Source of the DNA: Candidatus Magasanikiibacteriota bacterium
Lineage (GTDB): Bacteria > Patescibacteriota > Patescibacteriia > Magasanikbacterales > GWA2-37-8
Direction of reading: 5' to 3'
Assembly (NCBI GenBank): GCA_016182085.1
Contig: JACOYB010000006.1
Span: 88,980 to 152,979 of the forward strand
Length of the DNA stretch: 64,000 nucleotides
In this document: positions 1 to 64,000 of the stretch, in pieces
Layout of the letters: each line of letters begins with the position of its first letter
Position numbering within the stretch: position 1 is the stretch's first letter
Program-made: the position numbers and the translations under genes
The notes under the pieces: model-generated
Databases searched by the model: none
What the model was told of the DNA's origin: nothing
What the model saw: the letters and a program-made list of their open reading frames with translations, nothing else

Positions 1-158
1 GCAGTCCCAACGGATCTTTCAAGCGTCAACCTCCTGTTTCACTCTGACTCGCGCAGTCATAGTGAGGTGGGGGGTGTTGTTATTTTAAAATGACTTTTGA
101 ACAAATGAGGGGTTGACATTTTCTTCAAAATCCTTTAGTATTAGTCCATATTTAGTTT

Positions 159-503
159 ATGCTGCCAAATAACAGCAAGCCAGATTCCTGGCGAAAATCC
201 TTAAAATTGATCAGTCAGTGCCCGGTTTGCAATCGCGACTACCAGTCCGAAGCGATCAAATTATTCGCCAGCGGAAGCGAAGCTAAATTTGTGCACTTTA
301 CTTGCGGCAGCTGCCAGACGTATTTTGTGGCAATGGTTATGACGCTTGCCAAAGGCATCAGTACTGTTGGCATGATTACAGACCTCAGTTTTCAAGACGT
401 ACAAAAATTATATACCATACCGCCGCTTACGATAGATGAAATAATAGAAGGACGGCAATTTATAAACAGCGTAGATTTTATCACCGCCATTGGGCGGGTT
501 TAA
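159..503 (+). CDS. hypothetical small protein with two CxxC pairs (zinc-ribbon-like)
   Basis: 114-aa ORF. CPVC...CGSC motifs. A TTGACA-17-TAGTAT promoter-like sequence lies at ~113-142. Confidence 0.4.
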   Translation: MLPNNSKPDSWRKSLKLISQCPVCNRDYQSEAIKLFASGSEAKFVHFTCGSCQTYFVAMVMTLAKGISTVGMITDLSFQDVQKLYTIPPLTIDEIIEGRQFINSVDFITAIGRV

Positions 504-568
504 TAAGCAGAAGGAGCACAGATGAGCAACCGCAAAATCTGAAGTCCGAAAGCAAATGTAATAAATAT

Positions 569-1267
569 ATGACCCTAAAATTATCAGCCAAAGTTCGTGA
601 AGCTAAAGGAGAAAAAGTCCGCACTAAAATTGTATTGCCAGCGGTTGTTTATGGTATGGGCGATAAAGCAAATTCGTTAACTGTAAATTATGACGAATTT
701 GTAAAATTATATAACGAAGCCGGTGAAGCCAGTTTGATTGATTTGTTTGTGGAGGATAAGGCTGACGGTAAAGTGCTTGTCCAAGATATTCAATATGATC
801 CGGTAACCGATCGCATGGTGCATGTGGATTTGCGCCGCATTGATATGAATAAAGAAATGACCGCGACTGTTGAGCTTCGTTTTATTGGTGAAGCGCCAGT
901 AATCAAGGAACAGGGCGGCACCTTGATGAATGCCATCAGTTCCGTTGAAGTAAAATGTTTGCCGAAAGATTTGGTTTCTCATATTGATGTTGATGTATCC
1001 GTACTTAAGACCTTTGATGATGTGGTAAAAGTAAAAAATTTGCCAGTTCCAGCCGGAATTACGATTACAAGCCCTCACGAAGAGGATCTGGTAGCCAAAG
1101 CTACTCCAGCTATGACCGAAGAAGAAATCAAAGCTATGGAAGCTGTTTCGGCCCCAGTTGATTTGAGCAAGATTGAAAGTGCCGGCAAGAAGAAAGAAGA
1201 AGAGGGTGAAGCTGCGGTTGAAGGCGCTGAGGCCGGTGAAAAGAAAGAAGAAGGTAAAAAAGAATAA
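569..1267 (+). CDS. rplY: 50S ribosomal protein L25/general stress protein Ctc, with Lys/Glu-rich C-terminal tail
   Basis: N-terminal L25 and beta-barrel Ctc domains recognisable (KLSAKVRE...VVYG...VQDIQYDPVTD..VHVDL). The acidic/basic tail is typical of Ctc-form L25. Confidence 0.85.
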   Translation: MTLKLSAKVREAKGEKVRTKIVLPAVVYGMGDKANSLTVNYDEFVKLYNEAGEASLIDLFVEDKADGKVLVQDIQYDPVTDRMVHVDLRRIDMNKEMTATVELRFIGEAPVIKEQGGTLMNAISSVEVKCLPKDLVSHIDVDVSVLKTFDDVVKVKNLPVPAGITITSPHEEDLVAKATPAMTEEEIKAMEAVSAPVDLSKIESAGKKKEEEGEAAVEGAEAGEKKEEGKKE

Positions 1268-1290
1268 GATTAATCTTCCCAAAACTCAAG

Positions 1291-1321
1291 AAACAGACTA
1301 TACTATGTATAGTCTGTTTTC
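1291..1321 (+). terminator. rho-independent terminator after rplY (stem AACAGACTATA/TATAGTCTGTT + T-run)
   Basis: 11-bp perfect stem followed by TTTT. Seen directly in sequence. Confidence 0.6.
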
Positions 1322-1328
1322 GTAATAT

Positions 1329-2390
1329 ATGCCTAAATCTAAACCAAAAAAACCATCTCATCTGCACTATTTTTTTAGCGCCATTGCCCTTTCTTTACTG
1401 GGAGTAGCCGGTGTTTTATGTGTTGGTTTTTATTCATTAAATTTTTCTCAAGCCACCACTAACGAAGTTACAATCAGTGCCGTGCGATATATGCACGGGC
1501 TTGATGGAACCGCAGTAAAGAAAAAATCCGATACCGCGTTTCAGGTAGTGGGGGTAATGATAGACAACCATCCGGACGCATATCCGCAAGCAGGGATTTC
1601 TAAAGCAAAAATAGTCTATGAAACGATGGTAGAGGGGGGCATTACCCGATATTTTGCGATCTTTGACAGCAAGCAAAATATAGCTGAAGTTGGTCCGGTG
1701 CGCAGCGCGCGGCTGTACTTTTTAGACTGGATCTCAGAATATGGCGACGGCCTCTATGTCCATTCTGGCGGTTCGCCGCAAGCGCTGGCTGCCATTGCTC
1801 CCCGCAAGATTTTTGATGCCAATGAATTTTTTTTAGGCCAGTATTTTTGGCGCAGTTCCAGTTATTTTGCTCCGCATAATTTGTTTATAAGCAGCGATAA
1901 TTGGAATAAAATTATCGCAAAAAACGGAAGCAAAAATAAGTTGTTTACCGCGGATAAGGCGTGGAAATATTCAAACATTGTTGGCAAAACAATCGGTAAG
2001 AGCGGCAAAATAATCATCCCGTTTAGTATCGGGTATGACATTATGTGGAGCTATGACGCAAAAAATTTAAATTATTTGCGCAGTATTAATGGCAGAGTGC
2101 ATATAGATAAAGATAAATCTGAAGTCCGCGCCAGAAATATTGTGGTACAGTTTGCCGATGTAAGCGCTATCAGCAATGATGACGCTGGCCGTCAGGAAAT
2201 AGAAACAGTCGGCAGCGGTGATGCTATAATCCTCAAAAAAGGCTCAGTTACTTATGGCACCTGGAAGAAAAAATCCACTACAGACAGGACCAGGTTTTAT
2301 GATAAAGCGGGTAAAGAGATAGTGTTAACACCGGGCAATACCTGGGTAGAGGTGGTGCCAAAAGAAACCAAGGCGCAAGTTGGAGTGTAA
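1329..2390 (+). CDS. membrane-anchored DUF3048 (YerB-like) domain protein
   Basis: N-terminal TM/signal anchor. Central VVGVMIDNHPDAYPQAGISKAKIVYE..GGITRYFAIFDS region recalls the DUF3048 family. Family assignment is from memory. Confidence 0.45.
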   Translation: MPKSKPKKPSHLHYFFSAIALSLLGVAGVLCVGFYSLNFSQATTNEVTISAVRYMHGLDGTAVKKKSDTAFQVVGVMIDNHPDAYPQAGISKAKIVYETMVEGGITRYFAIFDSKQNIAEVGPVRSARLYFLDWISEYGDGLYVHSGGSPQALAAIAPRKIFDANEFFLGQYFWRSSSYFAPHNLFISSDNWNKIIAKNGSKNKLFTADKAWKYSNIVGKTIGKSGKIIIPFSIGYDIMWSYDAKNLNYLRSINGRVHIDKDKSEVRARNIVVQFADVSAISNDDAGRQEIETVGSGDAIILKKGSVTYGTWKKKSTTDRTRFYDKAGKEIVLTPGNTWVEVVPKETKAQVGV

Positions 2391-2393
2391 CAA

Positions 2394-3332
2394 TTAAACC
2401 TGCGCTATAACCAGACGATCAAGACCGGCCAGGTCTTTTTTAATTTTTACATTTGCTTTAGGCAAGAGTTTGTTTAGTATTTTTGTTATTGCCTCAGATT
2501 GAGACGGGTCAATTTCAAGAAATAGAAACATCTGGCAGGAATTGGGGAGCTTTCTTATTTGGTTTAGAAGTTTTATATAAAGATCCAAGCCGTTATATTG
2601 TGCGACCAGCGCGTTTTTCGGTTCGCGTTGAATTGATGGTTCTGATTTAAATTGAGCTGCGGTTAAATATGGCAGGTTGGCAGTGATTGTTACAAAACAC
2701 GGAGTGCCAAGCAGAAATGGATTTTTTAAAATTGGTTCTAAGAGATTGCCGTGTAGAAAATCTATATTAACTTTGTGCATCTTGGCATTTTTTTTTGCTA
2801 CTTTTAACGCCTTTTTGGAAATATCTGTGGCAAAAATTTGTATGTCATCCCGAACTTGTTTCGGGATCTCCCGGGATGCTGAAACAAGTTCAGCATGACA
2901 GGCGACAGAAATTGGTATGCAGCCACTGCCGGTGCCCACATCTATATATATGATATTGGTATTTTTAGTCTCCATTTCATGGCTAAGAACTTTTATAGCC
3001 TCATCCACCATTAGTTCGGTGTCCGGACGGGGGACAAGCACATGTTTGTTTACAAAAAAATCCAAGTTATAAAATTCTTTGTGGCCGATAATGGCGGCAA
3101 CTGAATAGCCTTTTTTATATAAAAAAATAGCATATCGCAAACGGATATGTTCAACTAAAGATAATTTATACTCTGGGTGAGAATAGAGAAACTCCTTTGG
3201 TTTTTTGATTGTGTCAGCTAACAGCAAGTCAAAATCTAGAGTTGGGAAAGTCTGGTATTTTTTACGCAAGTCGGAAATAGACATATTAATCGTCATCTTC
3301 GTCTTCGTTTCCGGCGTTATCAAATCCAGCAA
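2394..3332 (-). CDS. prmC: release factor glutamine N5-methyltransferase PrmC/HemK
   Basis: [11 protein letters not shown]-binding loop and NLPY (NPPY-type) substrate motif. Overlaps and follows prfA on the same strand, the conserved prfA-prmC operon arrangement. Confidence 0.8.
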
Positions 3333-4371
3333 ATTCAGCCGCGCGCACGGCGGTAATTATCGGTTCCAAAGCGCCATCCAAAATTTTGGGAATATTGTTC
3401 CAGTTTTGGCGAACGCGGTGGTCGGTAATGCGGTCTTGAGGAAAATTATAAGTGCGGATTTTTTCACTGCGGTCGCCGCTGCCGATTTGGGATCTGCGTT
3501 TTTCGGTAATAACTTTCATTTGCTCTTCGCGCTGGGCGGCGTAAATACGGGCGCGGAGCACAGTCATAGCCTTATCTTTGTTTGCAGTTTGCGAACGTTC
3601 GTCTTGGCACTGCACCATAATGCCGGTCGGAATATGGATAATACGCACCGCTGAATAGGTCGTGTTTACACTCTGTCCGCCCGCCCCGCCCGAACAGAAT
3701 GTGTCTATACGCAAATCTTTTGGTTCAATTTTAATTTCTGTTTCTTCAATTTCTGGAAGTACGGCTACAGTTACCGTAGAAGTATGAATACGTCCGGATT
3801 TTTCGGTATCAGGTACGCGCTGTACGCGGTGCACGCCCATTTCGTATTTCAGATCTTTGTATACATTTCTGCCTTTAATGGAGAAAATAACTTCTTTAAA
3901 GCCTCCAATACCAATACGATTAGCATCAAGCATCTGGGTTTTCCAGCCATGGGAGTCTGCATACCGGCTGTACATGCGGTAGAGTTCAGCGGTAAAAAGC
4001 GCGGACTCGTCGCCGCCCACGCCAGCCCGGATTTCCATAATCACATCTTTTTTATCAAATGGGTCTTGTGGACGCGTCATTTCTTCCAAAGTTTTTTCGA
4101 GGTCGGCTTTTTTTGTTTCCAAATCAGGCAATTCGGCTGCAGCCATTTCTTTGAGTTGCGGGTCGGTTTCGTTGTTTATAATATTTTGTGTTTCAGTTAA
4201 GCCTTTTTCAATCACAGCCAGTTCGTTTATTTTTTCCATGACCGGTTTTAATTCGGTGTATTCCTGAGATGTCTCTTTTATTTTTTTGGAATCATTAAGC
4301 ACGGCCGGATTTTGCAGATCAGCTTCCAGTTGTTTGAATTTTTGTTCTATCTCAAGATATTTTTTTTGCAT
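3286..4371 (-). CDS. prfA: peptide chain release factor 1
   Basis: GGQ motif ([12 protein letters not shown]) and RVQRVP-x-TE anticodon-like tripeptide region. Near full-length colinearity with bacterial RF1. Acidic C-terminal tail. Confidence 0.9.
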
Positions 4372-4496
4372 ATGTTTTGTTTAGAGGCTCTTGACCATCT
4401 TTTCACTTTCCTCGCCCGCCAGGGGCTCAGGGATGTTCGCTGCGGCGACCATAACCCGTTCAAAGATAATCAAGAGCCTCTTTCGGGGTAAGTTTT

Positions 4497-4537
4497 ATTA
4501 AAAAAACAGACTAAAAAGTATTATAGTCTGTTTTTTA
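4497..4537. terminator. bidirectional terminator (same stem as the rplY terminator) downstream of rpmE
   Basis: Stem AACAGACTA/TAGTCTGTT flanked by an A-run on one side and a T-run on the other. Confidence 0.55.
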
Positions 4538-4549
4538 AAGTATGAGTAG

Positions 4550-4846
4550 TTATTTTTCAGCTTTGGCAGCTTTTTTAGCTGTCTTTTTGGCAACAGCAAC
4601 CGCTTTCTTTACTTTCTTGCCTTTGCGGGCGGCAGCGGCGGCAGTTTGCTTACTGAATTTTTCTTGGAATTTCTCTACGCGGCGAGCGGTATCAACGAAT
4701 TTCTGTTTGCCGGTATAAAAAGGATGGCACTTGCTGCAAAGTTCCACGCGGATAGATTTCATAGTGCTGCCAGTGGTAAATTTGTTGCCGCAAGCGCACA
4801 CTACTTCTGTATCATTGTGATATTCTGGATGAATGTCTTTCTTCAT
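4550..4846 (-). CDS. rpmE: 50S ribosomal protein L31 with Lys/Ala-rich C-terminal extension
   Basis: MKKDIHPEY...CxC...[10 protein letters not shown] is canonical zinc-binding L31. The last ~35 aa are KA-rich. Confidence 0.85.
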
Positions 4847-5054
4847 ATGAAATTAAGGTTTCATATATTTGCAGCTCGTTCGGAAAAGGTCGCAAGCAAC
4901 CTTTTCTCTCACTTCACTACAATTATAATTTAGCAAAAATGTTATTTAGTGCTAATATACTAGCATTATATTAAATAAATGTCAACCCCGCTAAGCGGGG
5001 TCAGCCGAGCGCATTATTCATATACAAAGGCTGTTTTTTAAACGAAATTCCACA

Positions 5055-5090
5055 GGTTGACAAACATGCCATTTTGTGGTATTATTTCTC
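5055..5090 (+). promoter_or_regulatory. sigma70-like promoter (TTGACA-17-TATTAT)
   Basis: Consensus -35 and near-consensus -10 with 17-nt spacer. Implies the downstream ORF starts at the internal ATG at 5120. Confidence 0.45.
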
Positions 5091-5119
5091 GTTATTTAAG
5101 ACAAATAATCTATAACTAT

Positions 5120-5515
5120 ATGTCAGAGATTGCCAGCGCTAGAGGTCAGATAGATGCACGACCAAAACGATCTAGCTTACCCAGCGCAGATCAGTTGCCG
5201 TCCATAATGATTGAGAAGGGTCTGGAAGCAGAAGAAAACGCTTTAAAACCAGCTCAAAGTGAAGTTGTGGGTGCAGAATCTGAAAGTGAAGATGAAGTTA
5301 TAAATAAAATGGCTAGTTTAGATGATGAGATAAAGAAAGTGATGGCTACCATTAAAACATATCAAAGTTTTACTAAAACACATGCTTCAAACCCAGATAT
5401 TATGGCTAAGCTAAATGAAGAAAGCAGGGTTTTTGCGGAAAAATATGACAATCTTTTGGCGCAACGGGAGGCTTTAAAATTGAAGCTGAGCAAATTGCGC
5501 GCCGCCAAAAACTAA
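5120..5515 (+). CDS. hypothetical acidic/coiled-coil protein
   Basis: ORF track gives 5057..5515. The promoter inside its 5' end argues for the ATG at 5120. No recognisable domain. Confidence 0.4.
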   Translation: MSEIASARGQIDARPKRSSLPSADQLPSIMIEKGLEAEENALKPAQSEVVGAESESEDEVINKMASLDDEIKKVMATIKTYQSFTKTHASNPDIMAKLNEESRVFAEKYDNLLAQREALKLKLSKLRAAKN

Positions 5516-5644
5516 AGCCATTACAGCTTGACTAATCTTCATTATTAATATATACTCCACCCATCTTAATTTATTCTCGCTAGCCAACTTTTTCCTCCCT
5601 TGGACCACTCCGGGGCAAGGCTAGGAGGCAATAATAAGGAAAAT

Positions 5645-6433
5645 ATGTCAAAGAAAATGCCAACATTGTTGGAAATGCTTAAGGCCGGCGTTCATTTCGG
5701 CCATCAAAAATCACGCTGGCACCCGAAGATGGAACAATTCATCTTTGGTGTTAGAAACGGCGTGCATATTATTGATCTGGAGAAAACTCAGGCTCAAATT
5801 GAGAAAGCTCTAGAATATGTAAGAAACTTGGCCGCAAAGGGTCATGTTATTTTATTTGTGGGCACCAAACGTCAGGCCAGAGAAGCTATTCGCGCCGCGG
5901 CTATGTCTTGCGAAATGCCGTATTTGGTAGAACGCTGGATCGGCGGGCTTTTAACCAACTTTGAAGAAGTAAAACGCCGTTTGAAAAAGTATAAAAACTT
6001 GAAAGAAATGTTTGCCAGCGGTGAAATTGAAAAGTATACCAAAAAAGAACAGGTAGTAATGAAAAAACAATTAGATAAATTGGATAAGTACTTAATCGGT
6101 TTGACTGCTTTGGAAAAATTACCGGATGCAGTATATATTGCCGACATGAGAACTGAAAAAACAGCGCTCGCCGAAACCGAACGCACCGAAGTGCCAACCG
6201 TAGCCGTTTGCGACACCAACACCAATCCAAATAAAGTTAACTATCCGATTCCAGCTAACGATGATGCGGTAAACTCAATTACCATGATCGCTGATTTAAT
6301 TGCCGCAGCTGTAAATGAAGGCAAGAAAGAATTTGAAAAGAAAAAACTTGAAAAAGCTAAAGAAGAACCGGTTGTAAAACAACACGTAGAAAAAATTGAG
6401 AGACGAGCCTTGAAAAAAGAGGAGTCAGTCTAG
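5645..6433 (+). CDS. rpsB: 30S ribosomal protein S2
   Basis: LKAGVHFGHQ..RWHPKM..IFG.RNGVHIIDL signature. AGGAGG lies ~15 nt upstream of the ATG at 5645 (ORF track start 5600 is probably too far upstream). Charged KE-rich C-terminal tail. Confidence 0.9.
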   Translation: MSKKMPTLLEMLKAGVHFGHQKSRWHPKMEQFIFGVRNGVHIIDLEKTQAQIEKALEYVRNLAAKGHVILFVGTKRQAREAIRAAAMSCEMPYLVERWIGGLLTNFEEVKRRLKKYKNLKEMFASGEIEKYTKKEQVVMKKQLDKLDKYLIGLTALEKLPDAVYIADMRTEKTALAETERTEVPTVAVCDTNTNPNKVNYPIPANDDAVNSITMIADLIAAAVNEGKKEFEKKKLEKAKEEPVVKQHVEKIERRALKKEESV

Positions 6434-6539
6434 CGCTTCTTCATTATTACCCCAAACTTGTTTTGGAAATTCTCTCGTAGTAAAATATAGATGCTGAAAA
6501 TTTGTTCAGCATGACAGGTTATTATTAAACAAAAATTAT

Positions 6540-7412
6540 ATGTCAATCACAGCCGCAGATGTAGCCAAGCTCCGAACACTTACTGGCGCCGGTATGATGG
6601 ATTGCAAAAAAGCTTTGGACGAAGCAAACGGTGATATGGAAAAAGCCGGAGAAATTTTGCGTAAAAAAGGAATTGTGAAAGCTGCTAAAAGAACAGATAA
6701 AATCGCAGCTGAAGGCACCACCCAGGTAAAAGTAAATGGCGACACAGCTGTAGTTTTGGAAGTAAACTCCGAAACTGATTTTGTGGCGCAAAATGAAGAC
6801 TTCAAAAAGATGGTAGAAAATTTTGCCGATGCGCTGCTTGAGCAAAAACCGCAAAGTTTGGAGGGAGCCATGGCAGTTACCGCTGGAGGTAAAACCCTTC
6901 AGGAGCACTTGAACGATCTAACCGCTAAGATCGGTGAAAAGATTTCTTTGCGCCGTTTCATGGTAGTAGAGAAAACAGCTGGGGATGTTTTTGGCGCCTA
7001 TTCACATTTGGGCGGCAGGATTTCAGTGTTAGTAGTGCTAAAAAATAGTACTCACGCCGGTTTGGCTGCAGATATCGCCATGCACGCGGCTGCTTCTAAT
7101 CCAAAATATATAAGTCGCGATCAAGTTCCGGCAGGTATCGTAGAAAAGGAAAAGGAAATTTATGTTGAGCAGCTTAAGCAGCAGGGTAAGCCCGAAGCTG
7201 CCATCCCTAATATTTTAAAAGGCAAGTTAGATAAGTTCTATAGTGAAATTTGTCTGATGGAGCAAGCTTTTATTAAAGATGAGGAAAAAACCGTGCAAAA
7301 GTTATTAGGCGAGAGTATGTCTGTAGCCACAATGGTTCGCTTTGAATTGGGTGAAGGAATAGAGAAGGAAAAGACAGATTTTGCCGCCGAAGTGGAAGCG
7401 CAGCTGAAATAA
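6540..7412 (+). CDS. tsf: elongation factor Ts
   Basis: N-terminal UBA-like AxxVKxLRxxTGAGMMDCKKAL motif. Conserved rpsB-tsf gene order. Confidence 0.9.
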   Translation: MSITAADVAKLRTLTGAGMMDCKKALDEANGDMEKAGEILRKKGIVKAAKRTDKIAAEGTTQVKVNGDTAVVLEVNSETDFVAQNEDFKKMVENFADALLEQKPQSLEGAMAVTAGGKTLQEHLNDLTAKIGEKISLRRFMVVEKTAGDVFGAYSHLGGRISVLVVLKNSTHAGLAADIAMHAAASNPKYISRDQVPAGIVEKEKEIYVEQLKQQGKPEAAIPNILKGKLDKFYSEICLMEQAFIKDEEKTVQKLLGESMSVATMVRFELGEGIEKEKTDFAAEVEAQLK

Positions 7413-7425
7413 ATTTTTACTTTAA

Positions 7426-7462
7426 ATAAACCCTCGGGCTAACCGGGGGTTTATTTATATTT
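7426..7462 (+). terminator. rho-independent terminator after tsf
   Basis: AAACCCTCGGGCTAACCGGGGGTTT hairpin followed by a T-rich run. Confidence 0.5.
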
Positions 7463-7639
7463 TATTATTAGTTGAATTTAAGTTATCCACTGTTTTTATG
7501 TTGCAGAAGTTTTTTTTAAAAAAGTATGGTATACTAAAGCCAAATTAAATAACTTCTTCCAAAATGGCGCTTGTCACGTTTGTTATGGATTCTTAAAAGA
7601 AAAGGATTTTACCGATCCGGTTTTTTATTTTTTAAAAAT

Positions 7640-7751
7640 TAAAAACATTTAATTCAAACCACTCACTCATTTCGTATATACTAAGGTATATACTCATTCG
7701 TTCGGAACTAAATTAAAAACATTTAATTTAATTTACTCACTCATTTCGTAT
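7640..7751 (+). promoter_or_regulatory. tandemly duplicated hairpin+box leader element upstream of giant surface protein gene
   Basis: Two copies of AAAAACATTTAATT..ACTCACTCATTTCGTATAT. The second copy ends at the ATG. Copy 2 contains the hairpin AAATTAAA-aaca-TTTAATTT. Confidence 0.5.
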
Positions 7752-10700
7752 ATGGCGAAAAAAATTATCCAACATGTTTGGAAGAAAAAGATTGTCTATA
7801 TGCTGTCTGTTATGGCAGTGGCAGTAGGCGTAGGTTTTTATGCTTCTTTTTTTATAGGGAGAAGCGCAAGCGCCTTATCTGGCGTAACTTTAGCCGATAA
7901 TGATACTACCGGATTCGGGCTTGATGGCAGGGATTTTTCTATAACTTGGACTCCCGGTGATCAGCCTGCGGGATTTTTATATACCAAAATTTTTATTACC
8001 ACTAATACGGTTAATTTAACCACAAGCACAGCCGAAACTACCGCGTGCGCCGGATCCGCTTGTGTGCCGGTTGGCTATTTTAGCCAGTGGACTAATGCCG
8101 CCCATGTAGCACCTCAGTTTATGGGTACAGATAGTTCGGGTGTTGCCTGGAGAACCAGCACATCGTATGTAGCCTGGGTATTTGCTTCCACTACAGATCC
8201 AAATAATGCTTTATTAGTTTCCTCTACGGTTGTTTCTTATGCTAATACTTTTGATATTGTTTCTGATACAAGTAAACCGCAAATAGATCACAGCCCAGCG
8301 CATGTGGCGACAGCAAATAAAACCGCCTATTTTAATGCCTTTGTATTTGACGATCAGACTTCCGGCGCTAGTTTTGCCAGCACTTCTGTAGGTACAGAAT
8401 ATTTTAGACTGTTTTATACTTCCAGCACTAATCCGTGGTCATCTGTTAATTCCACTACCGGGCAGGCTTATTCCGGAGAATCAGATTTTTATAGTTTTCA
8501 AGTTCCTACCACTTCAATGGGCGCGGCTGGCGCAACATTCAAGTATTATTTAGTAGCCGCTGATGCGACCGGTAATACTCGTTATTTTTGCGCCAATCCA
8601 TCGGCAGCCAGCGCCACGGATTGTCAAAATAATCCCTTTACTCTTACTACCGTGTCAGCTGGATCAAGAACTGTGGGCGGTACTATCACCAGCGGCGGTT
8701 CCGCTTTAGGCAGCGCGTTTGTTTTTGCCGGCGGTTTTGCCAGCTCTTTGCCGGCAGTTCTTACCAATGGAAGTGGTGTTTATTCTCTTACGGCTTTGCC
8801 AAATAACGACGCTTTTGATATTGCCGCGCATAAGGTGGGTTATTGTCGCAGTATGCGTTTTGAAACTATTGGCACTACCGACAAAACCGGCGTGGATATG
8901 AGTTTGGGAAATAGCAGTTGTGGTTTTTATGATCCGGGTATGGGCGGAGGCGCGGGCGGCGCGCCGATGGTAATGTTTTCCGGACCTCCGGAAGGAATGC
9001 AAGGAGTGTCGGTTTCTGAAAGTATCCGTGTTGGTTTTAATCAGCCCATGGACGGAGCGACTATAAACGATACCAATGCCGCCGATAGTGGCAGTAATGT
9101 TTATTTAACTACCGATGATGGTACAACCAAAGTGGCCGGAACGGTAACTTACTGCGCCAGCAATGCTTCCGCCGGCTGTTCATCTTTGTTTTCAATGGAT
9201 AATAATACTATTTTATTTGTACCAAGCAGCACGCTTGCTTCCAGCACTTTTTATACGCTGGTTATTACCAGTGCGGTAAAAGGTCAGGGCGGTCAGTCGG
9301 TGCAAGGAAATGTTTCCGGTGGCGGCCATAAAATATCCTTTGGCACAAGCGGTGGCGCATTAAATATTGGTTCTTTTGGCACAAGCGGACAATTCATGCC
9401 TCCGTATGTAAAATCAATGACTCCGGCTCCAGGTATGACTGTAGGTGGTAACGTAAGTCTGACTGTAGAATTTAGCGAAGCTATGAGTTCGGCTTCAATT
9501 AATCAGACTAACGTCAGATTATTTAATATAACAAATGGGGCTAATACCGAAGTTACTTTGATTGGAAGTAATATTACTTTAGATTCTAACGAACGTCGTT
9601 TTGTAACCATTACTCACAGCGCGTTAAGCGCCGGGACTTACGAAGTCAGAGTTTTGGGTGCAGCAGCCAATGCCAGCGGTATAAGCATGCGTCCGCCCGC
9701 GAACGGTTCTGATATTGCTTTTAAGTCTTCCTTTATTGTGTCTGGTACTGATAACACTGTTCCAACTGTTTATCCTTCATTTGCTTCAGGGACAACTGGC
9801 ATGGCCGTAAATAATGTGTTTACCTTTGGTTTTAATGAACAGTTATTATTTAATACGGTTAATACTACGAATGTAACTTTATCTAGAGGAGCAACATCTG
9901 TGGGTGTCACCGTAAAATATGATTCCGGTTTAAATAATGTATTTGTTGTTCCAAACACCGCTTTGGTGCCAAATACAGTTTATACGTTGGTATTTAGTTC
10001 TTCCGTAACCGATGCGGCCAGCAATCGTTTGCCTACCAGTACCTATACCTATACAACCGGTGGCGGTGATACTGTAATTCCTATTCTTAAAGAAGCGCAA
10101 TGTGATGATTATACCTGTAAATTTTTCTTTACCGAACCAATGAATCACGCTTCACAAGTTGACGGTGCGACGTCTTGGGTGAGCAGCACTTTAAATCATT
10201 TAAGAATATCTCTAACTCAAGGCGGCGCAGATAAAATAGTTACTTCCACCGCCATGGCTTATGATTCAGTTAATTTTGTTATTACGGCCACCGGAGTCGG
10301 TTTAACACCTCTTAATGCAGGTGGCGCCAACTTTAGTGCAACTATTAGCGGCGTTGGAGATCTTTCCGGCAACGTAATGGCTTCTACCGTATTATCCGGG
10401 CCAGTTAAAGATAGTAAAGAAACTTTTGGTAATTTTGGCGGCGGTGGCATGTTTGCTCCTCCTACCACCGGATTCACCGGCGGCACAATTGGCGGTGGAG
10501 AATTCACACCAATGGGCTTTGGTTCCTTTACCGTTGATCAGTTTGCTTTTGGCCAGGCCGATATGGCGTTTCCCTTTAATTCAATGGCCAGCCAAGATGC
10601 GAATGTATTTCAAATAAAGTTTAACCCGGGAGTAGCTGTGGCCGCAGGAGATAAAGTAGTAATCACTTTTCCAGTTGGCACCGATGTTAATAGCGCTGGC

Positions 10701-13700
10701 CTTGATACATTCTCTCCTTTCTACGATGACTTTAATCAGTTTGCGGCAGGAATAGTAACTAGTACGGCGGTGGCAACAGATACCGTGTCTCGTAAAGTTA
10801 CCGTTACCTTGGGTGTTTCTGGTTCTCCCGCGCCTAATGATAGTTTAACCATTGATTTGCGCAAAATAATTAACCCAGCTATTCCAAAAGATCCTTCAAC
10901 TGGTGGTTATACAGTAACGATCCAACTTACAAATAATGCCGGAACTACTGTTAAGGCCAGTAAAACAAGCATGCCATACTTTATTATGGCCGGTGGTACC
11001 AATACTTTAAATGTACAAGTAGTTGCTGGTGTAAATACCAGCACCCCGACTGCTGGTGCCAATGGTACGGTATTCATGCACGGTGGCGGTCCGGCAGGCC
11101 CTATGGATAAAAGTATTACTCTTACCAACGGTGTGATATCAGCCATTGACGGAACATCCGCTACCGGTATTAATTTTACCAATCTACCCAACGGTTGTTA
11201 CTTCCTGGGTACAGATCCGTTTGTTACTTTAGGCACGTTAGATTACTTTGGTCAGATGTCGCCGGAACCAATTTGTCTAAACGGCAGTGTCTCCACCACT
11301 AAGTATATCTTGCTTTCCCCAGCCACTAGCGGTGGCGGTTCGGTAACGGCTACAATTAAATTTTCTGGCATTACCAACTTTAATGGCGCAGATATTGATA
11401 TTTTTGCCGGTGGTCCGGGAAGATTTGTGGTTAAAACTTTATCAGGAGTCACCACTACTTTAGCTGCCGGCTATGATATAAAATTACCTGCCAATGGCCA
11501 GTGGTTTATTGGTGTGGGGCCAGCTATGCCAAAGGGAGCTTCAGGAGGTAAGCCCGTATCCCTTCCTGGCGTGCCACCATCTCCTATAACGTTAGAAGTA
11601 AGTGGTTTAGGCGGTGGTACTCCGACTCTAAGTCGTCCGTCTTCAATGCCGCTCGCTTCAGGCGTGGCGTTTAATGATACTACGGATATAATTACTTTTA
11701 GTTTTGCCACGGCGGATAAAGTAGTTACCGGAACAGTTAAAGATGGTGCCGGAAATGTATTATCAAGCATTGAAGTCTTTATGCATAGACAAGGTTTTGG
11801 CGCGCCTGTATTTGGCATAACCAATGCTTCCGGTACATTTAATTTATCCGTATCCGATTATGGATTATATGAAATAGGCGTGTTCAAAGACGGAATGCCG
11901 CCTTCCTTCAAGCAATTGGAAGTTAAGACAGATGGATCTGATGCCGACAGCAATCCGGATATATTCTTGCAAGGTAAACAAATAACGGGTTCCAATCCTT
12001 TGGTTTTGACTCTGAAAAAAGCTAATTATACAATCTCAGGTAAAGTTTTGGATTCCAGTAATAGTGCGGTAAGCTATGCTCCGGTTTTTGCTTCGGATGG
12101 TTCCGGCAATAGTGTGTTCGGACAAACAGGGTCTGATGGTAGTTATTCAGTATTTGTGGATGCTGGTACTTGGACAATTAGAGCAGAACTTCCTCCAAGC
12201 AAGACAGGTGATACTTGCGGAACATTCTCAAAGACCGTAACAGTAACTACCGAAAGTCAGTCCAGCCAAAATATTACTCCATCAACCGCCACCTGTTACA
12301 CATTAAGCGGAAGCGTGACAGTTGGTTCTGTTAACTTAAGTAATACGCCTATCTTTATTGAGGAGTGGGATGACGGAAGTAACAAGCCGGTACAAGGTGG
12401 TATAAAAAGAGGAACAGTTACAGATTCAAATGGCGCTTATTCAGCAAAAGTTATAGGCAGTAAAACCTACCGTATCGGCACGGTTGATCCTACCTATGGA
12501 GAATTGAGCGCAACTAAAGGGGTGGTGTCATCTGATGCAACTCAAAATATTTCAGTTGCTTCAACAAGCACAGTTAGCTTCGTATTTACTGGTGGAACAG
12601 CTAGTATGAACGGATTTATTGAATTAAAGAATACAAGCGATAAAACAAAGCGCGTGACCAAGCAAGTGACTGGTTTAAATACTACCACCGCACTCACAGT
12701 AGAAGCCTCTGTTACGTACAATTATTTTGTGGATGTATTCGGTGTCGGGAGGTTTACCGGAGAAGTGGTAGCTGGTAATACAGCTACCGTAAATCTCGGT
12801 GTTTCAGCCAATGCATTTATTACGGTTACCGGAACTATTTATAGTAACGAAACCGTATCTTCTACAGTCTTAGCAGGAACACTGGTTACATTCTTTAGTT
12901 CCAGTACTGGCATAACGCAAACTGCCACAGCTAATGCTAGCGGTACGTATAGTATAAATATCAAGGCTGGTACATATGAGGTTTCCGCGGATATTGCCAA
13001 CTATCTTCCTGGCCAAGCAGCTCAAATAACATCCTTTACTACAACTACTCCGGCCTACGACTTTGGTGGCGCAAGTCCAGATCAAGGATCCTTAATTGCT
13101 TCCAACCGTACTATAGAAGGATATGTTAGTAGTTCCGCCGGTGCCACGATTACTGATGGCTATGCCTGGGCAACGAACGCTTCCGGCACAGTCGTAACTG
13201 CAGCCATAGATTCAACCGGACGCTATTCATTGCCTGTAACGGATGGCAGTTGGACAGTAGAAGCTGTAGCAGCCGGTGCGTCCGAGACTACCAAATCTGG
13301 TGCAGTAACTATTTCTGGTTCAGATTCAGCAAATAATAATTTTGCTTTAACAAACGATGGTAGTCGTATAGCTACGTCTACAAGTGGCATAGTAGCAGCC
13401 AGTTCCGGAGGATCGGTTAATGATACAACCGGTACAGGAATTAAGATTTCAGCCGGGCAGGGAGTTTTGGAAACCGGTTCAGGAGATGTCTCAATAAGTT
13501 TAGAAAAAACCTTTACCGCGCCAGATACTAGTGGTTTTGATGCGTTAGCTAATGCAACCTTTAAAATATCTGCAACCGGTGATTCTACAATTAAGGACCT
13601 AAATGGCAACGCCGAAATTCAATTGGATTATTCGGCGATGGTCAGTCAAATCCCAAGCGGAGTTGCCGAGGCTGATTTGAAATTAATGTACTATTCAGCG

Positions 13701-14528
13701 GAAAAAGGAGACTATGTGCCGGTAGAAGGCGGGTTTACAATTGATGCAACCAACAATACTATTACCGGACAGGTAAACCACCTTACCGATTTCGTAATTG
13801 CCTACGATCCTCCAGCAGCTGCAGCCGCAGCCGCAAGCACAGGCAGTTCCGGCACCGCTGCCGGCGGGATGGCTTCGCCTGTACCTGCCGCACAAGCCAC
13901 TACTAGCTCTGTAGTTGTAAATACTGTCACTACCACTGCTTCCACATTGCCAGTCACAAATAAAATAGATAGCTCTAAAGCTTATGGTTCGGCTCCATCC
14001 GTTTCGGTTAAGGTGTTATTTATTCATAACTTGGGAATGGGATCAAAAGGCGAAGAAGTCAGACAGTTGCAAGCTAAACTTAGAGAATTAGGCTTCTTCA
14101 AGCATCCAACCAACACTGGATTATTCGGGCCAGCTACCAAAGCTGCAGTGGTAGCATTCCAAAAGGCACGAGGATTAAAACCTTACCCGGGCACGCTCGG
14201 ACCTGCTACCAGAGCAGCGCTGAATAGTTTGACAGAACCAAGCGAATCTCTAGTAGTTCCGCCAGTATCAACAGACTCAAGTTTGTTGCCGGCAGGATCT
14301 ACGGCAGGAGTATTTGTCAGCGCTTTGAAGCTCGGCTCTAAAGGAGAAGAAGTCAGGCAGCTGCAAGCTAAACTTAGAGAGTTAGGTTTCTTCACTTATC
14401 CTAATGACACGGGGGTATTCGGACCAGCTACCAAAGCGGCAGTTGTAGCCTTCCAAAAGGCGCAGGGATTAAAACCTTATCCGGGCTGGGTTGGTCCAGG
14501 CACGCGCGCCGCGCTAAACAGTCTCTAA
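7752..14528 (+). CDS. giant (2258 aa) cell-surface protein: N-terminal signal anchor, many Ig-like/Big and carboxypeptidase-regulatory-like beta-sandwich repeats, poly-Ala/Thr linker, two C-terminal peptidoglycan-binding (PG_binding_1-like) domains
   Basis: One uninterrupted 6.8-kb ORF. Thr/Ser/Gly/Val-rich beta-strand periodicity. Two C-terminal copies of SKGEEVRQLQAKLRELGFF...G.FGPATKAAV.AFQKA.GL, the three-helix PG-binding fold motif. Confidence 0.8.
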   Translation: MAKKIIQHVWKKKIVYMLSVMAVAVGVGFYASFFIGRSASALSGVTLADNDTTGFGLDGRDFSITWTPGDQPAGFLYTKIFITTNTVNLTTSTAETTACAGSACVPVGYFSQWTNAAHVAPQFMGTDSSGVAWRTSTSYVAWVFASTTDPNNALLVSSTVVSYANTFDIVSDTSKPQIDHSPAHVATANKTAYFNAFVFDDQTSGASFASTSVGTEYFRLFYTSSTNPWSSVNSTTGQAYSGESDFYSFQVPTTSMGAAGATFKYYLVAADATGNTRYFCANPSAASATDCQNNPFTLTTVSAGSRTVGGTITSGGSALGSAFVFAGGFASSLPAVLTNGSGVYSLTALPNNDAFDIAAHKVGYCRSMRFETIGTTDKTGVDMSLGNSSCGFYDPGMGGGAGGAPMVMFSGPPEGMQGVSVSESIRVGFNQPMDGATINDTNAADSGSNVYLTTDDGTTKVAGTVTYCASNASAGCSSLFSMDNNTILFVPSSTLASSTFYTLVITSAVKGQGGQSVQGNVSGGGHKISFGTSGGALNIGSFGTSGQFMPPYVKSMTPAPGMTVGGNVSLTVEFSEAMSSASINQTNVRLFNITNGANTEVTLIGSNITLDSNERRFVTITHSALSAGTYEVRVLGAAANASGISMRPPANGSDIAFKSSFIVSGTDNTVPTVYPSFASGTTGMAVNNVFTFGFNEQLLFNTVNTTNVTLSRGATSVGVTVKYDSGLNNVFVVPNTALVPNTVYTLVFSSSVTDAASNRLPTSTYTYTTGGGDTVIPILKEAQCDDYTCKFFFTEPMNHASQVDGATSWVSSTLNHLRISLTQGGADKIVTSTAMAYDSVNFVITATGVGLTPLNAGGANFSATISGVGDLSGNVMASTVLSGPVKDSKETFGNFGGGGMFAPPTTGFTGGTIGGGEFTPMGFGSFTVDQFAFGQADMAFPFNSMASQDANVFQIKFNPGVAVAAGDKVVITFPVGTDVNSAGLDTFSPFYDDFNQFAAGIVTSTAVATDTVSRKVTVTLGVSGSPAPNDSLTIDLRKIINPAIPKDPSTGGYTVTIQLTNNAGTTVKASKTSMPYFIMAGGTNTLNVQVVAGVNTSTPTAGANGTVFMHGGGPAGPMDKSITLTNGVISAIDGTSATGINFTNLPNGCYFLGTDPFVTLGTLDYFGQMSPEPICLNGSVSTTKYILLSPATSGGGSVTATIKFSGITNFNGADIDIFAGGPGRFVVKTLSGVTTTLAAGYDIKLPANGQWFIGVGPAMPKGASGGKPVSLPGVPPSPITLEVSGLGGGTPTLSRPSSMPLASGVAFNDTTDIITFSFATADKVVTGTVKDGAGNVLSSIEVFMHRQGFGAPVFGITNASGTFNLSVSDYGLYEIGVFKDGMPPSFKQLEVKTDGSDADSNPDIFLQGKQITGSNPLVLTLKKANYTISGKVLDSSNSAVSYAPVFASDGSGNSVFGQTGSDGSYSVFVDAGTWTIRAELPPSKTGDTCGTFSKTVTVTTESQSSQNITPSTATCYTLSGSVTVGSVNLSNTPIFIEEWDDGSNKPVQGGIKRGTVTDSNGAYSAKVIGSKTYRIGTVDPTYGELSATKGVVSSDATQNISVASTSTVSFVFTGGTASMNGFIELKNTSDKTKRVTKQVTGLNTTTALTVEASVTYNYFVDVFGVGRFTGEVVAGNTATVNLGVSANAFITVTGTIYSNETVSSTVLAGTLVTFFSSSTGITQTATANASGTYSINIKAGTYEVSADIANYLPGQAAQITSFTTTTPAYDFGGASPDQGSLIASNRTIEGYVSSSAGATITDGYAWATNASGTVVTAAIDSTGRYSLPVTDGSWTVEAVAAGASETTKSGAVTISGSDSANNNFALTNDGSRIATSTSGIVAASSGGSVNDTTGTGIKISAGQGVLETGSGDVSISLEKTFTAPDTSGFDALANATFKISATGDSTIKDLNGNAEIQLDYSAMVSQIPSGVAEADLKLMYYSAEKGDYVPVEGGFTIDATNNTITGQVNHLTDFVIAYDPPAAAAAAASTGSSGTAAGGMASPVPAAQATTSSVVVNTVTTTASTLPVTNKIDSSKAYGSAPSVSVKVLFIHNLGMGSKGEEVRQLQAKLRELGFFKHPTNTGLFGPATKAAVVAFQKARGLKPYPGTLGPATRAALNSLTEPSESLVVPPVSTDSSLLPAGSTAGVFVSALKLGSKGEEVRQLQAKLRELGFFTYPNDTGVFGPATKAAVVAFQKAQGLKPYPGWVGPGTRAALNSL
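14011..14525 (+). repeat. tandem pair of PG-binding-domain coding modules (copy set 1)
   Basis: The 14080-14230 and 14361-14525 modules are highly similar to each other and to 16209-16360 and 16453-16619 at nucleotide level. Confidence 0.6.
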
Positions 14529-14584
14529 AATATTTTAACTTTTAAAAACCTGAGTTAAAATAGTTCAGCGCCAAGATTTAAAAA

Positions 14585-14615
14585 TATCCCGAACCGGTCG
14601 GGGTATTTTTATTTA
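14585..14615 (+). terminator. terminator hairpin after giant surface protein gene
   Basis: ATCCCGAACCGGTCGGGGTAT hairpin followed by TTTTTATTT. Confidence 0.5.
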
Positions 14616-14744
14616 TTGCAAAAATTATATTTTATAGGTAGTTATCCACAGCAAAAAATTAACGGACAAACCAGAGTGGTGTATAATATATTAAGAAAAT
14701 CTTATTTTTTAATTCCCTAGGTTTAACTAGGGTAAATTTAATTT

Positions 14745-16622
14745 ATGGAATTGTCTTCTCTGCAAAAAAAGATGAGCGCATCCAAAATGTTGGTGCTCGC
14801 TTTTTTAGTCGGACTTTTAAGTCTGATCCTTTTAGTTTTCAATGCCCAAGCTGCGCCAGTGGCGCCAACCGGCACTCCGACCACTACGGTTTTAACAGCA
14901 CAGACTATTATGATCGGCGGTATTACCAGCGGCGCTAGTGACAGCGGTTTAAACTGGTCTTTTGCCACTTCTTTAAATAATGTTACCAGAACAATTGTTA
15001 ATGTAACTACCCCTACCACCACAAAACAATTTACATTTACCGGTTTAGCTACCAACACATTATACTATTTGGCTGTAGCCTCAGGCGATGGCGCGGCCAC
15101 TTCCAGTTATGCTACTTCTTCGGCTGTTTATACCCTAGCTGATACTCCCGGTTCTCCAACTCTTTCCACTGCGGCTGTGCAGGGTTTTAAAGTAACAATT
15201 AATTCTTCCTCCAACCCTTCAAATACTACCTATATTGTTCGTGATACGGTATCCTCCACCCTTACCAAGTACTTGCAATCAGATCAGACATGGGGAAATG
15301 CAACGGCCACATTTACTTATGCCCAACTTGGAGGTTTAAGCGGTACGACTACTGCTGGTTTAGCTACAAATACTTTGCACAGAATTAGTGTCGCAGCGGT
15401 TAATGGCGACGCTGTTACTACCACGTATAGTTCTACAGTTGATTTTTATACCCTTGCCGCAACTCCCGGCACCGCCACAGTTACTTCCAGCGCGGTAACT
15501 ACATTAAATGTTACTGTCAATGCCGGCACTAATCCTACAACCGCTTCCACAACCTTTATAGTAAAAGATACCGGTTCAACATTGCTTTATCTTCAGTCCA
15601 ATGGAACTTGGGGTTCTGCTACGGCTACGCTTACTTATGCCCAACTTGGCTCAGGAAGCGCCACTACGACCACTGGTTTGACTGCCAATACTTTACACAC
15701 TATCAGTGTGGCTGCGGTCAATGGAGACAGTTCTGCTACTACCAGTTATAGCACTGTCGCCAGTTCTTACACGCTCGCCAACACTCCGTCTTCCGTATCT
15801 TTATCAGCGGCGGCAAATGGTTTTAACTTAACTTGGAGCGGGGATGCTACCCAATACTATGTAGAAGATGAAACTGCAGGCTCAAACTCCGGATGGATCA
15901 CCGCAACAACATATTCAGTGGGGGGTATTAATTGCGGAACTTCGCGCACCTTCCGAGTTAAAGGAAGAAATGGAGATACTACAGATACTGCGTTTGCCAC
16001 ATCTGTTAGCGCCACTACCAATGCTTGTGGAGGAGGTGTTGCGGTAGCTGTCCCTGCCACTCCGGCTACACCTGCCACGCCTGCTGTGCCCGGCGTTTCT
16101 CCCGCTGTCCCTGCCACCCCAGCTTCAGTTTCCTTACCGCCTACCGCTTCTCCGGTTGCCGTCTTTGTTCATACTTTGCGCGCAGGTACAAGAGGTGGGG
16201 AAGTTAAACAGCTACAACAAAAACTTAGAGAGTTAGGTTTCTTCAAATATTCTAGCAATACCGGCTTGTTTGGGGCTATTACCAAAGCCGCAGTCGTATC
16301 TTTCCAGAAAGATCAAGGACTAACTCCTTCCGGCGTAGTTGATGCAGCCACACGAGACGCTCTTAATGGAGTAAGCGCTACGGCCCCTCAAGCAGCTGTT
16401 GGTCAGTTTGTAAGTAGTCTCGCTGTTGGTTCCAGAGGCGAGGAAGTAAGAATGTTGCAAGCCAAATTACGAGAATTAGGCTACTTTACTTATCCAACCG
16501 ACACCGGTGTATTTGGCCCCGCTACCCGAGCCGCAGTACAAGCGTTTCAAAGAGCGCAAGGGCTGGCTCCATTTCCAGGATTTGTTGGTCCGGGCACGCG
16601 CGCCGCGTTAAACAATCTCTAA
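14745..16622 (+). CDS. secreted surface protein with four FN3-like ~110-aa repeats, Pro/Ala/Thr linker and two C-terminal PG-binding domains
   Basis: Signal peptide (MELSSLQKKMSASKMLVLAFLVGLLSLILLVFNAQA). Four YTLA.TPG...L..ISVAAVNGD repeats. (ATP)n linker. C-terminal anchor paralogous to that of the giant protein. Confidence 0.75.
   Translation: MELSSLQKKMSASKMLVLAFLVGLLSLILLVFNAQAAPVAPTGTPTTTVLTAQTIMIGGITSGASDSGLNWSFATSLNNVTRTIVNVTTPTTTKQFTFTGLATNTLYYLAVASGDGAATSSYATSSAVYTLADTPGSPTLSTAAVQGFKVTINSSSNPSNTTYIVRDTVSSTLTKYLQSDQTWGNATATFTYAQLGGLSGTTTAGLATNTLHRISVAAVNGDAVTTTYSSTVDFYTLAATPGTATVTSSAVTTLNVTVNAGTNPTTASTTFIVKDTGSTLLYLQSNGTWGSATATLTYAQLGSGSATTTTGLTANTLHTISVAAVNGDSSATTSYSTVASSYTLANTPSSVSLSAAANGFNLTWSGDATQYYVEDETAGSNSGWITATTYSVGGINCGTSRTFRVKGRNGDTTDTAFATSVSATTNACGGGVAVAVPATPATPATPAVPGVSPAVPATPASVSLPPTASPVAVFVHTLRAGTRGGEVKQLQQKLRELGFFKYSSNTGLFGAITKAAVVSFQKDQGLTPSGVVDAATRDALNGVSATAPQAAVGQFVSSLAVGSRGEEVRMLQAKLRELGYFTYPTDTGVFGPATRAAVQAFQRAQGLAPFPGFVGPGTRAALNNL
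16155..16619 (+). repeat. tandem pair of PG-binding-domain coding modules (copy set 2)
   Basis: Shares long identical nucleotide runs (e.g. AAACTTAGAGAGTTAGGTTTCTTCA, GGTCCNGGCACGCGCGCCGCG) with 14011-14525. Confidence 0.6.
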
Positions 16623-16690
16623 AATTCTACACTAAACAAACCAACACTCAGCCATTGTGCTGGGTGTTTTTGTCTGTTATACTCTTAAGC

Positions 16691-17953
16691 ATGACAAAAT
16701 TAACTGTTCACAAACAAAGAATCGGCCCTATTCTTGGCCGTCATCCTTGGGTATTTTCGGGTGCGCTTAAATTTATCCCAGAAGGATTAAAAAGCGGTGA
16801 TCCGGTAATGCTTTTAAATGAAGAAGGGGGTTTTTTGGCTCAAGGATATTTTAATTCTTATTCGCAAATAGCGGTACGGCTTTGGAGTTGGGACGAGCAA
16901 GAGGCGGTGGATGATAAGTTTTTTGAGAAAAGAATTAGCCAGGCATACCAGATAAGAAAAAATTTTGTTGAAAGCAAAAAGACGGATTCATATCGTTTGA
17001 TTTATAGTGAAAATGATTTATTGCCGGGGCTGATTGTAGATAAATATGCTGATTGTTTGGTTTTGCAGTTTCATACGCCTGGAATAGAGTTTTGGAAAGA
17101 CAAAATTGTAAAAGCTTTGGTAAAAATAGTGAAGCCCGACGGTATCTACGAAAGATCCGATGTTCGGGATCGTAAACGTTTTACCAATGTCATCCCGACC
17201 GAAGTGGAGGGATCCCTTAACCTAAACGAAAGGGGTTCTTTAGTAGAACCTCAGAATGACAGGCAGATAGATCGTGGTGGTGTGCTGTACGGCAAAGTAC
17301 CGGAACGCATAAAAATATCTGAAAATGGATACAAGTTTTGGGTGGACGTAATTGGCGGACAAAAAACCGGTTTCTTTTTGGATCAGCGAGACAAGCGACA
17401 GGCGCTTACAAGGTATGTGGATAAAAAGAGTGTCCTTAATTGTTTTTCTTATTCTGGTGGGTTTAGTGTCTATGCGCTTGGAGCCGGTGCCAAGCATGTA
17501 GTAAGCGTAGATGCCTCCGAAAGCGCGCTGGAACTGGCGGTAGAAAATGTAAAACTAAACAAAATGGATGTAAAAAAGTGTGAATTTGTTTGCGCAGACG
17601 TAAAGCAGTATTTGTTTAATGCGCAAGAAGAAAGAAAAAAGTTTGATGTGATAATTTTGGACCCGCCCGCCTTTGTAAAAGACAGGCACAAAGTAAAAGA
17701 AGGTTTAATGGGTTATAAAAAAATAAACGAAATGGCCTTGCGCGCTCTGGATTCCGAAGGGATTTTGGTTTCGGCTTCTTGTTCAGCTCATGTTACTCTG
17801 TCGGATTTTAGGTATATGCTATCTGAATCTGCCGGCCGATCTCGTCGTACTTTGCAGGTTTTGGAAACCTATACTCATGGCATAGACCACCCAGAATTGG
17901 TATCGTTTACCGAGGGAGAATATCTAAAATGCGTGTTTGCCAAAGTGGTTTAG
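16691..17953 (+). CDS. class I SAM-dependent rRNA (cytosine-C5) methyltransferase, RlmI/RlmK-like (PUA + MTase)
   Basis: N-terminal PUA-like region and C-terminal MTase with acidic-residue SAM motifs (ILDPPAF). ORF track start 16655 lies inside the upstream terminator, so ATG 16691 is preferred. Confidence 0.7.
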   Translation: MTKLTVHKQRIGPILGRHPWVFSGALKFIPEGLKSGDPVMLLNEEGGFLAQGYFNSYSQIAVRLWSWDEQEAVDDKFFEKRISQAYQIRKNFVESKKTDSYRLIYSENDLLPGLIVDKYADCLVLQFHTPGIEFWKDKIVKALVKIVKPDGIYERSDVRDRKRFTNVIPTEVEGSLNLNERGSLVEPQNDRQIDRGGVLYGKVPERIKISENGYKFWVDVIGGQKTGFFLDQRDKRQALTRYVDKKSVLNCFSYSGGFSVYALGAGAKHVVSVDASESALELAVENVKLNKMDVKKCEFVCADVKQYLFNAQEERKKFDVIILDPPAFVKDRHKVKEGLMGYKKINEMALRALDSEGILVSASCSAHVTLSDFRYMLSESAGRSRRTLQVLETYTHGIDHPELVSFTEGEYLKCVFAKVV

Positions 17954-17978
17954 TTAGGGTACAATTTTAGTTATAAGT

Positions 17979-18380
17979 ATGGATAAACAACGATTTTTCG
18001 TTCTTATTAAAAGAACAGCTTTGGTCGTTTCAATCGTAATTATTTTAGCTTGGGTGGCAGGGCTCATAGCCGTATTTATTGTTCGTAGTTTGGATAACAG
18101 TGAAATGAAACCAAGCAAAAATCATACGGTTGATTATGTTTCCCCAAATAGCCGTTATGCGGTTAGTACGCTGTATGATGAAAATAAATATCCGATTGAT
18201 ATTGTGGTAATAGATGCAAAAAGCGGTGTATCTGTGACAAAAATTACGCCGGAAGCAGAAATTGCGCGGTATGAAATTGCGGAAGCAAGTTCAACCATCA
18301 CCTTTACTTTGTATAATAATAAAAATAATCCAATAAAATTTTATTATTTTAATACTAAAAACGGAGAATGGATTAAATAA
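17979..18380 (+). CDS. hypothetical membrane-anchored protein
   Basis: 133-aa ORF with one N-terminal TM helix. No recognisable domain. Confidence 0.4.
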   Translation: MDKQRFFVLIKRTALVVSIVIILAWVAGLIAVFIVRSLDNSEMKPSKNHTVDYVSPNSRYAVSTLYDENKYPIDIVVIDAKSGVSVTKITPEAEIARYEIAEASSTITFTLYNNKNNPIKFYYFNTKNGEWIK

Positions 18381-18469
18381 TTTTATCTTTTTATATATAG
18401 GTTCCCATATATACTCACTCGCTGCGCCACCGCTGAAGCTTTAGCGGCACGCGGTCGGAAATAATTAAG

Positions 18470-18574
18470 TACATTTAATTATTTCTCTTACTCACTTCGC
18501 ATATATTTAAGATATATTTTCATTCACTCGGAAATAAATAAGCAAGCTCATTTATTTCCTCATTCATTTCAAAT
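18470..18574 (+). promoter_or_regulatory. hairpin+box leader element (two modules) upstream of gap
   Basis: Module 1 is GAAATAATTAA-gtacat-TTAATTATTTC (11-bp perfect hairpin) followed by TCTTACTCACTTCGCATATAT. Module 2 is GGAAATAAA..TTTATTTCC hairpin followed by TCATTCATTTCAAAT-ATG. Confidence 0.5.
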
Positions 18575-19570
18575 ATGAACATTGCTATAAATGGTTTTGG
18601 TAGAATAGGAAGACAAGCTTTTAAAGTCGCATTTGGCAGAAAAAAAATAAAAATTGTTGGCATCAATGATTTAACCGATACCAAAACCTTGGCCCATCTT
18701 TTAAAATATGACACTGCTTATGGAAAATATGGCAGTGAAGTGGATTTTGATGAAAAAAATTTAATTGTGGATGGCGAAAAAATTCCCGTGTTTGCGGAAA
18801 AAGATCCGAGCGTGTTGCCTTGGGAAAAATTAAAAGTAGATGTGGTTTTGGAGTGCACCGGCAGATTTACCAAAAAAGAAGATGCCGAGCTGCACCTCAA
18901 AGCCGGCGCTAAAAAAGTAGTAATTAGCGCTCCGGCCAAAGGCGGCGATGTACCAACCTATGTGCGCGCCGTAAATTGCGCCAAGTGCAACAAAGAAACT
19001 AGTACCGTAATAAATAACGCCTCCTGCACCACCAACAGCATTGGTCCGGTGATGGCCGTGCTTAATGAAACATTTGGTATAGAAAAAGCGATGATGACTA
19101 CCGCTCACGGCTATACTGCCGATCAGAATTTACAAGACGGCCCACACAAAGATTTACGTCGTGCTAGAGCTGCGGCCGAAAATATTGTGCCTACCACCAC
19201 CGGAGCGGCTATTGCCGTTACCGAAGTTATTCCTGGACTGGCCAATGTATTTGATGGGTTGGCTTTGCGTGTGCCAGTACCAACGGTTTCTGTATCAGAC
19301 ATGACGGTTTTGCTAAAGAAAAATGTTACTAAAGAAGAAATAAATCAAGCAATGATAGATGCTAGTAAGACAGGCAGATTTGCTGGCGTTTTAACCACTA
19401 CTACCGAACAATTAGTATCATCCGATTTTATCGGCAATACCCACTCTGCCATTGTGGATTTAAGCCTTACCAATGTAGTGGGTGGAAATTTGGTAAAAGT
19501 TGTATCTTGGTATGACAATGAAACCGGTTATGCGAATAGATTGGTGGAGATAGCGGAATTGTATGTTTAA
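18575..19570 (+). CDS. gap: type I glyceraldehyde-3-phosphate dehydrogenase
   Basis: NGFGRIGR Rossmann motif and ASCTTNS active-site cysteine. Confidence 0.9.
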   Translation: MNIAINGFGRIGRQAFKVAFGRKKIKIVGINDLTDTKTLAHLLKYDTAYGKYGSEVDFDEKNLIVDGEKIPVFAEKDPSVLPWEKLKVDVVLECTGRFTKKEDAELHLKAGAKKVVISAPAKGGDVPTYVRAVNCAKCNKETSTVINNASCTTNSIGPVMAVLNETFGIEKAMMTTAHGYTADQNLQDGPHKDLRRARAAAENIVPTTTGAAIAVTEVIPGLANVFDGLALRVPVPTVSVSDMTVLLKKNVTKEEINQAMIDASKTGRFAGVLTTTTEQLVSSDFIGNTHSAIVDLSLTNVVGGNLVKVVSWYDNETGYANRLVEIAELYV

Positions 19571-19572
19571 AT

Positions 19573-19920
19573 ATGTCAGAAATAAAAATAATAATTTCAA
19601 AAATATCAACGACAGAGATTAAAGCAATTGCCCAAGAACGTTTTGGCGATATGGTAAAATGTGTTGTTGATTTAGAAAAAGGTATAATGGCAATTGGCGG
19701 AGAAATGCATGCGGATGAAGAAGCTATTCTTTTAGAAAATGGTTCAAAACAAGAAAATTTATGGGGAATAAATTTGTATCCCGACAATAAAGGTGATGAT
19801 TTTGTGGAGTTTGATTCTATGATAAATATCAGACCAAGACAGAATAATCGTTCTCGCGGTGTAGAAAATGAAGAAATAAGAAAGAAAATTTTAGAGATTA
19901 TTAGTAAATTGGTTGGTTAA
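19573..19920 (+). CDS. hypothetical protein (conserved-looking small cytoplasmic protein)
   Basis: 115-aa ORF tightly packed between gap and the next ORF. No domain recognised with certainty. Confidence 0.4.
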   Translation: MSEIKIIISKISTTEIKAIAQERFGDMVKCVVDLEKGIMAIGGEMHADEEAILLENGSKQENLWGINLYPDNKGDDFVEFDSMINIRPRQNNRSRGVENEEIRKKILEIISKLVG

Positions 19921-20257
19921 TATGGTAGATTATATCCATCAAAATTTAGCGCAAGGAAAATGGTTTGCCATGTCTTTAAGCGAACAGCTCGGCAATGTTG
20001 GCAGTGAGGTAGGCCGTGCGGCCAAATGGCAGAGGCAGGGCAATGTAGTGTCGCGCGACAATGCTTTGGAGCGCGCCTTTGATTTATTAGATATGACTAT
20101 TGCCGACGTACGTAGAATAAAGTCATTAAAAGAATTATGTCGATCCCGTGAAGTGTTAGCCGATGTTTTCTATGGCGATAACCAGTACAAAGATTCGCCA
20201 GAGGCATTGGAAAAATATTTTTATCAATATGCCATGGCGGCGAGAAAAAATACATAA
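19913..20257 (+). CDS. hypothetical protein, possibly MazG-like all-alpha nucleotide pyrophosphohydrolase fold
   Basis: 114 aa. LSEQLGNVGSEVGRAAKW resembles the metal-binding EExxE-type helix of MazG-like proteins. Weak. Confidence 0.3.
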   Translation: MVNMVDYIHQNLAQGKWFAMSLSEQLGNVGSEVGRAAKWQRQGNVVSRDNALERAFDLLDMTIADVRRIKSLKELCRSREVLADVFYGDNQYKDSPEALEKYFYQYAMAARKNT

Positions 20258-20259
20258 AT

Positions 20260-21648
20260 ATGAATCGTATTCTAACAACTGAAACTGTAAATAAAGTAGG
20301 AGAGGAAGTAGTGTTAAAAGGCTGGGTAAACGCTCGCCGTAATATGGGCAAGATTGTCTTTTTGGATTTGCGAGATCGCGGCGGTATTGTGCAGGTAGTG
20401 GGTGTGCCAAGCGAACTTGATGAAGCTTCAAATGAAAGTCTAAAAGAAGTCCGTCCGGAATGGGTAATCCAAATCAAAGGTATAGTAAAAGAACGTGGCG
20501 AGAAACAAAAAAATTCGGATATGCCAACCGGTACGGTTGAAATTTTGATGAAAGAATTAGTTGTATTAAACCAGGCCGAAACCCCGCCGTTTGAAATAGA
20601 TAAAGATACAAAAGGCATAAACGAAGAACTTCGTCTTAAGTATCGTTACTTGGATTTGCGTTCAGAACGCATGTTAAAGAATTTAATTTTACGCGATAAA
20701 GTAGAAACATTTTTCCGAGAGTATTTGCACGCCAAAAATTTTATTGAAGTAGAAACTCCAAATCTTACCAAGGGCACTCCGGAAGGTTCGCGTGAATTTT
20801 TGGTGCCATCTCGTGTGCACTCTGGCAAAATGTACGTGCTTCCTCAATCACCGCAGCAGTTTAAGCAGCTGCTTATGGTGGGTGGAGTAGAAAAGTATTT
20901 CCAAGTTGCCAGATGTTTCCGCGACGAAGACCAGCGCGGCGACCGTCAGCCGGAATTTACCCAGCTTGATTTGGAAATGAGTTTTGTAGAACAAGAAGAT
21001 GTTTTAAATCTGGTAGAAAATATGATGGTAGAGCTGGTGGCCAAAGTTGCGCCAGAAAAAAAGATTCAATCTGTGCCATTTCCACGTATTAGTTATAAAG
21101 AAGCAATGGAAAAATATAATTCTGACAAACCGGATTTACGAGAAGATAAAAACGATCCAAATTTATTTGCCTTTGAATGGGTGGTAGATTTCCCGATGTT
21201 TGAAAAAGCCGATGATGGTTCGGTGCAAGCTGTGCATCATCCATTTACTTCGCCACGCGCAGAAGATATGGACAAACTTGGTTCCGATCCGTTTAGTGTA
21301 CGTGCCAATGCCTATGATCTGGTTTTAAACGGCAACGAAATTTTTGGCGGCAGTATCCGTATCCACAAACGAGAATTACAAAACAAAGTATTTGAACTAC
21401 TGGGCTTGGATGAAAAAACAATTCAAGAACGTTTTGGCCACATGCTCGAAGCGTTTACTTTTGGCGCGCCTCCGCACGGCGGCATTGCTTCGGGAATAGA
21501 TCGTATTCTTATGTTGCTCGCCAACGAAGAAAATATTCGTGAAGTAATTCCGTTCCCAAAAACCGGTGATGCCAGAGATTTGATGATGAATGCGCCGTCG
21601 GAGATGCCAGAGCAGGCACTGAAAGATGTGCATATAAAATTAGCATAA
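20260..21648 (+). CDS. aspS: aspartate--tRNA ligase, bacterial type but lacking the GAD insertion domain
   Basis: QSPQQFKQLLMVGGVEKYFQVARCFRDEDQRGDRQPEFTQLDLEMSF is near-identical to the bacterial AspRS motif-2 region. Only 462 aa: the ~130-aa insertion between motifs 2 and 3 is absent. Confidence 0.85.
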   Translation: MNRILTTETVNKVGEEVVLKGWVNARRNMGKIVFLDLRDRGGIVQVVGVPSELDEASNESLKEVRPEWVIQIKGIVKERGEKQKNSDMPTGTVEILMKELVVLNQAETPPFEIDKDTKGINEELRLKYRYLDLRSERMLKNLILRDKVETFFREYLHAKNFIEVETPNLTKGTPEGSREFLVPSRVHSGKMYVLPQSPQQFKQLLMVGGVEKYFQVARCFRDEDQRGDRQPEFTQLDLEMSFVEQEDVLNLVENMMVELVAKVAPEKKIQSVPFPRISYKEAMEKYNSDKPDLREDKNDPNLFAFEWVVDFPMFEKADDGSVQAVHHPFTSPRAEDMDKLGSDPFSVRANAYDLVLNGNEIFGGSIRIHKRELQNKVFELLGLDEKTIQERFGHMLEAFTFGAPPHGGIASGIDRILMLLANEENIREVIPFPKTGDARDLMMNAPSEMPEQALKDVHIKLA

Positions 21649-21656
21649 CGAGTTTC

Positions 21657-21766
21657 GTTGTCATCCCGAGCGGACTCGCCTAGGCGAGGGAGTCGAGGGA
21701 TCCCTTACACTTGGGTATTGCAAGTATGATATTTAAGGGATTCCTCCACTTCGGTCGGAATGACAG
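21657..21766. repeat. GC-rich palindrome-dense intergenic element with TGTCATCCCGA / TCGGAATGACA inverted ends
   Basis: Contains CTCGCCTAGGCGAG (14-nt perfect palindrome) and GGGATCCC. Its ends are inverted copies, and the left end matches 2843-2855. Confidence 0.45.
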
Positions 21767-21781
21767 TTGCGGAGAAAATAT

Positions 21782-22474
21782 ATGAAAGAACTAAAACTAG
21801 AAAAATTTGAAGGCCCTTTGGATTTGCTCTTGCAGCTCATTGATCAAGAAAAGTTAAGTATTACCGAAATCTCTTTATCCAAAGTTACGGAGCAGTTTTT
21901 TTCTTACTTGGATAAATTGGAAAAAAATCGTCCCGAGGAACTGGCAGATTTTTTGGTTGTTGCCGCCAGACTTATCTATTTAAAATCACACCATTTACTC
22001 CAGTATGCCAGCCCCCAGGAAGAAGAAAATGGCCCGGCACTAGCCGATCAATTAAAGCTTTATAAACAGTACGTAGACGCAAGCAAAACCATAAATATTT
22101 TATGGCAAGCTGGTAAATTAGCTTATGGCCGCGTGGAGCCGCCGATACCAATAAAAGAGTTTATTTTGCCTGCCAATGCGGACAAGGATAGTTTGTACAA
22201 AGCCATGGTATTTTTGGTAAATCGCCTTAAGCCGCTTGAGCCGCTGCCAAAAGTTACCATAGATCATTCGGTCTCGGTGAAGCAAAAAATTGACGTTATT
22301 AGAAATCTGTTAAAAGGCGCAAAACAATTTAGTTTTACGCACTTACTTTCCTCGGCAAAAAATAAAACCGAAGTCATTGTAAATTTTTTAGCCATTTTGG
22401 AACTGGTAAAAGAAAAATCGGTGCTGGTAAAACAAACCCTGGCTTTTGAAGATATGTTAATTGTAAGGAGATAA
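21782..22474 (+). CDS. scpA: segregation and condensation protein A
   Basis: N-terminal EGPLDLLLQLI..K..I..ISL..VT.QF motif typical of ScpA. GGAG lies ~9 nt upstream of the ATG at 21782. Confidence 0.8.
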   Translation: MKELKLEKFEGPLDLLLQLIDQEKLSITEISLSKVTEQFFSYLDKLEKNRPEELADFLVVAARLIYLKSHHLLQYASPQEEENGPALADQLKLYKQYVDASKTINILWQAGKLAYGRVEPPIPIKEFILPANADKDSLYKAMVFLVNRLKPLEPLPKVTIDHSVSVKQKIDVIRNLLKGAKQFSFTHLLSSAKNKTEVIVNFLAILELVKEKSVLVKQTLAFEDMLIVRR

Positions 22475-22478
22475 GTAT

Positions 22479-23012
22479 ATGACTACGCAAGCAAAAATTG
22501 AGAGCATTTTATTTGTCGCTTCCAAGCCGCTGACCGCTAAAAAAATAGCAGGCGTCTTAAAGGCGCAAGAAAAAGACGTGTTGGAATCATTGCAGGCATT
22601 ACAAGCAAAACATAATCATGAAAATTCCGGTATTGTGGTGCTGAAAAATAATAATGAATGGCAAATGATGGCCAGTCCGGAAAATAGAGAAGAATCGGAG
22701 AATTTCATGAAAGCCGAAGTTTCGGAAGAGTTGACTCGACCGCAGCTGGAAACCCTAACGGTAATTTCATATTGCGGCCCGATTACCAAACCGGAACTGG
22801 AGCAAATCAGAGGTGTAAATTGCGGCCTTATCTTGCGCAATTTAATGTTACGGGGACTGGTAAAAGAAAATGAAGACAGCGCTAGTCTGTTGCCAACATA
22901 CGAAGTTACGATGGAATACTTACGGCACATGGGCGTGCATAGTTTGGAAGAATTGCCTAATTATGCCCAGTTGCATAATCATCCGTATATAATTGGCGTT
23001 AGTCAGGAATAG
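22479..23012 (+). CDS. scpB: segregation and condensation protein B
   Basis: Tandem winged-helix organisation (IESILFVASKPL..). Follows scpA. Confidence 0.8.
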   Translation: MTTQAKIESILFVASKPLTAKKIAGVLKAQEKDVLESLQALQAKHNHENSGIVVLKNNNEWQMMASPENREESENFMKAEVSEELTRPQLETLTVISYCGPITKPELEQIRGVNCGLILRNLMLRGLVKENEDSASLLPTYEVTMEYLRHMGVHSLEELPNYAQLHNHPYIIGVSQE

Positions 23013-24042
23013 CTGTATTTATATGTTATCTAAATTTTCCGATTTTCTATCATCAATTGGCGTAATGCTGGCGGGGATTTTTCTATTATTTTTTTCTTCA
23101 GTTTATTTTGCCTCGGCAGACACCCCTTCTTTTTTGCAATTTCCAACCAGCGGAAAAAGAGCGCAAGTCGCAGAGGGCGCAGCTTTGGAAAATTTGCCAA
23201 TCAGTAAACCGGCCGTGCCGCTGTTAAAAAATCCCGATTTAAAAATTGACAATTTGGCCACAGTAGCGGCAGCTTCAGCCGTGGCAGTTGATGCCAAAAC
23301 GAAAACTATTTTATTTAATAAAAATGCCGGTGAAATAAGGTCCTTGGCCAGTATCACTAAACTTATGACCGCGATGGTGCTGTTGGATTTGCCGATGCAA
23401 TGGAATTCAAGCGCCACCATAACCGAAGAAGATATGGCCGGCGATCATCACGTGGAAGTGGGGGAACGATTTACATTGGAAGATCTGTGGCATGTAGCGT
23501 TAATCGGTTCTTCCAACACAGCCATCAAGGCGCTCGTTAGAAGCAGTGGTCTTAGCCAAGAACAGTTTGTGGCGCTGATGAATCAAAAAGCAAAAGAATT
23601 ACGATTGTCCTCCGCTCGTTTTAACGAACCAACAGGTCTGTCGGAAAAGAATATGGCGAGCGGTGTGGATACTGCCCGGCTGCTTATTGACGCGTTAACA
23701 TTTGATAAAATTTATTCAACCGTTCAAATTGGTGAATATTACGCGCATCCGCTGGGCGGCAAAAAAGCCCGAAGGGTATGGACAACCAACTGGCTGCTCA
23801 CCGACTGGATTCCAAATAATTTTAAAGTTGAAAATATTGCCGGAAAAACTGGTTATATAGACAGTTCAGGATATAATTTTGTCGTCAGTTTAAGCAATGA
23901 AAAAACACACACCATTACGGTGGCAGTTTTAGGCGCGGCCAGCAACGAAGCCAGATTCAGCGAGGCGCGCGATTTGGCCGAATGGGTTTTTGCAAATTAC
24001 ACCTGGCCCGATGAAGAAGGATATGGCAAGCTTATACAGTAG
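22993..24042 (+). CDS. D-alanyl-D-alanine carboxypeptidase (peptidase S11, PBP5-like)
   Basis: Signal/TM anchor, SITK (SxxK) active-site motif and SN-type motif SSN (LIGSSNTA). Confidence 0.7.
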   Translation: MALVRNSCIYMLSKFSDFLSSIGVMLAGIFLLFFSSVYFASADTPSFLQFPTSGKRAQVAEGAALENLPISKPAVPLLKNPDLKIDNLATVAAASAVAVDAKTKTILFNKNAGEIRSLASITKLMTAMVLLDLPMQWNSSATITEEDMAGDHHVEVGERFTLEDLWHVALIGSSNTAIKALVRSSGLSQEQFVALMNQKAKELRLSSARFNEPTGLSEKNMASGVDTARLLIDALTFDKIYSTVQIGEYYAHPLGGKKARRVWTTNWLLTDWIPNNFKVENIAGKTGYIDSSGYNFVVSLSNEKTHTITVAVLGAASNEARFSEARDLAEWVFANYTWPDEEGYGKLIQ

Positions 24043-24078
24043 TGTCGTGTTTAGTGTACAAGATAATACATTGTCATT

Positions 24079-24525
24079 ATGGAAAAGAATATTGTAATAA
24101 AAGAAGATTCTATAGAAATCGCAGTTGCTGTTAACGCGACGATAGCGGAATTTGAATCCAAGTACAGTAAAGAGTATTTTCAGGAACGCATTAATGGTAA
24201 AGACAGTTTGATCCTAGTTGCATATGCTGACAATCAGCCTGTCGGATATATGGTGTCATACAAAAAACATGACGACAGTTCATTTTATTGCTGGATGACT
24301 GGTGTCAATCCGGTTTTTCGTAGACTGGGCATATTGAATAAATTGATGCGCCGATTAACTGAGTGGGCAAAACAGCATGGTTATAAAAAAATAACCATTA
24401 AAACCAGGAATAGCCGTAGAGAAATGCTGTCGTATTTAGTTAAATCCGGTTTTAACTTTACTGAGGTCCAGCCGCAAATTTTGATTGAAGATAATAGAAT
24501 CCTGCTGGAAAAGATGGTGGCGTAA
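24079..24525 (+). CDS. GNAT family N-acetyltransferase
   Basis: 148 aa. V..R..GI...L motif-A-like segment (VFRRLGILNKLM). Confidence 0.55.
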   Translation: MEKNIVIKEDSIEIAVAVNATIAEFESKYSKEYFQERINGKDSLILVAYADNQPVGYMVSYKKHDDSSFYCWMTGVNPVFRRLGILNKLMRRLTEWAKQHGYKKITIKTRNSRREMLSYLVKSGFNFTEVQPQILIEDNRILLEKMVA

Positions 24526-24621
24526 GTTTGTTATATAAATGTCTTCTCAGGATGTAACAAAAAGAGTATAATATGTATTATCAAATATATAGGTATTTTG
24601 TTACTCAAGCAACATATTAAA

Positions 24622-25794
24622 ATGTCATTCAAAAACCTGGATCAAGCTGGCAAGTTATTCGGTAAAACCGTATTATTACGGACAGATTTTAATGTGCCCC
24701 TAAAAGGCAAAATAGTTCAGGATAATTTTAAAATTAAAAAAGGCTTGGTTACCATAAAGGATTTAATGGAAAAAGGCGCGAAAGTAGTAGTTATCAGCCA
24801 CTTGGGACGGCCAAAAGGCATGGATAAAAAACTAAGCCTGCGTCCAGTAGCGGCGGAACTCAGCAAATTTTTGCAAAAGAGCATTCCCGTGCTGGATGTG
24901 CGGAGTTTAGAAAAAACCAAGATAAAAATTGATAAATTATTGCCAGGTTCGGTGGTTATGCTGGAAAATATTCGATTTGCCAAAGGCGAGGTGGAAAATT
25001 CCGATGCTTTTGCCAAAGAATTGGCGGATTTGGGAGACGCCTTTGTGCTAGACGGTTTCGCGGTGGCGCACCGAGAAGCGCCGTCTGTATCCGGAGTTGC
25101 CAAGTATTTATTCGCCTATGCCGGATTTTTACTCGAAGAAGAAATAGAAGGATTAAATCAAATAATTAAAAAACCGAAAAAACCGCTCGTAGCAATACTC
25201 GGCGGTATTAAAATGGAAACCAAGATTCCGGTATTAAAAAATTTGTTAAAAAAAGCCGATTATATTTTGGTGGGCGGAGGGATTGTAAACACGTATCTGT
25301 GGGCCAGAGGCCATAAGGTCGGCAGTTCAGTAGTTGATAAAAATTTTAAAAAAGAAATATTGCGCTACTGTTCAAATAAAAAAGTTATTTTACCGGTAGA
25401 CGTGATTGTGGGGCCGAAAAACGGAAAAAAGGCGAAAGCGGTGAGCGTTAAAAATTTAAATGTAAAAAAAGAGCTCGGAATTTTTGATATTGGTCCGCAA
25501 AGCATAAAATTATTCGCGCGTTATATAAAGAAAGCGAAAACCTTGGTTTGGAATGGGGCTATGGGAAATTTTGAGCAGCATCCGTACCAGTACGGTACCC
25601 ATTCAATGGCGCGGCTAGTCGCGTCTCGATCAAAAGGCAAGGCGTTCGGTGTAGCTGGCGGCGGAGAAACAATTGAAGTTATGAAAAAATTGCACGTGCT
25701 AAACGATCTGGATTTAGCTTCAACCGGCGGCGGATCTATGTTAGAATACTTAAGCGGAAGAAGTTTGCCTGGTATAGAGGCATTAAAAAATTAA
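24622..25794 (+). CDS. pgk: phosphoglycerate kinase
   Basis: RTDFNVP N-terminal signature, hinge and C-terminal GGGA..LE motifs. ATG 24622 preferred over ORF track start 24598. Confidence 0.9.
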   Translation: MSFKNLDQAGKLFGKTVLLRTDFNVPLKGKIVQDNFKIKKGLVTIKDLMEKGAKVVVISHLGRPKGMDKKLSLRPVAAELSKFLQKSIPVLDVRSLEKTKIKIDKLLPGSVVMLENIRFAKGEVENSDAFAKELADLGDAFVLDGFAVAHREAPSVSGVAKYLFAYAGFLLEEEIEGLNQIIKKPKKPLVAILGGIKMETKIPVLKNLLKKADYILVGGGIVNTYLWARGHKVGSSVVDKNFKKEILRYCSNKKVILPVDVIVGPKNGKKAKAVSVKNLNVKKELGIFDIGPQSIKLFARYIKKAKTLVWNGAMGNFEQHPYQYGTHSMARLVASRSKGKAFGVAGGGETIEVMKKLHVLNDLDLASTGGGSMLEYLSGRSLPGIEALKN

Positions 25795-25850
25795 TTATTA
25801 ACTTTAATTGGACCCTTCGCTTTACGCGGAGTAGTCCGGAGGACAACTAT

Positions 25851-26687
25851 ATGGCCTTACCAACAGGTGGAAATAAAATGGATCAAACAACATCGGGTGG
25901 TATGTGTGGAAGATGGGGGTGCTATAACAGCCATCACTTTGGACATAGAATTCTTATGACCGTGGTGGGGATTCTCTTGGTGTATGGAGTTTTTTATGTT
26001 GGCACGCTTATCCGTAACAACATGAAAGAGTATGATTTCATTGGCAAAGCCGACCGCGCGGAAAGAACTGTAATTATCAATGGATTTGGAAAAGTCACGG
26101 GTAAAAATGATATTGCGGTTACCACTATCGGTTTTTCCAATACCGATAAAGACGTGGCTAAAGCTCAAGCTGATAATAAAAAGGTAATGGATCAAGTGTA
26201 TTTGGATCTAAAGGCCATGGGAATTGAAGAAAAAGATTTACAGAGCAGCTATACAATTAGTCCGGATTATAATTATACCGAACAGCGAGGTCAGGAGCTG
26301 CGCGGATACAGAGTATCAAACAGTTTGACTGTAAAAATTAGAGATTTAAGCAAGGTAAGTAATGTCTTGGCGTTGGCCGGCAAACATGGCGCAACCGAAG
26401 TCGGGGGTTTAAGCTTTACCATAGATGATCCGGAAAATTTAAAAACCGAAGCCAGGGAAAAGGCTTTAGTTGACGCGAAAACTAAAGCTGAACGTTTAGG
26501 ACAAAAATTGGGTTTACGTTTAGGCGGTATCATTTCTTATAGTGAATACGAAGGTCCTGACTACGGCCCATACGCAGCTAATAAAATGTATGATGTAGGC
26601 GGTATGGGTGGGTCTGCGCCAATAGCCGTGCCAGGTGGAAGTATGGATGTAACAATGAACGTGAGCGTAGTGTACGAGGTTTTATAG
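25851..26687 (+). CDS. membrane-anchored SIMPL (DUF541) domain protein
   Basis: N-terminal TM helix. C-terminal LSFTIDDPE..EAREKALVDAK.KAE.L pattern resembles the SIMPL/26-kDa periplasmic protein family. Confidence 0.5.
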   Translation: MALPTGGNKMDQTTSGGMCGRWGCYNSHHFGHRILMTVVGILLVYGVFYVGTLIRNNMKEYDFIGKADRAERTVIINGFGKVTGKNDIAVTTIGFSNTDKDVAKAQADNKKVMDQVYLDLKAMGIEEKDLQSSYTISPDYNYTEQRGQELRGYRVSNSLTVKIRDLSKVSNVLALAGKHGATEVGGLSFTIDDPENLKTEAREKALVDAKTKAERLGQKLGLRLGGIISYSEYEGPDYGPYAANKMYDVGGMGGSAPIAVPGGSMDVTMNVSVVYEVL

Positions 26688-26708
26688 TAAAAACAGAGAA
26701 AGAGGCCC

Positions 26709-26748
26709 TGTAATTAGCAAAAAGGGGCCTCTTTTTTGTTAAATTAAA
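26709..26748 (+). terminator. rho-independent terminator (AGAGGCCC...GGGCCTCT + T6)
   Basis: 8-bp GC stem followed by TTTTTT. Confidence 0.6.
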
Positions 26749-26785
26749 GTATGATATAATTATCTTTATAACTTCTTTATCTTGT

Positions 26786-28033
26786 ATGAAAATAAAACAA
26801 ATCAGCGCTCGTGAAATCCTAGATTCGCGCGGTAATCCTACGGTAGAGGCAAAAGTAGTGTTGGAAAACGGCCTAAGCGCGGTTGCTAAAGTCCCTTCCG
26901 GCGCTTCAACTGGAACGCATGAAGCCCTAGAGCTTCGTGATGGCGGTAAAAGATATGGAGGAAAAGGGGTGCTGCAGGCTGTAAAGAACGTAAATACCGC
27001 GATTGCTAAAGCGCTACTTGGCATGGAAATAACTGAAATGGAAAAAATAGACGCGGCTATGATCGCGCTTGATGGCACCAAAAATAAATCAAAATTAGGC
27101 GCAAACGCGATTTTATCCGTGTCGCTCGCCGCGGCCCGAGTCGGCGCGCTTTCCGTAAATGTACCGCTCTATAAATATATAAGACAAGTATATAAAATTC
27201 CGGCAACAGATTTCAGAATGCCTGTTTTAGGCATGAATATTATAAACGGCGGCCGGCACGCGGATAACGGATTGTCCATTCAAGAATTTATGATCATGCC
27301 GCGCCATAAATTATTGCGAGAACGAGTGCGCATGGGTTCGCAAATTTTTCACGCTTTGGCGGGCTTATTGAGCCAGAAAGGGTATTCAACCGGCGTGGGT
27401 GATGAAGGTGGCTTCGCGCCAGAATTATCCAATAACGAACGAGGCATACAACTAATCTTGGAAGCAATAAAATTGGCCGGTTGGGAACCGGGCAAACAGG
27501 TATTTTTGGGCCTGGATGTCGCCGCATCCGAGTTTTATCGTCATGGAAATTATTATTTTTTGGGCAACAAACAGCCATGGCGCGCGGCAAAAATGATAGA
27601 CACCTTAAAACAATGGGTGAAAAAGTATCCGATTATTGCGATTGAGGATGGCCTTGCCGAAGATGATTGGCAAAATTGGGCAATGTTAACAAAAGAATTG
27701 GGGAAGAAAATAGTTTTGGTCGGCGATGATTTATTTGTAACTAATCCCAAGCGAATCTCCCGAGGCATAAAAGAGCAGGTGGCTAATGCCGTACTTATCA
27801 AAGTAAATCAAATCGGCACCTTATCCGAAACTGTTGCGGCTATAAAGTTGGCTCGCGCTCATAAGTATCAAATATTTGTGTCGCACCGCAGCGGTGAAAC
27901 CGCCGATACATTCATTGCCGATTTGGCGGTGGCGGTAAATTCTGAATTTATTAAAACCGGTTCCATGTCGCGTTCCGAACGAGTAGAAAAGTACAATCGT
28001 TTAATGGAAATTGAAATGGAATTAGAGGGTTAG
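26786..28033 (+). CDS. eno: enolase
   Basis: MKIKQISAREILDSRGNPTVEA N-terminus. Full-length colinearity. Extended -10 (TGATATAAT) upstream. Confidence 0.95.
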   Translation: MKIKQISAREILDSRGNPTVEAKVVLENGLSAVAKVPSGASTGTHEALELRDGGKRYGGKGVLQAVKNVNTAIAKALLGMEITEMEKIDAAMIALDGTKNKSKLGANAILSVSLAAARVGALSVNVPLYKYIRQVYKIPATDFRMPVLGMNIINGGRHADNGLSIQEFMIMPRHKLLRERVRMGSQIFHALAGLLSQKGYSTGVGDEGGFAPELSNNERGIQLILEAIKLAGWEPGKQVFLGLDVAASEFYRHGNYYFLGNKQPWRAAKMIDTLKQWVKKYPIIAIEDGLAEDDWQNWAMLTKELGKKIVLVGDDLFVTNPKRISRGIKEQVANAVLIKVNQIGTLSETVAAIKLARAHKYQIFVSHRSGETADTFIADLAVAVNSEFIKTGSMSRSERVEKYNRLMEIEMELEG

Positions 28034-28046
28034 ATGCGCATGATTT

Positions 28047-29603
28047 ATGGCTATAAAAAAACTTAGAACAACTCTTTTAGTAATTGTAGACGGTTGGGGC
28101 GTAGGCAACAGTGAGGAACCGGGGAATCCAATTACTCCAAAAAGCGCCCCTAATTATTTTTCGTTTTTGAAAAAATACCCAAATTGTCAGCTGGAAGCCA
28201 GTGGTTTAAGCGTGGGCTTATTCAAAGGCCAAGAAGGCAATAGTGAAGCCGGCCATTTGAATTTGGGGGCGGGAAGAGTAGTAAAACAAGACGCGCTGTA
28301 TATATCCGACTCAATCGCCGATGGCACATTTTTTAAAAACAGCGTTTTTCAGCAGGCGATCAGTCAGGTAAAAAAATATAAATCGTCAGTTCATTTAATG
28401 GGATTACTTTCCAATCACAATAGCGCGCACTCTTGTCCGGAACATGCATACGCTTTGTTGGATTTATTACATAGAGAAAATATAGAAAAAGTTTATTTGC
28501 ATCTTTTTACGGACGGCAGGGACTCCGGGCAATTTGAAGCGCATAAACACTTAAGACTGTTGAAGAAATTTTTTCATGGAAACGAGAAAGTAGCCACTGT
28601 TATGGGGCGATTCTATGCCATGGATAGAAATAAAAATTGGGAACGAACAGGGGCCGCCTATAAAGCTATGGTGTTGGGACAGGGGCAAAAATTTGCTAGC
28701 GCCGAAGAAGCGCTCAGAAATTCCTATAACAGCGAAGAAACTGATGAGTTTTTACAGCCCAGCGTTATTACCGAGAAAGGGCGTCCGGTAGCGACCATAA
28801 AAGAAAATGACGCGCTTATATTTTTTAATTTACGCAGCGATCGCGCCCGCCAGCTTACCAAAGCGTTTGTGCAGCCAAATTTTAAAGAAGTTAATCCCGG
28901 AGCGTTTAATAGAACTAAGCAAATAAAAAATCTTAACTTTGTCGCTTTAACCGATTTTGGCCCCGATTTGCCGGGAGTAGTGTCCGCGTTTCCCAGTCGT
29001 GACGTAAAAAAGAGTTTAGTGCAAGTTTTATGTCCCCGCAAACAACTATACTTAGCCGAATCAGAGAAGTTCGCTCACGTTACCTATTTTTTGAACGGAG
29101 GTTATGCGCAGCATTTTTGCGATGAAAACTGGGTAAAAATAGATTCGGATGATGTGAAAAATTATGCGAGTAAACCGGAAATGAGCGCGGAACGACTGAC
29201 TGATTATGTCATAAACGCCATTGAGTCTGGAAATTACGAATTTATTGCGATGAATTTTGCCAATATGGATATGGTGGGTCATACGGGCAATTTTGCGGCT
29301 GCGCAAAAGGCAGTGAGCGCCGTAGATGCGGCTCTAGGCCGGATTGTAAAAGCTTTGCTTAAAAATCAGGGGCAGGGTATCATAACGGCCGATCATGGCA
29401 ATATTGAAGTAATGATAAATCCAGAAAGCGGCGAACCGGACACTGAACATTCAACCAATCCGGTGCCGTTTATCTTGATAAATAGCTGGATTAAAACCCC
29501 GGACAAATTACCTGATGGAAAATTGGCAAATGTCGCGCCGACTGTTTTGAAAATGATGGGGGTTGATAAGCCAGTTGAGATGACTGCCAAGAGCCTTATT
29601 TAG
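28047..29603 (+). CDS. gpmI: 2,3-bisphosphoglycerate-independent phosphoglycerate mutase (copy 1)
   Basis: VIVDGWG...NSE.GHLN.GAGR N-terminal metalloenzyme motifs and C-terminal ADHGN phosphatase-domain motif. Confidence 0.85.
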   Translation: MAIKKLRTTLLVIVDGWGVGNSEEPGNPITPKSAPNYFSFLKKYPNCQLEASGLSVGLFKGQEGNSEAGHLNLGAGRVVKQDALYISDSIADGTFFKNSVFQQAISQVKKYKSSVHLMGLLSNHNSAHSCPEHAYALLDLLHRENIEKVYLHLFTDGRDSGQFEAHKHLRLLKKFFHGNEKVATVMGRFYAMDRNKNWERTGAAYKAMVLGQGQKFASAEEALRNSYNSEETDEFLQPSVITEKGRPVATIKENDALIFFNLRSDRARQLTKAFVQPNFKEVNPGAFNRTKQIKNLNFVALTDFGPDLPGVVSAFPSRDVKKSLVQVLCPRKQLYLAESEKFAHVTYFLNGGYAQHFCDENWVKIDSDDVKNYASKPEMSAERLTDYVINAIESGNYEFIAMNFANMDMVGHTGNFAAAQKAVSAVDAALGRIVKALLKNQGQGIITADHGNIEVMINPESGEPDTEHSTNPVPFILINSWIKTPDKLPDGKLANVAPTVLKMMGVDKPVEMTAKSLI

Positions 29604-29623
29604 AAATTAGAAGCAGAGAAAAT

Positions 29624-31201
29624 ATGAGTTATAAACCTGTAGTACTAATAATTATGGATGGTTGGGGGATTGCTCCGCATGTTGATGGCAATGCGATTAC
29701 AAAAGCTGATACACCCAACCTGAATAAATTTTTGAAGAATTATCCGACCATGACTATTCACGCTTCTGGAAATGAGGTGGGACTTATGTTTGGAGAAATG
29801 GGAAATTCCGAAGTGGGCCACCTAAATATTGGCGCGGGCCGTGTGTACTATCAAAGTTGTCCAAGAATAAACCGGGCCATAGATGACAGTAGTTTTTTTG
29901 AAATACCGGCATTTTTACAGGCCCTGGAAAGAGTAAAACAAAATAATTCAAGTTTGCATTTGGTGGGGCTTGTTAGTTCCGGCAATGTTCATTCCAGCAA
30001 TCAGCACCTGTACGCGCTTTTGGAGTTATGCAAAAAGCAAAAATTAACAAAAAATGTTTTTATTCATGCGGTTCTAGACGGCCGCGATGCTTTGTATAAT
30101 TCCGGAAAGGAATTTATTTCCGAATTACAGCAAAAAATTTCCGAAATAAAAGTAGGAAAAATTGCAACACTATCCGGTCGCTACTTTGCCATGGACAGAG
30201 ATAATCGCTGGGACAGATGCGAAAAAGCGTATCGCGCTATTGCCGAAGGCAAAGCTGATCGCTACGCCGAAGACCCGATAAAAGTAATTGATGAATCTTA
30301 TGCTCAGAAAAATTATGATGAAGAGTTTGTCCCCACGGTTTTAACTTCCAAAAATAAACCAGTGGCAACGATTGCCAAAGATGATGCGGTAATTTTCTTT
30401 AATTTCAGACCGGATCGCGCCAGAGAGTTGGCCGAAGCCTTTGCCGTGCCGTCTTTTAATAAATTTTCCAAAGAGTATTTGAAAGATTTGCTCGTTGTAA
30501 CCATGACCGAATATGAAAAAGATTTACCAGTGGCGGTAGCTTTTGCGCCGGTGGTGGTTCATAATTCTCTTGCCGAAGTTATCAGTAAAGCCGGGCTCAA
30601 ACAAATACATGTGGCGGAAACGGAAAAATACGCGCACGTTACTTTCTTTTTAAATGGTACCGTAGAGGCGCCATTTCCCGGCGAAGACCGATTGCTCATT
30701 CCATCAGCGCGGGTTGCCAGTTATGACCAAAAACCAGAGATGTCAGCTCCGGAAATTACCAAAGAAGTAAACAAAATAATAGACCGCGGCAAGTATGATT
30801 TTATAGTTTTAAATCTTGCCAATGCCGATATGGTAGGGCATACGGGCGATTTGCAGGCTGGAATCAAAGCCTGTGAGATAATCGATAAATGTTTGGGGGA
30901 AATAATTGATCATGCCTTGGCGCAAAACGGAGCCGTAGCGATAACTGCCGATCATGGCAATGCCGAAGAGATGAAAAATTTACAGACTGGCGAAATAGAT
31001 AAAGAACATTCTACCAACCCAGTACCGCTTATTATTATCAGCAAAGATTTCTTGGGCCAAGCTGGCCCGTCCGGAGATCCGCCCGAGGGCGACCTTAGTT
31101 TAATGCAACCGGTGGGTATTTTGGCCGATGTCGCGCCAACTGTTTTAAAATTACTGGGTATTGATCAGCCAGAAGACATGACCGGGCAGGCTTTGATTTA
31201 G
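29624..31201 (+). CDS. gpmI: 2,3-bisphosphoglycerate-independent phosphoglycerate mutase (copy 2, diverged tandem paralog)
   Basis: Same motif set (IMDGWG, NSEVGHLNIGAGR, ADHGNAE). Clearly diverged from copy 1 at protein and DNA level. Confidence 0.85.
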   Translation: MSYKPVVLIIMDGWGIAPHVDGNAITKADTPNLNKFLKNYPTMTIHASGNEVGLMFGEMGNSEVGHLNIGAGRVYYQSCPRINRAIDDSSFFEIPAFLQALERVKQNNSSLHLVGLVSSGNVHSSNQHLYALLELCKKQKLTKNVFIHAVLDGRDALYNSGKEFISELQQKISEIKVGKIATLSGRYFAMDRDNRWDRCEKAYRAIAEGKADRYAEDPIKVIDESYAQKNYDEEFVPTVLTSKNKPVATIAKDDAVIFFNFRPDRARELAEAFAVPSFNKFSKEYLKDLLVVTMTEYEKDLPVAVAFAPVVVHNSLAEVISKAGLKQIHVAETEKYAHVTFFLNGTVEAPFPGEDRLLIPSARVASYDQKPEMSAPEITKEVNKIIDRGKYDFIVLNLANADMVGHTGDLQAGIKACEIIDKCLGEIIDHALAQNGAVAITADHGNAEEMKNLQTGEIDKEHSTNPVPLIIISKDFLGQAGPSGDPPEGDLSLMQPVGILADVAPTVLKLLGIDQPEDMTGQALI

Positions 31202-31425
31202 CTTAATTTAGCAAAAATAATATAAAAAAGCCTTGACAAGAAGGTTTTTTTGTGATATCATTTTTTATTCAATAATAACTGTCCTTTATAAATAAGAGCC
31301 TTTATTCTAGCTTATTTTAAATAAAAAATAATTTATAATGAAGGCTGGTATACCAGATCTTCCTCTTTGCCATGGTGGTAAGGAGTAAACCCTTTACAAA
31401 AAGGGTAGATAGAAAGGAAGCCGCT

Positions 31426-31926
31426 ATGAAGAGCGTCTTTCGCACATTGGCACATTTACAGGAGCAGCTCGGTGAGCAGTGCTTTGCGGAGCTGTTGAGT
31501 TCAGACAACACTCGCGCTGTACGGAAGTTCGCCATCAAGCTGGCTTTAGCGAAACTCCCTACCGAGATCACTCTTGGTCGGCGTAGGTACGAAGTCCTCA
31601 GCTTCCACAAGCCAGGGGAAGAAGAGTATGTCGACAGTGATACCATGGTCAGCAGGACTGCAGAGATGAATGCCAGCCTCGATGCCAAGGAGCGACGGTA
31701 TATCCTCAAACATCAGGCTGATTTCCCTCCAGAATGCCGTATCGTTAGTTTCTTCTTCACTAACGACTTCCGGCTGGGTTCTGCGCCAGCGTGGTCAAAG
31801 GAGCGTCCGAAGCAGATGTGTAGCATCGGCTGGAGCTACGGTTCGGATTCCTGGCTTGAGAGTTGGCAGCCCCTGGAAGGCAGGGTGTACGATGTGAATT
31901 GTCAAGTTCTCCGTCCTAAGATGTGA
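31426..31926 (+). CDS. hypothetical protein encoded on a high-G+C island
   Basis: ORF track 31372..31926. AAAGGAAG SD lies 6 nt before the ATG at 31426. Composition is strikingly more G+C-rich than all neighbours. No recognisable domain. Confidence 0.45.
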   Translation: MKSVFRTLAHLQEQLGEQCFAELLSSDNTRAVRKFAIKLALAKLPTEITLGRRRYEVLSFHKPGEEEYVDSDTMVSRTAEMNASLDAKERRYILKHQADFPPECRIVSFFFTNDFRLGSAPAWSKERPKQMCSIGWSYGSDSWLESWQPLEGRVYDVNCQVLRPKM

Positions 31927-31955
31927 ACAGTTGGTACCAAGCGGAGAGCCTTTAC

Positions 31956-32017
31956 AGTTCGCCGCCCAACACCACTTTGTAAGGATAAATTATTTTTATA
32001 AAGTGGTGCGGCGAACT
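31956..32017. repeat. long imperfect hairpin (18-bp stem, AGTTCGCCGC..CACCACTTT / AAAGTGGTGCGGCGAACT) bounding the GC island
   Basis: Read directly. Followed by a second short bidirectional terminator at 32029-32060. Confidence 0.5.
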
Positions 32018-32069
32018 TTAATTATATAAAAAGACCCCGAATATATCGAGGTCTTTTTATATTAAAATT

Positions 32070-33215
32070 TTAAATATTACCAAGTGCCTTCTTAATCTTT
32101 TCAATAATTTCTATCTCAACCTCTTTAATAGTTTTATTATTTAACGCAAATGTCGCGGTTTTTTTGTTCCCTTCCGACTGCAGTCCTTGTAAAAGTATTT
32201 TGGCATCATGGTGACGATCGGCATACAAAAAGCCGTGAATTTTGTTTTCTGCGCCCATGTCTTCGTATAGGAGTAAAATAATTTTTGCTTCCGGAGAATT
32301 ATGTATGAGTTCTTCGGTTAGTCCGCGCAGTTCTTCTTGGGTAGCGCCGGCTCGGGAAAAATCATCCCTCGTAATAGTTGTCCAAACTAGTCCTAGTTTG
32401 GGGTCATTTTGCATATGGGTTAGCGCGGTGCCCCAAATGCGAAGTGAAGCGATAGATTTAGTGCGGTAGAGGTTTTTAACAATCTTTTCTCTGTCTGCGC
32501 CCAGCGTTATGAGTTTGCTGGCAATGCTAAGCGTGGCCGGGCTTACATTGGCGGTTTTAAAACTTTGAGTTTGGCTAATCATGCCAGTTAGCAGCAGGGT
32601 AGCAATCTCGGCATCAATATCATGTTCAAATAATTGGGCGATAGTTTTATAAATATTTTCAGTTATGGCCGTACTATTTAAATCCACGAAATTGATTTGT
32701 CCGAAATGTTCGTTGCCCGGGTGATTATCAAAATTGATTACCGGTACTTTATAAAATAAATCCGTGTTATTAAAAAAAACATTCCCTAAGGATGCCAAAT
32801 CTTGGGAGTTTAAGACGATAATTAGATCATATTTTAATCCGGACTGAGCCGTGCGCAGTTCGTTTTTGGTAATGATGCCTTGTTTGGGCGTCAAATAAAT
32901 TGATAGCCAATTATCTTTAATATCATAGCTTAGGGTATCAATCTTAACATTACTAACGTCAACTTTGAGGATAAATTTTTGTAAATGGGAAAGTTGCGGC
33001 TGGATTCCTTCCAGGCCTTTAAGGAAGTTAAGGTTTTTTGGCACGACAAAACCGCTCGCGACAATATCAACCTGCTTGCGGTGTTTTTCAAGCAGTTTTT
33101 TAAGCGCCACACCGCCACAGATCGAATCAGTATTGTGATTGGCACTCGTTACTATCAAAATATGCTGGCTTTTTTCAACAGCTTGTCGTAATTGTTCAAT
33201 TTCGTTAAGAGCCAT
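32070..33215 (-). CDS. DHH-family phosphoesterase (NrnA-like), divergent
   Basis: VINFDNHPGNE resembles DHH motif III. N-terminal Asp-rich motifs present. DHHA1 GGGH not evident. Confidence 0.45.
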   Translation of the reverse strand: MALNEIEQLRQAVEKSQHILIVTSANHNTDSICGGVALKKLLEKHRKQVDIVASGFVVPKNLNFLKGLEGIQPQLSHLQKFILKVDVSNVKIDTLSYDIKDNWLSIYLTPKQGIITKNELRTAQSGLKYDLIIVLNSQDLASLGNVFFNNTDLFYKVPVINFDNHPGNEHFGQINFVDLNSTAITENIYKTIAQLFEHDIDAEIATLLLTGMISQTQSFKTANVSPATLSIASKLITLGADREKIVKNLYRTKSIASLRIWGTALTHMQNDPKLGLVWTTITRDDFSRAGATQEELRGLTEELIHNSPEAKIILLLYEDMGAENKIHGFLYADRHHDAKILLQGLQSEGNKKTATFALNNKTIKEVEIEIIEKIKKALGNI

Positions 33216-33361
33216 GGTGTTAAGTTAGTTATGGGTAGAACTAGGTTTAATTATTTTAAATAACAGCCTATCTTAGCAGAGTTTTCCCGGCTTGTCAACC
33301 CGTATTCTGGGGGGCAGTTCGTTTGATTTTTTTCCTTAATTTTAGTATTATACTAGTCGTT

Positions 33362-35953
33362 ATGACCGAATTGTCCAAGGCCTACGAGCCAAAGCAGTAC
33401 GAAGATGCAATCTATAAAAAATGGGAAGAATCAGGGTTATTTAACCCTGATGTTTGTGTTGAGAAAGGGGTAACAGAGCCAAAATCAGAACATTTCTCTA
33501 TTGTTCTGCCACCACCCAACGTTACTGGTACCTTGCATATGGGCCATGCTGCCATGCTGGCCATAGAAGATGTAATGGTGCGATACCACCGCATGAAGGG
33601 TGACCGTACACTATGGGTGCCTGGTACCGACCATGCTGCTATTGCTACCCAGGCCAAGGTAGAAAAGTTACTGATAGAGAATGAAGGCAAAACCAAATAT
33701 GATTTAGGAAGACCAGAATTTCTCAAACGAGTAGAGAAATTTGCTCAAGAAAGTCACGACACGATTGTAAATCAGGCCCGCAAAATGGGCGCATCTTTGG
33801 ATTGGAGCAGGGAAGCCTATACTTTGGATGAAAAAAGAAATTTGGCCGTGCGTACGGTGTTTAAAAAAATGTATGATGATGGGCTTATTTATCGCGGGCA
33901 CCGCATTGTAAATTGGGATCCAAAAGGTCAGACAGTTATCTCGGATGATGAAATTGTTTATGAAGAAAGAAAAAATAAGTTCTATACATTTAAGTATGGT
34001 CCGTTTGAGATAGGTACAGCCAGACCAGAAACAAAATTTGGTGATAAGTATGTGGTAATGCATCCGGATGATAAGAGGTATAAAAAATGGAAACACATGC
34101 AAAAAATTACCGTGGAATGGATTAATGCTCCGATTGAGGCGACTGTTATTAAAGACCCAATGATTGATATGGAATTTGGTACGGGAGTTATGACAATCAC
34201 CCCTTGGCATTCCCACGAAGATTTTGCGTTGGCAGAAAAATATAAATTAGATAAGGAGCAAATTATTGATAAAGAAGGAAAGTTATTGCCAATCGCGCAA
34301 GAATTTTCTGGAATGAAAATTACCGAAGCAAAAGATAAAATAGTTGAAAAATTAAAAACTAAAGGTCTGCTCGTTAGTGTAGATGAAAATTATATTAATA
34401 GAATTGCAACTGCCGAAAGAACCGGTGGTGTTGTAGAGCCTCAAGTTATGGAGCAATGGTTTGTAAACGTAAATAAACCTGTAAAAGAACGAGGCAATAA
34501 GACATTGAAAGAATTGATGCAGGACGTAGTAAAAAATAAGAAAATAGAAATAGTGCCTGATCATTTTGAAAAAACATATTTCCATTGGATAGATAATCTG
34601 CGTGACTGGTGTATTAGCCGTCAGATTTGGTTTGGACACCAGATTCCGGTTTGGTATAAAGGCGAAGAGGTTTATGTTGGTGTTGATGCTCCGGCAGGTG
34701 ATGGTTGGCAGCAAGACTCAGACACTTTGGATACTTGGTTTTCTTCTGGTCTGTGGACTTTTTCTACCTTGGGTTATCCAGATTTAAAGGCAGAAGATTT
34801 AAAAAACTATCATCCAACATCAGTAATGGAAACTGGTTATGATATCTTGTTTTTCTGGGTGGCGCGTATGATTCTTATGACCACCTATGTTTTGGGTGAT
34901 GTGCCGTTTAAAACTGTATACTTGCATGGACTAGTTCGAGACGAGCAAGGAAGAAAGATGAGTAAATCTTTGGGTAATGTTATCAATCCGCTAGATATGA
35001 TTGCCAAGTATGGTACAGATGCCACGCGCTTGTCTCTGTTGCTTGGAAATACACCTGGCAATGATATGAAGTTATCCGAAGAAAAAATTGCTGGCTTTAG
35101 AAATTTTACCAATAAACTTTGGAATATTTCTAGGTTTATGTTGTTAAATATCGAAGAGCCAAAAATAGACGTTAAAGAACCAAAAGCAAAAACTTTGGCT
35201 GATGAATGGATTTTGGAATCGCTGGAGATTATGAAATCTTTAGTTGAAGGCAGTATTGTAAAGTATAATTTTGCAATAGCAGGAGAAATGCTAAAAGAAT
35301 TTACATGGAATCATTTAGCAGATTGGTACTTGGAAATAGCAAAGGTAGAGGGTGGGAAGTCAGAAATTTTAAATTATATTTTAAACAATATTCTGAAGTT
35401 ATGGCATCCGTATATGCCATTTGTAACTGAATCAATTTGGCAGGAAGTTTATGGGGAGGGTAGGTCGCTAATGGTAGAAAAATGGCCATCGTCAGTACAT
35501 AGCTTAGGTTCATTTGGAGATGAAAGAAATGTGGACTTTTTAATCGTTAAAGAAGTGATAGAAAAAATTCGTTCTCTTAGGGCTGAATACAAAATTGAAC
35601 CAGCAAAAAAGATAGGTGCAAAAATTAATATTGGAAAGAAAGAAAAAGTAGTAAAAGATAATGAAGATATAATTAAAGCTTTAGCTCGGTTAGAAAAGTT
35701 AGAGTTTGTAGAATCTGGAGCAGAAATTGCTTTGGATTTGGCTGGGGCAGTAGATGTAGAAAAAGAAAAGCCAAGACTAGAAAAAGAAATTGCCGAAATA
35801 AAAAAGTATGTAACTGGTTTGGAAAATAAAGTATCAAATAAAGAATTTGTAGATAATGCGCCAAAAGCAGTAGTAGAAAAAGAACAAGAAAAATTAAGTG
35901 AAGCACAAAGTAAATTAGCTAAATTACAAGAACAACTTGCTAACCTAAAATAA
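33362..35953 (+). CDS. valS: valine--tRNA ligase
   Basis: PPPNVTGTLHMGHA (HIGH) and KMSKS motifs. C-terminal coiled coil. ATG 33362 preferred over 33323. Confidence 0.9.
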   Translation: MTELSKAYEPKQYEDAIYKKWEESGLFNPDVCVEKGVTEPKSEHFSIVLPPPNVTGTLHMGHAAMLAIEDVMVRYHRMKGDRTLWVPGTDHAAIATQAKVEKLLIENEGKTKYDLGRPEFLKRVEKFAQESHDTIVNQARKMGASLDWSREAYTLDEKRNLAVRTVFKKMYDDGLIYRGHRIVNWDPKGQTVISDDEIVYEERKNKFYTFKYGPFEIGTARPETKFGDKYVVMHPDDKRYKKWKHMQKITVEWINAPIEATVIKDPMIDMEFGTGVMTITPWHSHEDFALAEKYKLDKEQIIDKEGKLLPIAQEFSGMKITEAKDKIVEKLKTKGLLVSVDENYINRIATAERTGGVVEPQVMEQWFVNVNKPVKERGNKTLKELMQDVVKNKKIEIVPDHFEKTYFHWIDNLRDWCISRQIWFGHQIPVWYKGEEVYVGVDAPAGDGWQQDSDTLDTWFSSGLWTFSTLGYPDLKAEDLKNYHPTSVMETGYDILFFWVARMILMTTYVLGDVPFKTVYLHGLVRDEQGRKMSKSLGNVINPLDMIAKYGTDATRLSLLLGNTPGNDMKLSEEKIAGFRNFTNKLWNISRFMLLNIEEPKIDVKEPKAKTLADEWILESLEIMKSLVEGSIVKYNFAIAGEMLKEFTWNHLADWYLEIAKVEGGKSEILNYILNNILKLWHPYMPFVTESIWQEVYGEGRSLMVEKWPSSVHSLGSFGDERNVDFLIVKEVIEKIRSLRAEYKIEPAKKIGAKINIGKKEKVVKDNEDIIKALARLEKLEFVESGAEIALDLAGAVDVEKEKPRLEKEIAEIKKYVTGLENKVSNKEFVDNAPKAVVEKEQEKLSEAQSKLAKLQEQLANLK

Positions 35954-35957
35954 CTTT

Positions 35958-37142
35958 ATGTCAGTAAATACCGGCGCGCAAAAAATCGAGGAGCTGTTAT
36001 CTAGGGGTGTAGAAAATATTTATCCGAAAAAAGAATTTTTGGAATCCAGGCTAAAATCCGGTGAGCAATTAACTTTGTATACCGGCTATGATCCAACTGC
36101 GCCGTCGCTTCATATTGGCCATGGTATTACCATGCTTAAACTGCGCCAATTTCAAGATTTGGGGCACAAAATTATTATGCTTATCGGAGATTTTACCGGC
36201 ATGATTGGCGACCCTACAGACAAAACTTCAGCCAGACAAAAATTAACCCGCAAACAAGTTTTGGAAAATTGCAAAAATTATAAAAAACAAGCAGAGGCTA
36301 TTTTGAATTTCAAAGGTTCAAACAAAGTAGAAGTAAAGTTTAATAGTAAATGGCTTGGTAAAATGAGTTTTGAAGATGTGGTAGAACTATCATCGCATTT
36401 TACTGTGCAAAGAATGTTGGAACGAGATATGTTTGAAAACAGAATGAAAGAAGAAAAGCCAATTTACCTTCATGAATTTTTGTATCCGCTTATGCAAGGC
36501 TATGATAGCGTGGCAATGGATGTGGATGGAGAAGTGGGTGGCAATGACCAGACATTTAATATGTTGGCCGGCCGAACGCTGATGAAAGGTTTAAAAAACA
36601 AAGAAAAATTTGTACTCACTACCAAGTTATTAGTAGATGCCAGTGGAAAGAAAATGGGCAAAACCGAAGGCAACATGGTTTCTCTTTCCGATAAACCGGA
36701 AGATATGTTTGGCAAAGTTATGAGCTGGACAGACGAAATGATGAGCAAAGGATTTGAGCTATGCACCACTTTGCCAATGGATGAGGTAAAGAAGTTGGAA
36801 TCATCTACGCCAAATCCGCGTGATCTAAAATTAAAATTGGCCTTCGAGATTGTAAAAACATTTTTAGGAGAAAAGTTTGCCAAGTCTGCGCAAGAGAATT
36901 TTCACAGGGTTTTTCAAGAAAGATCTAAACCGCAAGAAATTCCAGAATTAAAACCAAGCGTCAATGATATTATTACAGTTTTGGTGGAGTCGCAAATTTG
37001 CAAGAGTAAATCCGAAGCGCGCCAGGTAATAGCCCAGGGCGGGGTAAAAATAAATGATAAGAAGGTAGAAGCTATAGACGTTCAGGTAAAAGCGGGCGAT
37101 GTAGTGCAAAAAGGCAGTAGATTTTTTGTGAAAATTGTTTAG
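35958..37142 (+). CDS. tyrS: tyrosine--tRNA ligase
   Basis: YTGYDPTAPSLHIGHG (HIGH), KMGKT (KMSKS) and C-terminal S4-like domain. Confidence 0.85.
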   Translation: MSVNTGAQKIEELLSRGVENIYPKKEFLESRLKSGEQLTLYTGYDPTAPSLHIGHGITMLKLRQFQDLGHKIIMLIGDFTGMIGDPTDKTSARQKLTRKQVLENCKNYKKQAEAILNFKGSNKVEVKFNSKWLGKMSFEDVVELSSHFTVQRMLERDMFENRMKEEKPIYLHEFLYPLMQGYDSVAMDVDGEVGGNDQTFNMLAGRTLMKGLKNKEKFVLTTKLLVDASGKKMGKTEGNMVSLSDKPEDMFGKVMSWTDEMMSKGFELCTTLPMDEVKKLESSTPNPRDLKLKLAFEIVKTFLGEKFAKSAQENFHRVFQERSKPQEIPELKPSVNDIITVLVESQICKSKSEARQVIAQGGVKINDKKVEAIDVQVKAGDVVQKGSRFFVKIV

Positions 37143-37200
37143 GGAGTAGGGCGTAAGAAGTAAGGAGTAGTGAGTAGAGAAAATTTATCCTTTTTGTGGT

Positions 37201-37292
37201 TCCTCCCCCTATAAGGGGGAGGATAAAGGAGGGGGTTTAAAGACAATAAAAATAAAACCCCACCCTCTGTCCCTCCCCTTATAGGGGAGGGA
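37201..37292. repeat. compound inverted repeat: two ~38-nt arms, each with an internal 9-bp G/C hairpin (TCCTCCCCC-tataa-GGGGGAGGA; TCCCTCCCC-ttata-GGGGAGGGA)
   Basis: The arms are ~85% identical in inverted orientation and separated by AAAGACAATAAAAAT. Preceded by a purine-rich (AGTAG)n tract at 37143-37180. Confidence 0.5.
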
Positions 37293-37331
37293 GCCACCTA
37301 CTAGTAGTCGTGGCAATGACGAATAAAAATT

Positions 37332-39107
37332 ATGGAAAAATTTCTTGGTGAAATAAAAAAAGTATTAAATAAAGTCGGAGTGTCTGGTGAAATTGATCTG
37401 ACAACCCCGCCAAATCCGGAAATGGGTGATTTTGCCTTTGCTTGTTTTAATATTGCTAAAGAGTGGAAAATGAGCCCAGTAGAGGCGGCCAAAACGATTG
37501 AAGCAAGAATCAAGAATTATGAATTAAGAATTATAGACAGAGTACAAGCCATGGGCCCGTACGTTAATTTTTATTTAAAAGCATCAGAGTTAGCTAAAAT
37601 TGTGCTTGGTGAAATTCAGAAAAAAGGTAAAAAATACGGCATAAATAATTCCGGCAAAGGTAAAAAAGTTTTGATTGAGTATCCGTCCAATAATACCCAC
37701 AAAGAATTTCATATTGGCCACCTGCGCAATGTTTGTATTGGAAATTCTTTGGTGCAGCTTTATGAACAAAATGGCTATAAAGTTTATCCGGTAAATTATC
37801 TAAATGATTTTGGCAATCATGTGGCCAAATGTTTGTGGGGCTTAATTAAATTTCATAAAGATGAAAAACCGCCAGCCAATAAACAAAAATGGCTGGGAGA
37901 AATTTACGCGGAGGCTTCAAAAAAATTAACTGAACCCGATGCTTTGGCTATTAAAACACCTGGTTTGGCAGAGCAGGTAGGCGATATGGGTAAAGCTGAA
38001 GATCTTGAATATACAGTACAGAAATATAGAGAAGAAGTCGCTGAAATCCAAAAGCAAATAGAGAGCCAAGACCCAAAGATCTGGAAAGTATTTATGCAAA
38101 CCAGGCAGTGGAGCATAGATAAGTTTGAAGAAATATTTAAACAGTTGGGTGTAGAGCATAAAGCCGTTTTTTATGAAAAAGACCTAAAGGATAAAGGGCA
38201 AAAAATGGTAGATGATTTGCTAAAAAAGGGTATAGCCCAAGTAGGCGAGGGTGGAGCGATTATTATAGATTTAAGCGAATATAAACTTGATATAGCATTG
38301 CTTCGCAAATCAAATGGCGCAGGACTGTATTTAACTAGCGACTTGCCGCTAGCCATGGAAAAGTTCAAAAAATGCAACGCAGACGAAAGTATTGTGATTA
38401 CCGGCACGGAACAAAATTTTTATTTCAAACAACTTTATAAAATTTTGGAACTAATTGGGTTTAACAAAAAGTTAACTCATATTGGCTATGGACTCGTAAA
38501 TCTAAAAGAAGGAAAAATGTCTTCGCGCTTAGGCAATGTTATTTTGTACGAAGATTTATATGCAGAAGTTTTTGCAATGTTAAAAGCCGAATCCGTGGAA
38601 CGACATCCGGATTGGAGTGAGAAGAAGATAAACAACAATGTAAGTGTGCTGGCTATGGCCGCCCTCAAGTTTGATATGCAAAAGCACGAAGCTGCCAAAA
38701 ATATTACTTTTGATGCCAAAGAAGCCACTTCTTTTGAAGGGTTTAGCGGTCTTTATGTACTCTATGCCATCGCCAGAATAAATAGCATTTTAAAACAATC
38801 AAAAAAATCCAAAGCGAAAATAGATTATAATCTGCTGGATAAGCCGGAAGAAAAACACCTGGTATTATTTTTGGCAAAATATGAAGAAGTGGTTAAAAGC
38901 GCTTTGATGAACTACAACCCATCGGAAATTACTCGTTATTCTTTTGATTTAGCGCAATCATTCAATGATTTTTATAACAAACATAGTATTCTGAAAGCGG
39001 AGACAGAAAGTTTGGTGGCCGCTCGTTTGCAGTTAGTTGGCGCCGCCAAAAATGTTTTGGAAAATTCGCTTGGATTGCTCACAATTGGAACTGTAGAGGA
39101 AATGTAA
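37332..39107 (+). CDS. argS: arginine--tRNA ligase
   Basis: HIGH-class motif region (EFHIGHLRN), full ArgRS length, C-terminal anticodon-binding DALR-like region. Confidence 0.9.
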   Translation: MEKFLGEIKKVLNKVGVSGEIDLTTPPNPEMGDFAFACFNIAKEWKMSPVEAAKTIEARIKNYELRIIDRVQAMGPYVNFYLKASELAKIVLGEIQKKGKKYGINNSGKGKKVLIEYPSNNTHKEFHIGHLRNVCIGNSLVQLYEQNGYKVYPVNYLNDFGNHVAKCLWGLIKFHKDEKPPANKQKWLGEIYAEASKKLTEPDALAIKTPGLAEQVGDMGKAEDLEYTVQKYREEVAEIQKQIESQDPKIWKVFMQTRQWSIDKFEEIFKQLGVEHKAVFYEKDLKDKGQKMVDDLLKKGIAQVGEGGAIIIDLSEYKLDIALLRKSNGAGLYLTSDLPLAMEKFKKCNADESIVITGTEQNFYFKQLYKILELIGFNKKLTHIGYGLVNLKEGKMSSRLGNVILYEDLYAEVFAMLKAESVERHPDWSEKKINNNVSVLAMAALKFDMQKHEAAKNITFDAKEATSFEGFSGLYVLYAIARINSILKQSKKSKAKIDYNLLDKPEEKHLVLFLAKYEEVVKSALMNYNPSEITRYSFDLAQSFNDFYNKHSILKAETESLVAARLQLVGAAKNVLENSLGLLTIGTVEEM

Positions 39108-39112
39108 AATAT

Positions 39113-40150
39113 TTGTTGAATATTTTGTTTATGGCGCAAGACAATTATAAGTCGTGGCTTATCAATACAGAAGATTTTCCTAAGGAGTCTGCGCTACCGG
39201 CGCAGCTTAAATTTTTATTGCAGTTTGCGATTTTGGCTCCCTCTACGCACAATTCTCAGCCTTGGCAGTTCAAAATAGATAGCAACAAGATTTATATTTT
39301 GCCAAATTTTGATAAAGCGCTGCCTGTGGGAGATAAGGAAAACCATTTTCTTTTTTTAAGTTTGGGTTGCGCGTTAGAAAATTTATTAGTCGCGGCGCAG
39401 TATTATGGTTTTAGTTTTATAATAAAATATCCTTCTTCTGGTGACAAAAAAATTGAAATTACTCTTACAAAAATAGAAAAGTCGGGCGTTGCAGAAGAAA
39501 GCCTGGTTTCTTATATCGCCAAGCGCATTACGAATCGTCATAAGTTTACAGATAAGTTGCCGGCAGAAGAATTTTTAAATACAGTTCGTAGTTTGGGCAC
39601 AGAAAGTATGAGTGTAGATGTGCTTTCTCCGGGAGAAAAAAATAATAAGGTAAAACAGCTAGTGGGGAGAATCACTCCCAAGTTATTAAATGAGCCAAGT
39701 TTTCGCAGGGAATTATCCGGCTATGTAAAAACAAATATTACAAAATCAAAATTTGGGATGCCGGCTTTTGTGATGGATGTTCCCAACTTTTTATCTCTTT
39801 TTGTGCCAACCATACTAAAGTTTGTAAATATTGAAAAATTAAATAAAAAAAAGCAGGAGGGCGCCATAAGCGCCGCGATTTTTATTGTGATTAGCGCTAA
39901 AAATAACAACGAAGAAGATTGGGTTAAAACCGGACAAGCTTTTCAGAAAATTAATTTGTTGGCTACAAAATTTAATTTATTTACTCATCCAATGGCCGCG
40001 CCTTTACACGATATAGAAAGCCGTAAGGAATTGCAGGAAATATTACAGACCAGCTTTAATCCGCACTTTTTGTTTCGTCTTGGGTACGGAGCGGTAGAAC
40101 CAAAGCATAGTCCGCGAATGACAGTAGACGATTGTATGATCGTAGAATAG
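39113..40150 (+). CDS. nitroreductase-family protein (double nitroreductase fold, Acg-like)
   Basis: APSTHNSQPWQF matches the nitroreductase FMN-site signature. The 345-aa length suggests tandem half-domains. Confidence 0.5.
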   Translation: MLNILFMAQDNYKSWLINTEDFPKESALPAQLKFLLQFAILAPSTHNSQPWQFKIDSNKIYILPNFDKALPVGDKENHFLFLSLGCALENLLVAAQYYGFSFIIKYPSSGDKKIEITLTKIEKSGVAEESLVSYIAKRITNRHKFTDKLPAEEFLNTVRSLGTESMSVDVLSPGEKNNKVKQLVGRITPKLLNEPSFRRELSGYVKTNITKSKFGMPAFVMDVPNFLSLFVPTILKFVNIEKLNKKKQEGAISAAIFIVISAKNNNEEDWVKTGQAFQKINLLATKFNLFTHPMAAPLHDIESRKELQEILQTSFNPHFLFRLGYGAVEPKHSPRMTVDDCMIVE

Positions 40151-40156
40151 TAATTT

Positions 40157-41227
40157 ATGGATATTTCTAAGTATAAAAATTTAAAAGAGTTTGATAGCCA
40201 TGCTTTGGTTGTAGAGTTGGATGAGCCAAGCGTTGGTTTAAAAGGTTTTATAGCTATAGATAGAAAAGCCGAAAATTTTCCAGCCTTGGGAGCTACTCGT
40301 TTGTGGAAGTATCCTTTGGAAGAGGACGCTTTAAATGATGCTCTGCGTTTGGCAAAGTTAATGGGTAAAAAATCAGCGATGGCAGGCCTGCCTTATACAG
40401 GCGCCAAAGCGGTGCTTATGTTGCCCGAAGAAGGAATAAAGAATCGCGAAGAATATTTTAAAGTATATGCTCAAAAAGTAAATGAACTCTCTGGTCAGTT
40501 TATTACCGGTACGGATGTTGGTTTGACCGATAATGATCTAGAGATAATGAGCAAAAATTCTAAATTTGTAATTGGAATGAATGTTCCGGCGGCGTATTAT
40601 ACAGCTGTCGGTGTTTTTAATGTTATTAGAGAAAGTTTGGAATATAAATTTGGCAGTGAAAATATTTCCAGCAGAACTTTTGCTATACAAGGTTTGGGAA
40701 AAACGGGTTATGAATTATTAAAATTACTGTATGCAGAAGGGGCAAAAATATTTGTTTCCGAAATAAATATAGATATTTTAGAACAAGTTTGTCGTGATTT
40801 TCCCCTGGTAAAAAAAGTTTTACCGGCAGATATACATAAGCAAGAAGTGGATGTTTTTTGTCCTTGCGCTATGAGTCATTCTATAAATAGTCGCACGGTC
40901 AGCGAATTGAAGTGTGTGATTGTGGCTGGTTCTGCAAACAACCAGCTAGAAGATGAAGAGGCGGGAGAAAAACTGCATAAGATGGGCATTGTGTATGCTC
41001 CGGATTATTTATCAAATTCCGGCGGTTTGATTAGCGTGGTAGATCAATTTGAAAATAAAAAACATGACAATAAAAGAATATTATTAAAATTGAGCAAGAT
41101 ACCGGCAGTTTTACGAGCTATTTTTTTAAGAAGTGAAAAAGAGCGCAGATCGATTAGTAGTGTTGCAGACGATATGGTGCAAGAATCTTTAGTCAAAGAG
41201 GTTAGTGTTGGGGTGCGTAGTTATTAA
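40157..41227 (+). CDS. Glu/Leu/Phe/Val-family amino-acid dehydrogenase
   Basis: LGATRLWKY...AGLPYTGAKAV (catalytic-Lys region of LeuDH/PheDH type) and GLGKTGYEL Rossmann motif. Confidence 0.6.
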   Translation: MDISKYKNLKEFDSHALVVELDEPSVGLKGFIAIDRKAENFPALGATRLWKYPLEEDALNDALRLAKLMGKKSAMAGLPYTGAKAVLMLPEEGIKNREEYFKVYAQKVNELSGQFITGTDVGLTDNDLEIMSKNSKFVIGMNVPAAYYTAVGVFNVIRESLEYKFGSENISSRTFAIQGLGKTGYELLKLLYAEGAKIFVSEINIDILEQVCRDFPLVKKVLPADIHKQEVDVFCPCAMSHSINSRTVSELKCVIVAGSANNQLEDEEAGEKLHKMGIVYAPDYLSNSGGLISVVDQFENKKHDNKRILLKLSKIPAVLRAIFLRSEKERRSISSVADDMVQESLVKEVSVGVRSY

Positions 41228-42767
41228 ATATAGTATGAATAAATATTTTTTAAGCTTATATAAAAAAAGCCTTGTTTCCAAGCTATCTTTTCTTAAAAGA
41301 AAAGATTCTGAAGTTATGGACAGAGTGGGGGAAAAGGAATCAGTTAAATTGTTTAACTTTGTAAGTAGGCGCGTGGTTGCGTACCAAAAATTTTTAAAAG
41401 AAAATAAAGTAGCTATCAAAAAGATTGTAAATATTAAAGACTTTAAAAAATTACCATTAATTTCAAAAGAAAATTATATAAGAAAGCACGATTTAGCAGA
41501 TTTGCTCCCCCCCAAAGAATTTGCCAACGCTACTACTTTTTCTGCCACTTCCGGCTCTACAGGTGAGCCGACGTTTTTTCCGCGCGGCGAAGATCAGGAC
41601 AAGAATTATGAATTTATTTCTGAAATATTTTTAACAAATCAACTCGGTCTGTCCAAGAAAAAAAGTACGCTTGTTATAATAGGTTTTGGACTGGGTGTTT
41701 GGATAGGCGGTATTTTTACTTATAAAAATTTTAATAAATTGGCCAGCAAGGGCTACAAGATATCTATATTGCCGGTCGGTCCTCAAAAAGACATGTTTCT
41801 AAAGTCTCTAAAGAAATTTGGAAGATTGTTTGATCAAGTTATTTTGGCAGGTTATCCGCCTTTTATCAAGGATATAGTTGATGAAAGCGCTGGTTATGGC
41901 ATTGATTGGGCTAAATGCAATACAAAAATTTTAACCGCAGCCGAGAGCTATTCGGAAGATTTTAGAGACTATATTGCAAAAAAAATTAAAGCCAAAAATA
42001 TTTTTACTGATTTTATAAATATATATGGAACAGTCGAGTTGGGAACTATGGCGCACGAAACCCCTTTGGCAATTTTGATACGCAGATTAGCCTGCAAAAA
42101 TAAAGATATTTTTAAGGCAGTTTTTAACAATTCTGCCAGGCTTCCTACGTTGGGGCAGTATCATCCGTATCTGGTTTATTTCGAAGAGTTAGAGGGCGAA
42201 TTGGTAGGAACGGGTGTTGGTTCATCCATACCATTAATTCGTTACAAATTTGCCGATCGCGGGGGCGTTATTTCTTTTAAAGAGATGGTAGGGCGCCTAA
42301 AGAGTGTGGGGGTAGATATTATAAAAGAAGCTGCAAAAAATGGAATTGGTAAAACTGTTCTTAATCTTCCGTTTGTATATGTATATGAGAGAAGTGATTT
42401 GGTCGTAAATTTAATGGGAATAAATATATATCCGGAGTATATTAAAAGCGGGTTGCAAAAAAGCGGCATAGAAGAAAAAGTTACCGGTAAATTTTCTATG
42501 GCGACTAAAAATGATAAAAATCAGGATCAGTTTTTGGAAATTAATGTGGAATTAAAAAATGGCGAAGCGCCCTCATCGCAGTTGGTAAAATTAATTGAAA
42601 ATTTTGTTGTGATTTCCTTGCAAGAAAAATCCACGGAGTATGATTATTTGTACAAAAATAGTTCGGAAGAATCCAGGAAAAAAATAACTCCCAAAGTTTT
42701 ATTATTTAATTATGAAGATAAAACCTATTTTGCTCCCGGAGCAAAGCAGAAATGGGTCTTAAAATAA
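41205..42767 (+). CDS. adenylate-forming enzyme of the PaaK / CapK / coenzyme F390 synthetase-like family
   Basis: TSGSTGEPTFFP resembles the SSGTTG.P phosphate-binding loop of PaaK-type ligases. Start may be ATG 41235. Confidence 0.5.
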   Translation: MLGCVVIKYSMNKYFLSLYKKSLVSKLSFLKRKDSEVMDRVGEKESVKLFNFVSRRVVAYQKFLKENKVAIKKIVNIKDFKKLPLISKENYIRKHDLADLLPPKEFANATTFSATSGSTGEPTFFPRGEDQDKNYEFISEIFLTNQLGLSKKKSTLVIIGFGLGVWIGGIFTYKNFNKLASKGYKISILPVGPQKDMFLKSLKKFGRLFDQVILAGYPPFIKDIVDESAGYGIDWAKCNTKILTAAESYSEDFRDYIAKKIKAKNIFTDFINIYGTVELGTMAHETPLAILIRRLACKNKDIFKAVFNNSARLPTLGQYHPYLVYFEELEGELVGTGVGSSIPLIRYKFADRGGVISFKEMVGRLKSVGVDIIKEAAKNGIGKTVLNLPFVYVYERSDLVVNLMGINIYPEYIKSGLQKSGIEEKVTGKFSMATKNDKNQDQFLEINVELKNGEAPSSQLVKLIENFVVISLQEKSTEYDYLYKNSSEESRKKITPKVLLFNYEDKTYFAPGAKQKWVLK

Positions 42768-43837
42768 TTTTTATGCAGTTTCCAATTATATTGGCTGAAG
42801 GCAGTTACAACCAAGCAGATTTGGATTTGTTAATAAAAAATAACGAGATCGTAAAAACGGTTGATATTTATGCTCAGCAAATGACCGAGTATTTTGAAAT
42901 TTCAAACCCAGCCTTGAAGGGGAGTACAGATTTGCCCGCGGCCGCAAAAAAGTATGTGGATGAAAATATGAGCAAGGGAAAGCTCTTTGGTAGTTGGATA
43001 TATTATCCTTGGAGCAGGGTTTTGGTTCACTCGGTAACGCAGGATAAATATTTTGAACTGCGAACTAACCGTAATAAAAATTTAATAGATGCAAAAGAAC
43101 AAGAAAAGCTGTATAATTTAAATGTGGGCGTGCTCGGGCTATCTATAGGGAGCAGTATGGCCATTGGTTTGGCATATAGCGCCATAGCAGGGCAAATGAA
43201 GTTGGCAGATTTTGATACTCTGTCTACTTCTAATTTAAACAGGTTGAAAGCGAAGATGTCCGATGTGGGAAGAAAAAAAATAGAGATAGCCGCGGAACAG
43301 ATATTTGAAATAAATCCGTATCAAAATCTAGAGCTATTTGAAAATGGAGTAGATAAAAATTCGTTGGATAGTTTTTTGGCAGAAAACCCTAAACCGGAAT
43401 TAATTTTTGAAGCAATTGATGATTTTGAAATAAAAATTCGTCTGCGTATGGCGGCGCGAAATCTGGGTATTCCGGTTATTATGTTGACCAACTTGGGCGA
43501 TAGCTTGCTTGTAGATGTGGAAAGATACGACAAGGATAAAACAACCCCTATTTTAAATGGGATGATTGAGCAGTCGGTGGTAGAAGAGATTTTGTCTGGG
43601 CGCTGTAGTGAGGCGGATAAAAATAGATTTGCCGTACAGGTGGTGGGTGTAGAAAATGTGCCCAAGAGAGCGATGGATTCTCTAAAAGAGATAGGGTTAA
43701 GCCTTGTCGGTCGCCCGCAGCTTATGAGCACAGTTACGATAGGGGGCGGTCTAGCTTCTTTTTTAGCTAGGAAGATTGCTCTTGGAGAAGATTTGCCAAG
43801 TGGAAGAAAAATAATAAAGTGGGATGAGCTAATTTAA
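42752..43837 (+). CDS. ThiF/MoeB/E1-like adenylyltransferase with ~95-aa N-terminal extension
   Basis: RNKNLIDAKEQEKLYNLNVGVLGLSIGSSMAIGLAYSAIAG...ADFDTLSTSNLNR aligns with the ThiF nucleotide-binding region. No C-terminal CxxC pair. Confidence 0.6.
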   Translation: MGLKIIFMQFPIILAEGSYNQADLDLLIKNNEIVKTVDIYAQQMTEYFEISNPALKGSTDLPAAAKKYVDENMSKGKLFGSWIYYPWSRVLVHSVTQDKYFELRTNRNKNLIDAKEQEKLYNLNVGVLGLSIGSSMAIGLAYSAIAGQMKLADFDTLSTSNLNRLKAKMSDVGRKKIEIAAEQIFEINPYQNLELFENGVDKNSLDSFLAENPKPELIFEAIDDFEIKIRLRMAARNLGIPVIMLTNLGDSLLVDVERYDKDKTTPILNGMIEQSVVEEILSGRCSEADKNRFAVQVVGVENVPKRAMDSLKEIGLSLVGRPQLMSTVTIGGGLASFLARKIALGEDLPSGRKIIKWDELI

Positions 43838-43841
43838 TTTT

Positions 43842-44717
43842 ATGGATGCGGAGAAAAAACTCGCAGACAAAATGGGGGTGAGCTATAAAATTAATCAGTG
43901 TTTAATAGACGGTTTTAACATTAATTATTTGGTGGCCGGAGAAGGCGAGCCGTTATTGCTCATACATGGGGCAAACATAGGCTGGGGAATGTGGTATTTA
44001 AATATACCGGAGTTGTCAAAAAAATATAAAGTTATCGCCCTAGACTTGCCTGGTGCCGGCGTTTCCGATAGCTTAGATTTTAAAAATATTGACCTGGAAA
44101 AAATATTTGTTCAGTTAATAGAAAACTTTTTGCATTTTTTAGAAGTAGATAATATAAGGGTGGTTGGGCATTCTTTCGGCGGTTGGATCGCCATGAAGCT
44201 GGCTATTGTGAGTAAGATAAATATTAAAAAAATTGTACTAAGCGATTCTTTGGGGTTTAGTACAAGTATTCCGGCATCTCAGTGGCCTGCAACGGTTGGC
44301 GCGCTCGCAAAATTTATTTCTAAAACATTTTTTAGAGCTACAAGATCAAACATGGATAGGTTTTTAAGCAGCGCTTTTTATAGTAAAACGTCTGTATCCG
44401 AATTGTTTTATCAGTATTATTTTGAATCATTGCTTGGTTCCGATATGCGCCACCCTTTATTATTTTTTAACGGGCTGTCATCTTTTTTGAGAATGCGGAA
44501 AGAATTAGATTTGAGAAGTAGCCTTAGTTTAATTAAGCAGCCGGTATTGGTGGTATGGGGAAGCGAAGACAAAAACGTAGTATATAAAAATAGTAAAGAT
44601 TTTTTTAAACTAATACCAAACCATAAGGTGGAGATTATAAAAGAGGCAGGGCATGTGCCGTCTTTAGAAAAAAGTAATTTATTTAACAGTTTGGTTTTAA
44701 ATTTTTTTCAAGATTAA
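43842..44717 (+). CDS. alpha/beta-fold hydrolase
   Basis: HGANIGW oxyanion region and GHSFGG nucleophile elbow. Confidence 0.6.
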   Translation: MDAEKKLADKMGVSYKINQCLIDGFNINYLVAGEGEPLLLIHGANIGWGMWYLNIPELSKKYKVIALDLPGAGVSDSLDFKNIDLEKIFVQLIENFLHFLEVDNIRVVGHSFGGWIAMKLAIVSKINIKKIVLSDSLGFSTSIPASQWPATVGALAKFISKTFFRATRSNMDRFLSSAFYSKTSVSELFYQYYFESLLGSDMRHPLLFFNGLSSFLRMRKELDLRSSLSLIKQPVLVVWGSEDKNVVYKNSKDFFKLIPNHKVEIIKEAGHVPSLEKSNLFNSLVLNFFQD

Positions 44718-44727
44718 TTAGTATAGT

Positions 44728-46347
44728 ATGTTGGGGGACGTTTTATATTTTAAAGAAGTTATCGTTGGGGCCGTGGTGATTTGTAATATACTTATTACTT
44801 ACGCGGTATATGTAAGTAATAAAAAAAGCGCCACAAATAGAGTATTTTTGCTGTTAGGCCTAGTCATCTCTTTTTGGCTTTTAGCCATGTATTTATCGGT
44901 AAATCCTCAGGTAAACCTATTTTGGACGCGCCAGAGCGCTTTTTGGGCCACGTTTATGAGCTTTTTGCTATTTTTGCTGGCCTATGTTTTGCCGGGAGAA
45001 AGGTTTTTGTTAAGTAAAAAGAACCTTTTTTATACAGTCGCACCAACGATTTTTATAACAGCCTTGACATTTACGCCTTATGTTTTTGAAAAAATAACTA
45101 TTAGCGCCGCAGGTTCAAAGGTGGCTGTGGGATTTGGGATAATTCCATTTAGTTTACTCACAACATTTTTTAGCGTATTCGCTGTTTATTTATTATTAAA
45201 AAAATTACACAAGTCATCACAAGTGGAGCGTCGCCAGCTGGGACTTGTTTTAACAGGATTTTTCTTAATGCTCGGACTCATCATTTTTACGATTCTAATC
45301 CCCGTTATTTTTTTAAGAGATAATTTTTTTGTTCAGTTTGCGCCGGTGTATGTTTTTTTCTTCTTGGCCGCTACCGCTATCGCAATCATAAAGTATCATT
45401 TGTTTAATATTAAAGTTATTGCCACAGAGGTCTTAGTATTGATTTTGATAATGGTTTTATTAATTGAAGGCGCTCTCTCCGGTTCTATATTTACAGTTAT
45501 TTTTAAAGTCTCATTTGCGATTTTGGTAGGTATTATCGGTATTTTATTGGTACGAAGCGTGCAAAAAGAAATTAAACAAAAAGATGAATTATCTAATCTG
45601 GCTGCTTCTTTGGAAAAAGCCAATACGCGTTTGCAAGAACTGGATAAACAGAAAACCGAATTTTTAACAATTGCCTCTCATCAGCTGCGCACCCCGCTTT
45701 CTATTTTAAAAGGATATATAGAGCTGATAAAAGACGGTAGTTATGGCAAGATTGAACCTGCTACAGCCAAAGTATTGGATGATATGGATCTTAACAACGA
45801 GCATTTGGTAAAGTTGGTAGATACGCTACTCGATATTACTCGCATCGAACAGGGCCGCACTAAATATTCATTTGCCATGAATAATATCTGTGCTTTAATT
45901 GACGAATCAGTAAGCGACTTAAAATTAAAAGCTAAAGAAAAGAAAATGAAATTAGTTTGGACATGTCCTAAGAAAATGACTGATGTGTGCTGTGATCAAG
46001 AAAAAATGCACCATGTTATTTATAACTTTATTGATAACGCCTTAAAGTATAGCGAGAAAGGTTCTGTAAAAGTAACGCTGAAAGAAGAAGGTGGGGGCAT
46101 TGCGATGAAGGTAGTCGACAATGGGATTGGCTTTAATAAAGTGGATGAAAATAATTTTTTTCATAAATTTTATCGCGGTGACAATGTACGGACTATTGGC
46201 ATCAGCGGCACCGGTTTGGGGCTCTATGTCTGCCGAAAATTCGTGGAAGCGCATAGCGGCCGGGTGTGGGCTCATAGCGAAGGATTGGGAAAAGGCAGTG
46301 AATTTGGCTTTTGGATTCCGGTTAAACCCCCCGCTCCAGCCGGGTAG
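44728..46347 (+). CDS. multi-pass membrane sensor histidine kinase
   Basis: ~7 N-terminal TM helices. H-box TIASHQLRTPL, N-box DNALKY, G1 VDNGIGF, G2 GTGLGL. No response regulator in window. Confidence 0.75.
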   Translation: MLGDVLYFKEVIVGAVVICNILITYAVYVSNKKSATNRVFLLLGLVISFWLLAMYLSVNPQVNLFWTRQSAFWATFMSFLLFLLAYVLPGERFLLSKKNLFYTVAPTIFITALTFTPYVFEKITISAAGSKVAVGFGIIPFSLLTTFFSVFAVYLLLKKLHKSSQVERRQLGLVLTGFFLMLGLIIFTILIPVIFLRDNFFVQFAPVYVFFFLAATAIAIIKYHLFNIKVIATEVLVLILIMVLLIEGALSGSIFTVIFKVSFAILVGIIGILLVRSVQKEIKQKDELSNLAASLEKANTRLQELDKQKTEFLTIASHQLRTPLSILKGYIELIKDGSYGKIEPATAKVLDDMDLNNEHLVKLVDTLLDITRIEQGRTKYSFAMNNICALIDESVSDLKLKAKEKKMKLVWTCPKKMTDVCCDQEKMHHVIYNFIDNALKYSEKGSVKVTLKEEGGGIAMKVVDNGIGFNKVDENNFFHKFYRGDNVRTIGISGTGLGLYVCRKFVEAHSGRVWAHSEGLGKGSEFGFWIPVKPPAPAG

Positions 46348-46427
46348 TTGGTTTTTTTATAAAAATAGTATATAATTACTCTGTATAATTTAATCATTTT
46401 TTCACTACATAATTAATATCCATTACT

Positions 46428-46898
46428 ATGATTTTCCAAAGAAATTCCTCCAAAGTGGCTCCAGAAAATAATGAGCCAGAAGTTCTTGATGAATCGCGAC
46501 CGGATATTCATGATGAAGTGGAAACCGTGGTTGGTCCATCGGTAAATGTAGAGGGTGATTTTGCCTCCGAAGGAAATATCGTTGTAAAAGGAACGGTATC
46601 GGGCAGCGTGTTTACCAGCAAACATTTAACCGTGGAAATGGGCGCAAAGATTATTGCCAATGTCCGGGCAGGCAGCGCTACAATTGCCGGAGAGGTAAAG
46701 GGAAATATGAAAATTAAGGAGTCGCTTGAATTAACTTCCACGTCAAAAGTTATTGGCGATATAGACATGAAAGATTTGAGGATTGAATCCGGTGCGACGC
46801 TGTATGGTAAAGTAACCATGCCGGGAGTAGAAGCTGAAAAACCGATCAAAACAAAAACTTTTAAAAAATCCGAAGAAGCCGCGCCGCTTTTTGGTTAA
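46428..46898 (+). CDS. bactofilin-family cytoskeletal protein
   Basis: Repetitive beta-helical V.G...G.V.G..I pattern (IVVKGTVSGSV, ATIAGEVKGNM, KVIGDIDM..LRIESGATLYGKV) typical of DUF583. Confidence 0.6.
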   Translation: MIFQRNSSKVAPENNEPEVLDESRPDIHDEVETVVGPSVNVEGDFASEGNIVVKGTVSGSVFTSKHLTVEMGAKIIANVRAGSATIAGEVKGNMKIKESLELTSTSKVIGDIDMKDLRIESGATLYGKVTMPGVEAEKPIKTKTFKKSEEAAPLFG

Positions 46899-46934
46899 AT
46901 TGGTTTGAAAAAGGAGTAAGAGCCTACTGGTGTT

Positions 46935-47699
46935 ATGTATGTGTATATCTACGACAATTTTTTACGTCAAAAAAATTTTCTTCCCATCGTCCACTCCATG
47001 GAAGTCGTACTTACCGACTACGGCATAGCTGGAAAAATTTTACGCTTGCAGAATTACACGGATTGTAAAACTATTATTGAGGATGAGATAAAGCGCGGCG
47101 CCAAAACCATCGTGATTGTTGGCAACGACGCCACGTTTGGACAAATTCTGTCTCGCAGCGCCACCGCCAATTGTACGTTTGGTTTTTTGCCTGTGGGACC
47201 AAACAACACCATTGCCGAAGTCTTGGGCATTCCGGTTGGAGTAGAAGCCTGTACGGTGCTTTCACGCCGCCGCAAAGAGTTTTTGGATGTGGGGTGGATG
47301 AATAACAGATATTTTGTTTCCCAGCTAAAAGTCATGCCTTCTAATTTGGAGGTAGTTTATGATGAGCGATTTAAAGTAACGGCCACTGATAAAATGGAAG
47401 TAATTGTTTGTAATTTGCAGCCATTTTTTTGGAAGCGGGATAAAAAAGATAAAGAACAGCACGTGGTACATCCCCAAGATGGCAAGCTGGAAGCCTTTAT
47501 TAGGCCATTGACAAAAAGCGGCTGGTGGGGATATAAATATGAGGAACCAAGCATTTTTCCCTTTGAAGAAATGATAATTACCGGTCGGGAACCCTTTACC
47601 GTGGAAGCCGACGGAAAGATATCTAAAGAGATTAAGGTAAAAATAAAGCTGGCTCATAGCAAGGTAGAGATGATTGTTGGCAGGGATAGAAAATTTTAA
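46935..47699 (+). CDS. diacylglycerol-kinase-catalytic-domain (YegS/BmrU-like) lipid kinase, with variant Gly-rich loop
   Basis: IYDN, VIVGNDATFGQI (in place of GGDGT) and FGFLPVGPNNTIAEVLGIP match DAGK_cat topology. Confidence 0.6.
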   Translation: MYVYIYDNFLRQKNFLPIVHSMEVVLTDYGIAGKILRLQNYTDCKTIIEDEIKRGAKTIVIVGNDATFGQILSRSATANCTFGFLPVGPNNTIAEVLGIPVGVEACTVLSRRRKEFLDVGWMNNRYFVSQLKVMPSNLEVVYDERFKVTATDKMEVIVCNLQPFFWKRDKKDKEQHVVHPQDGKLEAFIRPLTKSGWWGYKYEEPSIFPFEEMIITGREPFTVEADGKISKEIKVKIKLAHSKVEMIVGRDRKF

Positions 47700-47707
47700 A
47701 TATTAAT

Positions 47708-47791
47708 GCCCAGGTGGCGAAATTGGTAGACGCACTACCTTGAGGTGGTAGCTCTCGCAAGGGAATGGAGGTTCGAGTCCTCTCCTGGGCA
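47708..47791 (+). tRNA. tRNA-Leu (anticodon GAG), long variable arm, no encoded CCA
   Basis: Cloverleaf folds by hand: acceptor GCCCAGG/CCTGGGC, anticodon stem CTACC/GGTAG, loop TTGAGGT, T-loop TTCGAGT. Confidence 0.8.
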
Positions 47792-47861
47792 CTGAAGAAG
47801 TCTCTCCTTTAACTTTTTAGAGAAAAGTGCTACTATTTAAGTAGTATTTTTAACATTCTTT

Positions 47862-48104
47862 ATGCGTTATATAATCGGAATTATCATGGTGCTTGTTGGT
47901 ATTTTGTTAGTTCTTAAAACCGAATGGTTCGTTCAAAATTTTGGATCCAATGCCTGGGCCGAAGAACATCTGGGCACGAGCGGCGGCACGCGACTTATGT
48001 ATAAACTTATCGGAATCGCGTTTATATTTTTTGGGTTTTTAGCAATTACCAACTTACATCAAAGTTTCCTGCTTGGAACAATTGGTAAAATTTTTATAAG
48101 ATAA
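47862..48104 (+). CDS. hypothetical small 2-TM membrane protein
   Basis: 80-aa ORF with two hydrophobic helices. Confidence 0.35.
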   Translation: MRYIIGIIMVLVGILLVLKTEWFVQNFGSNAWAEEHLGTSGGTRLMYKLIGIAFIFFGFLAITNLHQSFLLGTIGKIFIR

Positions 48105-48140
48105 TTTAGAATATAGAACATAGTTTTAGAATTTAGTCTT

Positions 48141-48689
48141 ATGGCACATTCCGGTACAGCTTTAATTGATCCGTATAAAATTTTTGAAAAAATATCTCTG
48201 TCCCAAGGGCAGCGCGTGGCCGATTTGGGCTGTGGCCGAACGGGCCATTTTGTGTTTCCGGCAGTGAAGGTAGTGGGAGACAAGGGTATAGTCTATGCCG
48301 TAGACGTGGTAAAGAATATTTTAGAAAGCATAAAAAGCCTGGCTCGGAGCGAAGGTTTTGATAACGTACAGACCGTATGGTCTGATATAGAGTTGCCGGG
48401 CAAGACCCCTATCCCGGATGGCTCCCTTGACGTATGTTTTTATGTTAATGTATTATTTCAGCTAAAGAATAAGCAAGCTTCTTTGCAAGAAGGCGCGCGT
48501 ATGTTAAAAAAGGGCGGATACCTGGTGATAGTAGATTGGGCAAAAAAACTCGGCATGCTTGGGCCGTCGCCGGAACTGATGGTTAATCCGGACGAAATAA
48601 CCAGTTTAGCCGCAAAACAGAATTTAAAATTTATAGATAAGTTGCTCCCTGGAGATTATCATTTTTCTTTAATCTTTGAAAAAGTTTAG
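48141..48689 (+). CDS. class I SAM-dependent methyltransferase
   Basis: VADLGCGRTGHF (motif I) and acidic motif II (AVDV). Confidence 0.6.
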   Translation: MAHSGTALIDPYKIFEKISLSQGQRVADLGCGRTGHFVFPAVKVVGDKGIVYAVDVVKNILESIKSLARSEGFDNVQTVWSDIELPGKTPIPDGSLDVCFYVNVLFQLKNKQASLQEGARMLKKGGYLVIVDWAKKLGMLGPSPELMVNPDEITSLAAKQNLKFIDKLLPGDYHFSLIFEKV

Positions 48690-49098
48690 TATGAATATCG
48701 CAAATTTGTTTACGTTGGATTATTGGTTTGGCCAGCCGTTTGCGGCTCAGGGGTCGTCGCTGTGGTTGCTCATCGGCGGATTTTTATTGTGTATCGTAGC
48801 GGGTTTAATTTGTAAAATAGCATCTCAGTTTAAAGAAGAAAAATTTAAAAAAATAATCTTAAAAAGATTAGGTAACTTAGGCACGGTCATGGGTTTTTTG
48901 GGATTGGTGTGGATGTTCTTCCGTCAGGAAGGGGCTGTATTTTTAGCTTGGCGTTTTTGGTTATTATTGTGGCTGGCAGGATTTTTCTGGCGGTTATCAA
49001 TTATAGTGCGTTACATGGTTAAAAGAGTTCCCGATATCAAGCAGGAAGAAGAAAAGCGCGTTCAAATAGAAAAATACTTGCCAAAATCAAATAAATAA
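48676..49098 (+). CDS. hypothetical membrane protein
   Basis: 140-aa ORF with 3 predicted TM helices. Overlaps the preceding gene by 14 nt. Confidence 0.4.
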   Translation: MKKFSMNIANLFTLDYWFGQPFAAQGSSLWLLIGGFLLCIVAGLICKIASQFKEEKFKKIILKRLGNLGTVMGFLGLVWMFFRQEGAVFLAWRFWLLLWLAGFFWRLSIIVRYMVKRVPDIKQEEEKRVQIEKYLPKSNK

Positions 49099-49106
49099 AA
49101 AATTTC

Positions 49107-49463
49107 ATGCCAAGGAGGAGAAAAAATTTAGGCGATTGGGGTGAGACACAGGCCTGTAAATTTTTAGAGCGCCACGGATTTAAAATAATTGAACGTAACT
49201 ATCATACAACTATGGGTGAAATAGATGTCATCGCCGCCAAAAGCGATGATTATTATTTTATTGAAGTAAAAACTAGAAGGGACAGCGAACTGGCTCACGA
49301 CGATTCCATTACATATACTAAAAAGAGGCGCATGGCTAAAACAGTTCGCGCTTATTGCTACGCTCGTAATATCAAAGATAAGGCCATTATTATGGCCGGC
49401 TTAATTACGCAAGTGAAGCAGGCAGAAAAGAAGGTGGGCTTTAGATTTTATGTTATTTCCTAG
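49107..49463 (+). CDS. YraN-family (UPF0102) endonuclease-like protein
   Basis: GE.A..FL...G..I..RN.....GEIDVIA..........EVKTR signature. Confidence 0.7.
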   Translation: MPRRRKNLGDWGETQACKFLERHGFKIIERNYHTTMGEIDVIAAKSDDYYFIEVKTRRDSELAHDDSITYTKKRRMAKTVRAYCYARNIKDKAIIMAGLITQVKQAEKKVGFRFYVIS

Positions 49464-49544
49464 CTTTGGTGCGGGGTTGACTTTTTATCTGTTTTAGACT
49501 ATTATTAAACAAATTAAATCTTATTAACCACTAAAGAATTTATT

Positions 49545-50147
49545 ATGACTCACCCTTCCGCAGAAAGAACGTTTGTGATGATCAAACCCGATGGCGTGCA
49601 GCGTGGTTTGGTTGGAGAAATTTTAAAAAGAATAGAGCGAGTTGGTTTAAAGATTAGCGCTTTAAAAATGGTAGTGCCCACCGAAGAGCAGTGCTGGACC
49701 CATTACAATAAAGACGAAGCTTGGTTTCTTAAAAAAGGCGAGCGTACTATAAACGATCGCCAATCATTAGGACTTCTGGTGGATAAGGAAGCTATAGAAT
49801 ATGGCAAAGATATCGTGCGAGCACTCGTAAAATTCATGACTTCCGGACCAGTGGTTGCTATGGTGCTTTCTGGAAATCAGGCTGTGGGTATTGTGACAAA
49901 ATTAGTAGGCGGCACCGAACCGCTTACTTCCGATGTTGGTACAATTCGCGGTGATTTTACTTTGGATTCATATAACCTTTCCAGCCAAGACGAGCGCGCC
50001 GTACGAAATTTAATCCACTGTTCCGATAAGCCGGAAGAAGCCGAGCGAGAAATGAAAATCTGGTTTAAACCGGAAGAAATCATCGGTTACCGTCAGTTAA
50101 ATGAAGAGATACTGTACGACGTGAACTTGGATGGAATCTTGGAATAA
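49545..50147 (+). CDS. ndk: nucleoside-diphosphate kinase (long form, ~200 aa)
   Basis: ERTFVMIKPDGVQRGLVGEI N-terminus and NLIHCSD active-site His motif. ~50 extra residues compared with typical 140-aa NDKs. Confidence 0.8.
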   Translation: MTHPSAERTFVMIKPDGVQRGLVGEILKRIERVGLKISALKMVVPTEEQCWTHYNKDEAWFLKKGERTINDRQSLGLLVDKEAIEYGKDIVRALVKFMTSGPVVAMVLSGNQAVGIVTKLVGGTEPLTSDVGTIRGDFTLDSYNLSSQDERAVRNLIHCSDKPEEAEREMKIWFKPEEIIGYRQLNEEILYDVNLDGILE

Positions 50148-50183
50148 TAACAAAAAATACCCCTCATATGGGGTGTTTTTTTA

Positions 50184-50212
50184 TTGAAAAACCGGTAAAA
50201 TAGAGATATAAT
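50184..50212 (+). promoter_or_regulatory. sigma70-like promoter TTGAAA-17-TATAAT
   Basis: Perfect -10 hexamer with 17-nt spacing, ~15 nt upstream of the ftsI-like ORF. Confidence 0.5.
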
Positions 50213-50227
50213 AGGAACCCGTTTAAG

Positions 50228-51976
50228 ATGGGTATTTGCTGTAATTTTATGATTAAAAAAGAGAATGATAAATCATTACGAGTTGCTTCAGTGTTAATAT
50301 TATTAGGAGCGTTTGCGATCGTCGTACGATTGTTTGTTCTGCAATTTGTTGAACATACATATTACTTAGCTCTGGCTGCAAGTAACTATGAAATTTACGA
50401 ACAACTCTATCCGCATCGCGGCAGTATTTTTTTTCAAGATACCCGCGGTAATCATAAAGAATATGCGGCTGCCGTAAATCGCCAGTATTATTCCGTTTAC
50501 GCGGTGCCGCGCGACGTGCCGGCTGACACCCTCGCTTCCACAACCAATTTTTTGGCCGGTATCCTTAATTTTTCTGACGAAGAAAAAAATAGTTTGGCCA
50601 TGAAGCTGGCAAAGAAGAATGATCCGTATGAGCCAATTGCTAAAAAAATTCATGAAGACCTCAAGGATATAATCCAATCGGCCGGTTTGCCGGGAATATA
50701 CACGACCGGACAGGAGTTTAGATATTATCCGGAGGGCAACTTGGCCGCCAATGTCTTGGGGTTTACGGCCCAGGATGATAAGGGTCAATTATTGGGACGC
50801 TATGGCATAGAGGGTTTTTGGGACAGTACCCTCACCGGTAAAAGCGGTTTTTTGGCAGGTGAAAAAGGGGCGCTGGGCAGTATTATATCTGTTGCCAATC
50901 GCACCTTAAAACCAGCCGAAGATGGCGCTGGCTTGCTCCTGACAATAGATAGAAATTTGCAATATAAAGCTTGCCAGCGTCTACAGGAAGGATTTATTCA
51001 GCATCAAGCCAGGAGCGCGGCTTTAGTGCTTATGAATCCAAAAACCGGCGCTGTACTTGCGATGTGCAGTTTGCCGGATTTTGATCCGAATAATTATTCC
51101 AATGTCGGCGATGTAAGCACCTATAATAACACGACTGTGTTTACTCCCTATGAACCAGGTTCGGTATTTAAGCCGCTCATTATGTCGGTAGCGCTGGATT
51201 TGGATTTGGTAAGTCCATTTACTACCTACGTTGATACGGGTGAGCGAGTTATAAATGGATACCATATCCGCAATGCCCTAGAGAAGGTTTACGGTCTTTC
51301 CACGATGACAAAAGTTTTGGAAAGTTCCATAAATACCGGTATGATCTGGGTGGCGGAAAAAATTGGCCGCGAGCGTTTTAAGGAATACGTGGCCACATTT
51401 GGTTTTGGCCAGAAAACCGGTATTGGTTTAGATACGGAAAGTTCAGGTAATATTGCCAGCCTTGATCAGAGGGCTGAAGTAAATATGGCCGCCGCGTCCT
51501 TTGGGCAGGGGCTGACAGCTACGCCGATTCAACTCGCAACCGCATATTCGGCGCTCGCAAACGAAGGCAAAATGCCCAAGCCATATATTGTGGAAGAAAT
51601 ACGACATCCGAGCGGTCAGGTTGAAAAAACCGAACCGCAGACCGAGGTTGTAATTTCTGCCAGTACTGCTAAACTGATTACGGCCATGCTTATATCGGTA
51701 GTGGAAAAAACATACGCGGCTTCGGCAGGTATGAAAAATTATTTTGTGGCTGCTAAAACCGGTACGGCTCAAATTCCGGAAAAGGGCGGTTATAAAAAAG
51801 ACGAAACTAACCACACATTTGTCGGGTATTTTCCAGCCAAGAATCCGCAGTTTGTATTGCTGGTAAAATACGAAGCGCCAAAACAAAATTGGGCCGAATC
51901 CACAGCCGCGCCCGTATTTAAAGATATAGCTAAATTTACCTTGGATTATTACGGCACCCCAGGAGATAAAAATTAA
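50228..51976 (+). CDS. ftsI: penicillin-binding protein 2 / FtsI-type peptidoglycan D,D-transpeptidase
   Basis: N-terminal TM anchor. SVFKP (SxxK), SSN (ESSINTG) and KTGTA motifs. Alternative start ATG 50249. Confidence 0.8.
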   Translation: MGICCNFMIKKENDKSLRVASVLILLGAFAIVVRLFVLQFVEHTYYLALAASNYEIYEQLYPHRGSIFFQDTRGNHKEYAAAVNRQYYSVYAVPRDVPADTLASTTNFLAGILNFSDEEKNSLAMKLAKKNDPYEPIAKKIHEDLKDIIQSAGLPGIYTTGQEFRYYPEGNLAANVLGFTAQDDKGQLLGRYGIEGFWDSTLTGKSGFLAGEKGALGSIISVANRTLKPAEDGAGLLLTIDRNLQYKACQRLQEGFIQHQARSAALVLMNPKTGAVLAMCSLPDFDPNNYSNVGDVSTYNNTTVFTPYEPGSVFKPLIMSVALDLDLVSPFTTYVDTGERVINGYHIRNALEKVYGLSTMTKVLESSINTGMIWVAEKIGRERFKEYVATFGFGQKTGIGLDTESSGNIASLDQRAEVNMAAASFGQGLTATPIQLATAYSALANEGKMPKPYIVEEIRHPSGQVEKTEPQTEVVISASTAKLITAMLISVVEKTYAASAGMKNYFVAAKTGTAQIPEKGGYKKDETNHTFVGYFPAKNPQFVLLVKYEAPKQNWAESTAAPVFKDIAKFTLDYYGTPGDKN

Positions 51977-52039
51977 TTTGCCACGCGTCAAATTGCGTTG
52001 CACGAGATAATTATGGTTTAATCAATTTCGTTCAATCAT

Positions 52040-53329
52040 ATGCTTAAATCATGGCTGCAATATTTATTGGCAAAACTATCAAAGCAAATCCTTAAAAAAT
52101 ATAAACCGGATATTGTTGGTATTACCGGTTCAGTGGGAAAAACCTCTAGCAAGGAAGCGGTCGCGGTCGTGCTGGAAGTTAAGTTTTCCGTTCGCCGCAC
52201 GACTAAAAATTATAATAATGAGATAGGCGTACCCCTAACCATCATTGGCGTAGAAAAAACACCTGGTAAATCAATCCTGGGTTGGCTTAGCGTAATTATT
52301 AAAGCAAAGAAACTACTCTGGCAGCGAGATCCAAGCTATCCGGAAGTTTTGGTTTTGGAAATGGGCGCTGACAAACCGGGTGATATTGAATATTTAACCG
52401 AACTTGCCCCATGCAAAGTAGGAGTTCTTACCTTTATCTCTCATGCCCACACGGAATTTTTTAAGACTATTAAAAAAATCGCTCAAGAAAAAAGAATTAT
52501 TATTTCCCATCTCAAGCAAGATGGGTTTGCGGTGCTTAATTTTGATAATGATTTGGTGATGCAAAATAGCAATATGACCAAAGCCGAAGTTGTAACCTAC
52601 GGTTTTAAAGACGGAGCCGATTTGAGAGCTACGGACGTTAATATTATAAAAGATGAAGCGAGCGGTTGGCCCGCTGGTTTAAATTTTAAAGTTTTATATA
52701 AAGGCAGCGTGGTGCCGGTATTTTTACCCGGCGTTATTTCTAAATCAGTTATTTCAGCCGCCCTGTCGGGTTTGGCGGTGGGCACGGTATTTGGCGTGAA
52801 TTTAGTAGAGGGCGCGCAGGCGCTTAGCAATTTGGAAGGTATGCCTAGTCGTATGCGGCTTATTGAAGGGATTAAACATACCTTAATTATAGATGATTCA
52901 TATAATTCCAGCCCAGAAGCAGCTAGGGCTGCAGTAGAAACATTAGGCCAGCTTGAACTCAAAGACGGGGCCAGGCGGTATGTAGCTTTGGGAGATATGT
53001 TAGAGTTAGGTTCAGAAACTGAAAATACTCACCGCGAGCTGGGGTTTAAGGTGGCAGAATTAGGATTGGATTTTTTAATAACCGTGGGGGAAGCGGCTAA
53101 ATATATTGCCGCCGCCGCGCAAGAAGCCGGACTAGACCAGGATAAAATAGCTTCATTTGCGAGCAGTGTAGAAGCCGGCAAATTTTTGCAGGAAAAAATA
53201 AAAGAAGGCGATGTGGTGCTCGTAAAGGGATCGCAAGGGGTGCGGATGGAAAAAATAGTTAAAGAAATAATGGCTGAACCGTTGCAAGCGCCCGTTTTGC
53301 TTTGTCGCCAGAGTAAGGAGTGGGAATAG
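52040..53329 (+). CDS. murF: UDP-N-acetylmuramoyl-tripeptide--D-alanyl-D-alanine ligase
   Basis: GITGSVGKTS P-loop. Mur ligase middle and C-terminal domain layout. Confidence 0.8.
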   Translation: MLKSWLQYLLAKLSKQILKKYKPDIVGITGSVGKTSSKEAVAVVLEVKFSVRRTTKNYNNEIGVPLTIIGVEKTPGKSILGWLSVIIKAKKLLWQRDPSYPEVLVLEMGADKPGDIEYLTELAPCKVGVLTFISHAHTEFFKTIKKIAQEKRIIISHLKQDGFAVLNFDNDLVMQNSNMTKAEVVTYGFKDGADLRATDVNIIKDEASGWPAGLNFKVLYKGSVVPVFLPGVISKSVISAALSGLAVGTVFGVNLVEGAQALSNLEGMPSRMRLIEGIKHTLIIDDSYNSSPEAARAAVETLGQLELKDGARRYVALGDMLELGSETENTHRELGFKVAELGLDFLITVGEAAKYIAAAAQEAGLDQDKIASFASSVEAGKFLQEKIKEGDVVLVKGSQGVRMEKIVKEIMAEPLQAPVLLCRQSKEWE

Positions 53330-53335
53330 AAAGGT

Positions 53336-54199
53336 ATGCCGGAACTTCCAGAGGTGGAAACAATTAGACGCGATCTGCTGCCCGTACTTATTGGTAAAAA
53401 AATAACCGGTGTCAGCGTGCTGCACAAAGCGCCCATTAAAGACGGAGTAAAAAAATTTCAAGCGGCGCTGCGATATAAAACCATACGAGGTATTGAGCGA
53501 ATCGGAAAACTTTTGATGTTTGATTTGTCAGACGGTAATTTTTTGTTGATACATTTAAAAATGACCGGTCAGCTTGTTTACGAGTACGACAAAAAGTTTG
53601 TGGCCGGAGGTCATAGCTTCTCATCATTTGACGCCGCAGCCTTACCCGATAGGTATACCTGGGTGGTAGTGCGTTTTAACGATGGATCAAGTTTATACTT
53701 TAATGACATGCGTAAGTTTGGATATTTAAAAATTGTTGATATAAAACAAAAAGAAAAAATTATGGCCGGCTATGGCGCGGAGCCGTTAACCAAATATTTT
53801 ACATTAAAAAATTTTTTCAATATTTTGGAAAGAAGAAACGCGCCGATAAAATCGGTTTTACTTAACCAGTCGCTGATAGCCGGTATTGGAAATATCTATG
53901 CCGATGAAATTTGTTTTGAAGCTGGTATTTTTCCCGGTACCAAGGCGAATCGTTTAAGCATTGTGGAAAAAAATAAACTGTTTAAGGCTATTAATAAAAT
54001 TTTAAAAAAAGCCATAAAGTACAAAGGCACGACATTTAAAACATATATTGGCGCTGGTGGAAGAAAAGGCAATTTTTCGGATTTTTTACGCGTGTATCAA
54101 AAAGATGGAGAGTCGTGCACGCGTTGCCGTAAAGCTATAATTATAGTCAAGAAAATTGGCGGCCGCAGTTCGCGCTATTGTCCGGTTTGTCAAAAGTGA
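53336..54199 (+). CDS. mutM: formamidopyrimidine-DNA glycosylase
   Basis: MPELPEVE N-terminus (catalytic Pro2/Glu3) and C-terminal CxxC...CxxC zinc finger. Confidence 0.85.
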   Translation: MPELPEVETIRRDLLPVLIGKKITGVSVLHKAPIKDGVKKFQAALRYKTIRGIERIGKLLMFDLSDGNFLLIHLKMTGQLVYEYDKKFVAGGHSFSSFDAAALPDRYTWVVVRFNDGSSLYFNDMRKFGYLKIVDIKQKEKIMAGYGAEPLTKYFTLKNFFNILERRNAPIKSVLLNQSLIAGIGNIYADEICFEAGIFPGTKANRLSIVEKNKLFKAINKILKKAIKYKGTTFKTYIGAGGRKGNFSDFLRVYQKDGESCTRCRKAIIIVKKIGGRSSRYCPVCQK

Positions 54200-54233
54200 T
54201 ACAATACGATCAATTTTCAAGAGGGAGGCGCGC

Positions 54234-54356
54234 ATGATCAGCCAAGAGACAATGGAGAGATTGGACAAGACAGTTACGTTTGTCTGGATCACAGGGTTTG
54301 TCATAGGCTACTTTGCCTGGTCCATGTATAGACCGCGGTTGTGGACTAGGCGGTAG
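54234..54356 (+). CDS. candidate 40-aa single-TM small protein
   Basis: Strong SD GAGGGAGG lies 6-7 nt before the ATG at 54234. Hydrophobic core VTFVWITGFVIGYFAW. GC-stem terminator follows at 54377-54405. High local G+C. Confidence 0.4.
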   Translation: MISQETMERLDKTVTFVWITGFVIGYFAWSMYRPRLWTRR

Positions 54357-54477
54357 CTATTCACGGTACTTGCGCAAGCAGAGCGCTCCGACCTATAATC
54401 GGAGCGCGCGTTATTTATTATTGTAATTTCTTTGCTTTTAACAAAATCTTGTGATATTATAAAATTAATTTTGAGCT

Positions 54478-54903
54478 ATGTTTAATGATCAGTTAAAAAA
54501 AATTTCTTTTTCTGTTTCGCCAGGTAATCAGGCTGATTTTCTATATACAAAAAATCAAATGGGGGAGCATGCGGCCGAAGGGCAGTTAGCGGTGGATGTG
54601 GCGCAGACGGAGGATGAGCTCGTAATAGTCGCGGCTATGGCCGGCACCAAACCCGAACATATTCAGTTGCATTTACACAATGATCTGCTCACAATCCGCG
54701 GCGAGCGTTTTTCTCCGGTTGGATTATCCGGAGAACATTTTTATGAGGAGTGCTACTGGGGGAAGTTTTCACGCAGCATTATTCTGCCAATAGACGTTAA
54801 GGCCGAGCTGGCTCAAGCGCAATATAATAACGGTGTCTTAGTTATACGGCTGCCTAAAGCAAATCGCAATACAAATATTCCTATTATGGTGGTAGAAGAC
54901 TAA
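54478..54903 (+). CDS. Hsp20/alpha-crystallin family small heat-shock protein
   Basis: Alpha-crystallin domain (AVDVAQTEDELVIVAAMAGTKPE...LTIRGER). Confidence 0.75.
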   Translation: MFNDQLKKISFSVSPGNQADFLYTKNQMGEHAAEGQLAVDVAQTEDELVIVAAMAGTKPEHIQLHLHNDLLTIRGERFSPVGLSGEHFYEECYWGKFSRSIILPIDVKAELAQAQYNNGVLVIRLPKANRNTNIPIMVVED

Positions 54904-54912
54904 GCCGCGCAT

Positions 54913-56844
54913 ATGCCTAAGGATTTTCAAGAACAAGTAAAGCAGATTATTCCAATTCAGGAAAAGAAACGATGGCCTCAAAAATTAATGATCGGGGCCG
55001 GTATTTTTTTATTTGTAATCGTAATTCTTTTTAGTGGAAGTTGGGCATATGCCAGACTCTATAAAGGTAGGATTTATCCGGGGGTATATCTTGGCAGTCA
55101 TCATTTTGGCGGCCTTACCAGACAAGAAGCCAAAGATTTTATTGAAAATTTCAACAACCGAATGGTTAAGGAAAATCTGGATTTTAATTTTTCCAAAGAT
55201 AATGGCGCGCAAAATTTTAAATTAAGCGTAGTTTCAGTTGATGACAGTTCGGTGGAGATGGTGCGGGTAGATAGCGACAGTTCAGCGGATAAACTAATGG
55301 CAGCGGGCAGGTCAAATAATTTTTTTACAAATGTACTGCGCCCGATAAGGATTCTTTTTTCAAAGTTTAAGGGGAAGGCGGATGTGGCCATTGAAGATCG
55401 GTTTATTTCTAGCCTGGAGGATTATTTGACGCCATTTAGCGACATGCCGCGCAATGCTAATGTTAAAATTACAGATCTTTCCGCACTGGCCTACTCCGTT
55501 GAAAAAGAAAAAAGCGGGTATGTCTTTGATTATGAAGAGTTACGTTCCCGGTTGCAAGATCAGATTTTTATGTTGTCGCTCGCGCCGCTTACTGTCAATA
55601 AAAAACAATTTAACCCAGACGTGTTTGAGCCGGATTTAGCGCCCCTCATACCAAAACTTGGAGAAATATTTAATTACGGCGATCTGGGACTAAATTATAC
55701 GGATCCGCAAACGGGTGCCAAGCGTGATTGGAGTATTGGTCCGACTATATATTCCCAGTGGTTGGAAGCGCGCCGAGAAAATGGAGAGCCGGTATTTGCG
55801 TTAAATAGAGAAAAAGTAAAAAGCTATTTGGAAACTTTGCGCCCCGATATAGATGTTCCGGCCAAGGATGCAAAATTTGTTATGGAGAATGATAAAGTAA
55901 AAGAATTTCAAGCCCACCAATCAGGCATCAGTTTGAATGAAGAAAAGACATATCATGATCTGGATGCAATATTTAGAGAAAGAAATTATAGGCCGGCGGA
56001 ACTGGCAAAGACAATTACAGTTTCAACAGATATTGTGGAGCCGAATATTTTAATATCAAACCTCAATGATTTAGGTATTATGGAGATAGTGGGAGTGGGA
56101 TTGTCAACATTTAGAGATAGCCATACCAATCGTATAAAAAATATTGCTAATGCGGTGAAACGATTGAATGGCACTTTAATTAAGCCGGATGAAGAGTTTT
56201 CGGCCAATAAATATGCCGGTCCATACACGACTGCGAATGGATTTTTGCCGGAGCAGGTGATAAAAGGAAATAAAATAACACCCGAAGTTGGCGGCGGCAT
56301 GTGTCAAATTGGCACGACGCTATTTAGAGGGGCCATGAATTCAGGTATGCCAATTACCGAACGCCGCAATCATTCGTTGGTTGTAGGCTATTATGCCGAC
56401 CCGGTAAATGGAAACCCGGGAACTGATGCGACGCTATATGAACCGAGCGTTGATTTTAAATTCAAAAATGACACGGGTAATTATTTGCTTTTACAAACTT
56501 CTATAGATTATAAAAAACAAGAACTCGTCTTTACATTTTGGGGTAAAAGCGATGGGCGAAAAGGTTCTTACACTCATCCCAAGGTTAGTAAATGGATTCC
56601 AGTGGGCGAACCGCAGGAAGTGGTAGTTACCACTTTAAAACCAGGTGAACGTAAATGTCAAAATGCGTTCCGCGGCGCGGTGGCATCTTTTACCTATACC
56701 GTAATTAACCCAGCCGGCGAGAAAATCGAACGTGTGTTTGATAGTTATTATAGACCGTTATCGCAGATCTGTATGGTTGGGGCGCCGCTGGCTACGACCA
56801 CCCCGGCGGCAGACGCGCCGCTGGAAGTCAGTGATAGTATTTAA
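54913..56844 (+). CDS. VanW-family protein with N-terminal TM anchor
   Basis: GGGMCQIGTTLFRGAMNSGMPITERRNHS matches the VanW-domain core. Confidence 0.65.
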   Translation: MPKDFQEQVKQIIPIQEKKRWPQKLMIGAGIFLFVIVILFSGSWAYARLYKGRIYPGVYLGSHHFGGLTRQEAKDFIENFNNRMVKENLDFNFSKDNGAQNFKLSVVSVDDSSVEMVRVDSDSSADKLMAAGRSNNFFTNVLRPIRILFSKFKGKADVAIEDRFISSLEDYLTPFSDMPRNANVKITDLSALAYSVEKEKSGYVFDYEELRSRLQDQIFMLSLAPLTVNKKQFNPDVFEPDLAPLIPKLGEIFNYGDLGLNYTDPQTGAKRDWSIGPTIYSQWLEARRENGEPVFALNREKVKSYLETLRPDIDVPAKDAKFVMENDKVKEFQAHQSGISLNEEKTYHDLDAIFRERNYRPAELAKTITVSTDIVEPNILISNLNDLGIMEIVGVGLSTFRDSHTNRIKNIANAVKRLNGTLIKPDEEFSANKYAGPYTTANGFLPEQVIKGNKITPEVGGGMCQIGTTLFRGAMNSGMPITERRNHSLVVGYYADPVNGNPGTDATLYEPSVDFKFKNDTGNYLLLQTSIDYKKQELVFTFWGKSDGRKGSYTHPKVSKWIPVGEPQEVVVTTLKPGERKCQNAFRGAVASFTYTVINPAGEKIERVFDSYYRPLSQICMVGAPLATTTPAADAPLEVSDSI

Positions 56845-56859
56845 AATTTTTTCTAAAAA

Positions 56860-56900
56860 AATCCACCCCCGACGAGATGTCGGGGGTGGTTAATTTTTGT
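56860..56900 (+). terminator. strong rho-independent terminator (CCACCCCCGAC..GTCGGGGGTGG + T-run)
   Basis: 11-bp GC stem, 5-nt loop, T-rich tail. Confidence 0.65.
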
Positions 56901-57327
56901 TGAGGGAAGTTACTCCCCCTTAAACCGCACCCAAGAAGATGTATTAAAGAAGAAAACGAGCCGAAGCCTGTTGTTCCCTCTAACACACCTCCATGCTTGT
57001 CGTGGATACGGGATGATACATGTTAGCGTAACGTTTAGATCTCTACCATGCACTACCCGCTTCCACTCTTTGCCAGTAGTAATTTTACTACCAGGAGGGG
57101 TTATTTGCCCCGCAGCGAACCTAAGTTCTTCTGCCGAGGTTATCCGATACCTACTAACTTGGGGTATCTATATTTAGATAACGCTGAATTATATCAGAAT
57201 ATTACAGTTTTGTCAAGGGGGGTGGGGTGGATAAAGTTATATCTTAGCTAATTTTAGCCAAAATACAACTAAAAAAGACCCTTATGCAGGGCCTTTTAGC
57301 TGTTAAAACAGGGTTATGTACAGGAAA

Positions 57328-57930
57328 TTATTGTTTTTCAATCACTTTATCAATAATGCCGTATTTCAGCGCTTCTTCGGCACTCATAAAATTATCTCTA
57401 TCCGTATCTTTTTCAATCGTAGCCAAGTCTTTGCCAGTATGTTTTGACATAAGCTGGTTTAGTCTTTCTTTGATCTTTAAGATTCGTTCGGCGCGGATTT
57501 TGATGTCGCTCGCCTGGCCTTCCATACCGCCCATAACCTGGTGGATCATAATTTCGGAATTAGGCAGGGCAAATCGTTTGCCTTTGGCGCCAGCGCCCAA
57601 AAGGAACGCGCCCATGCTTGCAGCCATGCCGATACAAATAGTGCTTACATCTGGTTTGATATATTGCATGGTGTCAAAGATAGCCATGCCAGCGGTTACC
57701 GATCCACCCGGAGAATTGATGTATAATTTGATATCTTTTTCCGGATTTTGATTTTCCAAAAACAACAGTTGAGCAATAATTACATTGGCCACGTTATCGT
57801 CTACTTGGGTGCCTAGAAATATAATACGGTCCTGCAGCAAGCGGGAATAAATATCGTATGCTCGTTCGCCAAAGTTGGTTTTTTCAATTACGGTTGGAAT
57901 AAGGTATTGGGATTTAATTTCATTATTCAT
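57328..57930 (-). CDS. clpP: ATP-dependent Clp protease proteolytic subunit
   Basis: [11 protein letters not shown] (catalytic Ser) and MIHQ (His) motifs. 200 aa. Confidence 0.9.
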
Positions 57931-58075
57931 AATGGAAATGAATGAGTAAAATATTTAGCTTGCTAAAGTATTTTCGAATGAATGAGATTATTTACAAGCG
58001 AAGTGAGTGAAAAGGACATTTATGTACTTTTCCGAACAAGCGCAGTAAATATGGAATATATATGGGCTTTAGTCC
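57931..58075 (-). promoter_or_regulatory. hairpin+box leader element (two modules) upstream of clpP
   Basis: Minus strand reads GAAAAGtAC-ataaat-GTcCTTTTC + ACTCACTTCGC, then GAAAATAC..AGCAAGCT..TATTTTA + CTCATTCATTTCCATT-ATG. Same architecture as the 18470-18574 element. Confidence 0.5.
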
Positions 58076-58121
58076 ATATATAATATGTAAAAGTTAATTT
58101 AGATTTAATTCTACCTTGTTT

Positions 58122-58956
58122 TTAGCGTAGCGTCAAAATTCGGTTAATCGTGCTCTCTATAGTGCCATCCACCGTAAAACCAGCTGCCTTTTTATGTCCG
58201 CCGCCGCCCAGTTTTTTGGCGAGCGCGGCCACATCCACAGTATCATGAGTCGTGCGGAAGCTGCCTTTAATTTTTCCATCATCTGTTTCTTTTATAAATA
58301 ACGAAATGGTCGCGTCATTTAGTTTGTTTAAGAAATTTGATATGCCTTCCACATCCGTATCTCCAGCTCCGTGCTGGATCAAATCTTTCTTGGTTAAGTA
58401 TGTATAAGCAATATCGGTTTCAGGCTTTTTAGTTAATCTGCTTAGGACCAGTCCCCATAATTTAAGTAGGTGTATAGATTTATTTTGCAACAGTGATTTG
58501 TTTATAATATTCCAATTGCCGCCCAGGCGCAGTAGCTCTCCGGCCGCGGTCAGAGCGGTATACGATGTAGCGGAATTAGTAAAATTATCCGTATCAGTGA
58601 TAAGTCCGGTTAACAGAGACGTGGCCATCGGGGGAGTGATACGAATGCTATTTACTTTGAAAAAACTATAGACCACTTCAGTTGTGGAAGCCCATTTATC
58701 CATAACGATTAATTGTATCGGCGTCTTTAAATACCTCCGGATCATTACTAACAATATCTATATTATGAAGAAAATTGAATTTATCCGGCACGGGTGAGAG
58801 GCAGAAAATTTTGACTTTTTTCCCTAAGGATTGGAGGTACTGGGCAAAGGCCGTGGAGGCGCCCAAAGTGTCTCCGTCCGGGCTGGGATGGGAAACCAAA
58901 GCGAGGGTGTTGGCACCCTGGATATGCTTATGAATTTGTTTGGCGGCGGTTTGCAT
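58122..58956 (-). pseudogene. nrnA-like DHH/DHHA1 phosphoesterase gene split by a frameshift near 58700-58755, with DHH motif III degenerated
   Basis: ORF 58956..58696 carries the DHH N-terminal motifs (SHPSPDGDTLGAS). ORF 58754..58122 carries GDT-like and GGGH DHHA1 motifs in another frame. The two ORFs overlap by 59 nt. The expected IDHH motif reads MDKW. Confidence 0.5.
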
Positions 58957-59102
58957 AATTTGTTTGAACTAGCGATTATATATGCATTATTTGTTTTTGT
59001 CAACCCCGGTACCATCGCGGATTTCACTTGAGGTATGGGGGGAGGATATGGTATATTATAGCCCGTAAAGCTTGGTAAGTCCTTAAAGTTCAGTGGGCCG
59101 TT

Positions 59103-61760
59103 ATGTACTTAAAGCGCCTAGAAATAAAAGGTTTTAAATCCTTTGCCGAAAAAACGGTATTGGATTTTTTTCCGTATAAAAATAATCGTTACAGCATTAC
59201 CGCCGTTGTCGGCCCTAATGGTTCGGGTAAATCCAACGTAGCCGATGCTATCCGCTGGGTAATGGGCGAGCAGAGTCTCAAAAATTTGCGTGGCAAGAAA
59301 AATGAAGATATTATTTTTAGCGGTTCGCAGGTCAAAGGCCAGCTGGGCGCGGCCGAAGTAACGATGGTTTTAGACAATAGCGTAGAAAGCGTTGGTCCGG
59401 AACAGAATCGGATCATGTCTGATTATCCCGAAATTACGGTTTCACGCCGTCTGTACCGTTCCGGCGAAGGGGAATATTTGATAAATAATAATCCGGTACG
59501 TCTGCTTGATATCTATTTATTTTTAGCCCAGGCGCAATTTGCGCAGCACTCATATAGTGTGGTGGGGCAAGGCATGATAGATAAATTGCTTACGGTTAGT
59601 CCGGCCGAACGAAAAGATTTTCTGGACGAAGCATCCGGCATAAAAGAGTTCCAAATCAAACAACATCAAGCAGATTTAAAATTAACTCGCACCAGAGAAA
59701 ATTTAACTCAAGCCCAGCGTTTGGTTGAAGAAGTTGAGCCGCGGCTAAAAATTTTGGCCCGCCAAGTTAAAAAATTGGAACAGCGCCAGGAAGTGGAATT
59801 AAAGTTGCGTGAAAACCAGGAGAAATATTACGCCTCTATTTATTTAGTCAATAAATCTGAATTGGATAGGTTAAATTTAGTTTTAGCTGGAGTGGAAACA
59901 AATTATCGTGAGGCATTTAAAGAATTGGAAGAAGCGCAAAGAGAAATGGCGGCGCTGGCTCGCGATGCGGCTGAAACGGAAGAAAAAAGCAAGAACAGCG
60001 CGGGGCAGATGATTCACGAACAAAGAAAGTTATTAGACCAAATTGCCAAAGATAAGACGAGCGCACAGTTAAAAATATTTAATTTGGAAAAACAGATTTT
60101 CCAAGATCAGTCCGAACAAAATTATCGACAGGTAAGCGGTCTTTTTGCTGCCCAGGCGGTACTAGAAAACAAAGATAAGTTTGGGCAGGTGGATGGTTTG
60201 GTAGCGCAGCTGGGCGAAGTGGAAGAGCAGTATCAGTTGGCTTTGGAAGTCGCCGCCGGATCATATTTGTCCGCGTTGGTAGTAGAAAGCGATGAAGTGG
60301 CCAAACGAGCCATTGAATTTTTGCGCAATAACCGATTGGGTTCGGCGACCTTTTTACCGTTAAACAAAATCAATCCTCGGCCAGCCGAAAAGGATATAGG
60401 CAGTATCTTGTCCATGCCAGGTGTGGTTGGGCTCGCGGCCGATATTATTAAACACGAAGATAAATTTAATAATATTTTTTCTTTTATCTTTGGCCAGACA
60501 GTGGTAGTGGAAAGTTTAGCCGCGGCCCAAAAAATAGGTATTGGCCGCGCGCGCATGGTTACGCTCACCGGAGACCTGGTAGAAAAAACCGGCGTGATGA
60601 AAGGCGGATATAAACACATCAAAAAAGATGGCTTAAGATTTTCCAGCCATATTTCCTGGAGCAAGGACAGGTTAGCCGAATACCAGGCGCAGATAAATTC
60701 CGAAAAGGAAAAAATTATACAGTTTGAAGCTGAGTATGAACAAGCCAAAGCGGCATTATTAGAACTTGAATCAAAAAGAGAGGCCGCAAATTCTAAGACC
60801 AAATTGCTTAAGGCCTTTTCTTTGCAAGAAGTAATGCAAAAAAAGCAAAATTTGGTAAATGAAATTTTGGCCAAAAGAAACGATTTAAAAATTGAAGCTG
60901 CCAGGCTAGAAACAAAACAAACCGCGATTTCCGAAGAAGTGCAAGCTGAAATAAATTCTACAATTGAAGCTATCGTAGAGCGCCAGCCGCCGCAGGTAAG
61001 CGCCCACCAGCTGCCGGATGTGCTTGGTGAAATTCAAAAATTGAAATACCAGCTGAGCCTGATTGGCGGTATTGATAAGGAAGTGGTGGAAGAATATGAG
61101 CAAAGCAAAGAACGCTTTGATTTTCTTTCCGATCAAATAAAAGATCTAACGCTCGCGCTCGCAGATTTGGAAAAAATGATTTTGGAACTTGATGAAATCA
61201 TGAAGAAAAAACGAGCCGCGTCGTTTAAGAAAATCCGCAAGGAGTTTGATCGGTATGTAAAGATATTATTTGGCGGCGGCGATGGCGATATCTTTGAAAT
61301 TTATGGCGAAGAAAAGGATGAAGATGAGATGAGCGCCGAAAGTATGGGCGAGGAGACGCCAGAAGAAAAACCGAAACGCAGAGAGAAAATTTTGACCGGT
61401 ATAGATATTTCCATAAATCCTCCGGGGAAAAAGATTAAAAATATTAGCACGCTTTCCGGCGGCGAAAGAACCCTGGTATCTATCGCGCTCATTTGCGCAA
61501 TCTTAAGTTATAATCCGGCGCCATTTGTGGTGCTAGACGAAGTAGAAGCCGCGCTCGATGAATCCAATACGCGCCGGTTTGCCGAAATTTTAGCCGAATT
61601 ATCATCTCGATCTCAATTTATTATTATTACCCATAATCGAGTTACTATGCATGCGGCCGATGCGTTGTATGGGGTGGTTATGGGGAATGACGGTATTTCC
61701 AAATTGCTTAGCGTAAAGCTGGAAGAAGTGCCGAAATACGAAACGGCTGTGATAGATTAG
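59103..61760 (+). CDS. smc: chromosome segregation ATPase SMC (short, 885 aa)
   Basis: Walker A GPNGSGKSN, hinge region (~aa 380-480), C-terminal LSGGE signature and Walker B VLDEVEAALD. Confidence 0.85.
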   Translation: MYLKRLEIKGFKSFAEKTVLDFFPYKNNRYSITAVVGPNGSGKSNVADAIRWVMGEQSLKNLRGKKNEDIIFSGSQVKGQLGAAEVTMVLDNSVESVGPEQNRIMSDYPEITVSRRLYRSGEGEYLINNNPVRLLDIYLFLAQAQFAQHSYSVVGQGMIDKLLTVSPAERKDFLDEASGIKEFQIKQHQADLKLTRTRENLTQAQRLVEEVEPRLKILARQVKKLEQRQEVELKLRENQEKYYASIYLVNKSELDRLNLVLAGVETNYREAFKELEEAQREMAALARDAAETEEKSKNSAGQMIHEQRKLLDQIAKDKTSAQLKIFNLEKQIFQDQSEQNYRQVSGLFAAQAVLENKDKFGQVDGLVAQLGEVEEQYQLALEVAAGSYLSALVVESDEVAKRAIEFLRNNRLGSATFLPLNKINPRPAEKDIGSILSMPGVVGLAADIIKHEDKFNNIFSFIFGQTVVVESLAAAQKIGIGRARMVTLTGDLVEKTGVMKGGYKHIKKDGLRFSSHISWSKDRLAEYQAQINSEKEKIIQFEAEYEQAKAALLELESKREAANSKTKLLKAFSLQEVMQKKQNLVNEILAKRNDLKIEAARLETKQTAISEEVQAEINSTIEAIVERQPPQVSAHQLPDVLGEIQKLKYQLSLIGGIDKEVVEEYEQSKERFDFLSDQIKDLTLALADLEKMILELDEIMKKKRAASFKKIRKEFDRYVKILFGGGDGDIFEIYGEEKDEDEMSAESMGEETPEEKPKRREKILTGIDISINPPGKKIKNISTLSGGERTLVSIALICAILSYNPAPFVVLDEVEAALDESNTRRFAEILAELSSRSQFIIITHNRVTMHAADALYGVVMGNDGISKLLSVKLEEVPKYETAVID

Positions 61761-61834
61761 GGGTACCACAAAGTCGCCCAAGTTAGAATTATCAAAAATC
61801 ACCATAATTTTTTTGGTGATTTTTTTGTAAAAAG

Positions 61835-61890
61835 TTATCCACATTGACGGTTACTACATAAGGTAGTATTCTAGTAATTACTAGAATACT
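61835..61890 (+). promoter_or_regulatory. arsR promoter region: TTATCCACA nonamer, TTGACG -35, 26-bp perfect palindrome AGTATTCTAGTAATTACTAGAATACT overlapping -10
   Basis: Palindrome at 61865-61890 read directly. ATG of arsR lies 14 nt downstream. Confidence 0.5.
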
Positions 61891-61903
61891 AGAATGTTAA
61901 TAT

Positions 61904-62209
61904 TTGTCTATGTGGGGAAAAGCAAAAACCTATCCATTAACTCCGGAACTTATTGAAAAGGCGCGCCTTTTGGAATTGGCCGGCGACCCGACTCGCATTA
62001 GAATTTTATGTTTCATGTTCGAACATGAAAAGGCCTGCGTGTCGGAAATTTCCGATGCTCTGGAAATGAGTATCGGCAGTATTTCCCACCACTTGCAAAT
62101 TATGCGCGACAACGACTATTTTATTACCGAAAGAATGGGCAATATGATCTGTTATATTTTGGTTCAAAATAAATTTATCAAACAATTAAAAAAATTAATT
62201 TGCGAATAA
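61904..62209 (+). CDS. ArsR/SmtB-family transcriptional regulator
   Basis: Winged HTH (RIRILCFMFEHEKACVSEISDALEMSIGSISHHLQIM). Confidence 0.7.
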   Translation: MSMWGKAKTYPLTPELIEKARLLELAGDPTRIRILCFMFEHEKACVSEISDALEMSIGSISHHLQIMRDNDYFITERMGNMICYILVQNKFIKQLKKLICE

Positions 62210-62225
62210 ATTATATAACATATAT

Positions 62226-62708
62226 ATGACCAAAAAATCAGCGGCCAAAAGTATGGCGTCCATGCACGCCCCAGCCATCGATCACGATCATATTATTGAT
62301 GGCATTTATATCGGCACCAATCAGTGCTGCCAAATGCACTTTGATGATTTGCTGAAAAATAAAGAGGGGATTACGGCTGATATTTCTTTGGAAAAAGACC
62401 GTTTAGACGCACCGTTTGGCATTGATTTTTATCTCTGGCTGCCCGTAAAAGATCATTCTTCACCCAGTCCGGATCAACTGCTCTTGGGCGTATCGGTCTT
62501 GCAGCAGTTGGTGGCTATGGGGCATAAAGTTTATGTGCATTGCAAAAATGGGCATGGGCGCGCGCCTACACTGGTGGCCGCGTACCTTCTTCTAAAGGGT
62601 TATACGGTTAAAGAAGCGCTAGATTTGCTTAAAAAAATGCGTTCAGTTATACATCTGCAAAACGCGCAAATAAAAGCTTTGGATCAGTTTAAAAAACATA
62701 TAAGTTAA
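62226..62708 (+). CDS. dual-specificity (CX5R) protein phosphatase-like protein
   Basis: VHCKNGHGRAPT (HCxxGxxR) P-loop. Confidence 0.6.
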   Translation: MTKKSAAKSMASMHAPAIDHDHIIDGIYIGTNQCCQMHFDDLLKNKEGITADISLEKDRLDAPFGIDFYLWLPVKDHSSPSPDQLLLGVSVLQQLVAMGHKVYVHCKNGHGRAPTLVAAYLLLKGYTVKEALDLLKKMRSVIHLQNAQIKALDQFKKHIS

Positions 62709-62709
62709 T

Positions 62710-63462
62710 ATGGATATATCGCTTGTCATTCCGGCTTTCATAGCCGGGCTCCTTACTTTTTTGGCTCCTTGCACCCTGCCTTTGGTGCCCGGATACCTGG
62801 GTTTTATCAGCGGCGTTTCTCTAGCTGATATCAATGATCCGCTCAAAGCGCGCGCCGCCAAAAGAAAAATATTTATCAATGGCCTGTTATATGTAGTTGG
62901 CTTTAGCTCTATTTTTATTTTGTTGGGCGCCTTGCTGGGACTAGGCGGCATATTGTTTGCTCCATACAAACTCTGGCTGACGCGCGCGGCCGGAGTTTTA
63001 GTTATTATTTTTGGTTTGCAAATGATGCATGTTTTAGACATATCATTTCTGAACCGCGAAGCGCGTTTTAAAACTAATTTTCTAAAACCGGGCGACCCGC
63101 TTAGCTCTCTGCTTTTTGGAATGGCCTTTGCCTTTGGCTGGACTCCTTGCGTAGGGCCGGTTTTAGCCACGGTGTTGGCTCTGGCATCCTCCACCGCCAC
63201 AGTGGGGCAAGCTGTTTTTTTGCTTTTTGTCTTCTCGCTTGGTCTGGCCGTGCCGTTTCTACTAATCGCCGCCGGCATCGGTTCGGCCAGCAGCCGCATA
63301 AAACAATTAAGCCATTACTTAAAAACAATTTCAATTATCGGAGGAATATTTTTGGTGGCTCTGGGTGTTTTGCTTTTAACCGGCAAAATGAATTTATGGA
63401 TTGGTTATTTTTATCAATTATTAACATTTATCGGCTATGATAGATTAATTAATTATCTTTAA
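62710..63462 (+). CDS. ccdA: cytochrome c-type biogenesis protein CcdA / DsbD-core thiol:disulfide transporter
   Basis: LLTFLAPCTLPLVPGY and GWTPCVGP conserved Cys motifs. 6 TM helices. Confidence 0.75.
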   Translation: MDISLVIPAFIAGLLTFLAPCTLPLVPGYLGFISGVSLADINDPLKARAAKRKIFINGLLYVVGFSSIFILLGALLGLGGILFAPYKLWLTRAAGVLVIIFGLQMMHVLDISFLNREARFKTNFLKPGDPLSSLLFGMAFAFGWTPCVGPVLATVLALASSTATVGQAVFLLFVFSLGLAVPFLLIAAGIGSASSRIKQLSHYLKTISIIGGIFLVALGVLLLTGKMNLWIGYFYQLLTFIGYDRLINYL

Positions 63463-63486
63463 TTTTATATATAGGTAAACCATATA

Positions 63487-63545
63487 TTCTCATTCACTCG
63501 GAAATAATCAAAAACATTTGATTATTTCTCTCATTCATTTCGAAT
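63487..63545 (+). promoter_or_regulatory. hairpin+box leader element upstream of tlpA-like gene
   Basis: TTCTCATTCACTCG + GAAATAATCAAA-aaca-TTTGATTATTTC (12-bp perfect hairpin) + TCTCATTCATTTCGAAT-ATG. Confidence 0.5.
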
Positions 63546-64000
63546 ATGGATAAAAAAACATTTGGTATAATTTTGTTTGTAGGAGTATTTCTGGTCGTTG
63601 GCGGCGCCACGGTGTTGGCGTTTGGAAATTTTAATTCCGGTAGCGACCCCGTATCTGCCTATAAGGCAAGTGTGGCCGCTTCGGACAAGGAGGTTGAAAA
63701 GCATGCGCAAGGGGTAGCTGCTCCAAATTTTACCCTGCCATTACTAGGCGGAGGTACCGTTAGCATGGCCGATTTTCGCGGCAAAAAACCGGTAGTATTG
63801 GCTTTTTGGGCCAGCTGGTGCCCTAATTGTCGGCGCGATATGCCCAAGATGAACGCTTATTATGAAAAATACAAAGACAAAGTGGCTGTGGTGACTATAA
63901 ATATGCAAGAAGATGTTAAAACCGTAGCGGATTTTATGGCCGCTGGGAACCTTACCTTGCCGGTGGCGCTTGATGCCGGTTCCGCGGCGCAAACTTACGG
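63546..64000 (+). CDS. TlpA/ResA-like membrane-anchored thioredoxin-fold thiol:disulfide oxidoreductase (3' end truncated by window)
   Basis: N-terminal TM anchor and WCPNC active site. Runs off the window end. Confidence 0.7.
   Translation, partial: MDKKTFGIILFVGVFLVVGGATVLAFGNFNSGSDPVSAYKASVAASDKEVEKHAQGVAAPNFTLPLLGGGTVSMADFRGKKPVVLAFWASWCPNCRRDMPKMNAYYEKYKDKVAVVTINMQEDVKTVADFMAAGNLTLPVALDAGSAAQTY

Follow-up and report, generated by a model that had tools for sequence, protein, structure and literature searches.

A gene cluster widespread in Patescibacteria that may encode an oxazolone-type pathway with a dedicated membrane sensor kinase

The enzymes encoded directly downstream of argS in a genome of Candidatus Magasanikiibacteriota bacterium form a combination outside the textbook pathways, raising the question of what they might produce or degrade together. 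The initial annotation, made from the sequence of the 64,000-nucleotide stretch analyzed here (hereafter, the window), described them as a five-gene accessory island and preferred a role in the tailoring of ribosomally synthesized peptides (RiPPs). The view that these are non-housekeeping enzymes acting together is upheld by our analysis, whereas the extent of the unit, its supposed accessory status and the preferred function all have to be revised.

The conserved gene set downstream of argS

Five open reading frames are present on the + strand at 39113-44717, the first of them beginning 5 nt past the argS stop codon, and HMM and profile searches agree with the families originally assigned to their products (nitroreductase, dehydrogenase, PaaK-like enzyme, ThiF and hydrolase). 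Together with the next gene and a putative terminator, the features of the locus are the following:

39113..40150, + strand: Acg-type flavin-dependent oxidase (FDO), monomeric double-nitroreductase fold (NF047509)
40157..41227, + strand: NAD(P)-dependent Leu/Phe/Trp-type amino-acid dehydrogenase (DH) of the ELFV type (PF00208, PF02812)
41205..42767, + strand: PaaK-fold adenylate-forming ligase (predicted structure, weak PaaK/F390 matches)
42752..43837, + strand: ThiF-like ATP-dependent cyclase, Rv1355c/TrzS family (NF005901)
43842..44717, + strand: alpha/beta hydrolase, enol-lactonase or MCP-hydrolase-like (PF00561, 89 bits)
44728..46347, + strand: seven-transmembrane (7TM) sensor histidine kinase (HisKA_7TM, HisKA and HATPase_c; Pfam)
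46336..46351, + strand: terminator-like hairpin with a T7 tail that overlaps the stop codon of the kinase gene

The gene overlaps initially reported at 41205/41227 and 42752/42767 hold for the upstream starts but not for the NCBI models, in which the ligase begins at ATG 41235 (510 aa), its probable start, and the ThiF protein at ATG 42773 (354 aa), leaving gaps of 7 and 5 nt, respectively. ATG 42773 is another possible start of the ThiF gene, as is ATG 39131 for the FDO gene.

Every intergenic gap within 39107-46347 is 10 nt or shorter. However, packing and co-direction alone are uninformative here because the entire stretch from valS to a DAGK-like gene (33323-47699) is likewise encoded on the + strand with small gaps throughout. 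The hairpin at 46336..46351 may mark where the transcription unit ends, albeit as weak evidence, given that terminator-like sites are not more common in this region than in shuffled sequences (18 vs 14.3).

The signal that does exceed chance lies in conservation, with this gene set found in 80 reference-genome and 80 metagenome loci, so that the neighborhood which the initial annotation suggested looking for in other CPR genomes indeed recurs, although in shuffled order. The cluster is represented in no fewer than 238 species genomes, nearly all from Patescibacteria (CPR), and was not found described in the literature searched. Among the 41 fully flanked loci, ThiF is present in 39, FDO and the kinase in 35 each, and DH in 29; 328 of 346 cluster genes are co-directional, and the gaps at 266 junctions of the other loci have a median of 6 nt (20 nt or less in 193). 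In related Magasanikbacteria-like genomes, the cluster is flanked by the same genes as in the window, where its G+C content is not below that of the neighboring aminoacyl-tRNA synthetase genes. Hence the cluster is not a strain-specific island, and its designation as accessory cannot be maintained.

The conserved set is real, but it does not coincide with the five genes first delineated. The 7TM kinase belongs to the unit, normally as its last gene. The 7TM domain taken alone is homologous across 62 loci, and a reciprocal search that started from this domain (46 loci) recovered an upstream FDO in 44 loci, the ligase in 41 and ThiF in 40; thus, in both search directions, the biosynthetic genes are coupled to one orthologous polytopic sensor kinase. 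Conversely, the hydrolase, which shows a weak likeness to HsaD, BphD and PcaD, is found in only 4 of the 80 reference-genome loci, each time between ThiF and the kinase, and is a lineage-specific accessory.

Protein families and natural fusions

Homology identifies the ThiF protein and the Acg-type flavoenzyme as the components of a split Rv1355c/TrzS-type enzyme, as they match the two halves of the Rv1355c family model (NF005901). The ThiF protein scores 286 bits against this model over positions 15-339 (the runner-up model gives 72 bits), and its orthologs from four divergent loci also find it best, with 218-332 bits. The extra N-terminal domain of about 95 aa is specific to the Rv1355c/TrzS family. 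The invariant residues (G129/S131/G133, D155, N161-R164, K176, D223) coincide in alignment with the motifs by which TcdA binds its nucleotide, and D223 is presumably the equivalent of TrzS D217, as judged from the common ThiF motif rather than from a direct alignment. The protein thus belongs to the Rv1355c/TyzB/OxzB clade and has intact adenylation motifs.

The FDO aligns to positions 370-654 of the same model. It also passes the cutoff for the Acg-family FMN oxidoreductases (NF047509; 205.5 bits, cutoff 199), and its best match in the PDB is Acg (2ymv). The cluster therefore includes the Acg-fold FDO, fused or adjacent to ThiF, that marks the oxazolone systems, but in the window it is of the Acg-like rather than the TrzS-like subtype: it scores 69 bits against the C-terminal half of TrzS compared to about 185 bits for most CPR orthologs.

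The ligase, a family of 485 clusters at E<=1e-30 that is present in at least 238 species genomes, has no match in Pfam. Its model (pLDDT 87) has the PaaK fold, with PaaK1 (2y27) matched by Foldseek at a TM-score of 0.80 and only 14-16% identity; further matches include NatL2, AjiA1 and ClxA (TM 0.69-0.71). The residues invariant among 28 sequences, T105-S106-G107, Y264-G265/E268, R336-Y337/D341, R386 and K504, align with the PaaK motifs and comprise the P-loop, YGxxE, the RYRxxD Asp, the hinge and the C-terminal Lys of the ANL/PaaK fold. The match to phenylacetate-CoA ligase PaaK itself (TIGR02155) reaches only 39.4 bits (cutoff 646), and this assignment was rejected.

The DH is closest to the clade acting on hydrophobic substrates (LeuDH 3vpx, 5e-65; TrpDH 5b37, 2e-54; PheDH, 1e-39), whereas GluDH is matched at only 1e-16. 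None of the catalytic residues K72, K84 and D120 varies among 48 orthologs, and the pocket contains Gly118 in all 48 and Leu291 in 45, where LeuDHs carry Ala and Val. The ScyB equivalog was considered for this protein and rejected (245 bits, cutoff 600).

Natural fusions join several of these proteins: DH::ligase, ligase::ThiF, ThiF::ligase, DH::ligase::ThiF and, for an Acg-type FDO, FDO::hydrolase (L011:12521-14389), although some metagenome fusions could be artifacts of gene calling or frameshifts. The proteins in which DH is joined to the ligase are P0054, P0281 and P0286. The FDO gene adjoins that of the ligase in 35 of the 41 fully flanked loci. In five loci (L056, L060, L061, L080, L081), all of which lack DH, the ligase gene is adjoined by an aminotransferase gene.

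A proposed oxazolone-type pathway and its alternatives

Rv1355c is TrzS, a cyclase-desaturase that has been characterized by experiment, and the split TyzB/TyzC perform the same reactions: adenylation of an N-acyl amino acid at its carboxylate by the ThiF part lets the amide oxygen close the oxazol-5-one ring, after which the flavoenzyme introduces the C-alpha/C-beta double bond (PMC12856293, PMC10404671). With moderate confidence, we interpret the cluster as the form taken in CPR by an oxazolone-type small-molecule pathway, which would be co-transcribed with a dedicated membrane sensor kinase. The route to the product most likely differs from the known one; beyond the likeness of ThiF and FDO to TrzS, all the chemistry is what we infer. 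Neither the window nor the 160 related loci contain an N-acyl amino acid synthase (OxzA/TyzA/TrzA/NasY), with no such family among those recurring in 80 loci, and the sole acetyltransferase of the window is a generic GNAT of 148 aa located 15 kb upstream, amid housekeeping genes.

We propose that the DH, or the aminotransferase in some relatives, would convert a hydrophobic, probably aromatic, amino acid to the 2-oxo acid. The PaaK-fold ligase would then adenylate this acid and couple it, without CoA, to another amino acid through the amino group of the latter, standing in for the N-acyl amino acid synthase. Alternatively, the ligase might be a conventional CoA ligase that supplies an acyltransferase whose gene lies elsewhere in the genome. 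The ThiF protein would cyclize the ligase product, the FDO might introduce the C-alpha/C-beta double bond and, in this lineage, the hydrolase may open or trim the labile ring. The secondary idea of the initial annotation, an acid produced and activated by the DH together with the PaaK-like ligase, comes close to this scheme.

Several observations weigh against the oxazolone model. It is weakened by the Acg-like subtype of the window FDO, given that no link to oxazolones has been established for the Acg-type FDOs of M. tuberculosis (FDO-B; PMC10404671). The known desaturases of the FDO type use O2, and many members of the CPR live anaerobically; about 30% of the clusters have neither DH nor aminotransferase, and no response regulator is encoded within the 64-kb window.

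An alternative that draws on the identical synteny and fusion evidence is that the ligase makes a dipeptide, ThiF activates its C-terminus to yield a 2,5-diketopiperazine (or an oxazolone), and the flavoenzyme dehydrogenates the ring in the manner of AlbA. C-alpha/C-beta dehydrogenation of cyclodipeptides by nitroreductase-fold enzymes (AlbA, cyclodipeptide oxidase) is established chemistry, and the DH or aminotransferase could run in the direction of the amino acid. Nevertheless, ThiF and most of the CPR FDOs are specifically nearest to the TrzS family, adenylation of alpha-amino acids is not known for PaaK-family enzymes, and a cell that imports amino acids hardly needs to make them for this purpose, so we regard this scheme as rather unlikely.

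Catabolism or salvage of aromatic or branched amino acids appears quite unlikely as well. Here the DH would deliver a 2-oxo acid, the PaaK-like enzyme its CoA thioester for onward conversion by the hydrolase and the flavoenzyme, and the kinase would regulate the operon by substrate, in line with the annotation of the ligase as 'phenylacetate-CoA ligase' in the sources and with the resemblance of the hydrolase to MCP hydrolases and enol-lactonases. This scheme, however, conflicts with the PaaK score cited above (39 bits, cutoff 646), with the lack of genes for a 2-oxo acid decarboxylase or 2-oxo acid oxidoreductase and of paa genes in the 160 loci, and with the lack of the hydrolase in 76 of 80, and it leaves the obligatory TrzS-family ThiF and the ligase::ThiF fusions unexplained.

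The RiPP scheme, in which the clamp-bearing E1-like enzyme would act on a precursor peptide by adenylation and the nitroreductase would serve as a dehydrogenase of the TOMM type, is very unlikely, even though TOMM clusters do combine E1-like and nitroreductase-fold enzymes and PaaA and MccB are among the structural matches of the ThiF protein. The short gaps in the window and at most of the junctions elsewhere leave no intergenic room for the precursor that the initial annotation suggested searching for, and no small ORF family of at least 70 aa recurs except for receiver domains. YcaO, already noted as missing, is found neither in the window nor among the recurrent neighbors. On the ThiF model (pLDDT 88.9), MccB and PaaA superpose over the core only (221-231 residues); the modeled order of elements in the N-terminal domain is b-a-b-a-a-b-b as opposed to b3-a3 in the RRE, and this domain falls within the Rv1355c family model, the characterized members of which use small molecules.

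A MoeB/ThiF role in sulfur-carrier or cofactor biosynthesis, as in the old names MoeY/MoeW, or in ubiquitin-like conjugation is scarcely credible: ThiF/MoeB models do match at 50-70 bits, but their scores (35-71 bits overall) fall short of equivalog cutoffs of 152-376, the protein, with its one Cys, lacks a CxxC zinc site, and ThiS/MoaD/Ubl-like, E2 or JAB genes occur in none of the loci.

Returning to the oxazolone-type pathway, we speculate that the 7TM kinase may sense the hydrophobic product, or else some related signal from outside, in which case the cluster would be a cassette for signal synthesis and reception. The broader proposal that CPR share a lineage-wide system, with a labile oxazolone or dehydro-amino-acid signal made from two amino acids independently of CoA and the 7TM kinase as its receptor, is tentative and perhaps doubtful. 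If true, the CPR radiation would gain its first described synthase/receptor pair of the autoinducer type, possibly serving communication within the population or between symbiont and host, and this would imply shared chemical signaling in organisms with almost no biosynthetic capacity.

Comparison with known systems

The closest parallels to such a cassette are CqsA/CqsS and LuxM/LuxN, where synthesis genes are likewise coupled to a kinase with a membrane-helix sensor suited to hydrophobic ligands. These systems are unrelated to the CPR cluster in sequence, and ligand sensing by the latter is pure inference; unlike in these systems, the partner of the CPR kinase is often a stand-alone receiver domain, which is absent from the window.

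For the ligase, NatL2, AjiA1 and ClxA, PaaK-family AMP-ligases of benzoxazole pathways, share the fold and provide a precedent for the direct condensation of an acyl-adenylate with a second substrate without CoA. They are only 13-17% identical to the CPR ligase, which is about 80 aa longer, and act on aryl acids. The best solved-structure match to the ThiF family profile is TcdA (CsdL), the tRNA t6A cyclodehydratase, which is of the ThiF type and cyclizes an N-acylated (carbamoylated) amino acid moiety at the expense of ATP; it differs in acting on a tRNA nucleoside and in having neither an N-terminal extension nor a flavoenzyme partner.

All known oxazolone systems (OxzB, TyzB/TyzC, TrzS) have an N-acyl amino acid synthase partner, unlike the window cluster. 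OxzAB of Pseudoalteromonas rubra (de Rond et al.) has in common with it the ThiF and nitroreductase chemistry, in that case on an N-acyl aromatic amino acid, and its authors speculate that the labile product is a signal. However, OxzB is one fused polypeptide, its partner OxzA works with acyl-CoA, and kinase, DH and ligase are all missing. TyzACB (Rv2336-2338c, N-acyl tyrazolone) and TrzAS (Rv1356c-Rv1355c, tryptazolone) of M. tuberculosis belong to Actinomycetota rather than Patescibacteria. In place of their N-acyltransferase (TyzA/TrzA), the CPR cluster has the DH and the PaaK-fold ligase; it adds the 7TM histidine kinase, and the FDO of the window is nearer to the Acg/Rv3131 subtype than to that of TrzS. 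The ThiF cyclase and the Acg-fold FDO are common to all three, and the CPR cluster resembles TyzB/TyzC in particular in that the two are encoded by separate genes, in an operon-like arrangement, and belong to the Rv1355c family.

Gene organization of the block and its surroundings

All five plus-strand ORFs between 39113 and 44717 were found exactly where the initial annotation had placed them, and its assignment of their products to the Acg-type, ELFV dehydrogenase, PaaK/F390-like, ThiF and alpha/beta hydrolase families is upheld by NCBIfam and Pfam matches. Together with a downstream kinase gene, the block consists of:

39113-40150, plus strand: Acg-family FMN oxidoreductase, here flavin-dependent oxidase or FDO (NF047509, 205.5 bits, cutoff 199)
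40157-41227, plus strand: ELFV dehydrogenase
41205-42767, plus strand: PaaK/F390-like ligase (no Pfam match; weak PaaK/F390 similarity only)
42752-43837, plus strand: ThiF-family protein P4 (Pfam match begins at residue 107)
43842-44717, plus strand: alpha/beta hydrolase
44728-46347, plus strand: 7TM histidine kinase (Pfam HisKA_7TM, HisKA and HATPase_c)

The argS stop codon lies 5 nt ahead of the first gene. The stop/start overlaps reported at 41205/41227 and 42752/42767 depend on the choice of start codon, because they exist with the longer starts and give way to gaps of 7 and 5 nt with those of the NCBI models of identical proteins (ATG 41235 and ATG 42773). A MAG of Candidatus Magasanikbacteria carries a ligase identical to that of the window (P0001) and a ThiF protein (P0121) identical to P4 across the shorter NCBI model (354 aa). 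The packing alone is no evidence of an operon, given that nearly all genes across 33323-47699 are on the plus strand and tightly packed. In a promoter and terminator scan of the region, counts were at chance level; the one site worth mention is a hairpin with a T7 run (46336-46351) that overlaps with the stop codon of the kinase gene and may serve as an operon terminator, such sites occurring at chance frequency compared with shuffled sequence.

The remaining window is housekeeping in character (ribosomal proteins, RF1, EF-Ts, glycolysis, ValRS/TyrS/ArgS, cell wall, SMC). Scattered among these genes are a DUF5674 protein (19573-19920) and proteins of 114-184 aa without a Pfam match (17979-18380, 19913-20257, 31372-31926, 48676-49098 and 57284-57751). 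Tandem paralogs of cofactor-independent phosphoglycerate mutase (iPGM; 28047-29603 and 29624-31201) directly follow enolase, and the only tRNA of the window, tRNA-Leu(GAG) at 47708-47792, is encoded just downstream of a DAGK-like gene. A 2258-aa protein (7752-14528) combines Big_5 with four CarboxypepD_reg domains and two PG_binding_1 domains, and the next gene encodes a PG_binding_1/fn3 protein of 625 aa (14745-16622); the larger of the two is likely to be a giant cell-surface or attachment protein, a type that is of interest for episymbiotic CPR (Patescibacteria).

Conservation, rearrangement and natural fusions of the cluster

When one genome per GTDB species was scanned, ligase relatives were detected in at least 238 genomes. 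The family comprises more than 3000 word-index matches, and 485 clusters (50% identity) at E<=1e-30, of about 505 aa in length, and nearly all its members are from CPR. Among 80 fetched loci, almost all titles either lack a phylum name or name Patescibacteria lineages (Magasanik-, Nealson-, Kaiser-, Lipton-, Harrison-, Nomura-, Doudna- and Wolfebacteria, "Saccharibacteria", Paceibacteria), the named exceptions being two "Gammaproteobacteria" MAGs and one Margulisiibacteriota single-cell genome. Where the sequence reached 5 kb or more beyond the ligase in both directions (41 loci), ThiF was encoded within 6.5 kb of it in 39, FDO in 35, a histidine kinase in 35, an ELFV dehydrogenase in 29 and an alpha/beta hydrolase in 2. 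The gene set recurs, but its order is shuffled and the hydrolase is rare. With F, D, L, T, H and K denoting FDO, dehydrogenase, ligase, ThiF, hydrolase and kinase, the orders include TDLFK, DLTFK, DLFTK and LTFK, and FDLTHK in the window lineage. The cluster genes are mostly co-directional (328/346) with a median gap of 6 nt; the kinase gene is almost always the last, and the dehydrogenase gene lies directly upstream of the ligase gene in nearly every case.

Four related loci (L003, L022, L030 and L065) share the flanks of the window cluster (35958-47699), namely tyrS-argS upstream and bactofilin and the DAGK-like gene downstream. Between these flanks, the internal order varies (FDLTHK, DLFTK, DTFLK), which indicates rearrangement in place. 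The common flanks indicate that the cluster is old and vertically inherited in the window lineage; together with the G+C content of the block (0.36), which equals that of the neighboring aminoacyl-tRNA synthetase genes (0.35-0.38 in the adjacent valS-argS region), they lead us to reject the proposed accessory island in the sense of a recent or horizontally acquired one. One locus (L054) contains two tandem ligase-ThiF pairs (4685-7401 and 9953-12235), and in another (L121), kinase-domain genes flank an L-F-T array on both sides.

Apparently independent natural fusions also tie the cluster components together, with frameshift or gene-calling artefacts possible for the five database proteins.

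Natural fusions of cluster components
P0054: dehydrogenase-ligase, 878 aa
P0281: dehydrogenase-ligase, 847 aa
P0248: ligase-ThiF, 863 aa
P0315: ThiF-ligase, 880 aa
P0286: dehydrogenase-ligase-ThiF, 1242 aa
L011:12521-14389: single ORF, Acg-type FDO (residues 29-336)-alpha/beta hydrolase (residues ~350-621), 622 aa

The last of these links the accessory hydrolase to the putative desaturase step.

Homologs of the 285-aa membrane domain of the kinase alone occur in 62 loci, most of them scoring near 100 bits, which identifies the cluster kinases as orthologous sensors rather than just any kinase. In the reciprocal direction, metagenome contigs were searched for the membrane domain alone; the query was a 9-sequence alignment of cluster-linked kinases, to which the matches were at least 43% identical. 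Of the loci recovered, 46 extended 5 kb or more upstream of the kinase, and these encoded FDO in 44 cases, the ligase in 41, ThiF in 40 and the dehydrogenase in 20; in several of the other loci, an aminotransferase is present. In 26-28 of the 80 reference-genome loci, the gene for a stand-alone receiver domain is no more than ~7-9 kb away from the ligase; in 18 loci, such a gene is contiguous with the cluster. In the 64-kb window, neither phmmer with a cluster-linked REC sequence nor Pfam analysis of the 48 window proteins detected a response regulator or receiver.

Family relationships of the cluster enzymes

P4 matches NCBIfam NF005901 ("Rv1355c family", 722 positions) at 286 bits over positions 15-339, with the runner-up model at 72 bits, and the window FDO aligns with positions 370-654 of that model. 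By these profile matches, the ThiF and Acg-type proteins are a known Rv1355c-family enzyme split in two. The ThiF orthologs from divergent loci invariably have NF005901 as their best match (218-332 bits). TrzS (Rv1355c) converts N-acyl tryptophan to N-acyl tryptazolone through a cyclization that depends on ATP and a desaturation that depends on O2 (PMC12856293), and the same chemistry is carried out by the fused OxzB of Pseudoalteromonas (bioRxiv 10.1101/2020.06.11.147165) and by the separate TyzB and TyzC of M. tuberculosis (PMC10404671). According to a 2025 review, oxazolone formation is the only validated small-molecule reaction of ThiF-like enzymes (PMC12596934).

The residues invariant in the P4 family (Gly-rich loop G129/S131/G133, D155, N161-R164, K176 and D223) line up with the nucleotide-binding motifs of TcdA, its best solved relative by profile and likewise an ATP-dependent cyclodehydratase. 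A MoeB/ThiF-like sulfur-carrier role is unlikely because P4 has a single cysteine, the CxxC motif is absent and no ubiquitin-fold partner is encoded nearby. The RiPP tailoring reading of the initial annotation is not borne out either: YcaO is absent, as that annotation had noted, neither the window nor the majority of other loci leave room for a precursor gene, and the ThiF protein belongs to the TrzS family. The N-terminal domain of P4 (secondary-structure order b-a-b-a-a-b-b), for which a peptide clamp had been considered, falls within the Rv1355c model, and MccB and PaaA superpose on P4 over 221-231 core residues only.

Two FDO subtypes occupy the same position in the cluster. The majority are TrzS-like, scoring ~185 bits against the C-terminal half of NF005901 (about 185-250 bits for the TrzS/PRK14851-like proteins of L006, L048 and L005), and the others are Acg/Rv3131-like (window 39113-40150, L018 and L066). 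One weak point of the oxazolone reading is that the window FDO belongs to the subtype without an experimental link to oxazolones.

The OxzAB, TyzACB, TrzAS and N-acyl dehydrotyrosine clusters all include an N-acyl amino acid synthase, NAS (bioRxiv 10.1101/2020.06.11.147165; PMC10404671; PMC12856293; PMC12479983). In contrast to OxzAB, TyzACB and TrzAS, the partners here are a dehydrogenase and a PaaK-like protein; no NAS was found in the 64-kb window, where the sole acetyltransferase is a generic 148-aa GNAT 15 kb away. The ligase model (pLDDT 87) adopts a PaaK fold (PaaK1 2y27, TM 0.80 on target, identity 14-16%), with NatL2, AjiA1 and ClxA also among the structural matches, and the adenylate-forming motifs are invariant in the family. 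As a PaaK equivalog, the ligase is excluded (39 bits, cutoff 646). The dehydrogenase belongs to the hydrophobic-substrate clade (LeuDH 5e-65, TrpDH 2e-54, PheDH 1e-39, GluDH 1e-16) and retains invariant catalytic residues. Two pocket positions are Gly (48/48) and Leu (45/48) in the window protein and its orthologs, and Ala ("ITAEDVG") and Val ("GGVINV") in the aligned LeuDHs; we take the Gly/Leu pair to be a PheDH-type signature associated with a larger pocket. In five loci (L056, L060, L061, L080 and L081), the dehydrogenase is missing and a branched-chain-type or HisC-type aminotransferase is encoded directly upstream of the ligase, which points to amino acid/2-oxo acid interconversion as the step supplied.

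Proposed pathway and comparison with known oxazolone systems

Gene content, family relationships, conservation and fusions were established directly in this analysis; the main weakness of the proposed pathway is that we infer the whole chemistry of the cluster. The dehydrogenase or aminotransferase would convert a hydrophobic, probably aromatic, amino acid to a 2-oxo acid, which the PaaK-fold ligase would adenylate and, independently of CoA, attach to another amino acid through its amine, substituting for the acyl-CoA-dependent synthase. A CoA-free route would suit CPR hosts, in which fatty-acid and cofactor biosynthesis are generally reported to be missing. In characterized relatives, an N-acyl amino acid is adenylated at its carboxylate by the ThiF domain, leading to ring closure to the oxazolone, and desaturation of the C-alpha/C-beta bond is the task of the FDO; by analogy, ThiF would act next on the ligase product, and FDO after ThiF. 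The domain order of the triple fusion P0286 is the same as this proposed reaction order. In the window lineage, opening or trimming of the ring would fall to the hydrolase, which among named proteins is nearest to enol-lactonases and MCP hydrolases; the products of some NAS/ThiF/nitroreductase clusters are N-acyl dehydrotyrosines with an opened ring, not oxazolones (PMC12479983). More speculatively, the kinase might sense the product of the pathway; De Rond et al. remarked on the lability of oxazolones, a property of many signals (bioRxiv 10.1101/2020.06.11.147165).

A literature search, with most subscription journals outside its coverage, revealed nothing that ties oxazolones, ThiF/nitroreductase pairs or the ligase to CPR bacteria, and within the same coverage, no description of the cluster was found in the HisKA_7TM or Parcubacteria ligase/histidine-kinase literature. 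The main text of two M. tuberculosis papers (PMC12856293; PMC10404671) does not mention CPR members. With four or five small, soluble enzymes, the cluster lends itself to direct expression from synthetic genes, and the assignments proposed here would fix widespread mis-annotations ("phenylacetate-CoA ligase", "tRNA threonylcarbamoyladenosine dehydratase", "molybdopterin/thiamine biosynthesis adenylyltransferase").

The discovery of oxazolone natural products dates only from 2020-2025, and the coupling to one membrane sensor kinase family offers the first concrete, testable hint of a function for them, namely signaling. The setting is a huge uncultivated radiation whose members produce very few small molecules. 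The cyclase/desaturase core is already known, and the novelty lies in the half that forms the substrate, in the taxonomic setting and in the associated sensor kinase. Every oxazolone pathway that we know of relies on an acyl-CoA/ACP N-acyltransferase, and the cluster described here suggests a second, ATP-only route to the oxazolone substrate.

What the first reader, a model, noticed from the sequence alone, without database searches (positions are those of the whole stretch)
42752..43837. E1-like enzyme with intact ATP-binding motifs, an N-terminal ~95-aa extension and no C-terminal CxxC
The ThiF core (GxGxxG-like VGVLGLSIGS and DFD..S.SNLNR) begins only at ~residue 95. The N-terminal domain (MQFPIILAEGSYNQADLDLLIKNNEIVK...WIYYPWSRVLVHSV) is not part of sulfur-carrier E1s such as ThiF/MoeB. 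The C-terminal zinc tetrad of MoeB/ThiF is also absent. This domain layout, an N-terminal substrate-recognition domain plus an active E1, is what MccB/PaaA-type peptide-adenylating enzymes have.
Basis: partly seen in the sequence, partly recalled or inferred. Interest (0 to 1): 0.6.

Follow-up and report, generated by a model that had tools for sequence, protein, structure and literature searches.

The report
Split oxazolone-synthetase-like cyclase in CPR bacterium
The E1-like gene is real, but it is not a peptide-modifying enzyme: it is the stand-alone cyclase half of an oxazolone-synthetase-like enzyme (the family of Mycobacterium tuberculosis TrzS/Rv1355c), and it sits in a gene cassette, conserved across the tiny-genome Patescibacteria, that always ends in a membrane sensor kinase.

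Summary
The ORF at 42752-43837 (+) is 361 aa. It has a folded, conserved N-terminal extension of about 96 aa, all ThiF adenylation residues, one Cys and no CxxC.

The MccB/PaaA reading is not supported. The N-terminal domain matches no solved structure, including MccB, PaaA and RRE folds. The operon has no room for a precursor-peptide gene.

The best family match is NCBIfam 'Rv1355c family' (E 4e-85), and it covers the N-terminal extension. [quoted passage not shown] Here the oxidase half is a separate Acg-family gene at 39113-40150.

In 79 species-representative genomes, mostly Patescibacteria, the ThiF gene is linked to:
- a PaaK-like adenylate-forming ligase (75/79);
- the oxidase (72/79);
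- a 7TM histidine kinase (70/79);
- optionally a Leu/Phe/Trp-type dehydrogenase (34) or an alpha/beta-hydrolase (31).

Fusion proteins join these enzymes. The N-acyltransferase of all characterised oxazolone pathways is absent. I infer that the ligase replaces it.

Verdict: a new variant of a known kind. The product may be a signal read by the linked kinase; that step is inferred.

The parts
42752..43837 (+). ThiF-like (E1-like) ATP-dependent cyclase, 361 aa; stand-alone homologue of the N-terminal half of TrzS/Rv1355c
   Evidence: ORF. Pfam ThiF over residues 107-244. NF005901 'Rv1355c family' E 4e-85, query 13-361 against profile 15-339 of 722. 35% identity, E 1e-68, to P0279 'Rv1355c family protein'. 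AF2 pLDDT 92.
42752..43039 (+). N-terminal extension (residues 1-96): a folded beta-alpha-beta-alpha-alpha-beta-beta domain with the hallmark motif G80-x-W-I-Y-Y-P-W87-S (42989-43015). It is a hallmark of this ThiF/Rv1355c-type family; its role is unknown.
   Evidence: Invariant Q43, E46, G80, W87. High pLDDT. Shared with Rv1355c-family fusion proteins. No Pfam family. No PDB fold or sequence match.
43040..43837 (+). ThiF adenylation core: Arg-finger helix RTNRN (R107, 43070-43072), P-loop G129-G133 (43136-43150), D155 (43214-43216), N163/R164 (43238-43243), K176 (43277-43279), D223 (43418-43420; equivalent by motif to TrzS D217)
   Evidence: Invariant columns. Coordinates. Alignment to MoeB. 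Foldseek top hits are AclA, ThiF, MoeB, PaaA, Uba5 and TcdA, core only. Role of TrzS D217: PMC12856293.
39113..40150 (+). Acg-family flavin-dependent oxidase (nitroreductase superfamily), 345 aa; the separate counterpart of the C-terminal half of TrzS
   Evidence: NF047509 at 205.5 bits, above the cut-off of 199. It also matches Rv1355c profile positions 370-654. PDB 2YMV Acg, E 1e-8. 31% identity to the C-terminal half of P0279. Present in 72/79 loci and fused to ThiF in 4 loci and 39 of the top 150 representatives.
40157..41227 (+). Leu/Phe/Trp-type amino-acid dehydrogenase (ELFV family), 356 aa; accessory, probably supplies a precursor
   Evidence: Pfam ELFV. ScyB-like E 9e-73, below cut-off. 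PDB leucine dehydrogenase E 5e-65 and tryptophan dehydrogenase E 2e-54. Present in 34/79 loci. Never found together with a divergent aminotransferase present in 20 loci.
41205..42767 (+). PaaK-like adenylate-forming ligase, about 510-520 aa, of an unnamed family. It is the gene most tightly linked to the ThiF gene. [quoted passage not shown]
   Evidence: No Pfam hit. Weak PaaK/F390 matches in 31-33 of 36 members. Profile against PDB PaaK, E 2e-11. Motifs SGSTGEP, YERxD and the C-terminal Lys are conserved. Present in 75/79 loci, mostly immediately upstream of ThiF. LIG-ThiF and ELFV-LIG-ThiF fusion proteins exist.
43842..44717 (+). alpha/beta-hydrolase, 291 aa; accessory, possibly opens or transfers the oxazolone
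   Evidence: Pfam Abhydrolase_1, E 5e-25. Present in 31/79 loci. Fused as NR-ABH in 8 loci and ThiF-ABH in 2 loci; the representatives include two ThiF-ABH proteins and one ThiF-NR-ABH protein.
44728..46347 (+). Sensor histidine kinase with a membrane-embedded HisKA_7TM sensor, 539 aa; the 3' end of the cassette
   Evidence: Pfam HisKA_7TM, HisKA and HATPase_c. A kinase is present in 70/79 loci, and the 7TM sensor part itself is conserved in 69/79. Terminator-like hairpin at 46336-46351.

Best explanation
The gene encodes the ThiF-like, ATP-dependent cyclase subunit of a split oxazolone-synthetase-like enzyme, the same kind as OxzB, TyzB+TyzC and TrzS (Rv1355c).

Proposed pathway:
1. Inferred: the upstream PaaK-like ligase adenylates a carboxylic acid and joins it to an amino acid, giving an N-acyl amino acid. 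It would replace the acyl-CoA-dependent N-acyltransferase of the known pathways. The acid may come from an amino acid through the Leu/Phe/Trp-type dehydrogenase, or through an aminotransferase in other lineages.
2. Inferred from homology and intact catalytic residues: the ThiF-like enzyme adenylates the free carboxylate of that N-acyl amino acid. The amide oxygen then attacks and closes an oxazol-5(4H)-one ring.
3. Inferred from homology: the Acg-family flavin-dependent oxidase, encoded three genes upstream, desaturates C-alpha/C-beta.
4. Speculative: the alpha/beta-hydrolase, where present, opens or transfers the reactive ring.
5. Inferred from linkage only: the product, or a signal controlling its synthesis, is read by the co-inherited 7TM histidine kinase.

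The roughly 96-aa N-terminal domain is a hallmark of this ThiF/Rv1355c-type family, not a peptide clamp. Because it is also present in relatives that lack the ligase, it most likely shapes the small-molecule substrate pocket or the oligomer interface. That last point is a guess.

What is shown directly: the domain layout, the family assignment, and the conservation and fusions of the cassette.
For: Family assignment:
- NF005901 'Rv1355c family' scores E 4e-85 over query residues 13-361. The next ThiF-type models score about 1e-20.
- The protein is 35% identical, E 1e-68, over residues 11-361 to P0279, which NCBI names 'Rv1355c family protein'. The match includes the GxWIYYPWS motif.
- ThiF-oxidase fusion proteins of 740-770 aa match from query residue about 11-40 through 360.
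- The Acg-family oxidase in the same operon passes its curated cut-off and matches the C-terminal half of the Rv1355c profile.

Catalytic residues: they are invariant, including D223, the motif equivalent of TrzS D217, whose mutation abolishes cyclisation.

Biochemistry of the family, from papers: OxzB, TyzBC and TrzS carry out ATP-dependent cyclisation plus O2-dependent desaturation of N-acyl Tyr, Phe or Trp to oxazolones.

Cassette conservation in 79 species-representative loci: ligase 75, oxidase 72, kinase 70, dehydrogenase 34, hydrolase 31. Gene order varies, but the ligase precedes ThiF and the kinase closes the array. The kinase's 7TM sensor domain is conserved in 69/79 loci.

Fusion proteins: ThiF-NR, LIG-ThiF, ELFV-LIG-ThiF, ThiF-ABH, NR-ABH and ThiF-NR-ABH.

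Ligase: it keeps the adenylate-forming motifs.

Operon: spacing runs from -23 to +10 nt.

Independent support for the kinase link: three Bacteroidia-type ThiF-oxidase fusion loci (L088, L089, L091; only L088's protein cluster is named Bacteroidia) sit next to a 7TMR-DISM kinase and response regulators. L090, a fused variant, has the CPR-type cassette.
Against: - No biochemistry exists for any member of the CPR clade.
- Identity to fusion proteins that NCBI names as Rv1355c family is only 35-41%. I had no sequence of a characterised enzyme (TrzS, TyzB, OxzB) for a direct comparison.
- The 286-bit score is below the 476-bit cut-off of the full-length fused model. This is expected for a half-protein, but the equivalog test is formally not passed.
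- The N-acyl amino acid synthase that accompanies every characterised system is absent from the window and from all 79 loci. The substrate of the ThiF enzyme is therefore not established.
- The ligase resembles PaaK only distantly (E about 1e-10). It could make a CoA thioester or something else.
- The oxidases of known systems need O2, and the oxygen relations of these CPR organisms were not examined here.
- The kinase link is genomic only. It fits 'kinase regulates the operon' as well as 'kinase senses the product'.
- No response regulator was found in the window with one query.
- Model coordinates could not be inspected, so the position of the N-terminal domain relative to the active site is unknown.
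Confidence: 0.6

Rival explanations
1. One reading: an MccB/PaaA-type RiPP enzyme. The N-terminal domain would be an RRE or peptide clamp holding a ribosomal precursor peptide, and the E1 core would adenylate its C-terminal or side-chain carboxylate.
For: The layout is the same in outline: an N-terminal domain of about 95 aa plus an active E1 core without a Zn tetrad. PaaA (5ff5) and MccB (3h9g, 3h5a) are among the Foldseek hits. The MccB alignments are longer, 317-348 columns.
Against: - The MccB alignments have rmsd of about 10-11 A and no better TM-score than ThiF or MoeB.
- The N-terminal domain alone hits nothing in the PDB (best E 1.6), and its profile hits no PDB sequence.
- Its secondary-structure order differs from that of RREs (own knowledge).
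- PaaA matches by sequence at E 1.9e-4, over the core only.
- There is no room for a precursor gene in the operon, and no plausible small ORF in the flanking gaps.
- The same N-terminal domain occurs in the Rv1355c/TrzS family, which acts on small molecules (PMC12856293).
- The conserved partners are a ligase, a flavin oxidase and a dehydrogenase. No peptidase, transporter or precursor is among them.
Confidence: 0.04
2. A housekeeping E1-like enzyme: a ThiF/MoeB-type activator of a sulfur-carrier or ubiquitin-like protein, or a TcdA-type tRNA t6A dehydratase. Some source annotations call homologues by these names.
For: The Pfam ThiF domain is present and ThiF/MoeB/TcdA models give weak hits. 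JGI names some homologues 'tRNA threonylcarbamoyladenosine dehydratase' or 'molybdopterin/thiamine biosynthesis adenylyltransferase'. TcdA also lacks the Zn tetrad and performs a cyclodehydration (own knowledge).
Against: - All curated cut-offs are missed by a wide margin: TcdA 34 bits against 304, MoeB 59 against 266, ThiF 71 against 159. The Rv1355c model gives 286 bits.
- There is no CxxC and no other Cys to act as a persulfide or thioester site.
- No ThiS/MoaD/Ubl-like small ORF is nearby.
- Strict linkage to a flavin oxidase, a ligase and a kinase is not expected for these housekeeping roles.
Confidence: 0.04
3. Same enzymology (ligase, then ThiF cyclase, then oxidase), but the product is not a signal. 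It would be an end-product metabolite (antimicrobial, membrane or redox-protective lipid, or N-acyl-dehydroamino acid after hydrolysis). The 7TM kinase would simply regulate the operon in response to an unrelated membrane or environmental cue.
For: - N-acyl dehydrotyrosines from ThiF/nitroreductase clusters include compounds with reported antimicrobial activity (PMC12856293 discussion; PMC12479983).
- The Mtb tyz locus is linked to oxidative-stress resistance, and Acg to dormancy.
- The hydrolase and the NR-ABH fusions would fit ring opening to dehydro-amino acids.
- Kinases commonly regulate adjacent operons (own knowledge).
Against: - The kinase's sensor domain is co-conserved with the enzymes across very divergent CPR classes, while other neighbours vary.
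- A different type of 7TM kinase is recruited next to the fused enzyme in the Bacteroidia-type loci.
- Both sensor types are membrane-embedded, as is typical for receptors of lipophilic ligands (own knowledge).

None of this excludes the rival.
Confidence: 0.3

Closest known systems
TrzS (Rv1355c, formerly 'MoeY') of Mycobacterium tuberculosis / M. smegmatis; NCBIfam NF005901
   Same: - Best family match, full length including the N-terminal extension (E 4e-85).
- 35% identity to a protein NCBI names as this family.
- The conserved adenylation Asp is present.
- An Acg-type flavin-dependent oxidase is the partner.
   Different: - Here the cyclase and oxidase are separate genes, three genes apart, whereas TrzS is one fused protein of about 720 aa.
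- There is no TrzA-type N-acyltransferase; a PaaK-like ligase stands in its place.
- An amino-acid dehydrogenase, a hydrolase and a 7TM kinase are linked.
- The host is a Patescibacterium, not a mycolic-acid actinobacterium.
TyzB + TyzC (Rv2338c/Rv2337c) of M. tuberculosis
   Same: Split arrangement: a stand-alone ThiF-like cyclase plus a stand-alone flavin-dependent oxidase in one operon. Together they carry out ATP-dependent cyclisation and desaturation of an N-acyl amino acid (PMC10404671).
   Different: TyzB is 318 aa, and I had no sequence to test whether it has the same N-terminal domain. TyzA, an acyl-CoA N-acyltransferase, is adjacent there and absent here.
OxzB/OxzA oxazolone synthetase of Pseudoalteromonas rubra
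   Same: The ThiF plus nitroreductase-family pair acts on a small molecule rather than a protein, peptide or tRNA.
   Different: OxzB is a fused di-domain protein. It is paired with the N-acyltransferase OxzA and uses fatty acyl-CoA. No ligase or kinase link has been reported for it.
MccB (microcin C7) and PaaA (pantocin A)
   Same: An E1-like core with an extra N-terminal domain of about 90-120 aa, no sulfur chemistry, and carboxylate adenylation followed by intramolecular attack.
   Different: Their N-terminal domain is an RRE or peptide clamp, and a precursor-peptide gene is adjacent. Neither feature is found here. Sequence similarity is limited to the core.
Autoinducer synthase / membrane sensor kinase pairs such as CqsA/CqsS (an analogy from own knowledge, not homology)
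   Same: Small-molecule biosynthetic genes are directly linked to a kinase whose sensor is a bundle of transmembrane helices with no large periplasmic domain.
   Different: There is no sequence relationship. The signalling role here is inferred only from conserved linkage.

Membership tests
Oxazolone-synthetase ThiF-like cyclases (Rv1355c/TrzS family, NF005901; with OxzB, TyzB) | Sequence homology to the ThiF half of the family over its full length, including the region N-terminal to the Pfam ThiF domain | tested here: met
   E 4e-85, query 13-361 against profile 15-339. 35% identity, E 1e-68, to P0279 'Rv1355c family protein', with a shared GxWIYYPWS motif.
Oxazolone-synthetase ThiF-like cyclases (Rv1355c/TrzS family, NF005901; with OxzB, TyzB) | Passes NCBI's curated whole-protein cut-off for the equivalog model (476 bits for a fused 722-position model) | tested here: not met
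   286 bits. The protein covers only the first half of the model, and the oxidase half is a separate gene. It is therefore not an equivalog of the fused TrzS.
Oxazolone-synthetase ThiF-like cyclases (Rv1355c/TrzS family, NF005901; with OxzB, TyzB) | Intact adenylation residues (P-loop, Arg finger, Asn/Arg, Lys, and the catalytic Asp equivalent to TrzS D217) | tested here: met
   G129, G133, R107, D155, N163, R164, K176 and D223 are invariant in 53 homologues. The equivalence to D217 rests on motif position, not on a direct alignment to TrzS.
Oxazolone-synthetase ThiF-like cyclases (Rv1355c/TrzS family, NF005901; with OxzB, TyzB) | Fused to, or encoded next to, an Acg-type flavin-dependent oxidase | tested here: met
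   An Acg-family oxidase lies in the same operon. It is present in 72/79 loci, with fusions in 4 loci and in 39 of the top 150 representatives.
Oxazolone-synthetase ThiF-like cyclases (Rv1355c/TrzS family, NF005901; with OxzB, TyzB) | Adjacent N-acyl amino acid synthase (OxzA/TyzA/TrzA/NasY type) | tested here: not met
   None is present in the operon. No conserved family of that size occurs in the 79 loci. The unnamed 227-238 aa partner protein of the Bacteroidia-type fused loci, whose identity as an acyltransferase is itself only faintly supported (FeeM, E 0.08), has no homologue in those loci.
Oxazolone-synthetase ThiF-like cyclases (Rv1355c/TrzS family, NF005901; with OxzB, TyzB) | ATP-dependent cyclisation of an N-acyl amino acid to an oxazolone | not testable with these tools
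   This needs enzyme assays.
MccB/PaaA-type RiPP E1-like enzymes | N-terminal RRE / peptide-clamp (winged-helix) domain | tested here: not met
MccB/PaaA-type RiPP E1-like enzymes | Adjacent precursor-peptide gene | tested here: not met
   Intergenic distances run from -23 to +10 nt. The flanking gaps hold no plausible + strand small ORF.
ThiF/MoeB sulfur-carrier E1 enzymes | Two CxxC motifs (Zn site), a carrier protein with a GG terminus nearby, and passing the curated model cut-offs | tested here: not met
   One Cys and no CxxC. No small GG-terminal ORF. All ThiF/MoeB models score far below their cut-offs.
TcdA (tRNA ct6A synthase) | Passes the curated TcdA model (304 bits) | tested here: not met
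   34 bits, E 1.9e-8.

The most novel reading that the evidence does not exclude
The cassette is a self-contained chemical signalling module of Patescibacteria (CPR). A CoA-independent route (PaaK-like ligase, then ThiF cyclase, then flavin oxidase) would build an amino-acid-derived oxazolone or dehydro-amino-acid signal, and the co-inherited 7TM histidine kinase would be its receptor. A parallel version would exist in the Bacteroidia-type loci: fused ThiF-oxidase, a small partner protein of unknown function, and a 7TMR-DISM kinase. If so, oxazolones would be a widespread and so far unrecognised class of bacterial autoinducers. That would also answer the open question of what the mycobacterial tyrazolones and tryptazolones are for.
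Probability: 0.3. Interest if true: 0.85.

Novelty: new variant of a known kind. Interest (0 to 1): 0.6.

Why it matters
Small-molecule ThiF-like enzymes were recognised only in 2021-2025 (OxzB, TyzB, TrzS), and the physiological role of their oxazolone products is still unknown. Three things here could move that forward.

1. The cassette is conserved in many classes of Patescibacteria. To my knowledge these have genomes of about 1 Mb and very little biosynthetic capacity, so keeping 4-6 genes for one product implies an important function.
2. The acyl-CoA N-acyltransferase of every known pathway is replaced by an unnamed PaaK-like ligase family, often with an amino-acid dehydrogenase or aminotransferase. 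This points to a different, probably CoA-independent way of making the N-acyl amino acid, and to new products.
3. The strict linkage to a conserved 7TM sensor kinase, seen again with a different 7TM kinase in Bacteroidia-type loci, gives a directly testable hypothesis that oxazolones are signals.

It also corrects database names for these proteins ('tRNA threonylcarbamoyladenosine dehydratase', 'molybdopterin/thiamine biosynthesis adenylyltransferase').

Tried and rejected
- A literature search for AclA of Tenacibaculum discolor (9egb), the top structural hit for the core, found nothing in the held library. Its function was not used in the argument.
- The promoter/terminator scan is uninformative: counts equal the shuffled expectation. 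The one exception is a terminator-like hairpin at the kinase stop codon.
- One response-regulator query found no regulator in the window. This is not an exhaustive search.
- Rfam and tRNA scans found nothing relevant near the cassette.
- In the actinobacterial locus L084, the 524-aa gene upstream of the ThiF-oxidase fusion has a weak AMP-binding hit. Its similarity to the window ligase is marginal (E 9e-4 over 59 aa), so I did not count it as the same family.
- An aromatic ammonia-lyase next to the cassette looked like a third precursor-supplying option. It occurs in only 2 of 79 loci.
- I could not obtain the sequences of characterised TrzS, TyzB or OxzB. The link to them rests on the NCBIfam model and on a protein NCBI names as Rv1355c family.


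Full report
**1. The observation**

The ORF at 42752..43837 (+) exists and encodes 361 aa. An identical public protein of 354 aa, annotated from the second ATG at 42773, comes from a Candidatus Magasanikbacteria MAG. The window is therefore from a Patescibacteria (CPR) genome. A GGAG lies 10 nt upstream of the first ATG. Homology to relatives starts at residue 9-11, so the choice of start does not affect the extension.

Pfam places the ThiF domain at residues 107-244. An AlphaFold2 model built on 53 homologues (mean pLDDT 92, pTM 0.90) puts the first core helix, carrying the RTNRN motif, at residues 97-108.

The expected adenylation residues are all invariant across the 53 sequences: G129, S131, G133, D155, N161, N163, R164, K176 and D223. 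There is one cysteine and no CxxC.

Residues 11-96 are confidently folded as beta12-16, alpha21-30, beta35-38, alpha40-51, alpha61-73, beta81-85, beta90-94. They contain invariant Q43, E46, G80 and W87 and a G-x-W-I-Y-Y-P-W-S motif.

**2. What the protein is**

Against NCBIfam the best hit by far is NF005901, 'Rv1355c family protein': E 4e-85, 286 bits, query 13-361 on profile positions 15-339 of 722. ThiF, MoeB, TcdA and related models reach only 1e-20 to 1e-8, all far below their cut-offs. The match includes the N-terminal extension.

A search of 1.84 billion representative proteins found 945 clusters at E<=1e-30. Stand-alone proteins of about 350-390 aa come first. Proteins of 740-770 aa follow from E about 1e-66; they match from query residue about 11-40 through 360 and carry a nitroreductase-family C-terminal half. 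One of these clusters contains a protein that NCBI itself names 'Rv1355c family protein [Bacteroidia bacterium]' (P0279). It is 35% identical to the window protein over residues 11-361 (E 1e-68) and shares the WIYYPWS motif.

Rv1355c was characterised in December 2025 as TrzS. [quoted passage not shown] It performs ATP-dependent cyclisation and then O2-dependent desaturation of N-acyl-tryptophan to an N-acyl tryptazolone. D217A in the ThiF motif abolishes cyclisation (PMC12856293).

Related systems are OxzAB of Pseudoalteromonas rubra and TyzACB of M. tuberculosis, where the cyclase and oxidase are separate proteins (PMC10404671). A 2025 review, which predates the TrzS paper, lists OxzB as the only validated ThiF-like enzyme acting on a small molecule (PMC12596934).

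**3. The partner genes**

Three genes upstream, 39113-40150 encodes an Acg-family FMN oxidoreductase. It scores 205.5 bits on NF047509 (cut-off 199), also matches positions 370-654 of the Rv1355c profile, and matches PDB 2YMV Acg. Together the window encodes both halves of TrzS as separate genes.

Between and after them lie four more genes:
- A Leu/Phe/Trp-type amino-acid dehydrogenase at 40157-41227.
- A protein of about 510-520 aa at 41205-42767 with no Pfam family. It is distantly PaaK-like and keeps the adenylate-forming motifs SGSTGEP and YERxD and a conserved C-terminal Lys.
- An alpha/beta-hydrolase at 43842-44717.
- A histidine kinase with a HisKA_7TM membrane sensor at 44728-46347.

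The genes are separated by -23 to +10 nt, and a terminator-like hairpin sits at the kinase stop codon.

**4. Conservation**

Ten neighbourhoods read through gene-call tables showed the same set of genes in shuffled order.

A scan of one genome per GTDB species gave 255 relatives, and the best 79 distinct loci were analysed. By their record titles they are mostly Patescibacteria, spanning many candidate phyla: Saccharibacteria/Saccharimonadales, Magasanikbacteria, Woesebacteria, Woykebacteria, Gottesmanbacteria, Roizmanbacteria, Doudnabacteria, Staskawiczbacteria, Kaiserbacteria, Liptonbacteria and Lloydbacteria. A few are Marinamargulisbacteria, Actinomycetota and a Polyangiaceae MAG. Several TPA records are labelled 'uncultured Gammaproteobacteria', yet one of them (L017) has the same gene order as the window from the oxidase to the kinase, and its record also shows the upstream tRNA synthetases and the downstream bactofilin and kinase-like genes. 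I therefore doubt those labels.

Using the window proteins as phmmer queries on all ORFs of these loci, the counts were:

| Component | Loci (of 79) |
|---|---|
| PaaK-like ligase | 75 |
| Oxidase | 72 |
| Histidine kinase | 70 |
| Dehydrogenase | 34 |
| Hydrolase | 31 |

Most absences are at contig ends. The ligase usually lies immediately upstream of ThiF, and the kinase closes the array. The kinase's 7TM sensor region, not just its catalytic core, is conserved in 69 loci. A single-domain response regulator is present in 34 loci.

Fusions link the components: ThiF-oxidase, oxidase-hydrolase, ThiF-hydrolase, ligase-ThiF (863 aa), dehydrogenase-ligase-ThiF (1242 aa) and ThiF-oxidase-hydrolase (1010 aa).

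A class-I/II aminotransferase, divergently transcribed upstream of the ligase, occurs in 20 loci and never together with the dehydrogenase. The hypergeometric P for zero overlap is 1.2e-6, not corrected for phylogeny.

No N-acyl amino acid synthase is present in the window cassette. No conserved family of that kind occurs in the 79 loci.

**5. The wider family and the kinase link**

In three loci of fused Rv1355c-family proteins (L088, L089, L091) the order is: response regulator (opposite strand), ThiF-oxidase, an unnamed 227-238 aa protein (faint FeeM N-acyl amino acid synthase hit, E 0.08), a 7TMR-DISM sensor kinase, then a hybrid kinase/regulator. L088's protein cluster is named Bacteroidia; the other two share the same layout.

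A further fused variant, L090, has dehydrogenase, ligase, ThiF-oxidase, hydrolase, HisKA_7TM kinase and response regulator.

Linkage of this enzyme pair to a 7TM sensor kinase is therefore seen with two unrelated types of sensor domain. I found no paper in the held library that reports this linkage or the CPR cassette. The TrzS paper notes only that oxazolones resemble signalling molecules and that trzAS is next to c-di-GMP genes.

**6.

The whole-protein model matches AclA (9egb), ThiF, MoeB, PaaA, Uba5 and TcdA through the core, over about 260-277 columns. MccB alignments are longer but have rmsd 10-11 A and no better TM-score.

The beta-alpha-beta-alpha-alpha-beta-beta order is not the three-strands-then-three-helices order of RREs (own knowledge). 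There is no space for a precursor gene inside the array. The two nearest gaps (189 and 80 nt) contain only shadow ORFs.

The MccB/PaaA reading is therefore not supported. The broader idea does hold: this is a non-canonical, active E1-like enzyme of specialised metabolism with an extra domain. The extension is a hallmark of the Rv1355c-type ThiF domain. Because it is also present in fused relatives that lack the ligase, its role is probably intrinsic to the cyclase, such as forming a small-molecule pocket or an interface.

**7. Mechanism, and how sure each step is**

Shown:
- The domain layout and catalytic motifs.
- Family membership at the level of homology.
- The split arrangement.
- The conserved, fusion-linked cassette.

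Inferred from characterised homologues (about 0.7): the ThiF protein adenylates the carboxylate of an N-acyl amino acid and closes an oxazolone ring, and the Acg-type oxidase desaturates it.

Inferred from context (about 0.5): the PaaK-like ligase makes the N-acyl amino acid without an acyl-CoA acyltransferase, possibly from an acid supplied by the dehydrogenase or aminotransferase. This would suit organisms that, to my knowledge, generally lack fatty-acid and CoA biosynthesis. Other ANL-superfamily enzymes, such as GH3 amido synthetases and coronafacate ligase, form amides with amino acids (own knowledge).

Speculative: the hydrolase opens or transfers the ring. N-acyl-dehydrotyrosines are known from ThiF/nitroreductase clusters (PMC12479983).

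Inferred from linkage (about 0.3): the product is the ligand of the 7TM kinase.

**8. Novelty and verdict**

The enzyme is a new, stand-alone member of a recently characterised kind. The cassette around it is a new variant: the ligase stands in place of the acyltransferase, accessory enzymes supply a precursor, and kinase linkage is almost universal across the sampled loci. As far as the held literature shows, this variant is undescribed.

The finding as written is half right: the architecture is correct and the family is wrong. What lies behind it is more interesting than either a routine ThiF or another RiPP enzyme. Interest 0.6.

Noticed in passing
L088 5326-12598; L089 5377-12255; L091 5443-12683: In Bacteroidia-type loci the fused Rv1355c-family ThiF-oxidase gene is flanked by a response regulator (opposite strand), an unnamed 227-238 aa protein (faint FeeM hit), a 7TMR-DISM sensor kinase and a hybrid kinase/regulator. 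This is a second, independent linkage of the enzyme pair to a 7TM kinase.
   Followed up: partly
L036-L086 (20 loci), e.g. L038 6274-7443 (-): A class-I/II aminotransferase is divergently transcribed just upstream of the ligase in 20 loci. It is never found together with the ELFV dehydrogenase, which occurs in 34 loci (P 1.2e-6, uncorrected). It may be a functional substitute or simply lineage-specific synteny.
   Followed up: partly
window 35958-39107: The tyrosyl- and arginyl-tRNA synthetase genes lie directly upstream of the cassette; ArgRS ends 5 nt before the oxidase gene. The same order occurs in the relative L007/L017. The 189-nt TyrRS-ArgRS gap has no Rfam match.
   Followed up: partly
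window 46428-47792: A bactofilin gene, a DAGK-type lipid kinase-like gene and tRNA-Leu(GAG) follow the kinase. Bactofilin and the kinase-like gene are syntenic in 8-9 related loci.
   Followed up: no
window 7752-14528: A very large ORF of 2258 aa on the + strand. It was not examined.
   Followed up: no
window 1-64000: GC skew is positive in all but one 2-kb bin, the cumulative skew rises almost monotonically, and nearly all long ORFs are on the + strand. The window lies on one replichore with strong gene-strand bias.
   Followed up: no
L002 5356-6864 (= L016 6338-7855); L068 5756-7306 (-): An aromatic amino-acid ammonia-lyase (PF00221) lies next to the cassette in 2 of 79 loci. It could supply cinnamate-type acids to the ligase.
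   Followed up: partly
L009, L011, L013, L017, L023, L026, L027, L062, L067, L070, L083 (record titles): Several TPA MAG records carrying the CPR-type cassette are titled 'uncultured Gammaproteobacteria bacterium'. L017 has the same gene order as the Magasanikbacteria window, so the labels look unreliable.
   Followed up: no
PDB 9egb (AclA, Tenacibaculum discolor): This is the best structural match of the ThiF core: a roughly 250-aa ThiF-like protein solved with substrate and released in 2025. No paper about it is in the held library, so its chemistry could not be compared.
   Followed up: partly
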